A stretch of DNA of 32,000 nt from Fidelibacterota bacterium (GTDB lineage Bacteria; Fidelibacterota; Marinisomatia; Marinisomatales; SCKK01). A program made the translations under genes and the position numbers. The notes beneath the pieces were generated by a model. That model saw only the letters and a program-made list of their open reading frames with translations. It searched no databases and was not told the DNA's origin. This document shows positions 1-32,000 of the stretch, piece after piece. Position 1 is the first letter of the stretch; every line of letters starts with the position of its first letter. The stretch lies in contig SCKK01000008.1 of assembly GCA_004124475.1 (NCBI GenBank), forward strand, positions 8,075 through 40,074, in the 5' to 3' direction.

Positions 1-1
1 A

Positions 2-325
2 GTGACTCATATTGTCAATCGGTTTATGCCCAACGAACGATGGGTCATTCAATTGAAATTCACTCAATTGAAGCATGGCGAACCTCGGACCGATGATGAT
101 TATCCTATCGGTTCAAATCCAAATGACAATTACAATGACCGTAACCAAGAAGATGACGACGTCACTTATTTTCTCATGGGGGATATCACAACAACCAACA
201 CGATCAAAATAAATGTTGATTACAGACTTTCAAATACAATTTGGGCCTGGTGTGCTGTAGAAACGATTGAATCAAAAAGTGAGGATCATACCATTATTCA
301 TATTGGGGTAAGGTTTGATTACTAA
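2..325 (+). CDS. hypothetical protein, 3' end (5' part lies outside the window)
   Basis: Open frame enters from the window edge and runs 107 codons. Its stop overlaps the next gene's start by 11 nt, an operon-like junction. The sequence is Asp/Asn-rich and has no motif I recognise. Confidence 0.35.
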   Translation: MTHIVNRFMPNERWVIQLKFTQLKHGEPRTDDDYPIGSNPNDNYNDRNQEDDDVTYFLMGDITTTNTIKINVDYRLSNTIWAWCAVETIESKSEDHTIIHIGVRFDY

Positions 326-1415
326 TCTAATTATCGGACTTTTTCTTCTGGGTACAATCGTCTACTTTAGCATACTGCTGTTTGTGATCCGGGGATTGTT
401 AGGTATTGAACAGAAACCTCCGAGAAAGGATGAGTTTGTTACTGTGGTAGTCTCATTTCGGAATGAAGTGCTAAACATTTCTAATTTGCTACAATCATTA
501 AAAGAACTGACTTATCCTATTGATTTATTCGAAGTAATATTTGTTAACGACGGTTCCACGGATGGTGGTGAGAAGTTAGTCGAAGCAGAGATGGACAAAC
601 AGCTACATTGGGATCTAATTGTGATCAGCGATAAACCGAAATATTTACAGGGAAAGAAGTATGGACTAACAAAAGCGATTGAAAAAAGCAAAGGTGACGT
701 CATTCTAACGACAGACGCTGATTGTGAAGTCCCGCCTAATTGGATTCAGACCATGCTAGGGCATTTATCTCCCGAAGTGGGTATGGTATTGGGACATTCA
801 CCAATTCATGAAGATGGCACTTTTTTTCACAGATTGTTAGCCTTTGATGTAATGGCAGGCTCTGCTGTTACAGCCGCCGGGGCATTCTATAACAAACCGC
901 CACATTCCAATGGAAGGAATCTTATGTACCGAAAACAGGCATTTTTTGATGTTAATGGTTATTCTGAAAGCGGATATTTGGACAGCGGGGATGACTTTTT
1001 CCTATCCCAAGCTGTTCGAAAAAAAACTGGATGGAAATTTGATTTCTCTCCTTCACCAGAAGCTTATGTGTTTACGAAAGCATATTCTTTGGGGGAAAAA
1101 TTCCTTAATCAGCAATTGCGTAAAAATAGCAAAGCAGTTTATCATACTATTCCCTTTCTTCTTGCTGCTTTTGGGATTCTTCTGCATATAATTGGCCTTC
1201 CATTTTTCGTATTTAGTGGCGTTATGGGTATCTCATCAATACTTGCACTTTTTGTTATTAAGATTTCACTAGAATTCTGGGCAGTTGTTATGGCTTCTGA
1301 AAAACTCCATCTTTTGCACATGAGGAAATACTACCCTGTTATGGCTGTTCTCTATCCAATGTTTATCCTCATTTTCTCCTTGGCTGGGAGCTTCAAATTG
1401 TATCAGTGGAAATAA
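315..1415 (+). CDS. family 2 glycosyltransferase, membrane-anchored
   Basis: N-terminal TM helix followed by a GT-A fold signature: VVVSFRNE...FVNDGSTDGG, a TTDADC (DxD-like) motif, GDDFF, and QQLRKNSK at the QxxRW position. There are three or four C-terminal TM helices. TTG start. Confidence 0.8.
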   Translation: MITNLIIGLFLLGTIVYFSILLFVIRGLLGIEQKPPRKDEFVTVVVSFRNEVLNISNLLQSLKELTYPIDLFEVIFVNDGSTDGGEKLVEAEMDKQLHWDLIVISDKPKYLQGKKYGLTKAIEKSKGDVILTTDADCEVPPNWIQTMLGHLSPEVGMVLGHSPIHEDGTFFHRLLAFDVMAGSAVTAAGAFYNKPPHSNGRNLMYRKQAFFDVNGYSESGYLDSGDDFFLSQAVRKKTGWKFDFSPSPEAYVFTKAYSLGEKFLNQQLRKNSKAVYHTIPFLLAAFGILLHIIGLPFFVFSGVMGISSILALFVIKISLEFWAVVMASEKLHLLHMRKYYPVMAVLYPMFILIFSLAGSFKLYQWK

Positions 1416-1416
1416 T

Positions 1417-2433
1417 ATGTGGATAAAGTATCTCCCTGTGTTTCTTCCATTGTTGAGCTGGCGAAAAATATGGAATCTCTTTGCAAGTGAACTCTCTTTA
1501 GTATTAAGTAATCTTCTGAGGAAATCGTTTGTTTGGGGAATGCCAACGCAGATCATGGTGGAGCCAACCAACATTTGTAATCTTCAATGTCCTCTCTGTG
1601 CAAATGGGGCTGGAGTTCTTGGAAGAAGACCAGATTATCTAGATCTTGAGGTCTTTAAATCAACCATTAATGAACTTCATCCGTGGCTAACTCAAATCCT
1701 TTTCTGGAATCAAGGAGAACCTTTTTTAAGCAAGATATTCTTGAAGATGGTAAGGTATGCAGTAGATCGTAAAATCTTTACTCTTGCAAGCACTAATGGA
1801 CACTTTCTGAATAATGCACAAGAAATATGTGATTCGGGCTTACACGCTTTGACTATTTCACTTGACGGTGCTACAGAAGATACCTATCTGAAATATCGAA
1901 TAGGGGGTGATTTCCAGAAAGTCCTAAAAGGAATCAGGGGTATAGTGCAATTCAAAAGGAAGAATCACAAGAAGACACCTATTCTCATTCTTCAGTTGGT
2001 AATTACACGACTGAATGAACATGAAGTACCGAAAATAAGAAAACTTGCTCGTGAATTGGAAGTAAACTATCTGTTACTGAAAACAGCAGAAATTCCCAAT
2101 AAAGAGGATTTGGAGATATACTCACCACAAACTCCAAGGTATAGAAGATATTTCTCCGGAAACGACATTACCTTCCGTAAGAACTGTCCCAAACTCTGGA
2201 CCCAACCAGTGCTTAACTCAAATGGAGAATGGTCTGTATGTTGTTTTGATAAAACTGTTATATTCCCTTTAGGTAGTTCCAAACAAAATGGGGGAAACTT
2301 CAGGGAGATCTGGACGTCAAGACAATTTAATACATTTCGCAAATTAGTATATAAAGATAGGAACAATTTTCCCATGTGTATAGACTGTTCTGCTCACTTG
2401 AAATTAATTTTCGATTTCGAGAGAACTGGGTAA
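1417..2433 (+). CDS. radical SAM enzyme with C-terminal Cys-rich (SPASM/twitch-like) extension
   Basis: CxxxCxxC cluster motif in EPTNICNLQCPLCANG, a GEPF glycine-rich SAM-binding motif, and C-terminal cysteines (CPKLW...VCCFDK...CIDCSAH). The ATG lies 1 nt after the upstream stop. Confidence 0.8.
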   Translation: MWIKYLPVFLPLLSWRKIWNLFASELSLVLSNLLRKSFVWGMPTQIMVEPTNICNLQCPLCANGAGVLGRRPDYLDLEVFKSTINELHPWLTQILFWNQGEPFLSKIFLKMVRYAVDRKIFTLASTNGHFLNNAQEICDSGLHALTISLDGATEDTYLKYRIGGDFQKVLKGIRGIVQFKRKNHKKTPILILQLVITRLNEHEVPKIRKLARELEVNYLLLKTAEIPNKEDLEIYSPQTPRYRRYFSGNDITFRKNCPKLWTQPVLNSNGEWSVCCFDKTVIFPLGSSKQNGGNFREIWTSRQFNTFRKLVYKDRNNFPMCIDCSAHLKLIFDFERTG

Positions 2434-2435
2434 GA

Positions 2436-3281
2436 GTGAAAATTACTTTCTTATTGAAGCTCGCTTTTTCCATGCTGATCATGGCTTATTTATTTACCAG
2501 GTTGTCGTTGCATCAGGTCTATGATTTTTGGCAGACCTTGTCACTTAGTACAATTCTCGTTTTGTTTTTTCTTTTTCTAGTGAATCTTATGGTCCAGTTA
2601 TGGCGATGGAGAACCCTTGTAATTAGCCATCTCCCCAAAACGAGTTTTGATCAGATTATAAAATCGTTTTTTGCAGGATTTACGTTACGACTTTCTGTGC
2701 CCGGAGGATATGCAGAAGTTGGGAAGATATTTCTAGTAAGTGGTGGTCGAAAAGAGACATTATTTGCGTTTGGCATGGAAAAATACATTATTGCATCAAC
2801 GCAATTTCTGTTGGTGGGGTTTGCTGGTATGTATATTTTACCAGAATTTTACGCTGGCTCATTTACTATGGTTGTATTGGCAGTGACATTATTTACCGTA
2901 TACCCGTATTTCAAGAAGTTTCCTTTCTTGAAACGTCACTTAGACCCCGATTTTCCGTATTCTTCATCTATGATTATAGTGGCTGTATTAACGGTGATGG
3001 TTTATGCGTTGGTCACAACTCAATATTATTTTATGCTCCTACCCGAAAAGGTGTTGACATGGTTAGAAATGGCTTCGGTTGTCATCATTCTGATCGGTTC
3101 TGCAATGATTCCAATCTCCTATTCAGGTCTGGGAGTCAGAGAAGGTGTAGGAATTTTTCTCTTTCAGCGATTCGATGTTGGACAAGAGATAGTGGTAGGC
3201 ATGACGCTGTTGATTTTTCTTCTCAACATAGTACTCCCCGCCATTGTCGGGATGGTAGTGATTTTCAAATTTCGCAAATAG
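2436..3281 (+). CDS. flippase-like / lysyl-phosphatidylglycerol-synthase-TM-like (UPF0104) polytopic membrane protein
   Basis: About 8 predicted TM helices. The N-terminus has the family pattern KITFLLKLAFS...LVNLMVQLWRWRTLV. I prefer the GTG at 2436, 2 nt after the upstream stop, over the track's GTG at 2376, which overlaps the upstream gene by 58 nt. Confidence 0.65.
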   Translation: MKITFLLKLAFSMLIMAYLFTRLSLHQVYDFWQTLSLSTILVLFFLFLVNLMVQLWRWRTLVISHLPKTSFDQIIKSFFAGFTLRLSVPGGYAEVGKIFLVSGGRKETLFAFGMEKYIIASTQFLLVGFAGMYILPEFYAGSFTMVVLAVTLFTVYPYFKKFPFLKRHLDPDFPYSSSMIIVAVLTVMVYALVTTQYYFMLLPEKVLTWLEMASVVIILIGSAMIPISYSGLGVREGVGIFLFQRFDVGQEIVVGMTLLIFLLNIVLPAIVGMVVIFKFRK

Positions 3282-3803
3282 AGAATGTTTTCGTTTAAAC
3301 AATTATTGGGATCTGTGGATTTGTCACAGAAACACAATGATATTTTATAACATTAGGATAACGATAGATAGGGTAGTTTTGCAACTTCTTGTACAAATAT
3401 TCTTATACCTTAATTACCTCTTATGCAATGCTTGATATTGCTTTCTCTGCCTATGCATCGGCATGATGCGAAGCGGCTAATGAATGAGGCTAAATTCTGG
3501 TAAATATATTTGTCTCAGTCTCCTCCATTATGAAAGGGAAAGTTGAACAAGGAGATTGAGTAATGACTAATTGTCTTTTTGAATGAACAGTTCTCCGATG
3601 ATAAAGTAATTTGTTTCTATGCCACTATAATATTCAACTGTTCTGGACTACCACTCCATCTGCAGCCAACTGTTTTTACATCCTGCTAAAGTACATTACA
3701 TAGGATTTTATAACTATTATTCTGGGTATAAGATTAATATTGGATAAAAGATCGCCTCATAATCACTAAACGGTCACTCAAGCCTCCAAGTTCACTAATA
3801 TAA

Positions 3804-3878
3804 GGAGGGACAGAGTACTGAAAATCCTTGTGTCGCTGGTTTCCCGATTCAATCGGGAGCCCAGTCACGATACCCTCC
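3804..3878 (+). other. 75-nt segment closed by ggaggg/ccctcc with an internal anticodon-arm-like hairpin; candidate structured RNA or tRNA relic
   Basis: ggaggg (3804-3809) is complementary to ccctcc (3873-3878). There is an internal 5-bp stem with a 7-nt loop, tcccg-attcaat-cggga (3842-3858). A weak hairpin plus T-run follows (ataccc 3870-3875 / gggtat 3892-3897, tttttt to 3902). No T-arm or D-arm is present. Confidence 0.15.
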
Positions 3879-4090
3879 AATATAATGTGTTGGGTATTTT
3901 TTCCCCAATAGTCAGTTACTCCCCGACTTTGTAGAGGTGGACAGTCTTCTTGTTAATGAAAAAATACTATTACCTAAAAGAGAACATCCACTATATACTA
4001 ACAGAAAGAATTTCACATCTTTTTAATTGAAAATGATAGTAATTTATAACGTTAATCGTTGGGGTACTTAAATAATCAAGGTACAAGGTT

Positions 4091-4135
4091 CATCCTGAAG
4101 TTTCGGGATATTACTTGTCCCGAAACTTCGGGATG
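4091..4135. repeat. inverted repeat made of two copies of the 19-mer catcc[t/c]gaag[t/c]ttcggga[c/t]
   Basis: catcctgaagtttcggga (4091-4108) and tcccgaaacttcgggatg (4118-4135) are complementary at 17 of 18 positions, separated by a 9-nt spacer. The same 19-mer recurs at 13645-13663 and 22945-22963. Confidence 0.8.
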
Positions 4136-4166
4136 CTGTGCACAGTCAGCCTAAAAATGAAAATTC

Positions 4167-4244
4167 CTACCCGCCTGAACTACATAGTCGGGCAGGCCCG
4201 CCTGCTCCCCAGCTTGCCTCACTCTGTGAGTGGCGGGCAGGTAC
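4167..4244. repeat. GC-rich hairpin module, inverted copy of the module at 22783-22847
   Basis: It ends in cgggcaggtac (4234-4244), the reverse complement of gtacctgcccg at 22783-22793. cctgctcccc (4201-4210) is the reverse complement of ggggagcagg, which matches gggagcagg at about 22836-22845. In both loci the module sits next to the catcc..gaagtttcggga 19-mer. Confidence 0.6.
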
Positions 4245-4251
4245 AATCAAG

Positions 4252-5940
4252 TTAATATCCCGCCGCCTGTCCGTCCTTTCGGGATTCCGATGCCCCGTAA
4301 TAGACGCCCTGTTCGGAATCCCAGAGAATAGCTTGATAGCCCCCAAACCCACCTTTGGTTACTCGTACATTATGACCTTTTTGTTGTAGTGCTTCGATAA
4401 CGTCAGAAGAAAATCCGGATTCCAGATTCACGATTCCTCCATCAATCATTGATTCTCCTGTGGGTTGAGAACTTCCGGTATGGCGAATTCTGGGCGCATC
4501 TCCCGCCTCCTGCAGATTCATGCCAAAGTCCATGATGTTGACCAATATTTGAGCGTGCCCCTGTGGCTGCATGGCTCCCCCCATCACACCAAAGCTCATG
4601 AACGGCTTACCATCTTTCGTAACAAACGCAGGGATAATCGTGTGGAAGGGTCTCTTGTCGGGTTCAAATACGTTGAAATGACCTTCCTCCAAACTGAACA
4701 ACTCTCCCCTGTCTTGAAGGATAAAGCCGAGGTCTCCAGGCGTCATCCCGGAGCCCATGCCCCGGTAGTTACTCTGAATGAGAGATACCATATTTCCATC
4801 CTTGTCAGCCACGGTGAGGTAGATAGTATCGCCATCTTCCAAGTTACCGGGTTCGTAAGTGAGAGCTGCACGGTTTGGGTCAATGAGTTTTCGCCGTTCA
4901 TCGGCATAGTCCTTGGAAATCAGATGCTCTACCGGAATTTGGTTGAAAGCCGGATCGGCATAATATTGTGACCTATCCTCGAATGCCAACTTCTTTGCCT
5001 CCACAAATGTGTGGATATACTCAGCGCTGCCAAATCCCATGGATTTTATATCGTATTCTTCCAGGATATTCAGGATTTGCAAAGCTGCGATCCCCTGACC
5101 ATTGGGAGGCAGTTCCCAGACATCGTATCCCCTGTAGTTGGTGGAAACAGGTTCAACCCATTCGGATGTGTGGGAAGCAAGGTCTTCATAAGTGAGGAAT
5201 CCTCCTTGCTCCTGAATATATTCGGCGATGGCCTGGGCAATCTCACCTTCGTAAAAAGCATCCCGTCCTCCTCTTGCAATTTTTTTCAATGTTTTTGCCA
5301 AGCGTGGATTCTTGAAGATTTCCCCCTTTTTAGGAGCGCGACCGTTAGGCATAAAGGTATCTGCAAAGCCAGGGAATTCCTTGAGGATAGGGACACTCTT
5401 TTCCATGTAATAGGCAATCAGCTCAGTCACAGGGAAACCGGTTTCTGCATAATCAATGGCAGGTTGAAGAATCTTTTGCATGCTCAGTTTTCCAAATCGC
5501 TTGTGCATTTCAAACCATCCATCCACACAGCCCGGGACTGAAACGGGTAACGGTCCGTGTGAAGGGATACGAGTGTAGCCGTGATCACTAAAATATTTGA
5601 GAGTCAGGGATTTGGGAGAACGGCCACTGGCATTAAGACCGTAAAGTTTTTGGGACGAGGCAACCCAAATAATGGCAAATAAATCTCCACCGATACCGTT
5701 ACCCGTTGGTTCTACCAAACCGAGCACAGCATTTGCCGCAACGGCAGCGTCTATAGCGTTTCCACCTGCTTTAAGAATATCTAACGCCACTTGTGTTGCC
5801 AGCGGCTGGCTGGTTGCCGCCATACCGTTTCGGGCAATAACTTCGGAGCGGGTAGCAAAAGGCAAACCTGTGAGGCGATTCTGTGAGATTGCGGTGTTAT
5901 GAATGATCATTAATGAGGAAAATAGAATAATAGATCCCAT
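4252..5940 (-). CDS. ggt: gamma-glutamyltransferase
   Basis: 562 aa with a signal peptide. Family-typical blocks are present: ATSQPLATQVALDILKAGGNAIDAAVA, GIGGDLF, the autoprocessing/nucleophile site GDT-IYLTVADKDGNMVSLIQSNY, and FGVMGGAMQPQGHAQIL. Confidence 0.9.
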   Translation of the reverse strand: MGSIILFSSLMIIHNTAISQNRLTGLPFATRSEVIARNGMAATSQPLATQVALDILKAGGNAIDAAVAANAVLGLVEPTGNGIGGDLFAIIWVASSQKLYGLNASGRSPKSLTLKYFSDHGYTRIPSHGPLPVSVPGCVDGWFEMHKRFGKLSMQKILQPAIDYAETGFPVTELIAYYMEKSVPILKEFPGFADTFMPNGRAPKKGEIFKNPRLAKTLKKIARGGRDAFYEGEIAQAIAEYIQEQGGFLTYEDLASHTSEWVEPVSTNYRGYDVWELPPNGQGIAALQILNILEEYDIKSMGFGSAEYIHTFVEAKKLAFEDRSQYYADPAFNQIPVEHLISKDYADERRKLIDPNRAALTYEPGNLEDGDTIYLTVADKDGNMVSLIQSNYRGMGSGMTPGDLGFILQDRGELFSLEEGHFNVFEPDKRPFHTIIPAFVTKDGKPFMSFGVMGGAMQPQGHAQILVNIMDFGMNLQEAGDAPRIRHTGSSQPTGESMIDGGIVNLESGFSSDVIEALQQKGHNVRVTKGGFGGYQAILWDSEQGVYYGASESRKDGQAAGY

Positions 5941-6126
5941 AATGTATCCCCTTAATTTGATAGATGAGACGATTATTTTGATTGAAATATAGCAATTCCG
6001 GTAGTACCCTGCTCTAATGGGAATCTCGTTGGCTTTGATTAAAAATGCAATGAAATTGTGGGTTTGGATGAAACTATTCTGTAACTTTGCTTAAAATCCT
6101 TTCAACTTCAAAATAAGGAGCAAGTC

Positions 6127-7110
6127 ATGAGAATATATCTTTTAGTTATCGTGTGGTCTCTCCTATTTAATTCCAACATTGCTTATTCCCAAGAACTTCC
6201 TATCCGTCCGGTATCGACCTATTCTATTGTGGCGCTTGATCCTGAGACTAAAGAATTGGGTGTAGCAGTACAGAGCCATTGGTTTTCTGTCGGTCCCATA
6301 GTTCCATGGGCTGAAGCAGGTGTGGGAGCGGTAGCAACTCAATCGCTTGTGAAAATTGACTACGGTCCGGATGGGCTCAGGTTAATGCGAGAGGGACTTT
6401 CTGCAAGGGAAGCTCTTGAAAAGCTGATATCAGAGGATACGGGTCAGGCCGTGCGTCAGGTGGCTATGGTAGATATTCAAGGAAACGTGGCGACTCATAC
6501 AGGGGCTCGATGTATTGCAGCGGCGGGTCATCAAGCAGGCAAAAATTACTCCGTCCAGGCAAATTTGATGGAATATCCTACCGTCTGGCCAGCCATGGCG
6601 GAAGCCTTTGAACGGACACAAGGTGATCTGGCAGATCGGATGATGGCGGCGCTGGAAGCGGCACAGCGGGAAGGGGGAGACATCCGGGGGCGGCAATCTG
6701 CGGCCATGCTCATTGTCTCCGGTGAACCAACCGGTGTGCCTTGGAAAGATGTAATCCTGGATCTCCGGGTAGAGGATCACCCCGAACCGTTAAAGGAATT
6801 AAAACGGCTGATCCGTATCCATCGGGCATACAAACATGCCAATAAAGGGGATGAATTGCTGGAAGTGGATGATATCGAGGGAGCGCTCAGGGAGTATAGT
6901 CTGGCGGAGGAATATTATCCCGAAAACATCGAGCTTCCTTTTTGGACAGCGGTGACATTGGCAGGAACAGGACGATTAGAGGAAGCACTTCCTATATTCA
7001 AGAAAGTGTTTGCTATAAATGAAAAATGGCGAACACTAACTCCGAGATTGGTGAAATCGGAACTGCTGCCGGATGATCCGGATATGCTGGAGGAAATTAT
7101 CAAACAGTAG
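6127..7110 (+). CDS. DUF1028 family protein (putative Ntn hydrolase) with helical-repeat C-terminal region
   Basis: Signal peptide followed by the DUF1028 N-terminal signature STYSIVALDPETKELGVAVQSHWFSVGPIVPWAEAGVGAVATQS. The C-terminal ~90 aa look TPR-like. Confidence 0.75.
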   Translation: MRIYLLVIVWSLLFNSNIAYSQELPIRPVSTYSIVALDPETKELGVAVQSHWFSVGPIVPWAEAGVGAVATQSLVKIDYGPDGLRLMREGLSAREALEKLISEDTGQAVRQVAMVDIQGNVATHTGARCIAAAGHQAGKNYSVQANLMEYPTVWPAMAEAFERTQGDLADRMMAALEAAQREGGDIRGRQSAAMLIVSGEPTGVPWKDVILDLRVEDHPEPLKELKRLIRIHRAYKHANKGDELLEVDDIEGALREYSLAEEYYPENIELPFWTAVTLAGTGRLEEALPIFKKVFAINEKWRTLTPRLVKSELLPDDPDMLEEIIKQ

Positions 7111-8251
7111 CCCCTTGCTGGAATTAGCATTTATCTGCACCTCCTGTAAAAAACCATATGAGGGACAAGAAATCCCCACCCTCTGCTCCTGTGGTCATCC
7201 TCTTGAAGTCAGGTTGGATCTGGTAAAAACGGCCTCTGCTTCTGCAACTGCTACTATCAATCAAACCGACCCTTCCCTTTGGCGCTATCGATCTGTTTTA
7301 CCTCCCATCAGTGACGAACACATCACGACACTGATTGAAGGATGGACGGCTTTAAATCGTGCTGAGGACTATCTGGGTGTTTCCCTCTATTTCAAGGATG
7401 AAACGGTAAATCCCACGGGTTCTTTCAAGGATCGGGGGATGAGCTTGGCCATCTCTCACCTCCGTAGTTATGGAATCCGTGCTGTCTGTTTGCCATCGGC
7501 GGGGAATGCAGGTGTGGCGGCAGCCGCCTATTGTCAGGAGGCAGGAATCGAATGCCACGTCTACTTACCTGAAACCATCCCCACACCCTTTTTTGAAGCA
7601 ACTGAAAAGTATGGAGCAACGGTTCGTCTGGTGGGGAAAACCATAGCCGATGCGTCCAATGCTATGAAGAAAGAAAAACATGAAACCTGGTCTGACCTCT
7701 CCACGTTGAAGGAACCATTTCGTGTGGAAGGGAAAAAGACATTAGGGTATGAAATTGCAGAACAGTTGGAGTGGTGTTTCCCAGATGTGGTGGTCTATCC
7801 CACGGGTGGTGGGACAGGATTGATGGGCATGTGGAAAGCATTCAACGAAATGAAAGAAATGGGGTGGGTCGAAGGCAACCTTCCTCGCATGGTAGTGGTT
7901 CAGTCCTCGGGATGTGCTCCTATTGTTAACGCATTTGAGAAAGGGTTGAAGAAACACCAGCCGTGGCAAAAACCAGAGACATCCGCTCTCGGCTTGAATG
8001 TCTCGAATCCCATTGGAGGGCCCTGGATGCTCAGAGTTTTGCGGGAGAGTGCAGGTATAGCTGTGATGGTGGAGGAAGGAGAGATTCCAGCGGCGTGGAA
8101 AGAAGTGGCTGTCGTTTCAGGAACCGAGCCATCACCGGAGGCTGGAGTGGCATGGCTCGGTTTTAAATCATTTGTGGATTCAGGTTGGATTCACCCCGAA
8201 GAAGTAGTTATTATACCGATTACCGGGAGTGGAGAAAGATATGCATTATAA
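7073..8251 (+). CDS. thrC: threonine synthase (PLP-dependent, N-terminal zinc ribbon)
   Basis: PLP-lysine motif NPTGSFKDRG, an N-terminal CxxC...CxC ribbon (CTSCKK...CSCGH) and the glycine loop PTGGGTG. The start is uncertain: the ATG at 7073 overlaps the upstream gene by 38 nt, and the TTG at 7115 is the alternative. Confidence 0.85.
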   Translation: MIRICWRKLSNSSPLLELAFICTSCKKPYEGQEIPTLCSCGHPLEVRLDLVKTASASATATINQTDPSLWRYRSVLPPISDEHITTLIEGWTALNRAEDYLGVSLYFKDETVNPTGSFKDRGMSLAISHLRSYGIRAVCLPSAGNAGVAAAAYCQEAGIECHVYLPETIPTPFFEATEKYGATVRLVGKTIADASNAMKKEKHETWSDLSTLKEPFRVEGKKTLGYEIAEQLEWCFPDVVVYPTGGGTGLMGMWKAFNEMKEMGWVEGNLPRMVVVQSSGCAPIVNAFEKGLKKHQPWQKPETSALGLNVSNPIGGPWMLRVLRESAGIAVMVEEGEIPAAWKEVAVVSGTEPSPEAGVAWLGFKSFVDSGWIHPEEVVIIPITGSGERYAL

Positions 8252-8282
8252 GTGTTAAAGTGTTACATTGTTAAGGTGTTTG
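8251..8282 (+). repeat. four 8-nt-periodic GTGTT units starting at the thrC stop codon
   Basis: a-GTGTT-aa / a-GTGTT-ac / a-tTGTT-aa / g-GTGTT-tg. The same octamer periodicity occurs at 13368-13423. Confidence 0.6.
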
Positions 8283-8418
8283 AATATCTGATTACCATAC
8301 AGATTTCCGAAAGGGGAGGTAAGTGGAAAAATTTAAATAGGGAAAAGGTCTTATCGCTACTTTTGCGGCAGTGGCAGTTGGGTTGATGTTATTTCTCATC
8401 TTGTTTGGCAACCCATTG

Positions 8419-8721
8419 TCACAACGCACCATTTATAGCAACAGGATTTTTAGGAAATAGATAGTATACGTTTTTCGGATTGTCCACTCCCTGAATCACT
8501 TCGTAGATATAAGTAAGTGTATCAACTGTACTCTGAACCGCAAAGAAAGTCAGATCGTGTTCAGACAGGATAAAGGTTGTGTTCCACTCTTCAGGATCGA
8601 GTAAAATGGAAGTGTCTCCGGCCCAGTGATGGAAAACCATCGTCTGAGGATCGAGATTTGCCCGGATGTGGACGGTATCACCGGGTGCGTATGTACCGCT
8701 TCCATAACCACTTTCTACCAT
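8419..8721 (-). pseudogene. truncated fragment: beta-sandwich repeat domain plus the first residues of an esterase-like domain
   Basis: VESGYGSGTYAPGDTVHIRA...FHHWAGD resembles the small bacterial repeat domain found at the N-terminus of secreted hydrolases. The frame stops soon after YYLFPKNPV, where a hydrolase core would begin. The track's start at 8751 lies inside a terminator-like hairpin, and there is no RBS. Confidence 0.3.
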
Positions 8722-8725
8722 TAAT

Positions 8726-8762
8726 AAAAAGGCTGGCAACCCCAAAGTCACCAGCCTTTTTT
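8726..8762. terminator. bidirectional hairpin (A-run / GC stem / T-run)
   Basis: aaaaaggctgg-(14-nt loop)-ccagcctttttt. The stem is ggctgg 8731-8736 / ccagcc 8751-8756, extended by A/T pairs. Confidence 0.45.
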
Positions 8763-8772
8763 GTTGGTGTTT

Positions 8773-9040
8773 TTAACCTGTGTTAAAACATGAGACGAAT
8801 TCCGAGCTGCATCCGCCACCGTTCACATCACCGGAATAGATGAACGAGTATCTGTTGCCCCCGTCATTAACAAACCTGTTCCCTTCCGCCAGTTCAAAGA
8901 ACAGGCCTACGCTGGTCGCCATGCTCCTGGACCATTCATGGCGGTAATTGGCTCTCAACTCTGCTTTGACCTCTGGCCAGAACTCATCCGGTACTTTCCC
9001 TGAAAAGTAAACAAATTGCAAGCACTATATTCTTTTTCAT
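8773..9040 (-). pseudogene. relic of a second TonB-dependent receptor (internal beta-barrel fragment fused out of frame to a signal-peptide start)
   Basis: RANYRHEWSRSMATSVGLFFELAEGNRFVNDGGNRYSFIYSGDVNGGG parallels GAGNYSHSWSDRLTTHFGLFLELAEGNRFAGAGGNRYSFTYSGDINGDG of the neighbouring 1127-aa receptor. The ATG at 9040 has a ggagagaga RBS and encodes MKKNIVLAICLLF in a different frame, then hits a stop. Confidence 0.45.
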
Positions 9041-9254
9041 GGGTAGTCTCTCTCCTTCGCAGAACAACGTATGACAACGAATGAATACCCCGGCGTGCCC
9101 GAGAGTTTAGAGTCTCAGACCACAAGTTGCAAAATATTTGGCGGGGTCCCCGAGGTTCTGCGGGTAAAGCAGGTTAGGAAATTAAGAGAACGCAGTGGGA
9201 TCAGGAGCTAATAAAACCTCAGATTAAATCTGGTTCACTCAATGTGCCCAACGA

Positions 9255-12200
9255 TTAGAAAAGATAGCGGAGGCCGACCTGAATCTGCCAGCGCGAAAAG
9301 AGACCAGGGTCATCAATATATGTTTCCGCAGGTCCTGTAAAGTTGAGTTCAGGATTGCCGTTAGCGTCATATCCATTAAATCTTAGGGGTGAAGTTGCAG
9401 CAACGCTGGCAACTTTTCTTACTCCCCAATTTGAATTAAGGAGATTGGCAACATTCAGTATGTCAATACTCAACTGAATCTTATGACTCGTCTCTCCGAG
9501 TGATAACGCATAATCCTGGAGGATACGCAAATCAATGTTACTGTACCAGGGATTCACGGCGCCAAATCGTTCAGCGATCTCACCGCGATGCTCCTTCAAG
9601 TAATTGTCCTGCTCAATGAAAGCATCTAATGCTGTCCACTGTTCAGCTGCGGTAACTACATTTCCAGCTGAATTAGTAAAATCGACTAAATTGATTTCAC
9701 TTTGGTCGTTCGGAATGTAGATGAGGTCGTTGTTTGAAGGAGAACCGTCGCCGTTAATATCACCCGAATATGTAAATGAATAGCGATTCCCACCGGCTCC
9801 TGCAAATCTATTTCCTTCAGCTAATTCAAGGAACAAACCGAAGTGCGTTGTCAGTCTGTCCGACCAGCTATGACTGTAATTTCCAGCGCCTACGATTCGG
9901 TGCCGATGACCGAATTCGGAAAAGCTGAGTTCCGGCTTATTCGGATTGCCTTGAACCGGAGTCTGTTGCCACAATTCGAATGCGATTTCAGTCGATTTCA
10001 AATTACTTTTTGCCTCCGAGAAAGTATAAGATAGGCTGGTGTTAAGTCCGAAATCGAAATTCTTCCGCAGCTGCACCGTGAAGTTGAAATTGTACCCCTC
10101 GCTTGTGTTATCTATGATGTAAGCACCACTATAGGCATCGCCACTCCAAAGAGTATCTCCTCCGTCCAAAACCACAAAGGGATTCAGTATACCGCCTCCG
10201 TAAATGGGTCTGCCGTCAGGATCTGGAAGGTTTCCAACCGGAGCTGCCAAGTCGCCGTTTCTTAAATAAATCGCATTCAAATCTTTACCGTATAGAAATT
10301 CAAACGTTCCTAGAATATCCCAAGGTAGCTTCGTATCGACCGCAAAGTCTGTGGTCCAGACCTGTGGCCATTTAAAATCATCAACCATTGCATTCAGGAA
10401 GAAGCTCTGTTTCAAAACCGACCTGCCCTCATAGAGACGGCCCGAGCCGTCGTCAGTAACATGATCAGCTGGAATATCCTCTTCTGCAAGTCCTCCGTAA
10501 AACCCAAAAAGATTCGGATTTGGCCCTGGATTTGAAATATTATTTCCTATCCAGACAAATGGTAAACGTCCCGTAAAGATACCTGTACCTCCCCTCACTT
10601 GGAGCGACCGGTCTGCGTTGACATCCCAGTTGAAACCGACGCGGGGTGAAAACAAGAGACTTGCATCAGGGAGTTTACTCTGATCGACGGTCTCGGAGTC
10701 ACCATTTTCGTCCAACAGAATCATAGCTCTCGAGAATGGGTTATCAACAGGTTCCGTAAAATAAATTGGGCGATCTACACGGAGTCCGTATGTTAATTTA
10801 ATTTGTTCTGACATTTGAAATTCGTCTTGCACATAAAATGCCAGCTGACCCACCTCAATATTCTCGCCTACAAACGGACCGGAACCAACTAGCGCATTCA
10901 AGTCATAAAATTTTACGGCGCTATCTGGATTTGTTCGAGTATAGAAATTATCCACGGATGAAAATGTAGTAGCGCCAATACCATCCAGAAAATCGAAAGG
11001 AAGGAATCCCCCTGTCAGTATACCTAGATCAGCCGGTGCTAAAAATACACCGTGCCGGAATAGGTTGAATGAATTGAAGAAGTTGAATCGTTCATAGTTG
11101 ACGCCAACGGTATATACGTGCCTTCCGGAGAAATAACTGAGATTATTAGTAAACTGAAAGACATCCTGGTCTAATATGTTGTGTATCGAGAACGGTTCAT
11201 GACCCACCGTAGTATAAGTAATCCCATCTTCTCCAATCTCTATCGTTGGAAAATCCACGCTTACAGGTTTACGAAAATCGCGGAATTTATTATAGCTGAA
11301 AAAGAAGCGATTAGCAATTTTACTGCCGAACACACTGTTTAATTCCAGGGCATATGAATCTAGTTCGTTGTTGATTGTATATCCTGAATTCTGGAATGGC
11401 AAAGTGTTCTCGTTCGGTCCACGACCGGTACCTAAAAAACTGGCGGCAAATGGGTGCGGTGGCAGGTCACGAAATGCATCCAGCCTATTATATCTTAGAG
11501 TCAGGTTGTGATTATCATTGACGTTCCAATCTATCTTAAAGATTATCTTGTCGTTATCCGTACTGTGGAAATAATTTTCATATTCTCCCGTATCATAATT
11601 ATAGACGTCCTTCATGACCTTTCTAATTTCATCCATAGTTGCAGCACTGACGCGTGATTCACCAAATTCCACATTGCCATCTTGATCAGCCACAAAATTA
11701 CTGGCGGGATCCTCTCTTCTTTCTCTTTCAGCATTGAAGAAGAAAAATAGCTTATTTTGAATTATCGGCCCGCTGATAGTAAAACCTGTCTGATTGAACG
11801 ACAGGTTCGGTTTTGCAATTACTTCCTCTCCACTGACTTTATTACCGACAAAGCTTTCGTTCCTTGTATAACTATAAACCGATCCGTGAAATCGATTTGT
11901 GCCGCTCTTAGTTACCGTATTGATACCAGCACCGGTGAATCCGCCTTCACGTACGTCAAAGGGAGCAACAGAAACCTGCACTTGCTCAATGGCATCAATA
12001 GATACCGGTTCTGCGTTTGCCTGTCCACCTGGCGCGGGATCGTCTAACCCAAACGGATTGTTGAAATAGGAACCGTCGAGGGATATATTGTTATACAGCC
12101 AGTTCCTTCCACCAAAACTGAAATTGCCATCACTCCGAGGATCGAGCCGGGTGAGGTCTCGGACGCTCCTTTTGATCGATGGCATCAGCGCGACTTGCTC

Positions 12201-12638
12201 GGGCTTCACGTAAGTCGCGGCGCCCGTTCTGCCACTGTTTAAGACCTCATCCTGTTCCGCCACCACCTCGATCATTTCCATCTCAATAGCTTCTTGGACT
12301 AGTGTAAAATTGATCTTCACTCTTTGTCCTAACCGAAGTTGGATATTTTCTTCTTTCTGGGATTGGTAACCGATAAATGAGGCTGTCACTGAGTATGGGC
12401 CTCCGACTCTCATATTCAGAATATCAAAATAACCACCTTCTCTTACGGTCGTACCGTAACTGATGCCACTGGGTTCGTGCACAGCTATTACATTGGTACC
12501 GATTAGGGGCTCTCCATTTTCATCCGTTACTAGGCCGCCAATACTAGCCGTGGTCAACCCCTGTCCATATCCTGTCTGAACACCAAACAGGATTAATACA
12601 AGAGGAATTATGATTGCATTAACTTTTTGGATTTTCAC
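9255..12638 (-). CDS. TonB-dependent outer-membrane receptor with N-terminal carboxypeptidase-regulatory-like domain
   Basis: 1127 aa with a signal peptide. It has a CarboxypepD_reg-like beta-sandwich (GLVTDENGEPLIGTNV...YSVTASFIGYQ), a plug region, a long beta-barrel and a C-terminal aromatic residue (...GLRYLF). GTG start with a GGAGGG RBS. Confidence 0.85.
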   Translation of the reverse strand: MKIQKVNAIIIPLVLILFGVQTGYGQGLTTASIGGLVTDENGEPLIGTNVIAVHEPSGISYGTTVREGGYFDILNMRVGGPYSVTASFIGYQSQKEENIQLRLGQRVKINFTLVQEAIEMEMIEVVAEQDEVLNSGRTGAATYVKPEQVALMPSIKRSVRDLTRLDPRSDGNFSFGGRNWLYNNISLDGSYFNNPFGLDDPAPGGQANAEPVSIDAIEQVQVSVAPFDVREGGFTGAGINTVTKSGTNRFHGSVYSYTRNESFVGNKVSGEEVIAKPNLSFNQTGFTISGPIIQNKLFFFFNAERERREDPASNFVADQDGNVEFGESRVSAATMDEIRKVMKDVYNYDTGEYENYFHSTDNDKIIFKIDWNVNDNHNLTLRYNRLDAFRDLPPHPFAASFLGTGRGPNENTLPFQNSGYTINNELDSYALELNSVFGSKIANRFFFSYNKFRDFRKPVSVDFPTIEIGEDGITYTTVGHEPFSIHNILDQDVFQFTNNLSYFSGRHVYTVGVNYERFNFFNSFNLFRHGVFLAPADLGILTGGFLPFDFLDGIGATTFSSVDNFYTRTNPDSAVKFYDLNALVGSGPFVGENIEVGQLAFYVQDEFQMSEQIKLTYGLRVDRPIYFTEPVDNPFSRAMILLDENGDSETVDQSKLPDASLLFSPRVGFNWDVNADRSLQVRGGTGIFTGRLPFVWIGNNISNPGPNPNLFGFYGGLAEEDIPADHVTDDGSGRLYEGRSVLKQSFFLNAMVDDFKWPQVWTTDFAVDTKLPWDILGTFEFLYGKDLNAIYLRNGDLAAPVGNLPDPDGRPIYGGGILNPFVVLDGGDTLWSGDAYSGAYIIDNTSEGYNFNFTVQLRKNFDFGLNTSLSYTFSEAKSNLKSTEIAFELWQQTPVQGNPNKPELSFSEFGHRHRIVGAGNYSHSWSDRLTTHFGLFLELAEGNRFAGAGGNRYSFTYSGDINGDGSPSNNDLIYIPNDQSEINLVDFTNSAGNVVTAAEQWTALDAFIEQDNYLKEHRGEIAERFGAVNPWYSNIDLRILQDYALSLGETSHKIQLSIDILNVANLLNSNWGVRKVASVAATSPLRFNGYDANGNPELNFTGPAETYIDDPGLFSRWQIQVGLRYLF

Positions 12639-12903
12639 TTTTTTCTTCCCTCCTTTTAAAAGGTGTTATAAAGTCGGAATTCTAATTTCCCATATTGAAA
12701 AACTAGGAGGTAGTATAGATTAAGAAATTAAATTTCCCAACAGAAAATTTGATTGTGTATAACATTTTTAAGGCGACCAAATTTCGATTAAACTAAATCA
12801 TGGATAAATAGGTTTGGACAGTGGTTAAACTTTGCACCTATTAGCTCATGTTTTTTTCTAAACGTTGCCGTAAATTTCTAACCAAATTTCAGGAGGTGAT
12901 CCA

Positions 12904-13341
12904 ATGAAAAAGGTTCTATTAAGTGTTTTAATAACGATGGGCGTGATTGGGGCGGTTACAACCCAAGATATAGATCAAAAGGAGGAATTATCCCCATATA
13001 AAAACATATCGGTAGAGGAATTAAAATCACGGTTGGATAATAAAGAGGATTTGGTCTTATTGGATGTGCGCACACCAGGGGAGTTCGATGGTCCCCTCGG
13101 TCATTTGGAAGGAGCGATACTAATTCCTGTACAAGAGCTTGAATTCCGGATTGATGAATTGGAGGACTATCAAGAGCGAGATATAATCGTATACTGCCGA
13201 AGTGGTAACCGGAGTAGAACAGCTACTGAGTTGTTATCAGCCTACGGTTTCCAAGTGACGAACCTTGAAGGAGGTATGAAGGCGTGGAATACGATGGAAA
13301 AGCTTCCTCAAGAAAAAGAAGGTGAGAAAGTTAATCCCTGA
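12904..13341 (+). CDS. secreted rhodanese-domain sulfurtransferase
   Basis: Signal peptide, LLDVRTPGEF, and the active-site loop YCRSGNRS. The RBS AGGAGGTGATCC is perfectly complementary to the anti-SD. Confidence 0.85.
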   Translation: MKKVLLSVLITMGVIGAVTTQDIDQKEELSPYKNISVEELKSRLDNKEDLVLLDVRTPGEFDGPLGHLEGAILIPVQELEFRIDELEDYQERDIIVYCRSGNRSRTATELLSAYGFQVTNLEGGMKAWNTMEKLPQEKEGEKVNP

Positions 13342-13367
13342 TTGAGAAATAATAGGGTATTCTAGTA

Positions 13368-13423
13368 TTCAAGTGTTTGGGTGTTTATGTGTTCAAGTGT
13401 TTGAGTGTTCGGGTGTTTATGTG
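13368..13423 (+). repeat. tandem repeat with 8-nt GTGTT periodicity (24-nt unit followed by a 32-nt variant)
   Basis: ttcaagtgtttgggtgtttatgtg (13368-13391) is followed by ttcaagtgtttgagtgttcgggtgtttatgtg (13392-13423). This reads as nGTGTTnn about 6.5 times, 27 nt after the rhodanese stop. Confidence 0.75.
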
Positions 13424-13493
13424 AGATGGTTGTTACTGGAATTCCCCGAACCATAAACTAAAAAGAAGTAGATTTAGGAAAGGAAAGTGTCTT

Positions 13494-13712
13494 ATGCCCA
13501 TGTATGATTACTGCTGCAAGCAATGCGGAGATAAATTTGAAGAACTTATCTTTAGTCGGGATAAAGATAAGGAGATAATTTGTCCCAACTGTTCGAGTAA
13601 AGATGCAGAGCGCCTAATGAGTGCACCCGTATCTATTGGGACATCATCCCGAAGCTTCGGGACTTCTCCGGAAAAGTGCTGTCGAGTACAACGGGGAAGC
13701 AGCTTTTTGTGA
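13494..13712 (+). CDS. FmdB-family zinc-ribbon protein
   Basis: MPMYDYCCKQCGDKFE...ICPNCSS is the classic FmdB CxxC...CxxC N-terminus. The C-terminal tail overlaps a copy of the catcccgaagcttcgggac repeat, so the true stop and tail are uncertain. Confidence 0.7.
   Translation: MPMYDYCCKQCGDKFEELIFSRDKDKEIICPNCSSKDAERLMSAPVSIGTSSRSFGTSPEKCCRVQRGSSFL
13645..13663. repeat. copy of the 19-mer catcc[t/c]gaag[t/c]ttcggga[c/t], with a perfect 14-nt palindrome core cccgaagcttcggg
   Basis: Direct match to the elements at 4091-4135 and 22945-22963. It lies inside the 3' end of the FmdB ORF. Confidence 0.7.
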
Positions 13713-13790
13713 GCATGATAACCGACATCGGTCGATGCCTCTTGTTTAAGTTGTCGCTATCTTCTTAAGAGCTTTTCTGAATCCCAACGT

Positions 13791-13940
13791 TTGGACATCC
13801 ACAGCATCTGGTTACTCATTCTCATAATAGGGGTGCTGGGACTTCCCCTCTGGACAAAGCAAATCTATCCAGCGCTGCTTTTTGGTGTCTGGCTGGGATG
13901 GTGGATTCTTGAGCATTGGTATCCCGTTATGGTAGTGTGA
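13791..13940 (+). CDS. possible 49-aa two-helix membrane peptide
   Basis: Found by hand; it is below the ORF-track length cutoff. The TTG at 13791 opens LDIHSIWLLILIIGVLGLPLWTKQIYPALLFGVWLGWWILEHWYPVMVV and the stop is at 13938-13940. It is strongly hydrophobic, but the start is weak and there is no clear RBS. Confidence 0.2.
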   Translation: MDIHSIWLLILIIGVLGLPLWTKQIYPALLFGVWLGWWILEHWYPVMVV

Positions 13941-14063
13941 TCTACAATAATGTCGCTTGTGGTGCTCTGAAATGGAGAGAAAACAGGGTTCTTTTATCTT
14001 TTATTCGATAAATTTGTTTAGATTTCCTGTTTTCTTTCAGGTTCAATCTCTTTAATTTCACTA

Positions 14064-14249
14064 GTGAAACGGAGGGAGCTTATCCGATGGCTAAGGAAAA
14101 ATGGCGCCGTTATGATTCGAGAGGGAAGAAGACATTCTTTCTGGAGAAAGGGACATCTACATACTCAGATCCCTAGGCACACAGAAATTGTTAATATGTT
14201 GGCACGAAAGATTTGCAAAGACTTGGAAATTCCATTCAAGGGGGAATAA
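14064..14249 (+). CDS. hicA: type II toxin HicA (mRNA interferase)
   Basis: 61 aa. The pattern LIRWLRKNGAVMIREGRRHSFWRKG...TQIPRHTEIVNMLARKICKDLEIP matches the HicA/YcfA pattern, including the catalytic-region His. GTG start. Confidence 0.8.
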   Translation: MKRRELIRWLRKNGAVMIREGRRHSFWRKGHLHTQIPRHTEIVNMLARKICKDLEIPFKGE

Positions 14250-14252
14250 AGT

Positions 14253-14444
14253 ATGAAATATAGAGCTGTTACAAAAAAAGAAGGTGATTGGTGGATCGGT
14301 TGGTTGGTAGATTTACCAGGGGTAAACGCCCAGGAGAGAACATACGAAGAATTGGTTCAATCACTCAAGATTGGTGCAGAGGATATGTTATCCCTTAAAG
14401 TTGATCTGCCGGAAGATGCACGGCTGGAAACCATTGAAGTATAA
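14253..14444 (+). CDS. hicB: type II antitoxin HicB family (UPF0150)
   Basis: 63 aa starting 3 nt after the hicA stop. YRAVTKKEGDWWIGWLVDLPGVNAQERTYEELVQSLKIGAED is the typical HicB N-terminal RNase-H-like fold pattern. Confidence 0.75.
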   Translation: MKYRAVTKKEGDWWIGWLVDLPGVNAQERTYEELVQSLKIGAEDMLSLKVDLPEDARLETIEV

Positions 14445-14481
14445 TCGTAACTATTCAGGCGAAGGCAAAGAGTGTTGGACT

Positions 14482-14863
14482 ATCCGCCAGCTGGCGGACA
14501 AAAATGCCCGTATGGCAACAATCCTTCGAATTATTGGTAAGGATTTATCCGAAGGATCCTTTGGAGAGCCTAAGAATAAAACACGCTTTTATCCACAGGA
14601 TGCTACGCATAAGATTTCACGCGGCAGTGCATATGAGATAATCAGTCATCCGTTAGCCAACGGACAGTGTTGCACTGTCATACATTAACGAAAAAACAAA
14701 GAGTATTTTGGTTGATTCTGTCCTAAGGATCTCCACAGGAGGCTGTTCCCTTTGGACAAGAAATATCATTCCTGCCTACCGCAGGCAGGGAGGAGCTATC
14801 CACAGGATCCATTGGAAATGATCTTATTCATTCGTTTTCCCAAAGTGTCTCCTTGTGAAGGAG
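14482..14863. repeat. field of at least 10 short hairpin (REP-like) elements, most with a conserved stem base ATCC...GGA(C/T)
   Basis: The hairpins are: atccgccagctggcggac 14482-14499; atcctt-12-aaggat 14521-14544; tccgaaggatcctttgga 14548-14565; atccacaggat 14591-14601 and 14798-14808; atccgttagccaacggac 14648-14665; gacagtgttgcactgtc 14663-14679; tgtcctaagg/cctttggaca 14719-14758 enclosing ctccacaggag; cctgcctaccgcaggcagg 14771-14789; ctccttgtgaaggag 14849-14863. Confidence 0.75.
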
Positions 14864-15012
14864 TCTTAGCCTTAGCCTTTTTCTGGCAAATAGGCTGAAC
14901 AGTTACAAATAATGTTTTGTATCGTGATCAGGAATGATTTTTTTATTAATTGAATTCAATTTTATCTCTATTTGTTACAAAATCCGTTAAAATTCGGATT
15001 TCACATTTTCTC

Positions 15013-15041
15013 TTGACATTTTCAATAGGTCACTTTACAAT
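15013..15041 (+). promoter_or_regulatory. sigma70-type promoter of the 7-gene operon
   Basis: TTGACA (15013-18), a 17-nt spacer, then TACAAT (15036-41), ending 51 nt upstream of the ATG at 15093. GAGGT RBS at 15084-15088. Confidence 0.55.
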
Positions 15042-15092
15042 TGGGTGACGTAAAGGGGCGTCAAATCGTTAATAATTAAATCCGAGGTAATT

Positions 15093-16196
15093 ATGAGGCG
15101 ATCCGCCAAATTTATAGTTTTTATAGTCTTTTTAATCTTTGCTGTTTCCTTGCAGGCAAAGAAGTACACCATAAGTGGTGTTGTTCTTAATTCAGAGGAG
15201 AAAAAAGTTCCTTCTGCTGAAGTGATCCTTATCGATTCTGATGGGAACGAGGTAGCTAAAGATGCCACAGGTAAAAGGTTAACGGGAAAAGGAAAGTTTA
15301 AATTTAAGAAAATCTCTTCCGGTAATTATACTCTTGAAGTATTTAAGGAAGACGTTGGTACATACTCAGAGGCAGTAACGGTTCCAGATGATGATGTGAA
15401 AATTACCGTCACATTATCAAAGAAAAAGAGAAGAGAATTGGTGGAAGAACCTGTTGAAAGAATCCCTGATGATGAGTATGTGACGACCGAACTGAGTTTT
15501 GAGATCAAGAAACTGACTGCGGAGATCGGCTACCTGGGAAGCCAGCTCAGAGATCTGCAGGCAAAGAGTGAAATGTGGACAAATCCCCTGTCCATCTACA
15601 GTAAAGAGATTATTCTGGACAATGGAACCACTATTTTTGGCAAGGTTGTCTACCAGGATGAGGAGATGCTTAAAGTAGAAACGCTTCTTGGCTACCTGGT
15701 GTTAAATCGGGAGCAGATTGTGCGGATTATTGATAATGTAATGACAGCGGAAGAACCTGAATACATTCCGGAACAGATTCGAGAAACCTATAGCCCACCC
15801 CCCATGCCCAAGCTTGCAAAACCTCGCTATACATCGGCAGCTCCCACAGAGCGACTACCGGACGTCAGTCGTTCGGCAAATATAGTTCTTGTTGGCAATG
15901 TATCTGAGACAAAGGATAGATCAAACAATATAACTTTCTCAGGAGAAGTGAAGAACATTGGTGGTCGTAGATCAGATTTTGTGAAAATGAATTTTGTTTT
16001 TCGAAAGAATTGGAGTGGTGAGACAAAAACTATTACAACATTTATCCGTGGCGCTTACCATACATTCGACACGGGCATTACTACCGATTCTTCTTTATTA
16101 CCGGGAGCGACAGGCACCTTTGAAATGGTTATCCCAGCCGATTTCGGCACATTTATCGGCTATTCATATACCATCGATTGGGAAGAATACGAGTGA
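15093..16196 (+). CDS. secreted CarboxypepD_reg-like domain protein with coiled coil and C-terminal beta-sandwich
   Basis: Signal peptide (FIVFIVFLIFAVSLQA). There is a carboxypeptidase-regulatory-like beta-sandwich (YTISGVVLNSEEKKVPSAEVILIDSDGNEV...GNYTLEVF), a short coiled coil, an SH3-like beta segment, a Pro-rich linker and a C-terminal beta domain. Confidence 0.6.
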   Translation: MRRSAKFIVFIVFLIFAVSLQAKKYTISGVVLNSEEKKVPSAEVILIDSDGNEVAKDATGKRLTGKGKFKFKKISSGNYTLEVFKEDVGTYSEAVTVPDDDVKITVTLSKKKRRELVEEPVERIPDDEYVTTELSFEIKKLTAEIGYLGSQLRDLQAKSEMWTNPLSIYSKEIILDNGTTIFGKVVYQDEEMLKVETLLGYLVLNREQIVRIIDNVMTAEEPEYIPEQIRETYSPPPMPKLAKPRYTSAAPTERLPDVSRSANIVLVGNVSETKDRSNNITFSGEVKNIGGRRSDFVKMNFVFRKNWSGETKTITTFIRGAYHTFDTGITTDSSLLPGATGTFEMVIPADFGTFIGYSYTIDWEEYE

Positions 16197-17224
16197 AGAT
16201 TGGAACCGTAAAACAGAAACCGGTTTTTAGTTTACTCATACCGATTTTGTTTTTTTCAAACCTGCCAGCTCAGGAGTCTTTCACCGAAGACGCCTTTTTT
16301 CTTGACCTGGGTATCGTCATCGAGCTGGGCACAGGAAAAGAAGAAATCAATCGCCTCATAAAAGCGCCTTCAGAGCAGGTGAAGTTCTTTCTCGATAAAG
16401 AGCCCAGTGGCTCTGTGTTTATGGCTTCAACAAAGGAGCTTCAACTGACACTTGAACGGATCACAAAAAGAATGGAAAGCCTTGAGAGTTCTATATATTC
16501 TTTAGAGGGATTCTTTGAGAAAGAAGTGAACACACTAAAAAGCGAGAACAGCCACCTTAGAGAAATGATATCTGATTTACTGGCGCAAGAACCAGTGGTA
16601 CCACCGGCATTGGAGAAGTTGGTTGTCAGAATAGAAGAGGTGGTTTCAGATGTGGAACAGTTAAAAAATATATCCTCTGGTGAAACTAATATGTTGTTTG
16701 TCACTGGAATTGCACCTATTGAAAAACCGAAAGTTATTGAAACAGAAATGAGTAGTGAATACGTGAATAGACAATCATCTGGTATTAAGGATAAAACAGA
16801 AGATCTGGTAGAATCAGACCAGAACACTCGGGAAGAACAGAAAAGTTTTAGTAAGTTAACTTATATGGCGGCTGTATTCGCTTATCAGCGGGATGATTAT
16901 CAAAGTGCTTTAAGACAGTTTCGAAATTTATCGCTGATGGATACGGAAGACCTCACTGCAGGAAATGTACTTTACTGGATGGCGGATTGTTATTTTCAGC
17001 TTGGAGAATATGATGAAGCTCTGAGTACACTGGAGAGAATAAAGGAATTTTCAAAGTCCGACAGGCTTGATGATGCTTTGGTTTTGAGCGGCCTGTCATA
17101 TCGCCGTATGGGTAAAGAATCGCGAGCGGTCTCTGCATTTAGTGATGTGGTGAATAACTATCCGGAAAGTGAATATTACAGATTGGCTCAGATGGAGCTA
17201 AAAAAATCAGAGAAGCGACCATGA
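16193..17224 (+). CDS. CpoB/YbgF-like periplasmic protein (signal peptide, coiled coil, C-terminal TPR)
   Basis: The GTG at 16193 overlaps the upstream stop (GTGA). The coiled coil is LQLTLERITKRMESLESSIYSLEG...LKSENSHLREMI. The C-terminal TPR block closely follows the Tol-Pal YbgF pattern (YMAAVFAYQRDDYQSALRQF...NVLYWMADCYFQLGEYDEAL...DDALVLSGLSY...VVNNYPESEYYRLAQ). Confidence 0.65.
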   Translation: MKIGTVKQKPVFSLLIPILFFSNLPAQESFTEDAFFLDLGIVIELGTGKEEINRLIKAPSEQVKFFLDKEPSGSVFMASTKELQLTLERITKRMESLESSIYSLEGFFEKEVNTLKSENSHLREMISDLLAQEPVVPPALEKLVVRIEEVVSDVEQLKNISSGETNMLFVTGIAPIEKPKVIETEMSSEYVNRQSSGIKDKTEDLVESDQNTREEQKSFSKLTYMAAVFAYQRDDYQSALRQFRNLSLMDTEDLTAGNVLYWMADCYFQLGEYDEALSTLERIKEFSKSDRLDDALVLSGLSYRRMGKESRAVSAFSDVVNNYPESEYYRLAQMELKKSEKRP

Positions 17225-18588
17225 TTAATAAATACGGAAAAATTGTTCTTCTGGGATTGGCATTCGGGATGATGTTCCCACTTTTGGGGGTAACACGTGT
17301 GGCTAATATGTATCCAGGTTCAATGATAAAAATTCCAACCAGCAGCGCAGTCAGATCTCCATACCTTTTCAGCACCGGTTTTGCCACGGAAATTCATAGG
17401 TTTTCAGATCCTTTTAACACAGCTAGAGGCTTTTATTTTTCCATGGATTTGACCAACCGGTTTACTATGGGTTTTTCATCTGTACAGAGCGCTGATACCA
17501 CCGCTTTAGAAAATATTCTGACATCAACTCTCAGACCACCCATAGAGTTTGGTTTTCATATACAATATCGGGCATATGTTTATAATGACATTGCTTTCTC
17601 TGTGGGTATTCATGATATTGTTTTTAAAGATGACCCTACAAACGGTTTAAACTTAAATCCCAGGGATTTTTCTACTTTTCTGTCTATTGGCAGTGAGAAA
17701 ATTTTAGGGGAATATGGCCTTAGCACTTATATGGGTTTTGGCACAGGTGGTTTCAGTGCTCCGGATACTTCCTCTGTAGTAGTTGATACGGTTACAACAG
17801 GATCGAATTCAGGGATATTTGCTGGGTTTCTTCTTAAAACGCCATTCCTGCCCAAATGGGGCGGACTTGACTTTGTGGGTGAATTCGATGGTTCAGGCAT
17901 CAATGTGGGACTCCGCATCCCCCTTACCTCGGATTATCGCTTGACAGTAGGATTCACCCACTTAGAAAATTTACCTGCCTTTTCGGATGAACCTTATGGA
18001 CCTACTCACCCGGGGTTGATCATTGGTTTGGATATGTCGGTTCCGAGAGGGCCCAAAAGGGTTCCGGGTATACCCACTCCTGGTATTGTAAGGGGACCAT
18101 TACCCGCTCCTGAAATGGCGATGATGGATTCAGCCATGTTAGCAGCGGATTTCGCTGTGGCTGCACTCCGAGATTCAATCAGGATTAACCAGCTTGAGAT
18201 GAGAAATTTGATGACACAGGTAGCCAGTGTGCAGCATAAAGCATTTGTACTTGAAAATTCCGTGAAAGCCCTGAGTCTCGAAAAAGCCGTCGCACAGAGA
18301 AATATGAATCGTGCTATGCGCCATCTGTCAAGATCGCTCCGTTATTTTTATTCCGGAGACTATCGTGAGGCTCTGCAGGAGGTGGAGACTTCACTCGATC
18401 TGAATCCCAACCTGGCGCTTGCCTATGCCCGGAGAGGATCCATCTATTACAAGCTTGGAGATGTACAGCGGGCAACCATTAATTGGAATCTGGCATTGCA
18501 GATGGATCCGGAGTATGATGATGTGAGAAATATTTTAAAGGCGTTACATGAAAATCGCTTAAAAACAACCAGTTTTCGCAGGGAGTAA
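17221..18588 (+). CDS. secreted beta-rich domain / Pro-rich linker / coiled coil / TPR protein
   Basis: ATGA overlap with the upstream gene and a signal peptide. The N-terminal ~270 aa have alternating beta-strand-like segments (possible barrel). They are followed by PRGPKRVPGIPTPGIVRGPLPAPE, a coiled coil and C-terminal TPRs (FYSGDYREALQEVETSLDLNPNLALAYARRGSIYYKLGDVQRA...). Confidence 0.6.
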   Translation: MINKYGKIVLLGLAFGMMFPLLGVTRVANMYPGSMIKIPTSSAVRSPYLFSTGFATEIHRFSDPFNTARGFYFSMDLTNRFTMGFSSVQSADTTALENILTSTLRPPIEFGFHIQYRAYVYNDIAFSVGIHDIVFKDDPTNGLNLNPRDFSTFLSIGSEKILGEYGLSTYMGFGTGGFSAPDTSSVVVDTVTTGSNSGIFAGFLLKTPFLPKWGGLDFVGEFDGSGINVGLRIPLTSDYRLTVGFTHLENLPAFSDEPYGPTHPGLIIGLDMSVPRGPKRVPGIPTPGIVRGPLPAPEMAMMDSAMLAADFAVAALRDSIRINQLEMRNLMTQVASVQHKAFVLENSVKALSLEKAVAQRNMNRAMRHLSRSLRYFYSGDYREALQEVETSLDLNPNLALAYARRGSIYYKLGDVQRATINWNLALQMDPEYDDVRNILKALHENRLKTTSFRRE

Positions 18589-18597
18589 AGGAGAGAT

Positions 18598-19371
18598 ATG
18601 GATATTGCAACAATAATAGGAATTATCGTTGGTATTGGAGCCATTAGTGGTGGGATTATACTACTTACTCCGGATTTTGCCATGTTTGGCTCGATATCGA
18701 GTTTTGCTATTGTATTTGGAGGAATGATAGCCTCTGTCTCGGTTGCTTTCCCTTTAGCGGAAGTTCTAAAATTGGGTTCGGCAATGGGAGCTGTTTTTAA
18801 AGGCGGGGATCTGAAATTAGGTACTGTTGTAGATGATGTTGTAGAAGTTTCGGGTGTAGCTCGTAAAGGGGCTGTTGAGTTGGAGAAGTCAGTGAGTGAA
18901 ATTAAAAACCCATTTTTTAGGGATGGTGTACAAATGGTGGTTGATGGATACGGTGCAGATGAGATTATCGATATTCTCGAAACACGAATCTCATATCGTG
19001 AGGTAAGAGAACGATCTCAAGCGGGACTTTTCCAAACCATGGGTGTGATGGCACCAGCTTGGGGGATGATCGGGACACTCATTGGTTTGGTCGTCATGCT
19101 GTCAGGTTTTGGCGGTGGCGGCGGAGCGGATGCCCTCGGTTCCGGTATGTCTGCAGCCCTCATCACCACATTTTACGGAGCGGTCATGGCTAACCTGTTC
19201 TTTCTTCCTATGGCAGCCAAACTAAATTCAAGGCTTACACACACCAGTACATTACAGGCGATGATAGTGGAGGGAGCCCGCTTGATTCACCAGACGAAAC
19301 ATCCCCTGATTGTTCGTGAGAAATTAAACTCTTTTATTCCACCCAAGGAGTGGAAGAGAGAAGGGGAATAA
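18598..19371 (+). CDS. motA: flagellar-type stator protein MotA/PomA
   Basis: 257 aa with a 4-TM layout and a large cytoplasmic loop between TM2 and TM3. The conserved TM3/TM4 prolines are in MAPAWGMIGTLIGLV and ALITTFYGAVMANLFFLPMAAKL. AAGGAGA RBS. Confidence 0.85.
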   Translation: MDIATIIGIIVGIGAISGGIILLTPDFAMFGSISSFAIVFGGMIASVSVAFPLAEVLKLGSAMGAVFKGGDLKLGTVVDDVVEVSGVARKGAVELEKSVSEIKNPFFRDGVQMVVDGYGADEIIDILETRISYREVRERSQAGLFQTMGVMAPAWGMIGTLIGLVVMLSGFGGGGGADALGSGMSAALITTFYGAVMANLFFLPMAAKLNSRLTHTSTLQAMIVEGARLIHQTKHPLIVREKLNSFIPPKEWKREGE

Positions 19372-19374
19372 TCT

Positions 19375-20148
19375 TTGGCTAAAAAGCCGACACCTCCTCC
19401 CCCGGAAGTAGGTCTTCCAGGATGGTTCGCTACCTTTGCGGATATGATGACACTTCTTTTTGCGTTCTTTGTCCTGTTAGCTGCAATTTCTACTGTAGAT
19501 CCGGTGAAGTTACAACAGATGGCAGATTCCATGGGAAAATCGGTGGGAAAAAAATTGGAGATTGATAGCCAAGCTATGTCGCTCGGGGATATATACGAAG
19601 CATTGGAGGAAATGGTAGAGGAGATGGAACCAAGCCCCGAAACAGGAGAAAAACCCGTGGAAGTGAAGACGAGCACAAAAGGGGTAACTCTTGAGGTGTC
19701 ATCAGACATTAGTTTTGGTTCGGGGTCAGCGGAGCTGAAAGCGGCCATTCTTCCCACTCTAAAAAAATTAGTACCTTTTATTAACCGGTCTTATAATATG
19801 GTGGCAATCGAAGGACATACGGACAATGAACCGCTACCCGAAATATTTCATGATAAATTTCCCAGTAATTGGGAGTTATCCGGGGCAAGGGCTGCTGCTG
19901 TAGTCCGGGAATTTATAAGTTTGGGAGTAGATCCCACGAGGTTACAGTCGGTGGGTTATGCTGAATTTATTCCACGGGATGCGCCTACTGATCGCCTTAT
20001 CGACGAATCAATTATTCAAGAATTTAATTCCACACCTGGGAAAAAGGCGAAAAATAGGCGTGTGGGAATTACATTCCTTGCTACCAGTATAGACATACAA
20101 AAGAAAGAAGACTGGGATAAATCAAAAGAAGAATCCGGGAAAGAATAA
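19375..20148 (+). CDS. motB: stator protein MotB/PomB (OmpA-like peptidoglycan-binding C-terminus)
   Basis: The N-terminal motif PGWFATFADMMTLLFAFFVLL carries the channel Asp. The C-terminal OmpA-like block is VAIEGHTDNEPLP...FPSNWELSGARAAAVVREF...NRRVGITF. TTG start 3 nt after motA. Confidence 0.85.
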   Translation: MAKKPTPPPPEVGLPGWFATFADMMTLLFAFFVLLAAISTVDPVKLQQMADSMGKSVGKKLEIDSQAMSLGDIYEALEEMVEEMEPSPETGEKPVEVKTSTKGVTLEVSSDISFGSGSAELKAAILPTLKKLVPFINRSYNMVAIEGHTDNEPLPEIFHDKFPSNWELSGARAAAVVREFISLGVDPTRLQSVGYAEFIPRDAPTDRLIDESIIQEFNSTPGKKAKNRRVGITFLATSIDIQKKEDWDKSKEESGKE

Positions 20149-20170
20149 TTTTTTACAAGAAGGAGACATT

Positions 20171-21730
20171 ATGAGAAAACATCTTATACTAACTATCGCT
20201 CTGGCTGTAGGATCTTTATTCACGCTTACTCAGTCACAGGAAACATCCTATTTAGCTCAGAAGCTGATGTTGGAAAATGATTTGCGCAGCCGTATCAATG
20301 GAGCATTGGAAAAAATCTTGGATGATCATCGATATGTTTTAGATGTATCCGTAGAATTATCTCTTACCCCCACGGTTAAGGAAGAAGTCACATTCAGACC
20401 AATCACAAAAAAAGGTGCTGAACGGGGTAGGAAAAAACTATACGGGGAAGAAACAGGGCCTTTATTGGAAGCAGGCAGGGATCGCAAATCTCGCCTGACT
20501 GGAATTCCCATTCCGGGGTTTGATTTTCAGATTGAAGAAGAACCTGAAGTACCTACGGAAAGACTTTCAGAAATAAAAGAAGAGGAAGGGATGGAACAAG
20601 CTTTCCCCTCGCAAGCTCAAATAATGACCCAATCTTATACTGATATCACAGCTTCAAGACCCATCATTGAAAAATTGGAGATCAGTTGTATCCTGCCTGA
20701 GGGTTCTGCCCCTGAACTTATTGAGAACGTCCGTCAAATTATTATGGTGGCTTCACACTTTAATCGGAGCAGAGGTGATATGTTAAGCATCATGACCGCT
20801 TCATTCAGGGAGAGAAGAGACCAGCGAACGGCTGAGTCCATCATCTTAAGAAGTATTGCCGAAAAAATTGATAAGCTTGAGAGAGAAAAAGAAACCGGTG
20901 TGAGTGAAGAAAAGGCAGAAGTAGACTGGCAGGAGGAATTTCTTCAGTGGAAGGAAGAAGAAACCCGCCGTCGGGAGGATGATCGTGCAATGTTTCTTGC
21001 AGAATTGAAGAAATTGGAAGATGAGCGAGTACTCCGCAATTTGGAACGTGAAAAGAAAACCATTCTAAAAAGGGATTCTCTCAAGACTGAAGAGATTAAG
21101 GTATTAAAAGAATTACTTGCATCAGCTCAGCTATCAAAGACGGAAACCGAGGCAGTCCAAGAAGAAGTGGCAGTAAAGGAAAAGGAGATCGCCGATCTGG
21201 ATACTCTCAGGAAAAAGATGGAAGAGTTTGAAGCAGCGATGCTTCAGGACACTGAAAGTTGGGTAAGAGAATCTCGAGGAGGAATAGGTAATCTACCCAT
21301 TTATCTCATGAGCGCAATTTCGTTATTAGCTGTGATGGCGTTGGCAGCGGTGATTATTTTCAACGGGCGGAAGCCGAAGTATGTTATGCCCCCACCGTGG
21401 GCTATGCCTCGTCCTCCCAGGAAAAAAAAAGTATCTAAGAAGCCTATAGAGGAGCAGGATGAGGCAAAACCCGGACCGTTTGCGCCTGCACCAGTAGCAA
21501 CAGCCCCCCTTGGTCAGGAACCATCAGCTGTTGCTGGAGATCCTGCGGTATTGCAGTCTGAAATCAAGTCTGTCCGCCAGTCTATCGTATCTATGAGTGT
21601 TGGGCAACCACAGACTGCCACATCAATTGTGAAAGAGTGGCTTCAGGAAGAAGCTCCTCCTCCGCCTGAAGAACCGGCTGCAGCCCCAGAGGCGCCGGAA
21701 GAAGAGGAAGGCAAAAAGAAGAAAAAGTAG
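20171..21730 (+). CDS. divergent FliF/YscJ-like membrane ring protein with coiled-coil insertion
   Basis: N-terminal hydrophobic segment. There is a ring-building-motif-like block LENDLRSRINGALEKILDDHRYVLDVSVELSL and a second block KLEISCILPEG...LIENVRQIIMVASHFNRSRGDMLSIMTASF, which follows the FliF pattern ...RLSVAV...AVGfd..RGD.l.V....F. These are followed by ~160 aa of E/K/R coiled coil and a second TM (LPIYLMSAISLLAVMALAAVIIF). The C-terminal helix TATSIVKEWLQEE resembles the FliG-binding tail of FliF. Confidence 0.5.
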   Translation: MRKHLILTIALAVGSLFTLTQSQETSYLAQKLMLENDLRSRINGALEKILDDHRYVLDVSVELSLTPTVKEEVTFRPITKKGAERGRKKLYGEETGPLLEAGRDRKSRLTGIPIPGFDFQIEEEPEVPTERLSEIKEEEGMEQAFPSQAQIMTQSYTDITASRPIIEKLEISCILPEGSAPELIENVRQIIMVASHFNRSRGDMLSIMTASFRERRDQRTAESIILRSIAEKIDKLEREKETGVSEEKAEVDWQEEFLQWKEEETRRREDDRAMFLAELKKLEDERVLRNLEREKKTILKRDSLKTEEIKVLKELLASAQLSKTETEAVQEEVAVKEKEIADLDTLRKKMEEFEAAMLQDTESWVRESRGGIGNLPIYLMSAISLLAVMALAAVIIFNGRKPKYVMPPPWAMPRPPRKKKVSKKPIEEQDEAKPGPFAPAPVATAPLGQEPSAVAGDPAVLQSEIKSVRQSIVSMSVGQPQTATSIVKEWLQEEAPPPPEEPAAAPEAPEEEEGKKKKK

Positions 21731-21739
21731 AGGCGTAGA

Positions 21740-22669
21740 ATGATTACAGATTATAATAGATTGTCAGGGTTGGATAAAGTAGCAATTCTTTTTTCTGTGT
21801 TAGGAGAAAGTTTAGCCATAACCCTGATTAAAGGTTTGCCAGAAACAGATGTTCGGAAGATTAGAGCACGAATTCGCGAAATGGGTACTGTTGTTTTTTC
21901 TGTTAAAAAGAAAGTAGTAGAAGAGTTCTATCTGGCATTAATTTCCAAGAAATTCCAGGATGACGGCAAAGGAGACACAAAACGTCCATTTGCTTTTCTG
22001 GATGAAATGGCAGATGAACAAATTATTGCTCTTTTAGAAATAGAGGAGCCCAGGATTGTTGCCATGACTTTAGCGCAGGTTTCTCCGGAGAGTCAAATGA
22101 AGGTAATAAACAAATTGGAACCTGATAAAAAAGGACGAGTCCTTATGGAAATGGGACGTCTTGACGATGTTTCATTGGAAGCTGTGGTGAATATCGCCTC
22201 AGAACTCGAAGAGAAGTCTCATTTTCTCCCCAGAGCTGTGGATTTTTCCAGGGGTGGTGGAAAGAGTATAGCCAAGATCTTAGGACAGATGAGTTCAGAT
22301 GAGGAAGAGAAGTATCTGGAAGCTATCAGTCGTGAATCACCCGAGCTGGCGGAAGAGGTGAAAAAATATCATTTAACCTTCGATAATATTTTGACATTCC
22401 CTGGGAATATTGTAAGGGATCTGATGAATTCTGTGGATTTGGATACAATTGCCATGGCTTTAAAGGGACAGTCGGAAGAAACGGTGAACGCGATACTCGA
22501 GAATCTCCCAAAAAAGAAACAGGCAATGTTTGAACCTATCGAGAGGGCAATTGCCAAGCGGGATGTGGATAAAGCCAAGAAGACCATTGTTGATGCAGCC
22601 CGCCAAATGGAAAAGGAGGGTCGTTTCAATCTTGAGGATATTTTAGGTGGCGGTGAAATGGTGGAATGA
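21740..22669 (+). CDS. fliG: FliG-like rotor protein (N, M and C domains recognisable)
   Basis: The N domain is LSGLDKVAILFSVLGESLAITLIKGLPETDVRKIRARI. The M domain is EQIIALLEIEEPRIVAMTLAQVSPESQMKVINKLEPDKKGRVLMEMGRL. The C domain is FDNILTFPGNIVRDLMNSVDLDTIAMALKGQSEETVNAILENLPKKKQAMFEPIE...RDVDKAKKTIVDAARQMEKEGR. Confidence 0.75.
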   Translation: MITDYNRLSGLDKVAILFSVLGESLAITLIKGLPETDVRKIRARIREMGTVVFSVKKKVVEEFYLALISKKFQDDGKGDTKRPFAFLDEMADEQIIALLEIEEPRIVAMTLAQVSPESQMKVINKLEPDKKGRVLMEMGRLDDVSLEAVVNIASELEEKSHFLPRAVDFSRGGGKSIAKILGQMSSDEEEKYLEAISRESPELAEEVKKYHLTFDNILTFPGNIVRDLMNSVDLDTIAMALKGQSEETVNAILENLPKKKQAMFEPIERAIAKRDVDKAKKTIVDAARQMEKEGRFNLEDILGGGEMVE

Positions 22670-22700
22670 TTTCCCAACCTTTGAATGAGTTTAATCGAAG

Positions 22701-22736
22701 AAGCCTTCCCTGAGCAATATTGGGAAGGCTTTTTCT
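22701..22736 (+). terminator. rho-independent terminator of the operon
   Basis: aagccttccc (22701-10) pairs with gggaaggctt (22722-31) across an 11-nt loop and is followed by a T-run. It lies 32 nt after the fliG-like stop. Confidence 0.65.
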
Positions 22737-22782
22737 CCTGTAAATAGCATTGAGCATGGAACCAAGCACCCCGACACTTCGT

Positions 22783-22847
22783 GTACCTGCCCGTCCGGCA
22801 GGCCGGGCGGGATTTCCCTGCCTGGTCGGCAGACAGGGAGCAGGGAA
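22783..22847. repeat. GC-rich multi-hairpin module, partner of 4167-4244
   Basis: gtacctgcccgtccggcagg (stem cctgcc/ggcagg) is followed by ccgggcggg-attt-ccctgcctgg, a 9-bp stem with two G-T pairs, and then gggagcaggg. It shares its termini with the inverted copy near 4200. Confidence 0.6.
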
Positions 22848-22944
22848 AATGCAGCAAGTATTAAGTAACAATTTTCAAGTTTCCCTGAACGGTCGTTCCG
22901 AAGGAGTGTCTACGACAAAAGCTTCCTATTGGGCTGCCAAGTTT

Positions 22945-22963
22945 CATCCTGAAGTTTCGGGAC
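22945..22963. repeat. copy of the 19-mer catcctgaagtttcgggac
   Basis: 18 of 19 positions identical to 4091-4109 (last base c vs t) and 2 mismatches to 13645-13663. Confidence 0.75.
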
Positions 22964-23008
22964 TACAGGGCAGGTTGCTTCGTATATTTTAACCTGAATG
23001 GAGAAAAA

Positions 23009-23800
23009 ATGAAAAATACATTTGTTAGCTCACAGAGTTATGTCCATCCGAAGGATCCTGCGGACAGGACCTTTCGGATGGACAGGATCTTTATGATCTA
23101 TTTGGGTCTAATGTCAGCAAGTACGTTATTTGCTGGAAAGTGGGAATATTCCATTAATGGAGCATTAAAAACCCAAACCGGTAATACTGATGTGTCATCT
23201 TTTTCTGTTGCTCTGTCGAGTCAACATGAGGGTGATTTTACTATAGGTTCATGGACTCTAAAAGATGCGGAAATTAAGTTTTCCATTAGTCACAGTAGGG
23301 GGAAATTAAAAGATGTGTTGTATGAGAATGATGGAAACGCCAGTTTCCTATTGAATTACCATGCCAATCAAAAGTTTTCCCCATTTTTCCATTTCTATTT
23401 TGAGTTTGATTCAACAGCATCTCTTGAAAACAGGACACAGATGGGCTTTGGGGCTAAATATAGTATTACAAAACCGTTTTCAATCAGTATCCTAGGTCTG
23501 TGGGAATTGGAAGATTATGTGGGTGAAGATCAAGCAAGTCAATTACGGTGGTCAATCCGACCAAAATATAAAAAGAGTTTTAATTCGGGTGTATCAGTAA
23601 GCTACGTTGCTTTCTATAAACCGTTGCAACGTGATTTTAATAATTATCTTTTGGAACACTATGCGACAGTATCTTTAGCCACAAAAATATCCTGGTTAAG
23701 TGTTAATGTAACTTTGGAGGATAAATTCAACTCTCGACCACCTGCCGATACAAAGAAAAAAGACGTGGATGTAACCGTTGGCATAACCTTAACATTTTAA
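23009..23800 (+). CDS. DUF481-family outer-membrane beta-barrel protein
   Basis: The pattern after the signal peptide, KWEYSINGALKTQTGNTDVSS...(alternating strands)...GFGAKYSI...VTVGITLTF, matches DUF481/YdiY-type small OMPs. The ATG at 23009 has a GGAGA RBS, but codons 11-26 are a nested palindromic repeat. The start may instead be the ATG at 23078 (MDRIFMIYLGLMSASTLFA). Confidence 0.6.
   Translation: MKNTFVSSQSYVHPKDPADRTFRMDRIFMIYLGLMSASTLFAGKWEYSINGALKTQTGNTDVSSFSVALSSQHEGDFTIGSWTLKDAEIKFSISHSRGKLKDVLYENDGNASFLLNYHANQKFSPFFHFYFEFDSTASLENRTQMGFGAKYSITKPFSISILGLWELEDYVGEDQASQLRWSIRPKYKKSFNSGVSVSYVAFYKPLQRDFNNYLLEHYATVSLATKISWLSVNVTLEDKFNSRPPADTKKKDVDVTVGITLTF
23041..23084. repeat. 44-nt nested palindrome (compound hairpin element)
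   Basis: The outer arms are tgtccatccgaagg and cctttcggatggaca, and the inner hairpin is atcctg-cgga-caggac. It shares the 14-mer atccgaaggatcct with 14547-14560 and its architecture with 14719-14758. Confidence 0.7.
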
Positions 23801-23848
23801 TTATTTGTTAACCTGGTAAAGGGTCACACATATTTTAAGGAGAGAAGG

Positions 23849-25264
23849 ATGGAGAAGGAAATTCATCAGCTTAACAAAGCAGGGACCACATTCCGCACGA
23901 TTATTGAGCCGTTTAAAATCAAAACGGTAGAACCTCTCTGGATGACAACAGCGGAAGAGCGACAGAAGATTTTAAAGAATGTACACTACAACGTCTTTTT
24001 GATACAGGCTCAGGACGTCATCATCGATCTGCTCACAGACAGCGGCACCAGCGCTATGAGTTCGGAACAGTGGGCGGGCGTCATGCGTGGGGATGAAGCG
24101 TATGCCGGAAGTCGGAGTTATCAGAGATTTGAAGCCGTTGTCCATGAAATCTTTGGATTTAAGCATATCATCCCAACTCATCAGGGAAGAGCTGCGGAGA
24201 GAATCCTCTTTTCTGTGATGTGTAAAGAGGGAGACATCGTGCCAAACAACACCCATTTTGATACAACCCGGGCTAACGTGGAATTCCGGGGAGCCATAGC
24301 CGTAGACCTCCTCATCGATGAGGGGAAAGATACACAGAGCAAATACCCGTTTAAGGGAAACATGGATCTGGAAAAACTGAAAGCTCTTATCGATAAAGAA
24401 GGTGCCAAGAAAATCCCGCTATGTATGATTACCGTTACGAATAATTCCAGTGGTGGGCAGCCCGTGTCCATGACGAATATTAGGGCAGTTAAAAAGATTT
24501 TAGATGAGTATGGAGTTCCATTGTATTTAGATGCCTGTAGATTTGCAGAGAACGCTTATTTTATTAAACTTCGGGAAGATGGATATGAGAAAAAGTCTGT
24601 GGAAGAAATTGTTAAGGAAATGATGGGTTATGCTGATGGGTGCACCATGAGCGCCAAGAAAGATGGATTGACGAACATCGGCGGGTTTCTCTGCACAAAT
24701 GATGACATTCTTGCCCAACAGGAGCGGGATCTATTGATCATTTCTGAGGGATTCCCAACCTATGGAGGATTAGCCGGCAGAGATCTGGAAGCTATTGCCA
24801 TTGGACTGAAGGAAGTGCTTCACGAGGATTATCTGCTCTACCGGCTTGCTGAGACGCAGTACCTTGGTGAGCATCTGGATGAGATTGGATTCCCCATAGT
24901 TCAGCCGCCGGGAGGCCACGCTATTTACATCGATGCCAAAACCATGCTGCCGCATATTCCAGCAAGCCAGTATCCGGGACAGGCGTTGGTGGTTGAATTA
25001 TATCAGGTTGGAGGCATTCGTGCAGTTGAGATCGGATCGATTATGTTTGGGAAGGTAGATGAGGATACGGGGGAGGAAATTCCTGCAGAAATGGAGCTGG
25101 TCAGGTTGGCAATCCCGAGAAGGGTTTACACTCAAAGTCATATCGATTATGTAATTGAAGCCTGCAAGCGCGTTTGGGAAAATCGAGATGCGCTCAGGGG
25201 ATATAAAATTGTGGAGCAGGCAAAATTCCTGAGGCACTTTACAGCGAAGTTTGAGCCGGTTTAA
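23849..25264 (+). CDS. tnaA: tryptophanase (beta-eliminating lyase family; tyrosine phenol-lyase not excluded)
   Basis: 471 aa, colinear with TnaA/TPL. Conserved blocks are EPFKIKTVEP, DLLTDSGTSAMS, RGDEAYAGSRSY, IIPTHQGRAAE, TNNSSGGQPVS, the PLP-lysine motif SAKKDG, EGFPTYGGLAGRD, PHIPASQYPGQAL...GIRAVEIGS and LRHFTAKFEPV. Confidence 0.85.
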   Translation: MEKEIHQLNKAGTTFRTIIEPFKIKTVEPLWMTTAEERQKILKNVHYNVFLIQAQDVIIDLLTDSGTSAMSSEQWAGVMRGDEAYAGSRSYQRFEAVVHEIFGFKHIIPTHQGRAAERILFSVMCKEGDIVPNNTHFDTTRANVEFRGAIAVDLLIDEGKDTQSKYPFKGNMDLEKLKALIDKEGAKKIPLCMITVTNNSSGGQPVSMTNIRAVKKILDEYGVPLYLDACRFAENAYFIKLREDGYEKKSVEEIVKEMMGYADGCTMSAKKDGLTNIGGFLCTNDDILAQQERDLLIISEGFPTYGGLAGRDLEAIAIGLKEVLHEDYLLYRLAETQYLGEHLDEIGFPIVQPPGGHAIYIDAKTMLPHIPASQYPGQALVVELYQVGGIRAVEIGSIMFGKVDEDTGEEIPAEMELVRLAIPRRVYTQSHIDYVIEACKRVWENRDALRGYKIVEQAKFLRHFTAKFEPV

Positions 25265-25273
25265 CAAAAAGGA

Positions 25274-25290
25274 AAAAGATGTCATCTTTT
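25274..25290. repeat. 17-nt perfect palindrome aaaagatg-t-catctttt (REP-like)
   Basis: It lies 10 nt after the tnaA stop. The same palindrome flanks the RAYT gene at 27716-27730 and 28380-28414. Confidence 0.7.
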
Positions 25291-25300
25291 ATTGGAAGCC

Positions 25301-25426
25301 AAAACACCCCACGACCATGAAGTCCTCCAACGGCAGATTGATGCCACGGACAAGCAGATAGATCGGTTGGTGTATGAGCTGTATGAGTTGACGGAGGAGG
25401 AGATTGGGATTGTGGAAGGGAAATAG
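25301..25426 (+). pseudogene. relic A of the 3' end of an N6-adenine DNA methyltransferase / type IIG restriction-modification-like gene
   Basis: It translates to KTPHDHEVLQRQIDATDKQIDRLVYELYELTEEEIGIVEGK followed by a stop. This is the characteristic C-terminal helix motif (ID..VYeLYgLTeEEI.iVE) of Eco57I/type IIG/PglX-type methyltransferases. No methyltransferase body lies upstream. Confidence 0.6.
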
Positions 25427-25427
25427 C

Positions 25428-25541
25428 TTGCCAGATATAATTACAAATGTTCTAGTTGCAATCATTGTCGGATTAGTCTTGGCTTATGTAAGGTATTGCT
25501 TTGGTATTAGAAAATTTTGGTTTGAAATGAAAAATTTTTAG
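25428..25541 (+). CDS. possible 37-aa hydrophobic peptide
   Basis: Found by hand. The TTG at 25428 lies 7 nt after the GGAAGGG at the end of relic A. It encodes LPDIITNVLVAIIVGLVLAYVRYCFGIRKFWFEMKNF (one TM helix). It may not be expressed. Confidence 0.15.
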   Translation: MPDIITNVLVAIIVGLVLAYVRYCFGIRKFWFEMKNF

Positions 25542-25604
25542 CAAAATAAGGAAATAAAAAGAATTGATGGATTGTTGAAAATCCAAAAAGTTCGGGAGTT
25601 TGAT

Positions 25605-26393
25605 ATGTTTGAAAATTATGTTGAAGAACAAAAGGAACTTTTACCTTTTGTTAAAAAACAGTATAACATGTTCCCAAAGTTACAATTGCCCAGTTTCTAT
25701 GAGAGTGGAAATAATTTCATTGAAAGTAGGATAAGAAACAATACAACAAAATGGTGGAGAGAAATTGAGAATTGCGTAGAAGAAATATGTTATGCTTACT
25801 GTTTCTTTAAAGAATATATTTGCCTGAAAGACACATATCATGAAGATGTAGAATCTGATTCATTTAACCGGGCTTATGAAATTCTTCTCTTCGAAATACC
25901 ATTTTGGACAAACAACCTCTTAAGTAGGTTATATTCTTTCAGGGAAAAAATAGCGCACTTAATTTTCTTTTTGAATGACGGTGTGTTGAGGATTGGGAGA
26001 AAAAATAAGAAATATAGGATGCGTGATATTTCATTTAGCAACATTCATCAATCAATTAGAGATTTTTCGCAAAAGGACAAATTGCCAGTTTGGCTTTCTT
26101 ATAATGATAAGGAAGTTATGTTGAAGGCACTTAAAGAATTTGGGTCCGAAGAAGTTAAAAATCTATTGGATATCCGCCACGCATTCATTCATAATTCTTC
26201 ACCGGCTATTGACACAACTGGGACAGGACTATTGCTATTTGGCGGAGAAATGAATGGGGATGGTAATTTCTCAGTAGAAATCGAACGGCCTCCTAATTAT
26301 GATTACCAAACGATAGAAAGTGAATTCTTGAAAATTTGGGAAATATTTAAAGAGAACACGATAAAGATTTCAAGGTTAGAATTTTTTCAGTAA
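25605..26393 (+). CDS. hypothetical protein, HEPN-like (Cthe_2314/Abi-type) candidate
   Basis: The ATG at 25605 has a GGGAG RBS 6 nt upstream and is preferred over the track's TTG at 25572. It is predicted all-helical. There is an Rx4H motif in LLDIRHAFIHNSS preceded by the helix LYSFREKIAHLIFFLND, as in HEPN families. The coding sequence is AT-rich. Confidence 0.4.
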   Translation: MFENYVEEQKELLPFVKKQYNMFPKLQLPSFYESGNNFIESRIRNNTTKWWREIENCVEEICYAYCFFKEYICLKDTYHEDVESDSFNRAYEILLFEIPFWTNNLLSRLYSFREKIAHLIFFLNDGVLRIGRKNKKYRMRDISFSNIHQSIRDFSQKDKLPVWLSYNDKEVMLKALKEFGSEEVKNLLDIRHAFIHNSSPAIDTTGTGLLLFGGEMNGDGNFSVEIERPPNYDYQTIESEFLKIWEIFKENTIKISRLEFFQ

Positions 26394-26420
26394 AATATCG
26401 TAAGCTATCTTGTTTCGACT

Positions 26421-26545
26421 AAAACACCCCACGAACGTGAAGTCCTACAGCGGCAGATTGACCGGTTGGTGCCTGTCCGCCTACTGGCGGATATGAGTTG
26501 TATGAGTTGACGAAGGAGGAAGTTGGGATTGTGAAGAGGGGAAGG
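26421..26545 (+). pseudogene. relic B of the methyltransferase 3' end (21-nt deletion plus 20-nt hairpin insertion)
   Basis: The shared blocks are roughly 90% identical to relic A by eye. It lacks gccacggacaagcagatagat, a deletion between the imperfect direct repeats cagattgat and cagatagat. It carries cctgtccgcctactggcgga inserted between gtg and tat, which shifts the frame. Confidence 0.6.
26472..26491. repeat. 20-nt hairpin element inserted into relic B
   Basis: The stem is tccgcc/ggcgga with loop tact. Its reverse complement tccgccagtaggcggaca matches tccgccagctggcggaca at 14483-14500 at 16 of 18 positions. It is absent from the homologous position in relics A and C. Confidence 0.75.
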
Positions 26546-26550
26546 AAGAT

Positions 26551-27432
26551 ATGAGAAGAAAATTGGACCAGTATTTCAATAAAATATTCGTGATTGAGTC
26601 ATTAAGGAATAAAGACACAAAAACTGGAAGCGATCTTTATAATAAATATCTTAAGTTGAAAGTGAAACAAATCCAAGGCCTGGAAGCTGAGATAGTAATG
26701 CCGAAAACAAAGCAAGAATTTATTGATTTTCTTGAAAGAGTGTCGAATGAGGTACAAACAACTGATTTGCTTCCAGTATTCCATATTGAGATCCACGGAT
26801 CACCACAAGGATTAGAACTCGGTTCTGGTGAATTAATTGAATGGATGGAAATGTATCCCTTGCTTGTAGATATCAATACCCACATTGAAAATAATCTGCT
26901 AATTACTCTTGCAGTTTGCTGTGGTAACTACCTTACAAGTATTATTCTTCCTACTAAAAGAGCGCCTGTATGGGGCCTGATTAGTATTTGGGAAAAAGCG
27001 TGGGATTATGATATGGCAGTTAGTTTTAAGGAATTCTATGATGAGTTGCTAAGTTCCTTTGATGGTTTCTTTGATGGCGACAAAGCATTGGAAAAACTGA
27101 ATGAAGCTAACCCGGAAATAGGATATAAATACATATTCTATAGCTGCCAAAGGGTATTCCGTATGGCTTATAAGGAGCACTTGGCAAAGAACTACACTCA
27201 GGAAGCTATCAAAGAGAGAACACAAAGGATGTTTGAGAAGGCGCAGAATCAACCCCGATATAGAGGAAGGACCCCAAGGTCTATAAAAACACAACTCAGG
27301 AAAAATTTGTTAGAAAATCGCAGGCCAAAGTTTGAGGAATTCAAAGAAAAGTTTTTCATGTATGATTTATATCCAAAGAATAAGGGTCGATTTATTGTCC
27401 GATTTGAAGATGTCATGGCTGAGAATGATTAA
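26551..27432 (+). CDS. hypothetical protein, caspase/CHAT-like (clan CD His-Cys) candidate
   Basis: The alternating beta-alpha pattern places His after one strand (LLPVFHIEIHGSPQGLEL) and Cys after the next strand (NNLLITLAVCCGNY). This is the order and spacing seen in CHAT and caspase-fold peptidases. The C-terminal tail is helical and basic. A GGAAGGA RBS is supplied by the end of relic B. Confidence 0.35.
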   Translation: MRRKLDQYFNKIFVIESLRNKDTKTGSDLYNKYLKLKVKQIQGLEAEIVMPKTKQEFIDFLERVSNEVQTTDLLPVFHIEIHGSPQGLELGSGELIEWMEMYPLLVDINTHIENNLLITLAVCCGNYLTSIILPTKRAPVWGLISIWEKAWDYDMAVSFKEFYDELLSSFDGFFDGDKALEKLNEANPEIGYKYIFYSCQRVFRMAYKEHLAKNYTQEAIKERTQRMFEKAQNQPRYRGRTPRSIKTQLRKNLLENRRPKFEEFKEKFFMYDLYPKNKGRFIVRFEDVMAEND

Positions 27433-27517
27433 GTGTTAGGTTTATTCGATGATACTCTCTGTCCGCATGTATCCATCCTAATGAATTTTCGGTTACAAGA
27501 ATCACTTTTCCCCTCAA

Positions 27518-27640
27518 ATGCTGCACGATGAGACGGCTCTCCAGCGGCAGATAGATGCTACGGACAGGCAGATTGATCAATTGGTGTATAAGTTGTATGA
27601 ACTGACGGTGGGGGAGATCCGTCTAATCGAAGAAACGACG
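27518..27640 (+). pseudogene. relic C of the methyltransferase 3' end
   Basis: It translates to MLHDETALQRQIDATDRQIDQLVYKLYELTVGEIRLIEETT. The normal stop is lost, so the frame runs on through hairpin-element sequence to 27736. It is more diverged at the DNA level than relics A and B. Confidence 0.55.
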
Positions 27641-27715
27641 GACAATCCACGCCTACACAAGTTACGGCGGACAGGTAGAGATTGTGGAGGCAGGAACAAA
27701 AAGAGGACTGGGAAG

Positions 27716-27730
27716 AAAGATGACATCTTT
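27716..27730. repeat. 15-nt perfect palindrome aaagatg-a-catcttt (REP-like), 5' flank of the RAYT gene
   Basis: Located 31 nt upstream of the ATG at 27761. It has the same core as 25274-25290 and 28380-28414. Confidence 0.7.
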
Positions 27731-27760
27731 TATTAGAATCTTTTTACTACTTGAATTTCA

Positions 27761-28351
27761 ATGAGTGAAAAATCAGACATATTCGTACCAGGATCGTATT
27801 ATCACGTTTATAATCGAGCCGTCACAGGGAGTAAACTCTTCCTCGAGGATAAAAACCATCTGTTTTTCCTTCAAAAGTATGACAAATATTTATCAGATTT
27901 CCTTGATACTTATTGTTATTGCTTATTACCAAATCATTTTCATCTGTTGGTGAGAATTAAGGAGAACAATCTTAATAAAAACCAAAATGATTATGATCAA
28001 AGAATCAGTCAACAGTTTCGAAAATTCTTTATCTCATATGCCATGTCTTTCAACAATCTTTATGATCGCAAGGGTACACTTTTTCAACGGCCCTTTAAGA
28101 GAAAATGGATAGACAGTAAAGAATACCTGGTGTATCTCGTGTATTACATCCATTCAAATCCAGAAAGGCATAGAATTACAGAAGACTTTAAAACATATAA
28201 GTTGAGCTCATATAAAAAAATTCAAGGCACTTATCCAAGCAAATTAAAGCGAAAGGAATTATTGGAATGGTTTGGGGGATTGAAGGAATATGTTAGATTC
28301 CACGAGGAAATTCAGAATATTGACAGAATTAAACATCTAATGATCGATTAG
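27761..28351 (+). CDS. HUH Y1 transposase of the REP-associated (RAYT / IS200-like domain, COG1943-type) class
   Basis: YHVYNRAV...F, the HUH motif in CLLPNHFHLLVRI, FQRPFKRK, and the catalytic-Tyr motif YYIHSNPERH. 196 aa. Confidence 0.75.
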   Translation: MSEKSDIFVPGSYYHVYNRAVTGSKLFLEDKNHLFFLQKYDKYLSDFLDTYCYCLLPNHFHLLVRIKENNLNKNQNDYDQRISQQFRKFFISYAMSFNNLYDRKGTLFQRPFKRKWIDSKEYLVYLVYYIHSNPERHRITEDFKTYKLSSYKKIQGTYPSKLKRKELLEWFGGLKEYVRFHEEIQNIDRIKHLMID

Positions 28352-28379
28352 AAAATGTCACTATTAAAAAGAGAAAGAA

Positions 28380-28414
28380 AAAAGATGACATCTTTTCGAA
28401 AAGATGTCATCTTT
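28380..28414. repeat. head-to-head doublet of the aaaagatgNcatctttt palindrome (REPIN-like), 3' flank of the RAYT gene
   Basis: aaaagatgacatctttt (28380-28396), cg, then aaaagatgtcatcttt (28399-14). The central base is flipped (a then t), so the whole 35 nt is itself palindromic. Confidence 0.7.
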
Positions 28415-28455
28415 AGTAGGTGAATTTATTAAGAAAAAGAAAGGACTATTGATTA

Positions 28456-29628
28456 ATGAAAAAAACTGTCTCTATTTTCACACTAATGATACTGATAACT
28501 GCCTGTGGTGATACCACGGATACATTTCATCACCAGTCATTTGTGGCTGATACCCACAATGATGTATTGCTCCGAGTCATGCAGGGAGAAGATATCTCTC
28601 AGATCACCTCATCCGGCCATTCCGACATTCCCAGGATGCTGGAGGGTGGTATCGATGCGCAGGTTTTTTCCGTATGGGTTAATCCATCGGAATACGGACG
28701 TAACAATTCCTATGACCGGGCGATTGAAATGATAAAAGCGTTAGAGAATATTCAGGAGGCGGTTCCAAACAAGTTTGAAATCACCAAATCTTATGATGAT
28801 CTTCTGCGTATTGAGAAAGCGGGGAAATTGGCAGGAATCATTGGGGTTGAAGGTGGACATGCTATTGAAAACGTTATGGTAAACCTCATTCGCCTCTATC
28901 GTCGTGGGATGCGGTATTTGACACTCACTTGGAATAACTCTACACCATGGGCCACTTCCGCCCTTGATGAGACCAAAAATGAGGATATCCCTTTTCGAGG
29001 ACTAACAGACTTTGGCCGCAAAGTCGTGAAAAAATGCAATGAACTCGGAATTATGATCGATGTATCCCATTTGGGTGAACAGGCATTCTGGGATGTGATA
29101 GAAACAACTACCCAGCCTATCATCGCTTCCCATTCTTGTGTTTATTCCCTCTGCCCCCATTTTCGAAACCTTAAAGATGACCAGTTAAAAGCCATTGGAG
29201 ATAACGGCGGTGTTGTGTTTGTGAATTTTTATCCGGGTTATTTGGATAGCACCTTCAAAGACAAGGCTGATGCGATTGAGGAAACTCATCAAAGAGAGTT
29301 GGATTCGTTGAAAGCACTATATGACGAGGAATCCGATGATTATTGGTACGGGAGCATGGCAATCCTTGGGGAGGAATTAGCGAAAGCAGCCCCCACAGTA
29401 GATGCAGTGATTGATCACATAGATTATATCGCAAAATTAGTAGGCGTTGACCATGTGGGATTGGGATCAGATTTTGATGGCGTGTCTGTGCTTCCCAAGG
29501 GATTAGAGGATTGTACCAAAATGCCTGTGATCACACGAAAACTACTCCACCGTGGTTATTCTAAAGAGGACGTGAGAAAAATCATAGGAGAAAATTTCAG
29601 ACGTATTTTTAAAGAAGTTGTTGGATAA
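28456..29628 (+). CDS. membrane dipeptidase (peptidase family M19), lipoprotein
   Basis: Lipobox LITAC. Zinc-ligand and family motifs are present: VADTHNDVLLR, GVEGGHAIE, YLTLTWN, IDVSHL, IASHS and GLGSDFDG. Confidence 0.9.
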   Translation: MKKTVSIFTLMILITACGDTTDTFHHQSFVADTHNDVLLRVMQGEDISQITSSGHSDIPRMLEGGIDAQVFSVWVNPSEYGRNNSYDRAIEMIKALENIQEAVPNKFEITKSYDDLLRIEKAGKLAGIIGVEGGHAIENVMVNLIRLYRRGMRYLTLTWNNSTPWATSALDETKNEDIPFRGLTDFGRKVVKKCNELGIMIDVSHLGEQAFWDVIETTTQPIIASHSCVYSLCPHFRNLKDDQLKAIGDNGGVVFVNFYPGYLDSTFKDKADAIEETHQRELDSLKALYDEESDDYWYGSMAILGEELAKAAPTVDAVIDHIDYIAKLVGVDHVGLGSDFDGVSVLPKGLEDCTKMPVITRKLLHRGYSKEDVRKIIGENFRRIFKEVVG

Positions 29629-29633
29629 AATAG

Positions 29634-29669
29634 AAACATGACATCCGTCAGTTGATGGATGTCATGTTT
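29634..29669. terminator. bidirectional terminator between convergent peptidase genes
   Basis: A 13-bp perfect stem, aaacatgacatcc (29634-46) / ggatgtcatgttt (29657-69), with a 10-nt loop and A/T runs on both sides. Confidence 0.7.
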
Positions 29670-29677
29670 GATGAAAC

Positions 29678-31303
29678 TTAATACTTAATCCTATCCGGAA
29701 TTTCAGGATATTCCCCGGCGTTAATACGTGGTCGCACATCATTTTGTGATATTCCCCATCCTGTTAAATACACCAACCTTGCAATTTTTTCCGTTTTGGC
29801 GTAATCAATTTTATCTGCTGTGTCAGTGGGTTTGTGGTAATCCTTATGAACGCCTGCAAAGTAAAAGATGATGGGAATTCCATATTGAGCAAAGTTGTAG
29901 TGGTCACTTCGATAATAAAATCGGTTGGGATCATCAAGTGAATTGTACAAGTAATTAAGAAACAGGTTATCAATCTTTCCTGAAGCGTACTCATTGATCT
30001 CATGGAGATCTTCGCTGATCATATTTGAACCGATTATATAGACGCTGTCGGGGGCATTCCGACCGATCATATCGATATTTAGATCGGTAATTGTGTTATC
30101 GAGAGGAAGTAAAGGTTGAGTGGTATAAAACTTTGAGCCTAAGAGACCTTTCTCTTCTCCGGAGACGGCAAGAAACAAAAAACTTCGTTTTGGTGGTGTT
30201 GTATTCCATACAATTGCCTCGGCAATTTCCAACACTGCAGAAGTTCCAGTTCCATTATCATCCGCTCCGTGCCAGATAGAGCCTTTATCATCCACACCCA
30301 GATGGTCATAGTGAGCCGAAATAACAATCGTTTCATGCCCCACTTCCGGATCAACGCCCGGAAATAGTCCTGCCACATTTTGGGTAATGATACTTGTCTT
30401 TTCTATTTCAAGAATAAAGTGAACGTACCGGTCAGGGAGCTCCTGAGCATTCGATTTTCCATCATTTTCCAGCTCAGTTTGCAAATCTCGGAGAGAATTA
30501 CCGGTATTGGCAAGAATCCGATCTGCCGTTCTACTGCTGATAATAAAAAGGGGAACCGATTTTTCGGAGGAAGGTAGTAACATGGTTTCCCGTCGAAGCC
30601 AACGCCTCCATCGTTTGTATTTGTCTGAAAAGATCTCTCCCTTCTTAGGATTGGAGGCAACCAAAAGAGCAGCTACCTTTTTCTCTTTTGCTCTTTTCAA
30701 CTTTTCACGAATATCTGAATGATGAGTGTCTTCATCTCCCTTAAAAGTATCCTCGCTAATATCAGGTTCTCCATCGATGATCAGCACAATCTTGCTGGCG
30801 ACATCCACATTTGCATAATCGTCGTATTCGTATTCAGGCGCAGTAATTCCATAACCGGCGAACACCAAAGGAGCTTTAACCTCTAAACCGTTTACAATCC
30901 CCCGTGAAGAAGAAAAATAATCTTCTCTGTAACTAAATATTTCTTTTACGGTGCTACTCCCCTCTTGGTAGATAAGTGAAAATTGGGGATCACTCTTAAA
31001 CTTGATTTTCAACAGCTCATATTTTTGGAAATAAGATCCATCCGGATTTAATGAAGTAAGACCTAATCTTCTGAACTGTGAGGCGATATATTCTGCAGCT
31101 ATCTGTAAACCTTTTTCTCCTGTCTCCCGACCTTCCAAAGGATCGGAAGATAAAAATGTTATATGTGCACGCAGATCGTTTTGACTGATAGACTGGAGTC
31201 CCGTTTTCACCTCAGACACATCAAAGACGGGAGAGAAATAGATATCGCCCTGGCCGAATAGATGAAGGGGGATGATAAGCAGTGTGAGGATAATTCGTTT
31301 CAA
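29678..31303 (-). CDS. M28-family aminopeptidase with PA (protease-associated) domain
   Basis: Signal peptide. M28 metal-ligand blocks are present: SAHYDHLG, GADDNGTGTSAVLE, VSGEEKGLLGS, NIDMIG, SDHYNFAQYGIP and DYHKPTDT. TTG start. Confidence 0.85.
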   Translation of the reverse strand: MKRIILTLLIIPLHLFGQGDIYFSPVFDVSEVKTGLQSISQNDLRAHITFLSSDPLEGRETGEKGLQIAAEYIASQFRRLGLTSLNPDGSYFQKYELLKIKFKSDPQFSLIYQEGSSTVKEIFSYREDYFSSSRGIVNGLEVKAPLVFAGYGITAPEYEYDDYANVDVASKIVLIIDGEPDISEDTFKGDEDTHHSDIREKLKRAKEKKVAALLVASNPKKGEIFSDKYKRWRRWLRRETMLLPSSEKSVPLFIISSRTADRILANTGNSLRDLQTELENDGKSNAQELPDRYVHFILEIEKTSIITQNVAGLFPGVDPEVGHETIVISAHYDHLGVDDKGSIWHGADDNGTGTSAVLEIAEAIVWNTTPPKRSFLFLAVSGEEKGLLGSKFYTTQPLLPLDNTITDLNIDMIGRNAPDSVYIIGSNMISEDLHEINEYASGKIDNLFLNYLYNSLDDPNRFYYRSDHYNFAQYGIPIIFYFAGVHKDYHKPTDTADKIDYAKTEKIARLVYLTGWGISQNDVRPRINAGEYPEIPDRIKY

Positions 31304-31396
31304 ATCGATATAAAGTTAATGAGATGATGTGAAAGAAAAAAGGGTGGATGTCTCGAACCTATACGCTTTAATTTTCACCAGTGATCGGAGGATAAA

Positions 31397-32000
31397 ATGC
31401 AAGGATTGAATAATAAGATTGTTGTTGTAACTGGAGCGGGTCAGGGGATAGGGAAAGCTACAGCAATTCGGTTTGCCAATGAAGGTAGCAAAGTAGTAGT
31501 GGCGGAATATAATTCAACAACTGGGAAGGCTGTGTCTGACACGATTGCGGAAAGTGGTGAGAATTCGCTATTTGTTCAAGTGGACATCAGCAATAGAAAA
31601 AGCGTGCAGAAGATGGTTTCTGCGACGGTGAGGGAATTTGGAAGAATAGATGTCTTGGTAAATAATGCCGGTGTGATTGATGATGTTACACTGAAAAAGA
31701 TGACGGATGAGCAATTCGATCGGGTAGTCAATGTGAATATGAAAGGTACTTTTATTTGTACTCAAGAGGTAGCAACTATAATGCGGGAGCAAGAATACGG
31801 TGTTATATTAAATGCTGCCTCGGTAGTTGCCCTATATGGGAATTTTGGACAAACCAATTATGTGGCATCGAAAGCGGGTATTATTGGAATGACCAAGGTA
31901 TGGGCTCGGGAGTTAGGGAAATACAACATCCGTGTGAATGCTGTAGCGCCAGGATTTATTCAGACAGACATGGTAAAAGATATTCCCGAGGAAGTTTTAA
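31397..32000 (+). CDS. fabG: short-chain dehydrogenase/reductase, 3-oxoacyl-ACP reductase-like (3' end outside the window)
   Basis: This ORF is not in the supplied track because it runs off the window. I translated it by hand from the ATG at 31397, which has a GGAGG RBS. Motifs present: VVTGAGQGIGKA (TGxxxGxG), NNAG, the S...YVASKAG catalytic triad region and PGFIQTDM. Confidence 0.85.
   Translation, partial: MQGLNNKIVVVTGAGQGIGKATAIRFANEGSKVVVAEYNSTTGKAVSDTIAESGENSLFVQVDISNRKSVQKMVSATVREFGRIDVLVNNAGVIDDVTLKKMTDEQFDRVVNVNMKGTFICTQEVATIMREQEYGVILNAASVVALYGNFGQTNYVASKAGIIGMTKVWARELGKYNIRVNAVAPGFIQTDMVKDIPEEVL

Follow-up and report, generated by a model that had tools for sequence, protein, structure and literature searches.

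The analysed window, a 32,000-nt stretch of DNA from a member of the Marinimicrobia (SAR406/Fidelibacterota), a widespread group of ocean bacteria, carries seven ORFs on the + strand (15093-22669), all confirmed at coordinates given beforehand. These genes, designated g1 to g7, and their expression signals are as follows:

15013..15041, + strand: sigma-70-like promoter candidate, TTGACA-17-TACAAT, 52 nt 5' of the g1 ATG
15093..16196, + strand: g1, secreted 367-aa protein (PF13620)
16193..17224, + strand: g2, CpoB/YbgF-like periplasmic protein (TPR_6)
17221..18588, + strand: g3, predicted outer-membrane beta-barrel with TPR (AlphaFold model, Foldseek)
18598..19371, + strand: g4, flagellar-type MotA/PomA stator A subunit, 257 aa (MotA_ExbB)
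19375..20148, + strand: g5, MotB/PomB-type stator B subunit (MotB_plug, OmpA)
20171..21730, + strand: g6, FliF-like ring protein, 519 aa (alignment, AlphaFold, Foldseek, PF08345)
21740..22669, + strand: g7, three-domain FliG-like protein, 309 aa (FliG_N, FliG_M, FliG_C)
22697..22735, + strand: intrinsic terminator with a 14-bp GC-rich stem, an 11-nt loop and a U-rich 3' side

The junctions between the ORFs, from g1 to g7, are -4, -4, +9, +3, +22 and +9 nt. In the g1/g2 overlap a GTG at 16193 runs into the TGA at 16194-16196, and g2 starts either at this GTG or at a TTG at 16178. The promoter candidate matches 11 of 12 positions of a consensus that may not be the host's, and is the best-scoring one within 14500-23500; a GAGG motif lies 8 nt 5' of the g1 ATG. 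Folding of 22685-22745, which spans the terminator, yielded a dG of -23.8 kcal/mol (z -5.09, equalled by 0 of 200 shuffles). The hairpin at 22697-22735 was not called by a generic terminator scan because its loop is 11 nt long. With the ORFs, the junctions, a near-consensus promoter candidate and a strong terminator all found, the proposal of an earlier note that the seven genes form one transcription unit is upheld.

The seven proteins were searched with Pfam and TIGR profile models, using family cut-offs. MotA_ExbB, MotB_plug and OmpA were matched and FliG_N, FliG_M and FliG_C scored above their cut-offs, as the initial motif readings had suggested, while YscJ_FliF_C fell just short in g6 (passing in most orthologues) and tol_pal_ybgF stayed below its cut-off. 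The MotA_ExbB score of g4 is 95.8 bits. Its PDB sequence matches are flagellar MotA or PomA in 10 of 10 cases, each spanning the entire protein (E 9e-41 to 2.5e-19), and its best alignments, also full length, are to stators from the ordinary flagella of Clostridium, Paenibacillus and Vibrio. R89 and E96, which correspond to E. coli R90/E98, are at least 95% conserved among 70 orthologues, as are the TM3/TM4 prolines by which g4 had been recognized as MotA; the charge pair is spaced by 7 residues vs 8 in canonical proteins. The g5 protein has its channel Asp in FADMMTLL, together with a plug and a peptidoglycan-binding domain of the OmpA type, in agreement with its identification as MotB (MotB_plug 63 bits, OmpA 46 bits; best PDB sequence matches MotB and PomB). 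Its TM and plug segment shows no variation across 74 orthologues, and its dN/dS is 0.035.

All three FliG domains are present in g7, each above its Pfam cut-off (FliG_N 60, FliG_M 50, FliG_C 81 bits), consistent with its first description as a three-domain FliG-like protein; the score against TIGR00207 is 111 bits, below the cut-off of 227. FliG accounts for 12 of 12 PDB sequence matches, including one engineered FliF-FliG fusion chain, and g7 aligns best with canonical FliG. Identity is 53-68% in most of the phylum, and the torque-helix region retains K259, K260, E265, P266, E268, K273 and R274. The torque helix falls 3 residues short of canonical length, and the FliM-binding EHPQR motif is reduced to E-x-P-x-x, with the Glu alone conserved. 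This shorter helix and the 7-residue charge spacing in g4 make engagement between MotA and the FliG-like protein plausible rather than certain.

The g6 protein begins with a TM helix or signal peptide, followed by a single RBM3-like domain (26-210) interrupted by a disordered insert with an invariant PIPGF(D/E)F, a periplasmic coiled-coil hairpin (221-370) and TM2 (375-399). Its cytoplasmic tail contains a conserved helix (458-494, '...SMSVGQP.TA..IVKEWL.EE') and a poly-Lys end; S463, E464, S474, P480 and W490 are invariant in the orthologue alignment, and the tail closely resembles the FliG-binding tail of FliF. YscJ_FliF_C (PF08345) scored 21.9 bits, just short of the cut-off of 23.8, which most g6 orthologues reach. 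The AlphaFold models of the operon are of moderate confidence (pLDDT 68-69), and the best 16 Foldseek matches of the g6 model are all FliF MS-ring RBM3/S-ring domains (E 1e-7 to 1e-5, probability 1.00). PF01514 (RBM1/RBM2) gave no match in g6; in FliF, these domains form the socket that houses the export gate. The label of a two-TM FliF/YscJ-like ring protein thus holds for the RBM3/S-ring homology but not for YscJ-type RBM1/RBM2. The earlier note had made its idea depend on FliF and FliG homology of the last two genes, and this homology is supported by the Foldseek matches, the PF08345 matches of the orthologues and the FliG_N/M/C domains.

The three upstream genes encode envelope proteins. 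In g1, an N-terminal signal peptide precedes a CarboxypepD_reg/PEGA-like beta-sandwich, a coiled coil, a small conserved domain (~165-215) and a C-terminal beta domain (~262-367) that is highly conserved in the conservation profile. The signal peptide and the CarboxypepD_reg match (PF13620, 33.2 bits vs a cut-off of 32.3) agree with the reading of g1 as a CarboxypepD_reg-like secreted protein. Its orthologues are 50-98% identical (mostly 50-67%), its dN/dS is 0.14, and its position is kept in 65 of 83 related loci, namely those whose contig reaches g1. The g2 protein has a signal peptide and a coiled coil, from which a variable linker leads to TPR repeats at the C-terminus (TPR_6, 56 bits, plus related repeats); it is the least conserved in the operon, with orthologues mostly 32-57% identical. 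The BamD model (46 bits, cut-off 81) and TIGR02795 tol_pal_ybgF (52 bits, cut-off 90) both score below threshold, so that of the 'Tol-Pal-type' TPR scaffolds that had been proposed, the architectural resemblance of g2 stands but not the YbgF family assignment.

In g3, sequence search recognized the TPR alone. Its AlphaFold model (pLDDT 69, moderate confidence) predicts a barrel at ~48-275 that is joined by a Pro-rich linker to a helix of 75 residues, and then a TPR pair at the C-terminus bearing the family hallmark 'RGSIYYKLG...W..AL..DP'. By Foldseek, the barrel matched FapF (E 2.7e-6), a designed 12-strand barrel, NanC and OmpG, and the C-terminus matched consensus TPR proteins; identity is 52-67% in most of the phylum. 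We predict that g3 is an outer-membrane barrel of the 12-strand type, continued by a coiled coil and TPR in the periplasm, a model that retains the TPR of the original 'beta-rich/TPR secreted protein', recasts its beta-rich part and strengthens the suggested wiring to outer-membrane scaffolds.

As for conservation in related genomes, the block is collinear in 83 of 83 related loci as far as the contigs reach, across ~80 GTDB species, and is kept in the most divergent Marinimicrobia clades too. Across all seven genes, dN/dS is 0.04-0.36, indicating purifying selection. In Marinimicrobia, the block has no linked cargo or adhesin genes. A leftover of a lost flagellum, decaying and without function today, might be considered, as other non-motile bacteria keep flagellar gene remnants (PMC12199754), but is effectively refuted by seven intact reading frames in ~80 species, by the dN/dS values, by a MotA that is 65-84% identical in most of the phylum, and by the preserved operon signals.

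Related modules occur in other phyla, in which 28 proteins of 580-724 aa carry a homologue of the g6 RBM3 domain fused to FliG N/M/C (hhalign probability 99%, E 4.9e-18). The fusion gene adjoins MotA and MotB in 4 of 6 loci examined; no MotAB gene lies in the sequence retrieved around it in the other two (L084, L089). A g3-type TPR gene, or a related TPR/barrel gene, is beside the fusion in all six. One module (L085) has giant adhesin-like genes on its flanks, and 352- and 377-aa neighbours in fused modules show weak FlgO matches, below the family cut-off. The natural FliF-like/FliG-like fusions beside MotAB support rotor contact, and their occurrence in other phyla makes the module wider than one phylum. 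It most likely originated from a flagellar motor that lost the export apparatus, axial parts and FliM/FliN. Descent from an ancestral rotor-stator predating FliF RBM1/RBM2 and type III export docking is improbable: the best matches of MotA are ordinary flagellar stators and that of FliG is canonical FliG, and the Fibrobacteres-Chlorobi-Bacteroidetes (FCB) relatives of Marinimicrobia include flagellated lineages. A minimal set of RBM3-only FliF, FliG and MotAB, lacking FliM/FliN, would suit such an ancestor, as would its presence in several phyla far apart from one another, also in the simpler form of one FliF-FliG polypeptide, but so patchy a distribution is explained just as well by reduction plus transfer. 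Rotor proteins in the absence of filaments are also reported for 11% of non-motile species, with their role left open (PMC12199754).

It is very unlikely that the locus is an ordinary divergent flagellar motor operon with the remaining regulon elsewhere in the genome. This explanation would suit the JGI annotation of g7 homologues as 'flagellar motor switch protein FliG', and many available genomes are incomplete MAGs. However, one fused module lies in a Saccharospirillaceae MAG, a family that normally has its own polar flagellum, and the motor genes share their operon with genes for an outer-membrane barrel and TPR proteins, not with fliH/I/J. As the earlier note had it, a scan of 17 further ORFs in the window turned up no flagellar gene; none was called in 10 kb beyond each window end on near-identical contigs, leaving ~52 kb around the block with no flagellar genes outside the operon. 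In a published per-genome table, fliM and fliN/fliNY are zero in 10 of 10 sampled Marinisomatota genomes (53-85% complete), and fliG is one in 6 of 10. A full regulon elsewhere is unlikely because of these zero counts, because the sole cultured member of the phylum is non-motile, and because g6 lacks RBM1/RBM2 and EHPQR is degenerate in g7. The suggestion of a non-flagellar use is thereby reinforced.

We propose that the operon probably encodes a rotor-stator machine that spans the envelope, is made of flagellar-motor parts and serves no flagellum. FliF-like subunits would form a ring in the inner membrane, with FliG-like subunits bound one-to-one on its cytoplasmic tails. MotA5B2, anchored to peptidoglycan through the MotB OmpA-like domain, would push on the FliG C-domain via the conserved charged residues, so that the ring is turned, or at least loaded. 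In the periplasm, the RBM3 ring, the PIPGF(D/E)F loop and the coiled-coil hairpins might contact the g3 and g2 TPR domains, and proton- or sodium-motive energy would be converted into mechanical work on outer-membrane components. Our best guess for the output is the moving or maintaining of outer-membrane or surface components, in a Tol-Pal-like, gliding-like or T9SS-like manner, rather than filament propulsion or type III export.

The same parts could instead form a static or semi-static energized tether, in which the FliF-like/FliG-like ring is a docking and activation platform and the large ring undergoes no continuous rotation. MotAB would unplug on the ring and bind peptidoglycan, making a Tol-Pal/CpoB-like, PMF-dependent link from inner membrane to wall to outer membrane, for envelope integrity or division. 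The CpoB architecture of g2 (coiled coil plus YbgF-like TPR), the wall-binding domain of MotB and the predicted g3 barrel fit this arrangement. Universal retention in small planktonic genomes (MAGs of 0.6-2.0 Mb in the published table) suggests housekeeping, and the lack of linked cargo or adhesin genes points the same way. We nevertheless regard a tether as rather unlikely, since the stator, which retains a complete cytoplasmic torque domain, belongs with flagellar stators and not with TolQ/ExbB, since g2 falls short of the YbgF threshold, and since TolA, TolB and Pal are absent. The conservation of all three FliG domains, and of charged residues in both partners of the interface, is hard to explain without torque transfer.

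An operon of this kind, linking a flagellar torque core with scaffolds of the periplasm and outer membrane in an apparently flagellum-less phylum, points to an undescribed non-flagellar envelope machine; no description of this seven-gene system was found in the literature. A close parallel is the flagellar motor core (MotA5B2, FliG ring, FliF MS ring), whose four core proteins are homologous to g4-g7. Shared features are the channel Asp, plug, wall-binding domain and charge pair of the stator, the three domains of FliG, and the RBM3 fold, two membrane segments and FliG-binding-like C-terminal helix of FliF. Unlike FliF, g6 has no RBM1/RBM2, a disordered PIPGF(D/E)F loop in place of the beta-collar, an extra 150-residue periplasmic coiled coil and a poly-Lys tail; unlike FliG, g7 has degenerate EHPQR and MFxF motifs and a shortened torque helix. 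Unlike flagellar loci, the operon has barrel and TPR partners, with no FliM/FliN, export apparatus, rod, hook or filament genes in view.

Flagellar accessory rings (Vibrio MotX/MotY and FlgO/FlgP/FlgT, Campylobacter PflA/PflB, the spirochaete collar protein FlcA) likewise place TPR- or beta-rich periplasmic or outer-membrane proteins alongside the stator, and g2 weakly matches the FlcA C-terminus, below the family cut-off. Those scaffolds, however, surround a rod-bearing basal body, and we know of none in an organism without a flagellum. Tol-Pal/CpoB shares an ion-driven 5:2 inner-membrane motor, an OmpA-like peptidoglycan-binding domain, a coiled-coil/TPR periplasmic protein and a likely role in coupling inner-membrane energy to the outer membrane, but its motor is TolQR-type rather than MotAB-type and it has no FliG/FliF ring. 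Zorya (ZorAB) also uses a MotAB-family motor outside the flagellum. It was rejected as a candidate: g4 has neither a ZorA match nor the long ZorA tail, ZorB comparison gave generic, MotB-type matches, no ZorC/D/E-type genes are present, and the phylum-wide synteny is unlike that of defence islands.

Myxococcus Agl-Glt and Bacteroidetes GldLM/T9SS are non-flagellar MotAB-family motors that are coupled to TPR proteins and outer-membrane barrels and perform mechanical work at the cell surface, a likeness extended by the adhesin-like neighbours of the L085 module. These motors are TolQR/ExbBD-like or GldLM and act via TonB-like or GldM shafts; to our knowledge, neither has a FliG/FliF rotor. Flagellar remnants are known in Buchnera and Chlamydia. 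Partial flagellar sets in non-motile bacteria have been described as 'half motors', with an alternative function explicitly raised (ISME J 2025, PMC12199754), and they resemble the present system in having rotor proteins without filament genes. Those reports, however, concern counts or retained export parts rather than a conserved operon, partner set or architecture, whereas the present operon has kept the torque core instead of the export core.

Seven plus-strand open reading frames (g1-g7), a candidate promoter and a terminator hairpin were located in the window.

Features of the seven-gene block
15013-15041, + strand: candidate promoter TTGACA-17-TACAAT (11/12 matches), the region's best sigma-70-like site
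15093-16196, + strand: ORF g1, CarboxypepD_reg protein
16193 (or 16178, an alternative start)-17224, + strand: ORF g2, CpoB-like TPR protein
17221-18588, + strand: ORF g3, barrel/TPR protein
18598-19371, + strand: ORF g4, MotA-type protein
19375-20148, + strand: ORF g5, MotB-type protein
20171-21730, + strand: ORF g6, FliF-like protein
21740-22669, + strand: ORF g7, FliG-like protein
22697-22735, + strand: terminator hairpin, 14-bp stem, U-rich 3' side

The junctions from g1 to g7 measure -4, -4, +9, +3, +22 and +9 nt in order, a GAGG motif lies 8 nt 5' of the g1 ATG, and the segment 22685-22745 folds with a dG of -23.8 kcal/mol (z -5.1). A generic terminator scan gave no site after g7 because the hairpin loop is 11 nt long. 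The ORF, promoter and folding analyses thus agree with the seven ORFs, junctions, promoter and T-run hairpin described in the earlier note. Given the close junctions, the promoter and the terminator, the natural reading of these signals is that g1-g7 are probably transcribed as one unit. No Rfam family was found in the window.

Several other features of the region were recorded. GC-rich palindromes CCTGCC-N-GGCAGG at 14771-14789 and 22786-22802 (0 expected by chance) flank the operon and may be a REP-like element. The second copy sits 3' of the terminator in a GC-rich 100-nt stretch where both strands carry spurious ORFs, and the GC-rich segment 22755-22860 folds no better than shuffles (z -1.55). 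By eye, the 1.7-kb gap 5' of the operon contains a small ORF, from about 13496, resembling an FmdB-like CxxC...CxxC zinc ribbon, and a HicA/HicB-like toxin-antitoxin pair lies 5' of the operon at about 14066-14445. A low-GC segment (0.376) at 25572-28351 holds three ORFs with weak or zero Pfam matches (HEPN_Cthe2314, 24 bits; SduA_N, 22 bits) and could represent a small defence or mobile island. To the left of the window, the segment 1-6587 of the near-identical contig L092 holds the genes of a giant 4902-aa surface protein, with DUF5122, fn3, FG-GAP, NosD/beta-helix and UnbV_ASPIC domains, and of a Wzi-like protein; both directly precede the window's glycosyltransferase and radical-SAM genes.

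The g4 protein matched MotA_ExbB (Pfam, 96 bits). Among PDB sequences its full-length alignments were exclusively to flagellar MotA and PomA (E 9e-41 to 2.5e-19), the best match being C. sporogenes MotA (E 9e-41); no ExbB or TolQ structure was among these matches. R89 and E96, the counterparts of E. coli R90 and E98 at a spacing one residue shorter, and both TM3/TM4 prolines reach 95% conservation or more across 70 orthologues. With four TM helices, a large cytoplasmic torque domain, the charge pair and the prolines, g4 has the characters of MotA/PomA (the 'FIT' type of PMC12505986), at a score below the NCBIfam equivalog cut-offs (184 bits vs 394). Its partner g5 matched MotB_plug (63.4 bits) and OmpA (45.9 bits) in Pfam and, among PDB sequences, MotB and PomB best. 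It has the single TM helix with channel Asp, the plug helix and the OmpA-like peptidoglycan-binding domain of MotB/PomB, and both FADMMTLL, which holds the channel Asp, and the plug segment are invariant among orthologues. Assignment to Zorya or another defence system was rejected: g4 has no ZorA match and g5 has only generic ZorB (MotB-like) matches.

All three FliG domains were detected in g7 over the Pfam cut-offs (FliG_N 60.3, FliG_M 50.4 and FliG_C 81.5 bits), and 12/12 PDB sequence matches were FliG, including a single engineered FliF-FliG fusion chain, in support of the proposed FliG homology. Equivalog scores were below cut-off (TIGR00207, 110.7 vs 226.7 bits; NF004260, 40.9 vs 550). 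The FliM-binding EHPQR site in FliG_M reads EEPRI, with the first Glu (E102) alone conserved in 75 orthologues, and the MFxF hinge reads HLTF. In the torque-helix region, K259/K260 align with E. coli R281 (canonical set R281, D288, D289), the segment falls 3 residues short of its canonical FliG counterpart, and K259-K260, E265, P266 (invariant), E268 and K273-R274 are conserved.

The window's g6 scored 21.9 bits against YscJ_FliF_C (PF08345), under the cut-off of 23.8, although most orthologues do carry PF08345. There was no NCBIfam match, PDB sequences gave nothing useful, and RBM1/RBM2 (PF01514, YscJ_FliF), the FliF domains around the export gate, had no match at E<=0.1. An AlphaFold model from a 40-sequence alignment (pLDDT 68.6) predicts an N-terminal hydrophobic helix (about residues 5-22), a coiled-coil hairpin (221-370), a second membrane helix (375-399) and a C-terminal helix (458-494). 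Between TM1 and the coiled coil it places a single RBM-type alpha-beta-beta...beta-beta-alpha-beta domain (26-210), broken by a disordered insert (84-151). In Foldseek against the PDB, the top 16 matches were FliF MS-ring RBM3/S-ring structures (E 1.5e-7 to 1.1e-5, probability 1.00, TM-score on target up to 0.60). These matches, together with PF08345 in most orthologues, uphold FliF homology; the additional description as YscJ-like does not stand, as PF01514 is absent and RBM3 is the only domain of this type. One explanation that touches on this domain composition, a pre-flagellar origin of the module, we regard as improbable.

At the beta-collar position g6 has a disordered acidic loop in which nothing is conserved except an invariant PIPGF(D/E)F. 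The best-conserved part of the protein is the cytoplasmic tail, '...EDPxVLQSEI...RQSVVSMSVGQPETAT.IVKEWLEEE', with S463, E464, S474, P480 and W490 invariant, which we take to resemble the FliG-binding C-terminus of FliF. This tail may form a FliG_N-binding helix, and it is found naturally fused to FliG_N in other phyla. Residues about 490-519 (window 21640-21730) comprise a Pro/Glu-rich stretch and then 5-10 conserved lysines (GKKKKK), a run present in nearly all of the 40 aligned orthologues.

The first three genes encode scaffold-type proteins. In Pfam, g1 scored 33 bits for CarboxypepD_reg, slightly over cut-off, with a marginal beta-sandwich match only among PDB sequences. The same N-terminal domain type occurs in a 1127-aa outer-membrane protein on the - strand (9255-12638), which combines a CarboxypepD_reg N-terminus with an OMP_b-brl_4 barrel. 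Sequence profiles of g3 gave TPR alone. Its AlphaFold model (pLDDT 69) has 12-14 strands in residues 48-275, followed by a Pro-rich linker, a 75-residue helix and a TPR pair, and Foldseek matched the barrel to FapF (E 2.7e-6), a designed 12-strand barrel, NanC and OmpG (probability 1.00). Model and matches predict, at moderate confidence, an outer-membrane beta-barrel protein instead of the merely beta-rich one listed in the earlier note; apart from this item and the YscJ-like label of g6, the products listed there are those indicated by profiles and structures.

Profile searches of g2 found TPR_6 and related repeats, with scores below cut-off for tol_pal_ybgF TIGR02795 (52.2 bits vs 90.1), BamD (46 vs 81) and PRK10803 (32.9 vs 383). 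These results bear on a rival in which the same parts would build a non-rotating, Tol-Pal-like energised tether. The TIGR02795 and PRK10803 scores do not place g2 in the Tol-Pal/CpoB group, and TolA, TolB and Pal domains are absent from the operon; we consider such a tether unlikely, though less so than the pre-flagellar origin.

A protein encoded on a 307-kb contig of a 'Candidatus Marinimicrobia bacterium' MAG has the same sequence as the window's g6 (100% identity). Those homologues of g3, g6 and g7 that bear a name all trace to MAGs of Marinimicrobia, Neomarinimicrobiota, Fidelibacterota or the 'FCB group', with one further record labelled Caldithrix abyssi. When 185,579 species, each represented by one genome, were searched with the g6 family alignment, 105 relatives turned up, from which 80 loci were kept; the named records among these are all from the Marinimicrobia phylum. 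Three further contigs brought the synteny set to 83 loci, which were compared with the seven proteins by tblastn. The order and strand of g1-g7 are identical in the 83 loci wherever the contig reaches, and the flanking genes vary from lineage to lineage. The most divergent clades (36-40% FliG identity) retain the arrangement too. Typical identities to the window proteins are 65-84% for MotA (g4), 50-77% for MotB (g5), 53-68% for the FliG-like g7, 52-67% for g3, 50-67% for g1, 34-57% for g6 and 32-57% for g2; the few outliers are short alignments on contigs that end early and the near-identical locus L004. All seven genes have dN/dS values of 0.04-0.36 against the closest relative; against a distant relative, synonymous sites are saturated and pN is 0.12-0.29. 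Conservation of the block in relatives, posed as a check in the earlier note, is therefore borne out, and the block is a functional, phylum-wide module. That it is a dead relic, a reading on which these substitution values bear, is scarcely credible.

In an abundant divergent Marinimicrobia/'FCB group' clade (locus L091, 2392-10930), the block has eight genes through a second CpoB/BamD-like TPR gene, and its FliF-like protein (628 aa) has no Pfam match on record.

None of the 17 further ORFs scanned in the window is a flagellar gene, nor is any of the called genes within 10 kb beyond either window end (about 52 kb in all), so that the absence of other flagellar genes remarked from the sequence alone extends to this range; it covers the export apparatus (FlhA/B, FliPQR, FliI), the C-ring proteins FliM/FliN and genes for rod, hook and filament. 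Dataset 3 of PMC10359470 lists HMM-based fliG, fliM and fliNY scores for 962 MAGs from oxygen-deficient zones. In the Marinisomatota rows sampled, fliM=0 and fliNY=0 in 10/10 and fliG=1 in 6/10; all 10 are called non-motile, and the article leaves the orphan fliG without comment. This pattern of fliG=1 without fliM or fliNY is the signature of the seven-gene operon. At the level of the phylum, PMC11652737 describes the sole cultured member, Fidelibacter multiformis, as non-motile. Because RBM1/RBM2 are absent, EHPQR is degenerate, the neighbours include no flagellar genes, and the published table and the non-motile cultured member agree, several independent lines make a strong but indirect case that the block is not flagellar. 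An ordinary flagellar operon is very unlikely against these lines. SAR406 genomes should accordingly not be scored motile on fliG alone, a marker that would mis-score flagellar gene content.

An exhaustive phmmer search of 1.84 billion cluster representatives with g7 returned just 26 proteins at E<=1e-30. Among the clusters of about 305-312 aa that were looked up, those with an organism name are Marinimicrobia or 'FCB group', with a single exception, a member whose 1.2-kb contig is labelled Woesearchaeota. The class that follows, scoring about 90-106 bits, comprises 28 proteins (cluster representatives) of 580-724 aa to which most or all of the g7 query aligned. Their C-terminal half is FliG N/M/C; their N-terminal half contains, in order, a signal peptide/TM helix, the start of an RBM, an 'LPG(L/I/M)P' motif, a second RBM half ending '...RGD...', a TM helix and an '(I/V)(V/I)NL(A/G).G(Q/R)P(D/E)L' segment. 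In profile-profile comparison, the N-terminal halves matched the Marinimicrobia g6 family over the RBM3-like domain (probability 99.0%, E 4.9e-18). Judged by their sequences, the 28 proteins are natural FliF-like/FliG-like fusions, and thus provide a Rosetta-stone argument for contact between g6 and g7. The fusions occur in MAGs labelled Pseudomonadota, Saccharospirillaceae and Elusimicrobia, and six of their loci were examined.

Fusion modules in six remote loci
L084, 1-6683
L085, 7625-11844
L086, 8243-13443
L087, 10001-15570
L088, 8168-13478
L089, 9197-12535

MotA and MotB adjoin the fusion in 4/6 loci. In L086 (a Saccharospirillaceae/Pseudomonadales MAG) and L088 (a metagenome contig) the order is a 352-/377-aa protein with a weak FlgO-like match and a C-terminus of outer-membrane-barrel type, a TPR lipoprotein, the fusion, MotA and MotB. 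The Elusimicrobia MAG (L087) has the fusion, a 369-aa protein, a TPR protein, MotA and a MotB with TPR. The JGI metagenome contig L085 has a 1798-aa adhesin-like protein, a small lipoprotein, an OprF-like barrel with TPR, the fusion, MotA, MotB and a cadherin-domain protein. L084 and L089 carry a PEGA/TPR lipoprotein, the fusion and a small outer-membrane barrel. Within 10 kb of the fusion L089 shows no MotAB, and none was seen in L084, whose contig ends a short way upstream of the fusion gene. In most of the fusions the torque helix follows the canonical R/K...D-E pattern, and the accompanying MotA proteins still have the R/K...E/D pair. The adhesin-like protein of L085 (1974-7370) contains DUF285, cadherin, Big_1 and Invasin_D3 domains, and the cadherin-domain protein (11841-14129) exceeds 763 aa; these flanking proteins could be surface cargo or load for the motor.

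The g3-family HMM matched the C-terminal TPR 'GSIY(Y/F)..G...A...W..A..LDP' of the neighbouring TPR gene in 6/6 loci (E 1e-8 to 3e-16); at E<=1e-3 the family HMMs of g1 and g2 had no match in these loci. Demonstrably common to the block and the remote loci by HMM are only the g3 TPR end, MotA, MotB and FliG, with the FliF-like part also in one locus. From the gene neighbourhoods and the shared TPR, the recurring core is therefore a FliF(RBM3)-FliG rotor, an outer-membrane-tethered TPR protein (by lipid anchor or barrel) and, in most loci, MotAB; the wider module often adds an outer-membrane barrel and a PEGA/CarboxypepD_reg-type sandwich.

The observations made here, namely the parts list, folds, conservation, linkage and fusions, can be assembled into a proposed way of working. 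In this model, g6 would assemble into an inner-membrane RBM3 ring, to whose underside g7 would bind one to one, and peptidoglycan-anchored MotA5B2 units would put torque on the C-domains of the FliG-like protein. On its periplasmic side the ring, with its conserved proline-rich loop and its coiled-coil hairpins, roughly 10 nm long, would meet the TPR domains of g2 and of g3, the latter suspended from the outer membrane by its long helix, so that ion-motive energy would be turned into movement or tension at the outer membrane. We consider it fairly probable that the block is a non-flagellar rotor-stator envelope machine, the reading proposed in the earlier note, which gains support from the homologies and from the lines against a flagellar role. 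An envelope-maintenance task is favoured by universal retention in small planktonic genomes and by the CpoB-like component; movement of surface proteins is favoured by the adhesin-flanked L085 module and by precedents of gliding and the type IX secretion system (T9SS) in the FCB group. Tentatively, and with more doubt than belief, we entertain the fuller picture of a free-standing rotary envelope engine: a FliF(RBM3)/FliG ring spun by MotAB, coupled through TPR proteins to outer-membrane barrels without a flagellum, either a survivor of the machine out of which the flagellar motor arose, predating RBM1/RBM2 and the type III export gate, or a new class exapted from the flagellar motor, serving housekeeping in a phylum that ranks among the most abundant of the dark ocean and occurring as FliF-FliG fusions in several further phyla.

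FliG and FliF are commonly treated as flagellum-specific. In a 2025 study of MotAB evolution, flagellar-type ('FIT') stators are likewise treated as specialised for flagellar motility (PMC12505986). A 2025 'loss of motility' survey in ISME J found rotor genes in 11% of non-motile species and raises what half a motor is for, with no system described there (PMC12199754). Full-text literature searches on Marinimicrobia/Marinisomatota flagella or FliG, orphan or paralogous FliG/FliF, non-flagellar stators and FliF-FliG fusions yielded no description of the operon or the fusions, in line with the earlier remark that no system of this composition was known, and the natural FliF-like/FliG-like fusions appear to be undescribed so far. 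The question of half a motor thereby gains something concrete to test: a fixed set of seven genes whose partners are defined, conserved throughout one abundant marine phylum, and natural fusions in other lineages that mark where the rotor parts touch. Rotation of the ring, if it occurs, would make this the first non-flagellar use of a FliG/FliF rotor and a new route for ion-motive energy to the outer membrane. The operon also bears on how the flagellar motor arose or can be dismantled.

Among known systems, the flagellar torque core is closest in working. The block belongs to the MotA, MotB, FliG and FliF-RBM3 families at domain level, but falls under the equivalog thresholds and lacks RBM1/RBM2, EHPQR and FliM/FliN. 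Tol-Pal/CpoB, Agl-Glt and GldLM/T9SS follow a similar logic, in which an inner-membrane 5:2 motor acts through TPR proteins on outer-membrane proteins, whereas their motor subtype and shafts differ from those of the block. The comparison supports the view that flagellar motor parts have been redeployed here without a flagellum, and there is a real chance that the block represents a new class of envelope motor.

Follow-up and report, generated by a model that had tools for sequence, protein, structure and literature searches.

What can a FliF-like protein be doing beside FliG and the stator proteins MotA and MotB in a genome that appears to have no flagellum? The locus lies in the window, the 32,000-nucleotide stretch of a Fidelibacterota contig analyzed here, and the genome from which it was taken is 95% complete and contained no match to FlhA, PF01514, flagellin, or FliM/N. 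An intact open reading frame on the + strand (20171-21730), starting with an ATG that is preceded by AAGGAG, encodes 519 amino acids plus a stop codon. Our analysis revealed that its product is a divergent FliF paralogue in which the RBM3/S-ring domain is the sole ring-building part kept, and the protein probably forms the rotor in a so far undescribed envelope machine driven by ions. The open reading frame and its parts are arranged as follows.

20171 to 21730, + strand: whole open reading frame of the RBM3-only FliF paralogue (open reading frame list; homologue search)
20171 to 20236, + strand: residues 1-22, probable cleavable signal peptide in place of the first transmembrane helix (TM1) of FliF ((-3,-1) pattern in homologues)
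20237 to 20413, + strand: residues 23-81, first half of RBM3, a helix followed by two strands (AlphaFold strands 56-66 and 69-75; hhalign and PDB profile alignments to FliF ~227-324)
20414 to 20611, + strand: residues 82-147, variable insertion at the FliF beta-collar position (pLDDT below 50 in the monomer model; highest entropy, 2.57)
20612 to 20815, + strand: residues 148-215, second half of RBM3, ending in SRGDMLSIMTASF (PF08345 match at 46-212 spanning the full profile; Foldseek matches to FliF RBM3)
20816 to 21280, + strand: residues 216-370, helical spacer rich in charged residues that separates the ring domain from the membrane (45% D/E/K/R; AlphaFold helices 221-317 and 323-369, pLDDT ~85-95)
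21293 to 21364, + strand: residues 375-398, single transmembrane helix (hydropathy peak 376-398; AlphaFold helix 375-398; a basic PPPW...RKKK stretch after it)
21365 to 21538, + strand: residues 399-456, cytoplasmic Pro/Lys-rich linker (low pLDDT; conserved P407-P409, W410, and K419)
21539 to 21655, + strand: residues 457-495, two helices (458-476 and 480-494) with a candidate FliG-binding motif of the FliF type, GQPxTATxIVKEWL
21656 to 21727, + strand: residues 496-519, Pro/Glu-rich segment ending in poly-Lys (conserved in the family)

A FliF paralogue reduced to RBM3

The homologue search returned more than 1,500 proteins, whose source names comprised only Fidelibacterota/Marinimicrobia together with one record labeled Caldithrix abyssi. 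The family profile matched just 342 cluster representatives among 1.84 billion, a set too small to include canonical FliF at large. NCBIfam contains no model for the 519-residue protein, and our literature search found no description of an RBM3-only FliF family. Compared with a 94%-identical homologue (L039), the gene showed an overall dN/dS of 0.36, calculated from 27 non-synonymous and 21 synonymous changes, which are too few for a comparison among regions.

An earlier reading made from the sequence alone had described a compact FliF/YscJ-like ring protein in which three short islands resemble FliF, and all three islands were borne out by Pfam and PDB profile alignments. The first, LENDLRSRINGALEKILDDHRYVLDVSVELSL, aligned with the opening of FliF RBM3, covering its first helix and first strand. 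The second, KLEISCILPEG...SRGDMLSIMTASF, matched the end of Pfam PF08345, at a position where the canonical FliFs of the phylum carry DRGDQVEVxNLxF; the score of the 519-residue protein itself fell just below the cut-off (21.9 versus 23.8 bits), and the profile was matched by 66/66 aligned homologues (best E=4.2e-13). Searching PDB sequences with the family profile returned FliF as the best match (8z5s_AA, E=1.2e-4, in which the RBM3 and C-tail stretches were co-linear), and residues 33-111 were additionally aligned with 245-324 of 12dr_A (E=7.7e-4). The hhalign comparison of the family with five canonical FliFs covered only 43 columns (residues 25-67 on 227-269, E=0.0023, probability 12.7%), a link poor enough that the sequence connection to FliF rests on the Pfam and PDB profiles together with the fold. 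A PDB search with the single sequence yielded only a spurious CagD match (E=0.7).

The structural comparison suggested by the sequence-only reading, which we carried out with AlphaFold and Foldseek, revealed an RBM-type fold with FliF RBM3 as its best counterpart. FliF RBM3/S-ring structures occupied each of the first 18 places among the PDB matches (target TM-score up to 0.62, E=6.7e-7 to 1.1e-4), ahead of a 19th match at E=0.06, in agreement with the proposed membership in the FliF family of ring proteins. The insertion at the collar position differed in sequence from the FliF beta-collar, and the monomer model left it disordered; it harbors the motif PIPGFxF (20507-20527), in which P113, I114, P115, G116, F117, and F119 were invariant in 66 sequences. 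The label "YscJ-like", by contrast, had to be abandoned, because the half homologous to SctJ/YscJ (RBM1-RBM2, PF01514) is exactly what is absent: PF01514 matched neither the 519-residue protein nor 10 variant homologues, nor anything else in the genome, and only ~22 residues precede RBM3. Membership in the SctJ/YscJ/PrgK/EscJ group was rejected on the same missing match, on a signal region with no Cys and hence no lipobox, and on the absence of any SctJ structure among the Foldseek matches listed. The description "compact" was misleading as well, since the canonical FliFs of the phylum, counted from the first ATG, comprise 534-543 residues, a similar total length; what is reduced is the ring-building part.

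Membrane topology, charged spacer, and cytoplasmic tail

Judging from the homologues, the N-terminal segment is a probable cleavable signal peptide that replaces TM1: the residue before the invariant Gln23 was G/A/S/C in 110/114 homologues, position -3 was small or aliphatic, and the uncharged run had a median length of 17 residues. Hydropathy analysis revealed one clear transmembrane helix (376-398), compared with the two that flank the periplasmic region in FliF. With the exported RBM3 domain before it and the helix at 376-398 followed by a strongly basic stretch, the charged spacer is placed in the periplasm by this predicted topology.

The spacer had previously been described as a charged coiled-coil insertion of ~160 residues. 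Its charged and helical character, its conservation within the family, and its absence from canonical FliF were all confirmed; the distance from the RGD block to the transmembrane helix had a median of 169 residues (range 127-309 in 151 homologues) compared with 31-33 in canonical FliF, and the canonical FliFs of the same phylum place ~32 residues between RBM3 and the membrane, compared with a spacer of ~155 residues here. The coiled coil itself is not shown, because the heptad periodicity was not significant: in two crude tests, the a/d score did not depart from shuffles (z=0.27), and the family hydrophobicity spectrum peaked at 3.45-3.55 yet stayed under the 95% shuffle level. The E-to-K(i+4) signature of a single alpha-helix was likewise near expectation (10 pairs versus 8.9), internal repeats in the spacer of the 519-residue copy did not rise above shuffles, and Pfam at E up to 5 returned nothing credible for the spacer or the cytoplasmic tail. 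In one group of long-spacer homologues, the spacer was enlarged by whole tandem units of 33 or 44 residues (3, 3, 4, and 5 copies; protein lengths 591-668 residues), a pattern of growth more in keeping with an extended spacer than with a folded domain. In the model, the helices 221-317 and 323-369 could be either extended or folded back as a hairpin. It had also been proposed that the coiled coil, if periplasmic, could reach toward the peptidoglycan or toward outer-membrane partners encoded upstream and thereby replace the rod. The periplasmic location by topology and the presence of a barrel protein (protein C) upstream agree with this proposal, whereas the rod-like reach does not: with the ring domain on one side and the membrane anchor on the other, the spacer would act as a stalk that raises the ring away from the inner membrane, rather than extend past the ring like a rod.

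Residues 457-495 displayed the lowest entropy in the protein (0.91) and thus represent its most conserved segment. For the third island, TATSIVKEWLQEE, a 42-column tail profile found its best match in the whole PDB at the extreme C-terminus of Vibrio FliF (556-578 of 580) with an E-value of 0.45, which is weak alone, and the same Vibrio stretch recurred as the second co-linear match within the full-length profile match (E=1.2e-4). The canonical FliFs of the phylum end in ENPEGAAxLIRSW. We infer that residues 457-495 are a candidate FliG-N-binding helix of the FliF type. The Pro/Glu/Lys tail noted earlier was present and conserved, with a run of at least four Lys at the C-terminal end of 117/167 homologues.

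A conserved operon with FliG, MotAB, and envelope proteins

Six genes, encoding A, C, MotA, MotB, the FliF-like protein, and FliG, occurred in one order at 19/19 loci sampled across the phylum, and the gene for the YbgF-like TPR protein (B) was present at 17/19. Genes of the operon overlap or lie 3-22 bp apart, and the features surrounding the FliF-like gene are the following.

15013 to 15041, + strand: promoter-like site TTGACA-17-TACAAT, 52 bp before gene A (best site of a consensus scan, 11/12 matches; a consensus match only)
15093 to 18588, + strand: secreted partners A, B, and C (Pfam and NCBIfam; model of protein C with Foldseek)
18598 to 20148, + strand: MotA (18598-19371) and MotB (19375-20148), a flagellar-type stator (MotA_ExbB, MotB_plug, and OmpA domains)
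21740 to 22669, + strand: adjacent FliG paralogue of 309 residues, the presumed partner of the tail (Pfam FliG_N, FliG_M, and FliG_C all above cut-offs)

The adjacent FliG was the sole FliG_C match in the genome, and it adjoined the FliF-like gene at 19/19 loci. In most lineages, the torque helix of the cassette FliG was shorter by 4 residues and its EHPQR motif was altered, so the contact with the stator may differ, although the helix was near-canonical in one deep-branching cassette FliG. MotA and MotB found their best NCBIfam matches in the MotP/PomA/MotA and MotD/MotB/MotS models, all below the equivalog cut-offs, and MotB keeps the plug, the transmembrane aspartate motif (FADMMTLL), and the OmpA domain. 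Protein A is secreted, combines a CarboxypepD_reg domain with a conserved C-terminal part, and was found at 19/19 loci; protein B is a YbgF/CpoB-like TPR protein (TIGR02795, E=8.2e-14, below cut-off). Protein C (17221-18588), also present at 19/19 loci, models as an outer-membrane barrel/TPR partner, in which a barrel of the 12-strand type is followed by a 75-residue helix and then TPR repeats; Foldseek matched this model to FapF, NanC, a type IX translocon chain, and a designed 12-strand barrel. Neither the barrel of protein C nor the C-terminal region of protein A had a credible Pfam match at E up to 5, and protein A found no informative counterpart among PDB sequences. A DUF481 gene located 339 bp downstream was rejected as a member of the operon, as it was not conserved in the 19 loci.

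A putative rotor, its rivals, and its relatives

On balance, we favor the reading that the gene is an MS-ring FliF paralogue keeping only two FliF functions, in which an RBM3 ring, a stalk, and a FliG-bound tail would be turned by MotAB. The signal peptide would be cleaved, leaving the mature N-terminus in the periplasm and the C-terminus in the cytoplasm. RBM3, with its collar-position insertion, would pack with neighboring copies into an S-ring-like periplasmic ring, which the charged helical stalk of ~155 residues and variable length would connect to the single transmembrane helix. The cytoplasmic tail would bind the N-domain of the adjacent FliG through its FliF-type helix, and peptidoglycan-anchored MotA/MotB, pushing on FliG, would make the assembly of FliG and the FliF-like protein turn. 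The stalk would transmit this motion to a ring well above the inner membrane, where the raised ring could meet the secreted proteins A and B and the barrel/TPR protein C. A ring with no export gate inside would also fit the loss of RBM1-RBM2. RBM domains occur in non-rotating rings too, for example SctJ/SctD and SpoIIIAG/AH, which counts against inferring a rotary ring from RBM3.

A non-rotating force transducer is an unlikely explanation, albeit one to be taken seriously. The FliF-like protein and FliG would then form a small or static complex, and a MotAB-type motor would pull on the envelope through the long helix in the manner of TolA/TonB, toward the YbgF-like and barrel/TPR partners, with neither a full ring nor continuous rotation. 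The operon does encode a YbgF/CpoB-like TPR protein and an outer-membrane barrel with periplasmic TPR, and TolA domain II offers an analogy for the long, charged helix in the periplasm; however, a C-terminal transmembrane anchor with a cytoplasmic tail of the FliG-binding type is the reverse of TolA/TonB topology, and the two further MotA/ExbB/TolQ-family genes in the genome could serve Tol/Ton functions. Ring formation by the FliF-like protein is putative, but its periplasmic domain matched the ring-building RBM3 of FliF specifically and not TolA or TonB. FliG, despite its altered torque helix, retains all three domains.

The distribution of the cassette, which was found in 131/201 phylum genomes, bears on two further explanations, both tied to flagella. 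It is improbable that the cassette serves a true flagellum as an accessory or an alternative component, for example as a second set of MS ring and rotor working with the normal flagellar machinery, and that the non-flagellated genomes are incomplete assemblies. Cross-tabulation revealed FlhA in 31/131 cassette-bearing genomes but no FlhA match in the other 100, many of which are >95% complete and one of which (G029) is a single 2,788,509-bp contig; the genome of the window lacks four independent flagellar markers, and the neighbors of the cassette pair were always the same non-flagellar envelope genes. The five flagellated relatives checked (G177, G189, G131, G154, and G004) possess canonical fliF and fliG in addition to the cassette pair, with the cassette on other contigs or >500 kb from fliF/fliG, which argues for a paralogous system and not a relic. 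That the cassette is a decaying remnant of a lost flagellum without present function is hardly credible, even though the genome is non-flagellated and published surveys regard partial flagellar gene sets mainly as remnants (PMC12199754): the open reading frames are intact, the genes are tightly coupled, the six core genes hold their order at every locus sampled, RBM3 and the tail are strongly conserved, a complete canonical pair coexists with the cassette in the flagellated relatives, and the family has innovations of its own (signal peptide, stalk, PIPGF motif, and poly-Lys tail). These conservation data contradict a flagellar relic. Approximately one-third of the sampled phylum genomes were without the family, including 13/13 in one genus with ~1 Mb genomes, indicating that it is dispensable.

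The favored rotor can be drawn in a more specific form, which we offer tentatively as a possible but doubtful elaboration. A free-standing S-ring that a cage of long helices carries above the inner membrane, turned by MotAB via FliG and passing torque to an outer-membrane barrel/TPR complex, would constitute a flagellum-independent, export-free rotary envelope machine. SAR406/Marinimicrobia is an abundant deep-ocean group, and the cassette is a major uncharacterized envelope system within it. If the rotary-machine reading is true, such a machine would be common in one of the most abundant bacterial phyla of the ocean, and a FliF(RBM3)-FliG-MotAB torque module would be able to exist and work with no type III export core, a point that bears directly on the origin of the flagellar motor. 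The FliF-like protein offers a natural dissection in which the torque-carrying part (S-ring domain and candidate FliG-binding tail) stands apart from the export-gate part, and its conservation beside FliG and a stator of the flagellar type, mostly in genomes without a flagellum, makes it testable whether the rotor-stator core can work or evolve apart from the type III secretion core. A published survey remarked of the rotor proteins found in non-motile species that they "could have an alternative function" (PMC12199754), a remark to which the cassette gives concrete content.

With FliF (Salmonella/Vibrio structures 6SD1, 6SCN, 7CG7, 8T8P, 8Z5V, and 8Z4D), the protein shares an RBM3 fold interrupted at the collar position by an insertion, the RGD-x-[LV]-x-[IV]...F block closing RBM3, a transmembrane helix after the periplasmic part, and a C-terminal P-x-x-A-x-x-[IV][VI][KR]-x-W helix, and its gene likewise adjoins fliG near motAB. 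It differs in lacking RBM1/RBM2 and TM1, in place of which it has the probable cleaved signal peptide, and in having ~135 extra helical residues between RBM3 and the transmembrane helix, as well as an invariant PIPGFxF motif of its own in the collar-position insertion and a Pro/Glu/poly-Lys C-terminal extension. FliF, whose ring comprises ~33-34 subunits, houses the export gate and templates the rod, whereas the genome carrying the cassette had no match to FlhA, flagellin, or FliM/N.

FliF is usually described as an invariant three-RBM architecture, and the sole published exception that we found is the FliF-FliG fusion of Chlamydiaceae (Bergeron 2016), which keeps RBM2 and is without the RBM3 (SpoIIIAG-like) domain (PMC4768692). 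Both are reduced FliF paralogues of non-flagellated bacteria that are functionally tied to FliG, presumptively so in the Fidelibacterota cassette, but the domain loss is opposite, FliG is a separate gene in the cassette, and the partners are MotAB and envelope proteins in place of the injectisome and FlhA of Chlamydia. SpoIIIAG of the sporulation channel is anchored in the membrane and has a single globular part, an RBM3-type domain that carries an insertion, and it forms a large ring without RBM1/RBM2 (PMC4768692). It resembles the FliF-like protein in this RBM3-only globular part, a likeness drawn from the published description, and was absent among the top 50 Foldseek matches; it differs in its N-terminal anchor and in having no long helical spacer, FliG-binding tail, or stator. 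In the GldLM gliding/type IX motor and in TolQRA, an inner-membrane ion motor energizes outer-membrane partners through a long helical or rod-like element that spans the periplasm. The cassette shares by analogy the link between an ion motor, a long periplasmic element, and outer-membrane partners; in GldLM and TolQRA, however, GldM or TolA sits within the ring of the stator and is driven by it directly, whereas the cassette pairs MotAB, with its plug and OmpA domain, with FliG and a putative RBM3 ring protein.

An RBM3-only variant of FliF

The FliF-like open reading frame is intact on the + strand at 20171-21730, starting with ATG behind an AAGGAG motif and encoding 519 aa, and every sequence string quoted in the sequence-only reading was found within it. 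Hydropathy and composition divide the protein as follows.

Layout of the FliF-like protein
N-terminus: short hydrophobic segment
Residues 30 to 215: mixed region
Residues 216-370: charged region, 45% D/E/K/R
Residues 376-398: one strong TM helix, then a basic Pro-rich stretch
C-terminus: 104-aa tail ending in APPPPEEPAAAPEAPEEEEGKKKKK

Four lines of evidence concur that this protein resembles FliF, but only in part. The RBM3-region profile PF08345 (YscJ_FliF_C) aligned over its whole length to residues 46-212 at 21.9 bits, just below its cut-off of 23.8 bits, and was matched by all 66 aligned homologues (best E=4.2e-13). An AlphaFold model built from the homologue alignment (mean pLDDT 69.9) ran helix, strand, strand, disordered insertion (82-147), strand, strand, helix, strand; this predicted order is that of RBM3, with the insertion at the position of the FliF beta-collar. 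Foldseek comparison with the PDB bore out the proposed FliF-type fold, since the 18 best matches were all FliF MS-ring or RBM3 structures, including 8z5v, 8z4g, 8z4d, 8zds, 8t8p, 6scn, 6sd3, and 7cg7 (E 6.7e-7 to 1.1e-4, probability 1.00, target TM-score at most 0.62), with rank 19 at E=0.06. The family profile searched against PDB sequences again found FliF best (8z5s_AA, E=1.2e-4; 12dr_A, E=7.7e-4), and its match to 8z5s_AA comprised two co-linear stretches, profile columns 37-218 on FliF 270-454 (RBM3) and 468-495 on 552-579 (the extreme C-terminus). When the family profile was compared directly with a profile of five canonical FliFs from the phylum, the match was weak and placed only residues 25-67 on 227-269 (E=0.0023, probability 12.7%). 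Against 1.84 billion cluster representatives, the family profile gave only 342 matches at E<=1e-3; were it picking up canonical FliF in general, many more would be expected. The family is distinct and narrow.

Canonical FliF carries a YscJ-like RBM1/RBM2 half, and exactly that half is missing here: PF01514 (RBM1/RBM2) had no match in the protein, in ten family members of variant architecture, or in the window's genome. Of the earlier label "FliF/YscJ-like", the FliF part thus stands through RBM3, whereas the YscJ-like part does not. The protein is a new variant of FliF. For comparison, Bergeron (2016) describes a three-RBM FliF architecture to which the sole reported exception is the Chlamydia FliF-FliG fusion (PMC4768692).

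At the N-terminus, the residue preceding the invariant Gln23 was G, A, S, or C in 110 of 114 homologues, position -3 carried a small or aliphatic residue, and the stretch free of charged residues had a median length of 17. This segment looks like a cleavable signal peptide; if it is cleaved, the mature protein would cross the membrane once, N-terminus outside and C-terminus inside. The insertion at the collar position is the most variable part of the protein (entropy 2.57), yet it contains an invariant PIPGFxF motif.

The helical spacer and the C-terminal tail

The RGD block and the TM helix are separated by 127-309 aa (median 169) in 151 homologues, as against 31-33 aa in five canonical FliFs from this phylum. 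The insertion is a conserved feature of the family. AlphaFold placed helices at 221-317 and 323-369 (pLDDT ~85-95), which would span ~14 nm and ~7 nm, respectively, if straight. The sequence-only reading had described a coiled-coil insertion; a long charged helical insertion is indeed present, but heptad periodicity could not be demonstrated (z=0.27 for this spacer, with the family spectrum under the 95% shuffle level), and a coiled coil is therefore still hypothetical.

One group of homologues with long spacers has gained length there through tandem repetition of a unit of 33 or 44 aa (LSSELSSLRNQLQEQE...), both multiples of 11; proteins with 3, 3, 4, and 5 units measured 591, 616, 635, and 668 aa, so that close relatives differ in length by whole units (homologues listed for the expansion: P0050, P0054, P0056, P0057, and P0059). 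Such growth, module by module at a single site, speaks for an extended stalk of adjustable length; it speaks against a compact domain and against a hairpin with strict pairing. The helix, once proposed to replace the rod, is better regarded as a stalk under the proposed ring; the original finding was real and well described, save for its YscJ-like, rod-substitute, and heptad elements. All six sampled genomes of family f4 (G047, G134, G166, G176, G182, and G192) also had long frames (568-624 aa) and may belong to the tandem-unit group.

A 42-column C-terminal profile (EDPxVLQSEIxxxRQSVVSMSVGQPxTATxIVKEWLxEE), searched alone against the PDB, best matched the final 23 residues of Vibrio FliF, albeit weakly (E=0.45). 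Canonical FliF of the same phylum ends in ENPEGAAxLIRSW, and the two share the pattern P-x-x-A-x-x-[IL][IV][KR]-x-W. The Pro/Glu/Lys tail reported from the sequence is present and family-wide, with at least four terminal Lys in 117 of 167 homologues, whereas canonical FliF has no such tail.

The cassette and its proposed envelope partners

Seven closely spaced genes make up the cassette, and the FliF-like gene comes sixth. Neighbours overlap by 19 or 4 bp or stand 3-22 bp apart, and the best promoter-like site is 52 bp 5' of gene A.

Genes of the cassette
15093-16196: A, secreted; CarboxypepD_reg domain and conserved C-terminal part
16178-17224: B, coiled segment and YbgF/CpoB-like TPR
17221-18588: C, outer-membrane barrel, long helix, TPR
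18598-19371: MotA, stator subunit
19375-20148: MotB, stator subunit; plug and OmpA domain
20171-21730, + strand: FliF-like, RBM3-only FliF paralogue
21740-22669: FliG, with N, M, and C domains each above the Pfam cut-off

Protein C, which carries no annotation beyond TPR protein, is strongly conserved (67% mean column identity, 44 sequences). Its model (pLDDT 70) shows a signal peptide, ~14 strands (48-275), a Pro-rich linker, a 75-aa helix, and C-terminal TPR repeats, and Foldseek related the barrel to FapF, a designed 12-strand barrel, NanC, a COG4313 channel, and a type IX secretion translocon chain (6h3i), with E from 2.6e-6. These barrel matches make the suggested outer-membrane partner upstream plausible.

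The order A, C, MotA, MotB, FliF-like, FliG was identical in 19 of 19 loci across the phylum. Gene B was detected in 17 of the 19, being absent from the matches in L023 (G095) and L026 (G047), and gave two separate matches in seven (L029-L034 and L036); B differs in copy number between loci, unlike the other six genes. A DUF481 outer-membrane protein gene (23009-23800) begins 339 bp 3' of fliG and probably lies outside the operon, because none of the 19 related loci has one beside the cassette. A tryptophanase-like beta-eliminating lyase gene (23849-25264) follows FliG and DUF481 in the window and also follows FliG in L023-L026, four same-order relatives; its position is probably merely local synteny.

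A paralogous system beside the flagellum

The window's genome (3.15 Mb, 95% complete) contains a single FliG_C match, the cassette FliG, and two further MotA/ExbB/TolQ family genes elsewhere; FlhA, flagellin, and FliM/N, like PF01514, had no match in it. Across 201 genomes of the phylum, the FliF-like family was present in 131 and FlhA exceeded its cut-off in 48, with 31 genomes carrying both cassette and FlhA, 100 the cassette only, and 17 FlhA only. Part of Fidelibacterota thus appears to be flagellated, and the phylum is not uniformly non-flagellated. In one genus with ~1 Mb genomes, all 13 lacked both FlhA and the cassette.

Five flagellated relatives each have a canonical fliF (534-543 aa, counted from the first ATG) adjoining a canonical fliG (129-146 bits) and, elsewhere in the genome, a second, lower-scoring fliG (61-93 bits) beside the FliF-like gene. 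Together with the 100 cassette-only genomes, this coexistence shows the cassette to be a paralogous system, and makes it very unlikely that it is a flagellar relic or simply belongs to the flagellum. Set against canonical FliGs from the same set of genomes, the cassette FliGs of the window, L024, L025, L027, and L035 lack a ~26-residue stretch between the N domain and the M domain and show E(E/Q)PR where the canonical copies show EHPQ(T/R); their torque helix is 4 residues shorter in most lineages, but the deep-branching cassette FliG of G004 has a near-canonical one (RTRIILEDEMK).

Named homologues and 80 genomic loci came from Marinimicrobia/Neomarinimicrobiota/Fidelibacterota MAGs and SAGs, the sole exception being one record labelled Caldithrix abyssi. 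Our literature search found no paper describing the family; Puente-Lelievre et al. (2025), classifying flagellar versus generic stators, mention neither FliF nor the Marinimicrobia phylum (PMC12505986). The FliF-like protein probably marks an envelope machine of a new kind, derived from the flagellum. The phylum's only cultured species, the non-motile Fidelibacter multiformis IA91, has a complete genome of 2.79 Mbp (PMC11652737). G029, a genome of the same phylum in one contig (2,788,509 bp), gave no match to FlhA; its complete cassette lies at L030 (G029:C1:125500-145000) and includes a FliF-like protein of 517 aa with the same architecture as the window's copy. Its cassette proteins A and B bear lipobox-like signals.

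Follow-up and report, generated by a model that had tools for sequence, protein, structure and literature searches.

Three direct repeats of about 125 bp each lie in an AT-rich island of the window, the 32-kb stretch of DNA analysed here, and sequence similarity identifies them as relics: each is a pseudogene left from the final 25-45 codons of a type IIG restriction-methylase gene, a different gene in each case. The conserved tail of these genes is probably a homologous-recombination handle for cassette exchange, with the relics carried in together with accessory genes that lie downstream of methylases. At the level of sequence, the data establish what the relics are, that cassettes are linked to tails, that tails are mosaic at strain-level breakpoints, that tail arrays occur widely and that the tails of one array have independent origins. 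A broader claim, that the type IIG tail is a general docking handle, driven by RecA and free of any dedicated recombinase, which assembles, stacks and exchanges single-gene defence cassettes across many bacterial lineages, is more tentative and may well prove too wide. No prior description of cassette exchange through methylase tails was found in the literature.

Tail relics and cassettes of the window

The array is located between tnaA and a dipeptidase gene, with REP palindromes at both sides. All three copies have the same orientation on the plus strand, close to where the sequence-only reading had placed them: copy A at 25295-25426, copy B at 26421-26545 and copy C at 27518-27640. The GC content is 0.30-0.39 in the island and 0.39-0.51 in tnaA, in keeping with the earlier estimate of about 30% vs about 50%. 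Identical gene order is found in seven contigs, of which the longest falls into the 0.2-1 Mb class (longest listed, 307 kb), so the arrangement is no assembly accident.

Copy A, an open frame that ends in TAG, represents the final ~43 codons of a type IIG restriction-methylase by tblastn against other tails, and matches the PADLOC profile REase_MTase_IIG (PDLC03609) with E 2.1e-8 over profile positions 1030-1062 of 1066. Copy C matches in PADLOC with E 1.1e-6, the two copies together covering positions 1030-1065, i.e. the last ~35 positions, and the tail peptide is matched by three or four more type IIG models. The peptide had been taken for the C-terminus of either Eco57I/type IIG or BREX PglX methyltransferases. 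The type IIG assignment stands, on the PADLOC profiles and on an intact counterpart in locus L177, while the PglX assignment is not supported, since at E values up to 1 only the REase_MTase_IIG and MTase_II models of PADLOC match the tails. There are no BREX genes near the tails, whose neighbours are housekeeping genes. In L177, one ORF carries Eco57I (Pfam, 3e-51) and TaqI_C (1e-17) domains contiguous with a copy-C-type tail. Window positions 27516-28395, which hold tail C, a REP and the RAYT gene, are 87% identical in DNA to L177, where the tail ends the intact gene; relative to that gene, copy C is followed by a ~29-nt insertion (~27635-27663). The tail is also contiguous with methylase and recognition domains in the intact homologues of L041 to L046 and L183.

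Copy B is frame-broken and has both of the lesions described earlier, the loss of 21 nt near 26461 and the gain of a GC-rich 20-nt hairpin (CCTGTCCGCCTACTGGCGGA), inserted at 26472-26491. Copies A and B are 90% identical in DNA in their two shared blocks, as had been estimated by eye, and copies A and C have 84% identity across an 80-nt alignment, with seven synonymous and five replacement codon changes read by eye. A tblastn search with 28 full-length methylase bodies finds no body in the entire 32 kb, its single match (E 0.002, inside the RAYT gene) being spurious; together with Pfam, it confirms that the window has no methyltransferase catalytic region. Since similarity to a methylase body is lacking, the tail copies are relics and not a functional gene. 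The other large ORFs of the window match only housekeeping families in Pfam.

Each copy had been described as lying immediately upstream of a different ORF, which is correct only for copy B. Between copy A and the HEPN-like gene there is a cassette-gene remnant (25404-25541, plus strand), 45 codons of a membrane-protein gene with 54% identity (E 7e-15) to the N-terminal part of an ORF of 162 aa in L101, where that ORF overlaps the 3' end of an intact methylase. Judged by this match, the remnant is the original partner cassette of tail A. The HEPN-like gene itself (25605-26393, plus strand) encodes 262 aa from its ATG and matches Pfam HEPN_Cthe2314 with E 4e-5, at 24.1 bits relative to a gathering cut-off of 27.1; its R191-x4-H196 motif is invariant in five homologues. 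All four of the homologues P0002 to P0005 start 5-62 nt downstream of an intact type IIG gene, and in L041, L046 and L183 a further relic tail lies 27-39 nt past the stop of the homologue, as it does in the window.

The ORF behind copy B (26551-27432, plus strand; 293 aa) has no Pfam match. Its AlphaFold2 model (mean pLDDT 77) has as its top Foldseek matches the SAVED-CHAT structure 8tl0 (E 7e-7) and caspases, with probability 1.0 and TM-scores of 0.41-0.62, and H82, G83 and C123 are invariant among homologues. By this model, the protein has a caspase (CHAT-like) fold with a predicted His-Cys dyad. Tail B and the caspase-like ORF recur as one unit in L047-L049, and the junction between tail B and the ORF start is kept in L047. 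For each of the two cassette ORFs, homologues occur downstream of tails of this kind, as the sequence-only reading expected.

The third gene behind a tail encodes a probable RAYT, a REP-associated Y1 transposase (27761-28351, plus strand), separated from copy C by a REP palindrome at 27716-27730. It matches NCBIfam REP_Tyr_transpos with E 6e-14, at 52 bits relative to a cut-off of 80. HUH (NHFHLL) and YIHSNP motifs can be read by eye, REPs flank the gene on both sides, and several of its 311 homologues are named RayT by their source. The palindrome AAAGATGWCATCTTT brackets the island, with four occurrences in the window (25275, 27716, 28381 and 28400), all at the island, vs 0.29 expected by chance. 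The left edge is marked by the REP-like palindrome AAAGATGTCATCTTT (25275-25289), 10 nt past the tnaA stop, whose flank TTATTGGAA repeats the sequence context upstream of the RAYT gene; the right edge is marked by a REP pair (28381-28414), which forms a perfect 34-nt palindrome.

Tail arrays in metagenome contigs and the origin of their tails

Among 121 scanned loci, metagenome contigs throughout, 41 hold two to five tails, always co-oriented and never on both strands; since the scan pattern was derived from these tails, the resulting array frequency of 34% is not unbiased. The GC content of the array loci spans 0.34 to 0.66. The scan counts 105 relic and 53 intact tails, and 66 of the relics are isolated from any methylase body. 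The usual unit consists of a tail, 5-150 nt, a single ORF of 150-350 aa, 10-100 nt and the next tail. Tandem tail-tail pairs 70-130 nt apart also occur and are not accounted for by reading the tail as a recombination handle. Cassettes are highly diverse: 46 cassette ORFs fall into 43 BLASTP groups, 42 of which consist of one ORF. Families represented in the arrays include RhuM, DUF4238, Ymh, GmrSD, Mrr, Schlafen-AlbA_2, NYN, AbiU2, PDC-S and HEC, many of them defence families, and many cassette ORFs in the 41 arrays have no known domain. The intact methylase-plus-cassette loci and alternative cassettes that the earlier reading proposed to look for do occur elsewhere, as in L041, L046, L177 and L183. 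Tail arrays are probably under-counted because short-read assemblies break at these repeats; an integron analogue driven by RecA, if real, would have been overlooked because of such breaks and because annotators ignore relics of 100 bp.

Tails that stand in the same array differ mostly at synonymous sites. Same-locus pairs have pS 0.44 and pN 0.18 for two relics, and pS 0.43 and pN 0.14 for a methylase and a relic, and the pN/pS of 0.33-0.41 matches the ratio between functional tails. The tails of one array therefore derive from different functional methylase genes, and duplication in place was rejected as their source. This coding-type divergence also supports the proposal that cassette genes were captured together with a tail. 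Insertion accompanied by a long target duplication, in which an accessory gene enters the 3' end of a methylase and duplicates ~100 bp, is a known process that gives direct repeats without mobility genes and is documented for DNA linked to restriction-modification (Furuta et al. 2010). Two decaying duplicates would be expected to have a pN/pS of about 1, and the observed same-locus ratio has already largely refuted this origin. The tails of L114 differ by 11 synonymous and only two replacement changes, and for copy C a separate intact source gene exists in L177, which leaves target duplication very improbable.

The coding signature in the divergence of the relics would also fit small functional proteins or leader ORFs of 50-100 aa, for example ones translationally coupled to the cassette gene. 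The frame is open in copies A and C, and most of the best 150 of 4352 library matches are proteins of 53-200 aa with the tail at the C-terminus, some of which are perhaps contig-edge fragments. Against this stand the broken frame of copy B, in-frame stops in 12 of 80 relics vs one of 45 intact tails, relic ends that are ragged at both 5' and 3' sides and leave 17 to 67 recognizable residues, and GC-rich insertions that interrupt several relics. Such a function is the least probable of the explanations considered here.

Strain comparisons and probable recombination through the tail

Cargo differs between relatives, with breakpoints in the conserved flank, in L041/L044, L177/L179/L180, L062/L165 and L083/L156. 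L044 is equivalent to L041 minus 4.1 kb, with tail 2 and tail 4 fused into a hybrid at the junction; the first tail of L044 is a mosaic with a different ORF upstream in place of the methylase. The tail of L179 has an insertion identical to that of copy B, at the same place, joined to the 3' end of copy C. One tail with its cassette is shared by L062 and L165: in one locus it stands behind an intact methylase, and in the other it takes the second cassette position in a relic array. The mosaic tails support the suggestion that homologous recombination takes place through the tail. Other observations fit it less closely. Some breakpoints lie 110-334 nt outside the tail, and homology ends 125-334 nt downstream of the tail in L064/L077, L137/L176 and L129/L174. 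At the L041/L044 junction, the parental tails are 80-92% identical and share exactly only ~7 nt, so they are a poor RecA substrate unless the true parents were more alike.

Part of this pattern could arise passively, if whole type IIG and accessory operons piled up in tandem and the methylase bodies were later deleted, leaving the tails as inert debris. In L047 (72 aa), L074 and L108, the methylase N-terminus is fused in frame to the tail, from which plain deletion of methylase bodies is seen to make relics as well. The stops and frameshifts of the relics would be expected of debris, and one RAYT protein stands behind an intact methylase gene in L177 and behind two different relics in L179 and L180. 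Passive accumulation leaves unexplained the hybrid and mosaic tails at deletion junctions, the occurrence of one cassette with different upstream partners where the switch lies inside the tail, and the rarity of recognition-domain parts in relics, whose upstream open frame is mostly shorter than 50 codons. It is unlikely as the whole explanation and probably contributes to the pattern instead of competing with the handle reading.

A site-specific or single-strand recombination system that uses the tail as its site, whether integron-like, dependent on the neighbouring RAYT or supplied by an enzyme in trans, would account for the integron-like geometry of the arrays. A RAYT gene and REPs adjoin the array of the window, and a homologue with 36% identity to the caspase-like ORF occurs inside a true attC-type array (L050/L051). 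Hairpin folding of the tails is no better than that of shuffled sequence on either strand (z from +0.7 to -1.6), the R'/R'' cores of attC (GTTRRRY or RYYYAAC) are absent from them by eye although L050 does show such cores, and crossover positions vary inside tails in the strain comparisons. Synonymous sites are almost saturated with changes between loci, so that DNA conservation goes no further than coding constraint requires. There is one Phage_integrase match among the 64 flanking ORFs of 38 array loci, the annotated genes and large ORFs of the window include no integrase or recombinase family apart from the RAYT, no RAYT is among the genes called in the L041 and L046 arrays, and no recurrent recombinase is seen near tails. 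A dedicated system of this kind is therefore improbable.

Homologous recombination through the tail remains the preferred reading, and could operate as follows. Each relic would have been brought in along with the accessory gene directly downstream of its methylase. In type IIG genes the tail is a short conserved stretch flanked by two hypervariable segments, upstream by the target-recognition domain and downstream by the accessory gene, and is therefore a place where homologous recombination between diverged loci can resolve. L085 and L147, as well as L057, L107 and L141 among themselves, share a homologous catalytic region, followed by a non-homologous recognition domain, a homologous tail of ~220 nt and then different cassettes. 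Crossovers from tail to tail would delete, insert or swap the intervening genes, presumably driven by host recombination of the RecA type, and cassettes may be stacked through unequal pairing of tails or through re-integration of excised tail-gene circles. The outcome would be co-oriented tail-gene-tail arrays that behave like integrons with neither an integrase nor an attC site. Homologous recombination alone cannot make the first junction of the 3' flank of an ORF with a tail, which may instead come from illegitimate deletion of a methylase body.

If true, exchange through the tail would provide a concrete mechanism for the presence of unrelated defence genes beside or inside restriction-modification loci, a pattern now used solely as a search heuristic, and would be a third route of cassette accretion besides integrons and integrase-borne islands. 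It would also account for how fast uncultured marine and sediment bacteria acquire and lose accessory immunity genes, and an isolated tail relic would serve as a cheap sequence marker, or beacon, for candidate new defence genes.

Comparison with known systems

The tail arrays are similar to integrons and CALINs in architecture only, both having co-oriented, mostly single-ORF, unrelated cassettes between repeats of ~100 bp. Both have cargo rich in toxin and defence genes, with cassettes that are gained, lost and reshuffled, and one cassette family is common to the two (L050/L051). The repeat here, however, is a relic of the end of a protein-coding gene and not a hairpin attC, IntI is absent, the crossover points are variable, and the anchor is a type IIG gene instead of attI/Pc. 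In tandem genomic islands at tRNA and tmRNA genes, each successive insertion is likewise bordered by direct repeats of the gene 3' end. There the repeats are att sites, generated by the tyrosine integrases of large elements, while the cassettes here are ~1 kb, have no integrase and have tails from different source genes.

Target-recognition-domain swapping in type I HsdS and type IIG enzymes similarly uses conserved segments beside a hypervariable domain as recombination arms, and the tail is the 3' arm. Known cases alter the specificity of the enzyme, whereas here the same arm would also turn over unrelated downstream genes and leave relic copies behind. The pneumococcal tvr type I locus reportedly depends on a dedicated site-specific recombinase that moves recognition-domain segments and no foreign genes. 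Its repeat-bounded restriction-modification segments undergo excision and reinsertion (PMC6265443).

In the minimal mobile elements of Neisseria and in the P2/P4 hotspots and the Vibrio and Pseudomonas core hotspots, which are defence hotspots between conserved genes, cargo is swapped by homologous recombination in conserved flanks and the unit has no mobility genes (PMC3787668, PMC1797815, PMC10250203). The tail loci have the same combination of variable cargo, probable recombination in conserved flanks and lack of mobility genes. Their handle differs in being only ~100-200 bp long and itself part of a defence gene, in being common to distant lineages and not confined to one species, and in being copied with each cassette, so that relic handles build up inside the locus as repeats and give rise to arrays. 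Payne et al. (bioRxiv 10.1101/2024.01.29.577857) have described defence genes that are embedded in loci of the restriction-modification and Hma types; they use embedding as a discovery heuristic and make no mention of recombination, remnants or repeated gene ends. Their embedded genes and the cassettes here have in common PDC-S02, S05, S13, S18, S23, HEC-05 and HEC-09 (PADLOC PDC/HEC candidates), as well as RhuM, DUF4238 and Ymh, beside a restriction-modification gene; what the tail relics offer in addition is a mechanism and a finer marker. These comparisons suggest that exchange through the tail handle is a variation on hotspot or integron-like cassette exchange for which no integrase is needed.

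The island and the identity of its repeats

In this Candidatus Neomarinimicrobiota (Marinimicrobia) metagenome-assembled genome, the island between tnaA (23849-25264) and the M19 dipeptidase gene (28456-29628) is 3.1 kb long and AT-rich, with a GC content of 0.30-0.39 against 0.39-0.51 in tnaA, much as the sequence-only reading had estimated. It contains three repeats of about 125 bp on one strand, copy A at 25295-25426, copy B at 26421-26545 and copy C at 27518-27640. Copies A and B are 90% identical within their shared blocks, copy B lacking 21 nt and carrying a 20-nt GC-rich insertion at 26472-26491, all of which agrees with that reading; copies A and C share 84% identity across 80 nt. Seven contigs, up to 307 kb in length (0.2-1 Mb class), have the same gene order, so the arrangement is not a one-off assembly product, and exact-protein matches of tnaA and the dipeptidase recover only the arrangement of the window. 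A tnaA scan of GTDB genomes gave no clean empty site among relatives: the contig of a 99% strain (L003; L-handles denote other loci or contigs compared with the window) stops inside a tail, and other relatives are at most 79% identical, with synteny not conserved. No known RNA families are found in the island, and a promoter and terminator scan of it gave nothing beyond chance except a pair of REPs, which are short palindromes.

PADLOC places the peptides of copies A (E 2e-8) and C (E 1e-6) at the very end of several type IIG restriction-methylase profiles, over the last ~35 positions. Of the two methylase types first proposed as the source of these peptides, type IIG therefore stands, while no PglX profile was matched. 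An intact counterpart of copy C is found in L177. There, an ORF with Eco57I (3e-51) and TaqI_C domains precedes a gene for a REP-associated Y1 transposase (RAYT) that is 93% identical to that of the window, and the DNA from the tail of this ORF through the REPs and the RAYT gene has 87% identity to window 27516-28395. Because of the profile matches and this intact counterpart, the three copies are identified, from sequence similarity, as relics of type IIG 3′ ends, that is, tails without the methylase body. The body is indeed absent from the whole window; no integrase was found there, and the remainder consists of housekeeping genes. Elsewhere in the window, a cluster at 15093-22669 comprises genes for two TPR proteins and one each for a CarboxypepD_reg protein, a MotA/ExbB-like protein, a MotB_plug/OmpA-like protein, a 519-aa protein of no recognised family and a FliG_N/FliG_M/FliG_C protein. 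Such a stator-plus-FliG module is unusual in a Marinimicrobia genome, and no further flagellar genes are in view beside it in the window.

Cassette genes and palindromes between the tails

The accessory genes between tails, or cassettes, recur behind tails at other loci, as had been anticipated. The HEPN-like ORF (25605-26393) has an invariant R-x4-H motif and a Pfam score under threshold, and only four homologues are found among 5.8 billion sequences. All four (L041, L045, L046 and L183) start 5-62 nt downstream of an intact type IIG gene, and in three of them a further relic tail follows 27-39 nt past the stop, like copy B in the window. The second cassette, a 293-aa ORF, is predicted to have a caspase/CHAT-like fold, in which a His-Gly pair and a Cys are invariant. 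A 72-aa relic stands ahead of its 73% homologue in L047; in this relic ~28 N-terminal methylase codons are fused to a tail split by a GC-rich insertion, and the junction of the tail with the start of the ORF is conserved between L047 and copy B. A 36% homologue resides in a genuine attC-type array. This array (L050/L051, 1-11153; JGI 3300028837 and 3300008516) has 14 same-strand ORFs with attC-like spacers (GTTAGGC / GCCTAAC cores), encodes HEPN_RiboL-PSP, DUF1848 and DAC/DACNH proteins besides the caspase-like homologue, and has the appearance of an integron array whose cassettes are defence-type genes.

One detail of the original layout has to be corrected, in that copy A is not directly upstream of the HEPN-like ORF. 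A 45-codon remnant of another cassette gene intervenes, and in L101 the full-length homologue of that gene overlaps the final stretch of an intact methylase gene; with the other units, the window thus holds remnants of four tail-linked units. Toxin-antitoxin pairs are also seen in cassette positions between tails, namely PhdYeFM/ParE and a HicA toxin with a small upstream ORF (L041:6330-7628, L044:1422-1613), a likeness to chromosomal integrons.

Two kinds of palindrome accompany the tails. The AT-rich palindrome AAAGATGWCATCTTT occurs in the island only (4 copies against 0.29 expected; 25275-25289, 27716-27730 and 28381-28414), and flanks the RAYT gene; the loci compared for it are L177-L180. 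The REP palindromes bracket the array, and the context of the left REP recurs ahead of the RAYT gene. The unit of copy C, REP, RAYT gene and REP is conserved at 87% in L177, while its neighbour is a dipeptidase gene in the window and an amine oxidase gene there, which indicates that the RAYT locus, or the attached array, has moved in the genome. Short GC-rich palindromic insertions (20-55 nt, CCTGYC..GRCAGG type) split relic tails at positions that vary by locus. These insertions, and similar palindromes that occupy the intergenic region upstream of the DUF481 gene, are located at 26472-26491, 27664-27675 and 22770-22840 in the window, at L179:~104-146, L003:9513-9533 and L047:1025-1078, and in L180; one insertion is common to copy B and L179. 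They may represent either footprints of repair or a second class of REP/MITE.

Recombination within tails and the origin of array tails

Several pairs of loci have recombinant tails. L044 is 99% identical to L041 save two differences. It is without 4.1 kb of L041 (five ORFs and a toxin-antitoxin pair), and the deletion junction is a hybrid tail that agrees with tail 2 of L041 in its 5′ part and with tail 4 in its 3′ part. The first tail of L044 is divergent and becomes identical to L041 from ~15 nt into the tail, and upstream of it stands an unrelated ORF where L041 has the methylase. The same RAYT protein has an intact methylase upstream in L177 and two different relics in L179 and L180, the L179 relic combining the insertion of copy B with the 3′ end of copy C. 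L003, with a 99% identical tnaA, has the left junction of the window with another tail, at which the contig stops. L062 and L165 have in common a tail and a 276-aa cassette at 92% identity, with homology starting within the tail; this cassette lies behind an intact methylase in L062 and comes second in an array made up of relics alone in L165. In some further strain pairs the breakpoints are 110-334 nt downstream of the tail. Since the crossover positions vary between cases, they fit homologous rather than site-specific recombination. The proposal that cassettes were stacked by recombination through the tail is supported as regards recombination, by recombinant tails at strain-level breakpoints; stacking would be its probable consequence. 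Tail identity of 80-92% is marginal for a RecA substrate. Contigs of close strains stop within tails or at the pair of REPs (L003:9441-9545, JADFPG010000071.1; L002; L040). Short-read assemblers appear to break at these sites, and tail arrays are therefore probably under-represented in metagenome-assembled genomes.

The tails of one array could have arisen by duplication in place, as in a long target-site duplication, or with the genes that they accompany. Nei-Gojobori counts on shared codons were compared for three classes of pairs: relic-relic pairs from the same locus (pS 0.44, pN 0.18), methylase-relic pairs from the same locus (pS 0.43, pN 0.14) and functional tails from different loci (pS 0.63, pN 0.26). 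Because pN/pS is 0.33-0.41, far below 1, in every class, array tails diverged mostly inside working genes. Hence, on codon evidence, the tails of one array were imported from different methylase genes without in-place duplication, a result that rejects the target-duplication model and supports the suggestion that each gene was captured together with its own tail. Relics do decay, in-frame stops being present in 12 of 80 relics versus 1 of 45 intact tails. Binning tail pairs by pS gave a result too noisy for use.

Related methylases (L085/L147; L057/L107/L141) have a homologous catalytic region, a non-homologous recognition domain, a homologous tail of ~220 nt and unrelated downstream genes. 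In this layout nothing but the tail is conserved between the two hypervariable segments, and it provides the 3′ arm in known recognition-domain swaps and the 5′ arm in cassette swaps. A role of the tail as an attC or hairpin site was rejected, as tails have no special DNA structure, and so was a recombinase linked to the arrays, as none recurs nearby and an integrase is only one of 64 flanking ORFs. Non-allelic tails would be paired by host homologous recombination. Cassettes would be deleted by direct-repeat recombination, possibly freeing tail-gene circles, and gained when such circles re-integrate or when pairing is unequal as alleles are exchanged. An ORF 3′ flank may first be joined to a tail by illegitimate deletion of a methylase body, as suggested by the N-terminus-to-tail fusions in L047, L074 and L108.

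Occurrence of tail arrays and comparison with known systems

All compared data are metagenomic and the sampling pattern is biased. The tail-derived DNA pattern matched at least 120 metagenome loci, and among the matches listed tblastn places 181 tails in 121 loci, frequencies that are indicative only because the pattern came from these tails. Among the same matches, 53 tails terminate long ORFs and 105 are relics, 66 of which are isolated from methylase-body similarity; 41 of the 121 loci have two to five tails, none has tails on both strands, and the GC content of array loci ranges from 0.34 to 0.66. The typical unit is a tail, 5-150 nt, a single same-strand ORF of 150-350 aa, and 10-100 nt before the next tail. 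The 46 cassette ORFs are singletons at BLASTP 1e-5, the HEPN family excepted. They include RhuM, DUF4238, Ymh, GmrSD_N, Mrr_cat, Schlafen-AlbA_2, NYN, SNase, HicB and AbiU2 members and the PADLOC candidates PDC-S and HEC; the families that could be recognised typically hitch-hike on restriction-modification loci. Many arrays (L063, L075, L076, L079, L120, L132, L147, L151, L152, L154 and L168) have two tails 70-130 nt apart with no ORF between. Some of these close pairs are a single tail split by insertion and others are two true tails, and simple tail-to-tail recombination does not explain them. A consensus-tail search of a plasmid collection gave seven records, from haloarchaea or methanogens, none of which has a usable array, and viral contigs gave a single tail-pattern match. 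Protein representatives include thousands of short proteins ending in the tail, among which there may be contig-edge fragments.

In the literature on the motif, type IIG remnants, integron-like defence cassettes and restriction-modification hotspots, coverage of which is incomplete, no account of tail-bounded arrays was found, which is absence of evidence only. The cargo of the arrays matches the 'embedded' defence genes of Payne et al. (bioRxiv 10.1101/2024.01.29.577857), where recombination or remnants are not discussed. Tail relics would offer both a mechanism and a marker for discovery. In architecture the tail arrays are like integrons, and in logic they are like minimal mobile elements and conserved-flank defence hotspots.
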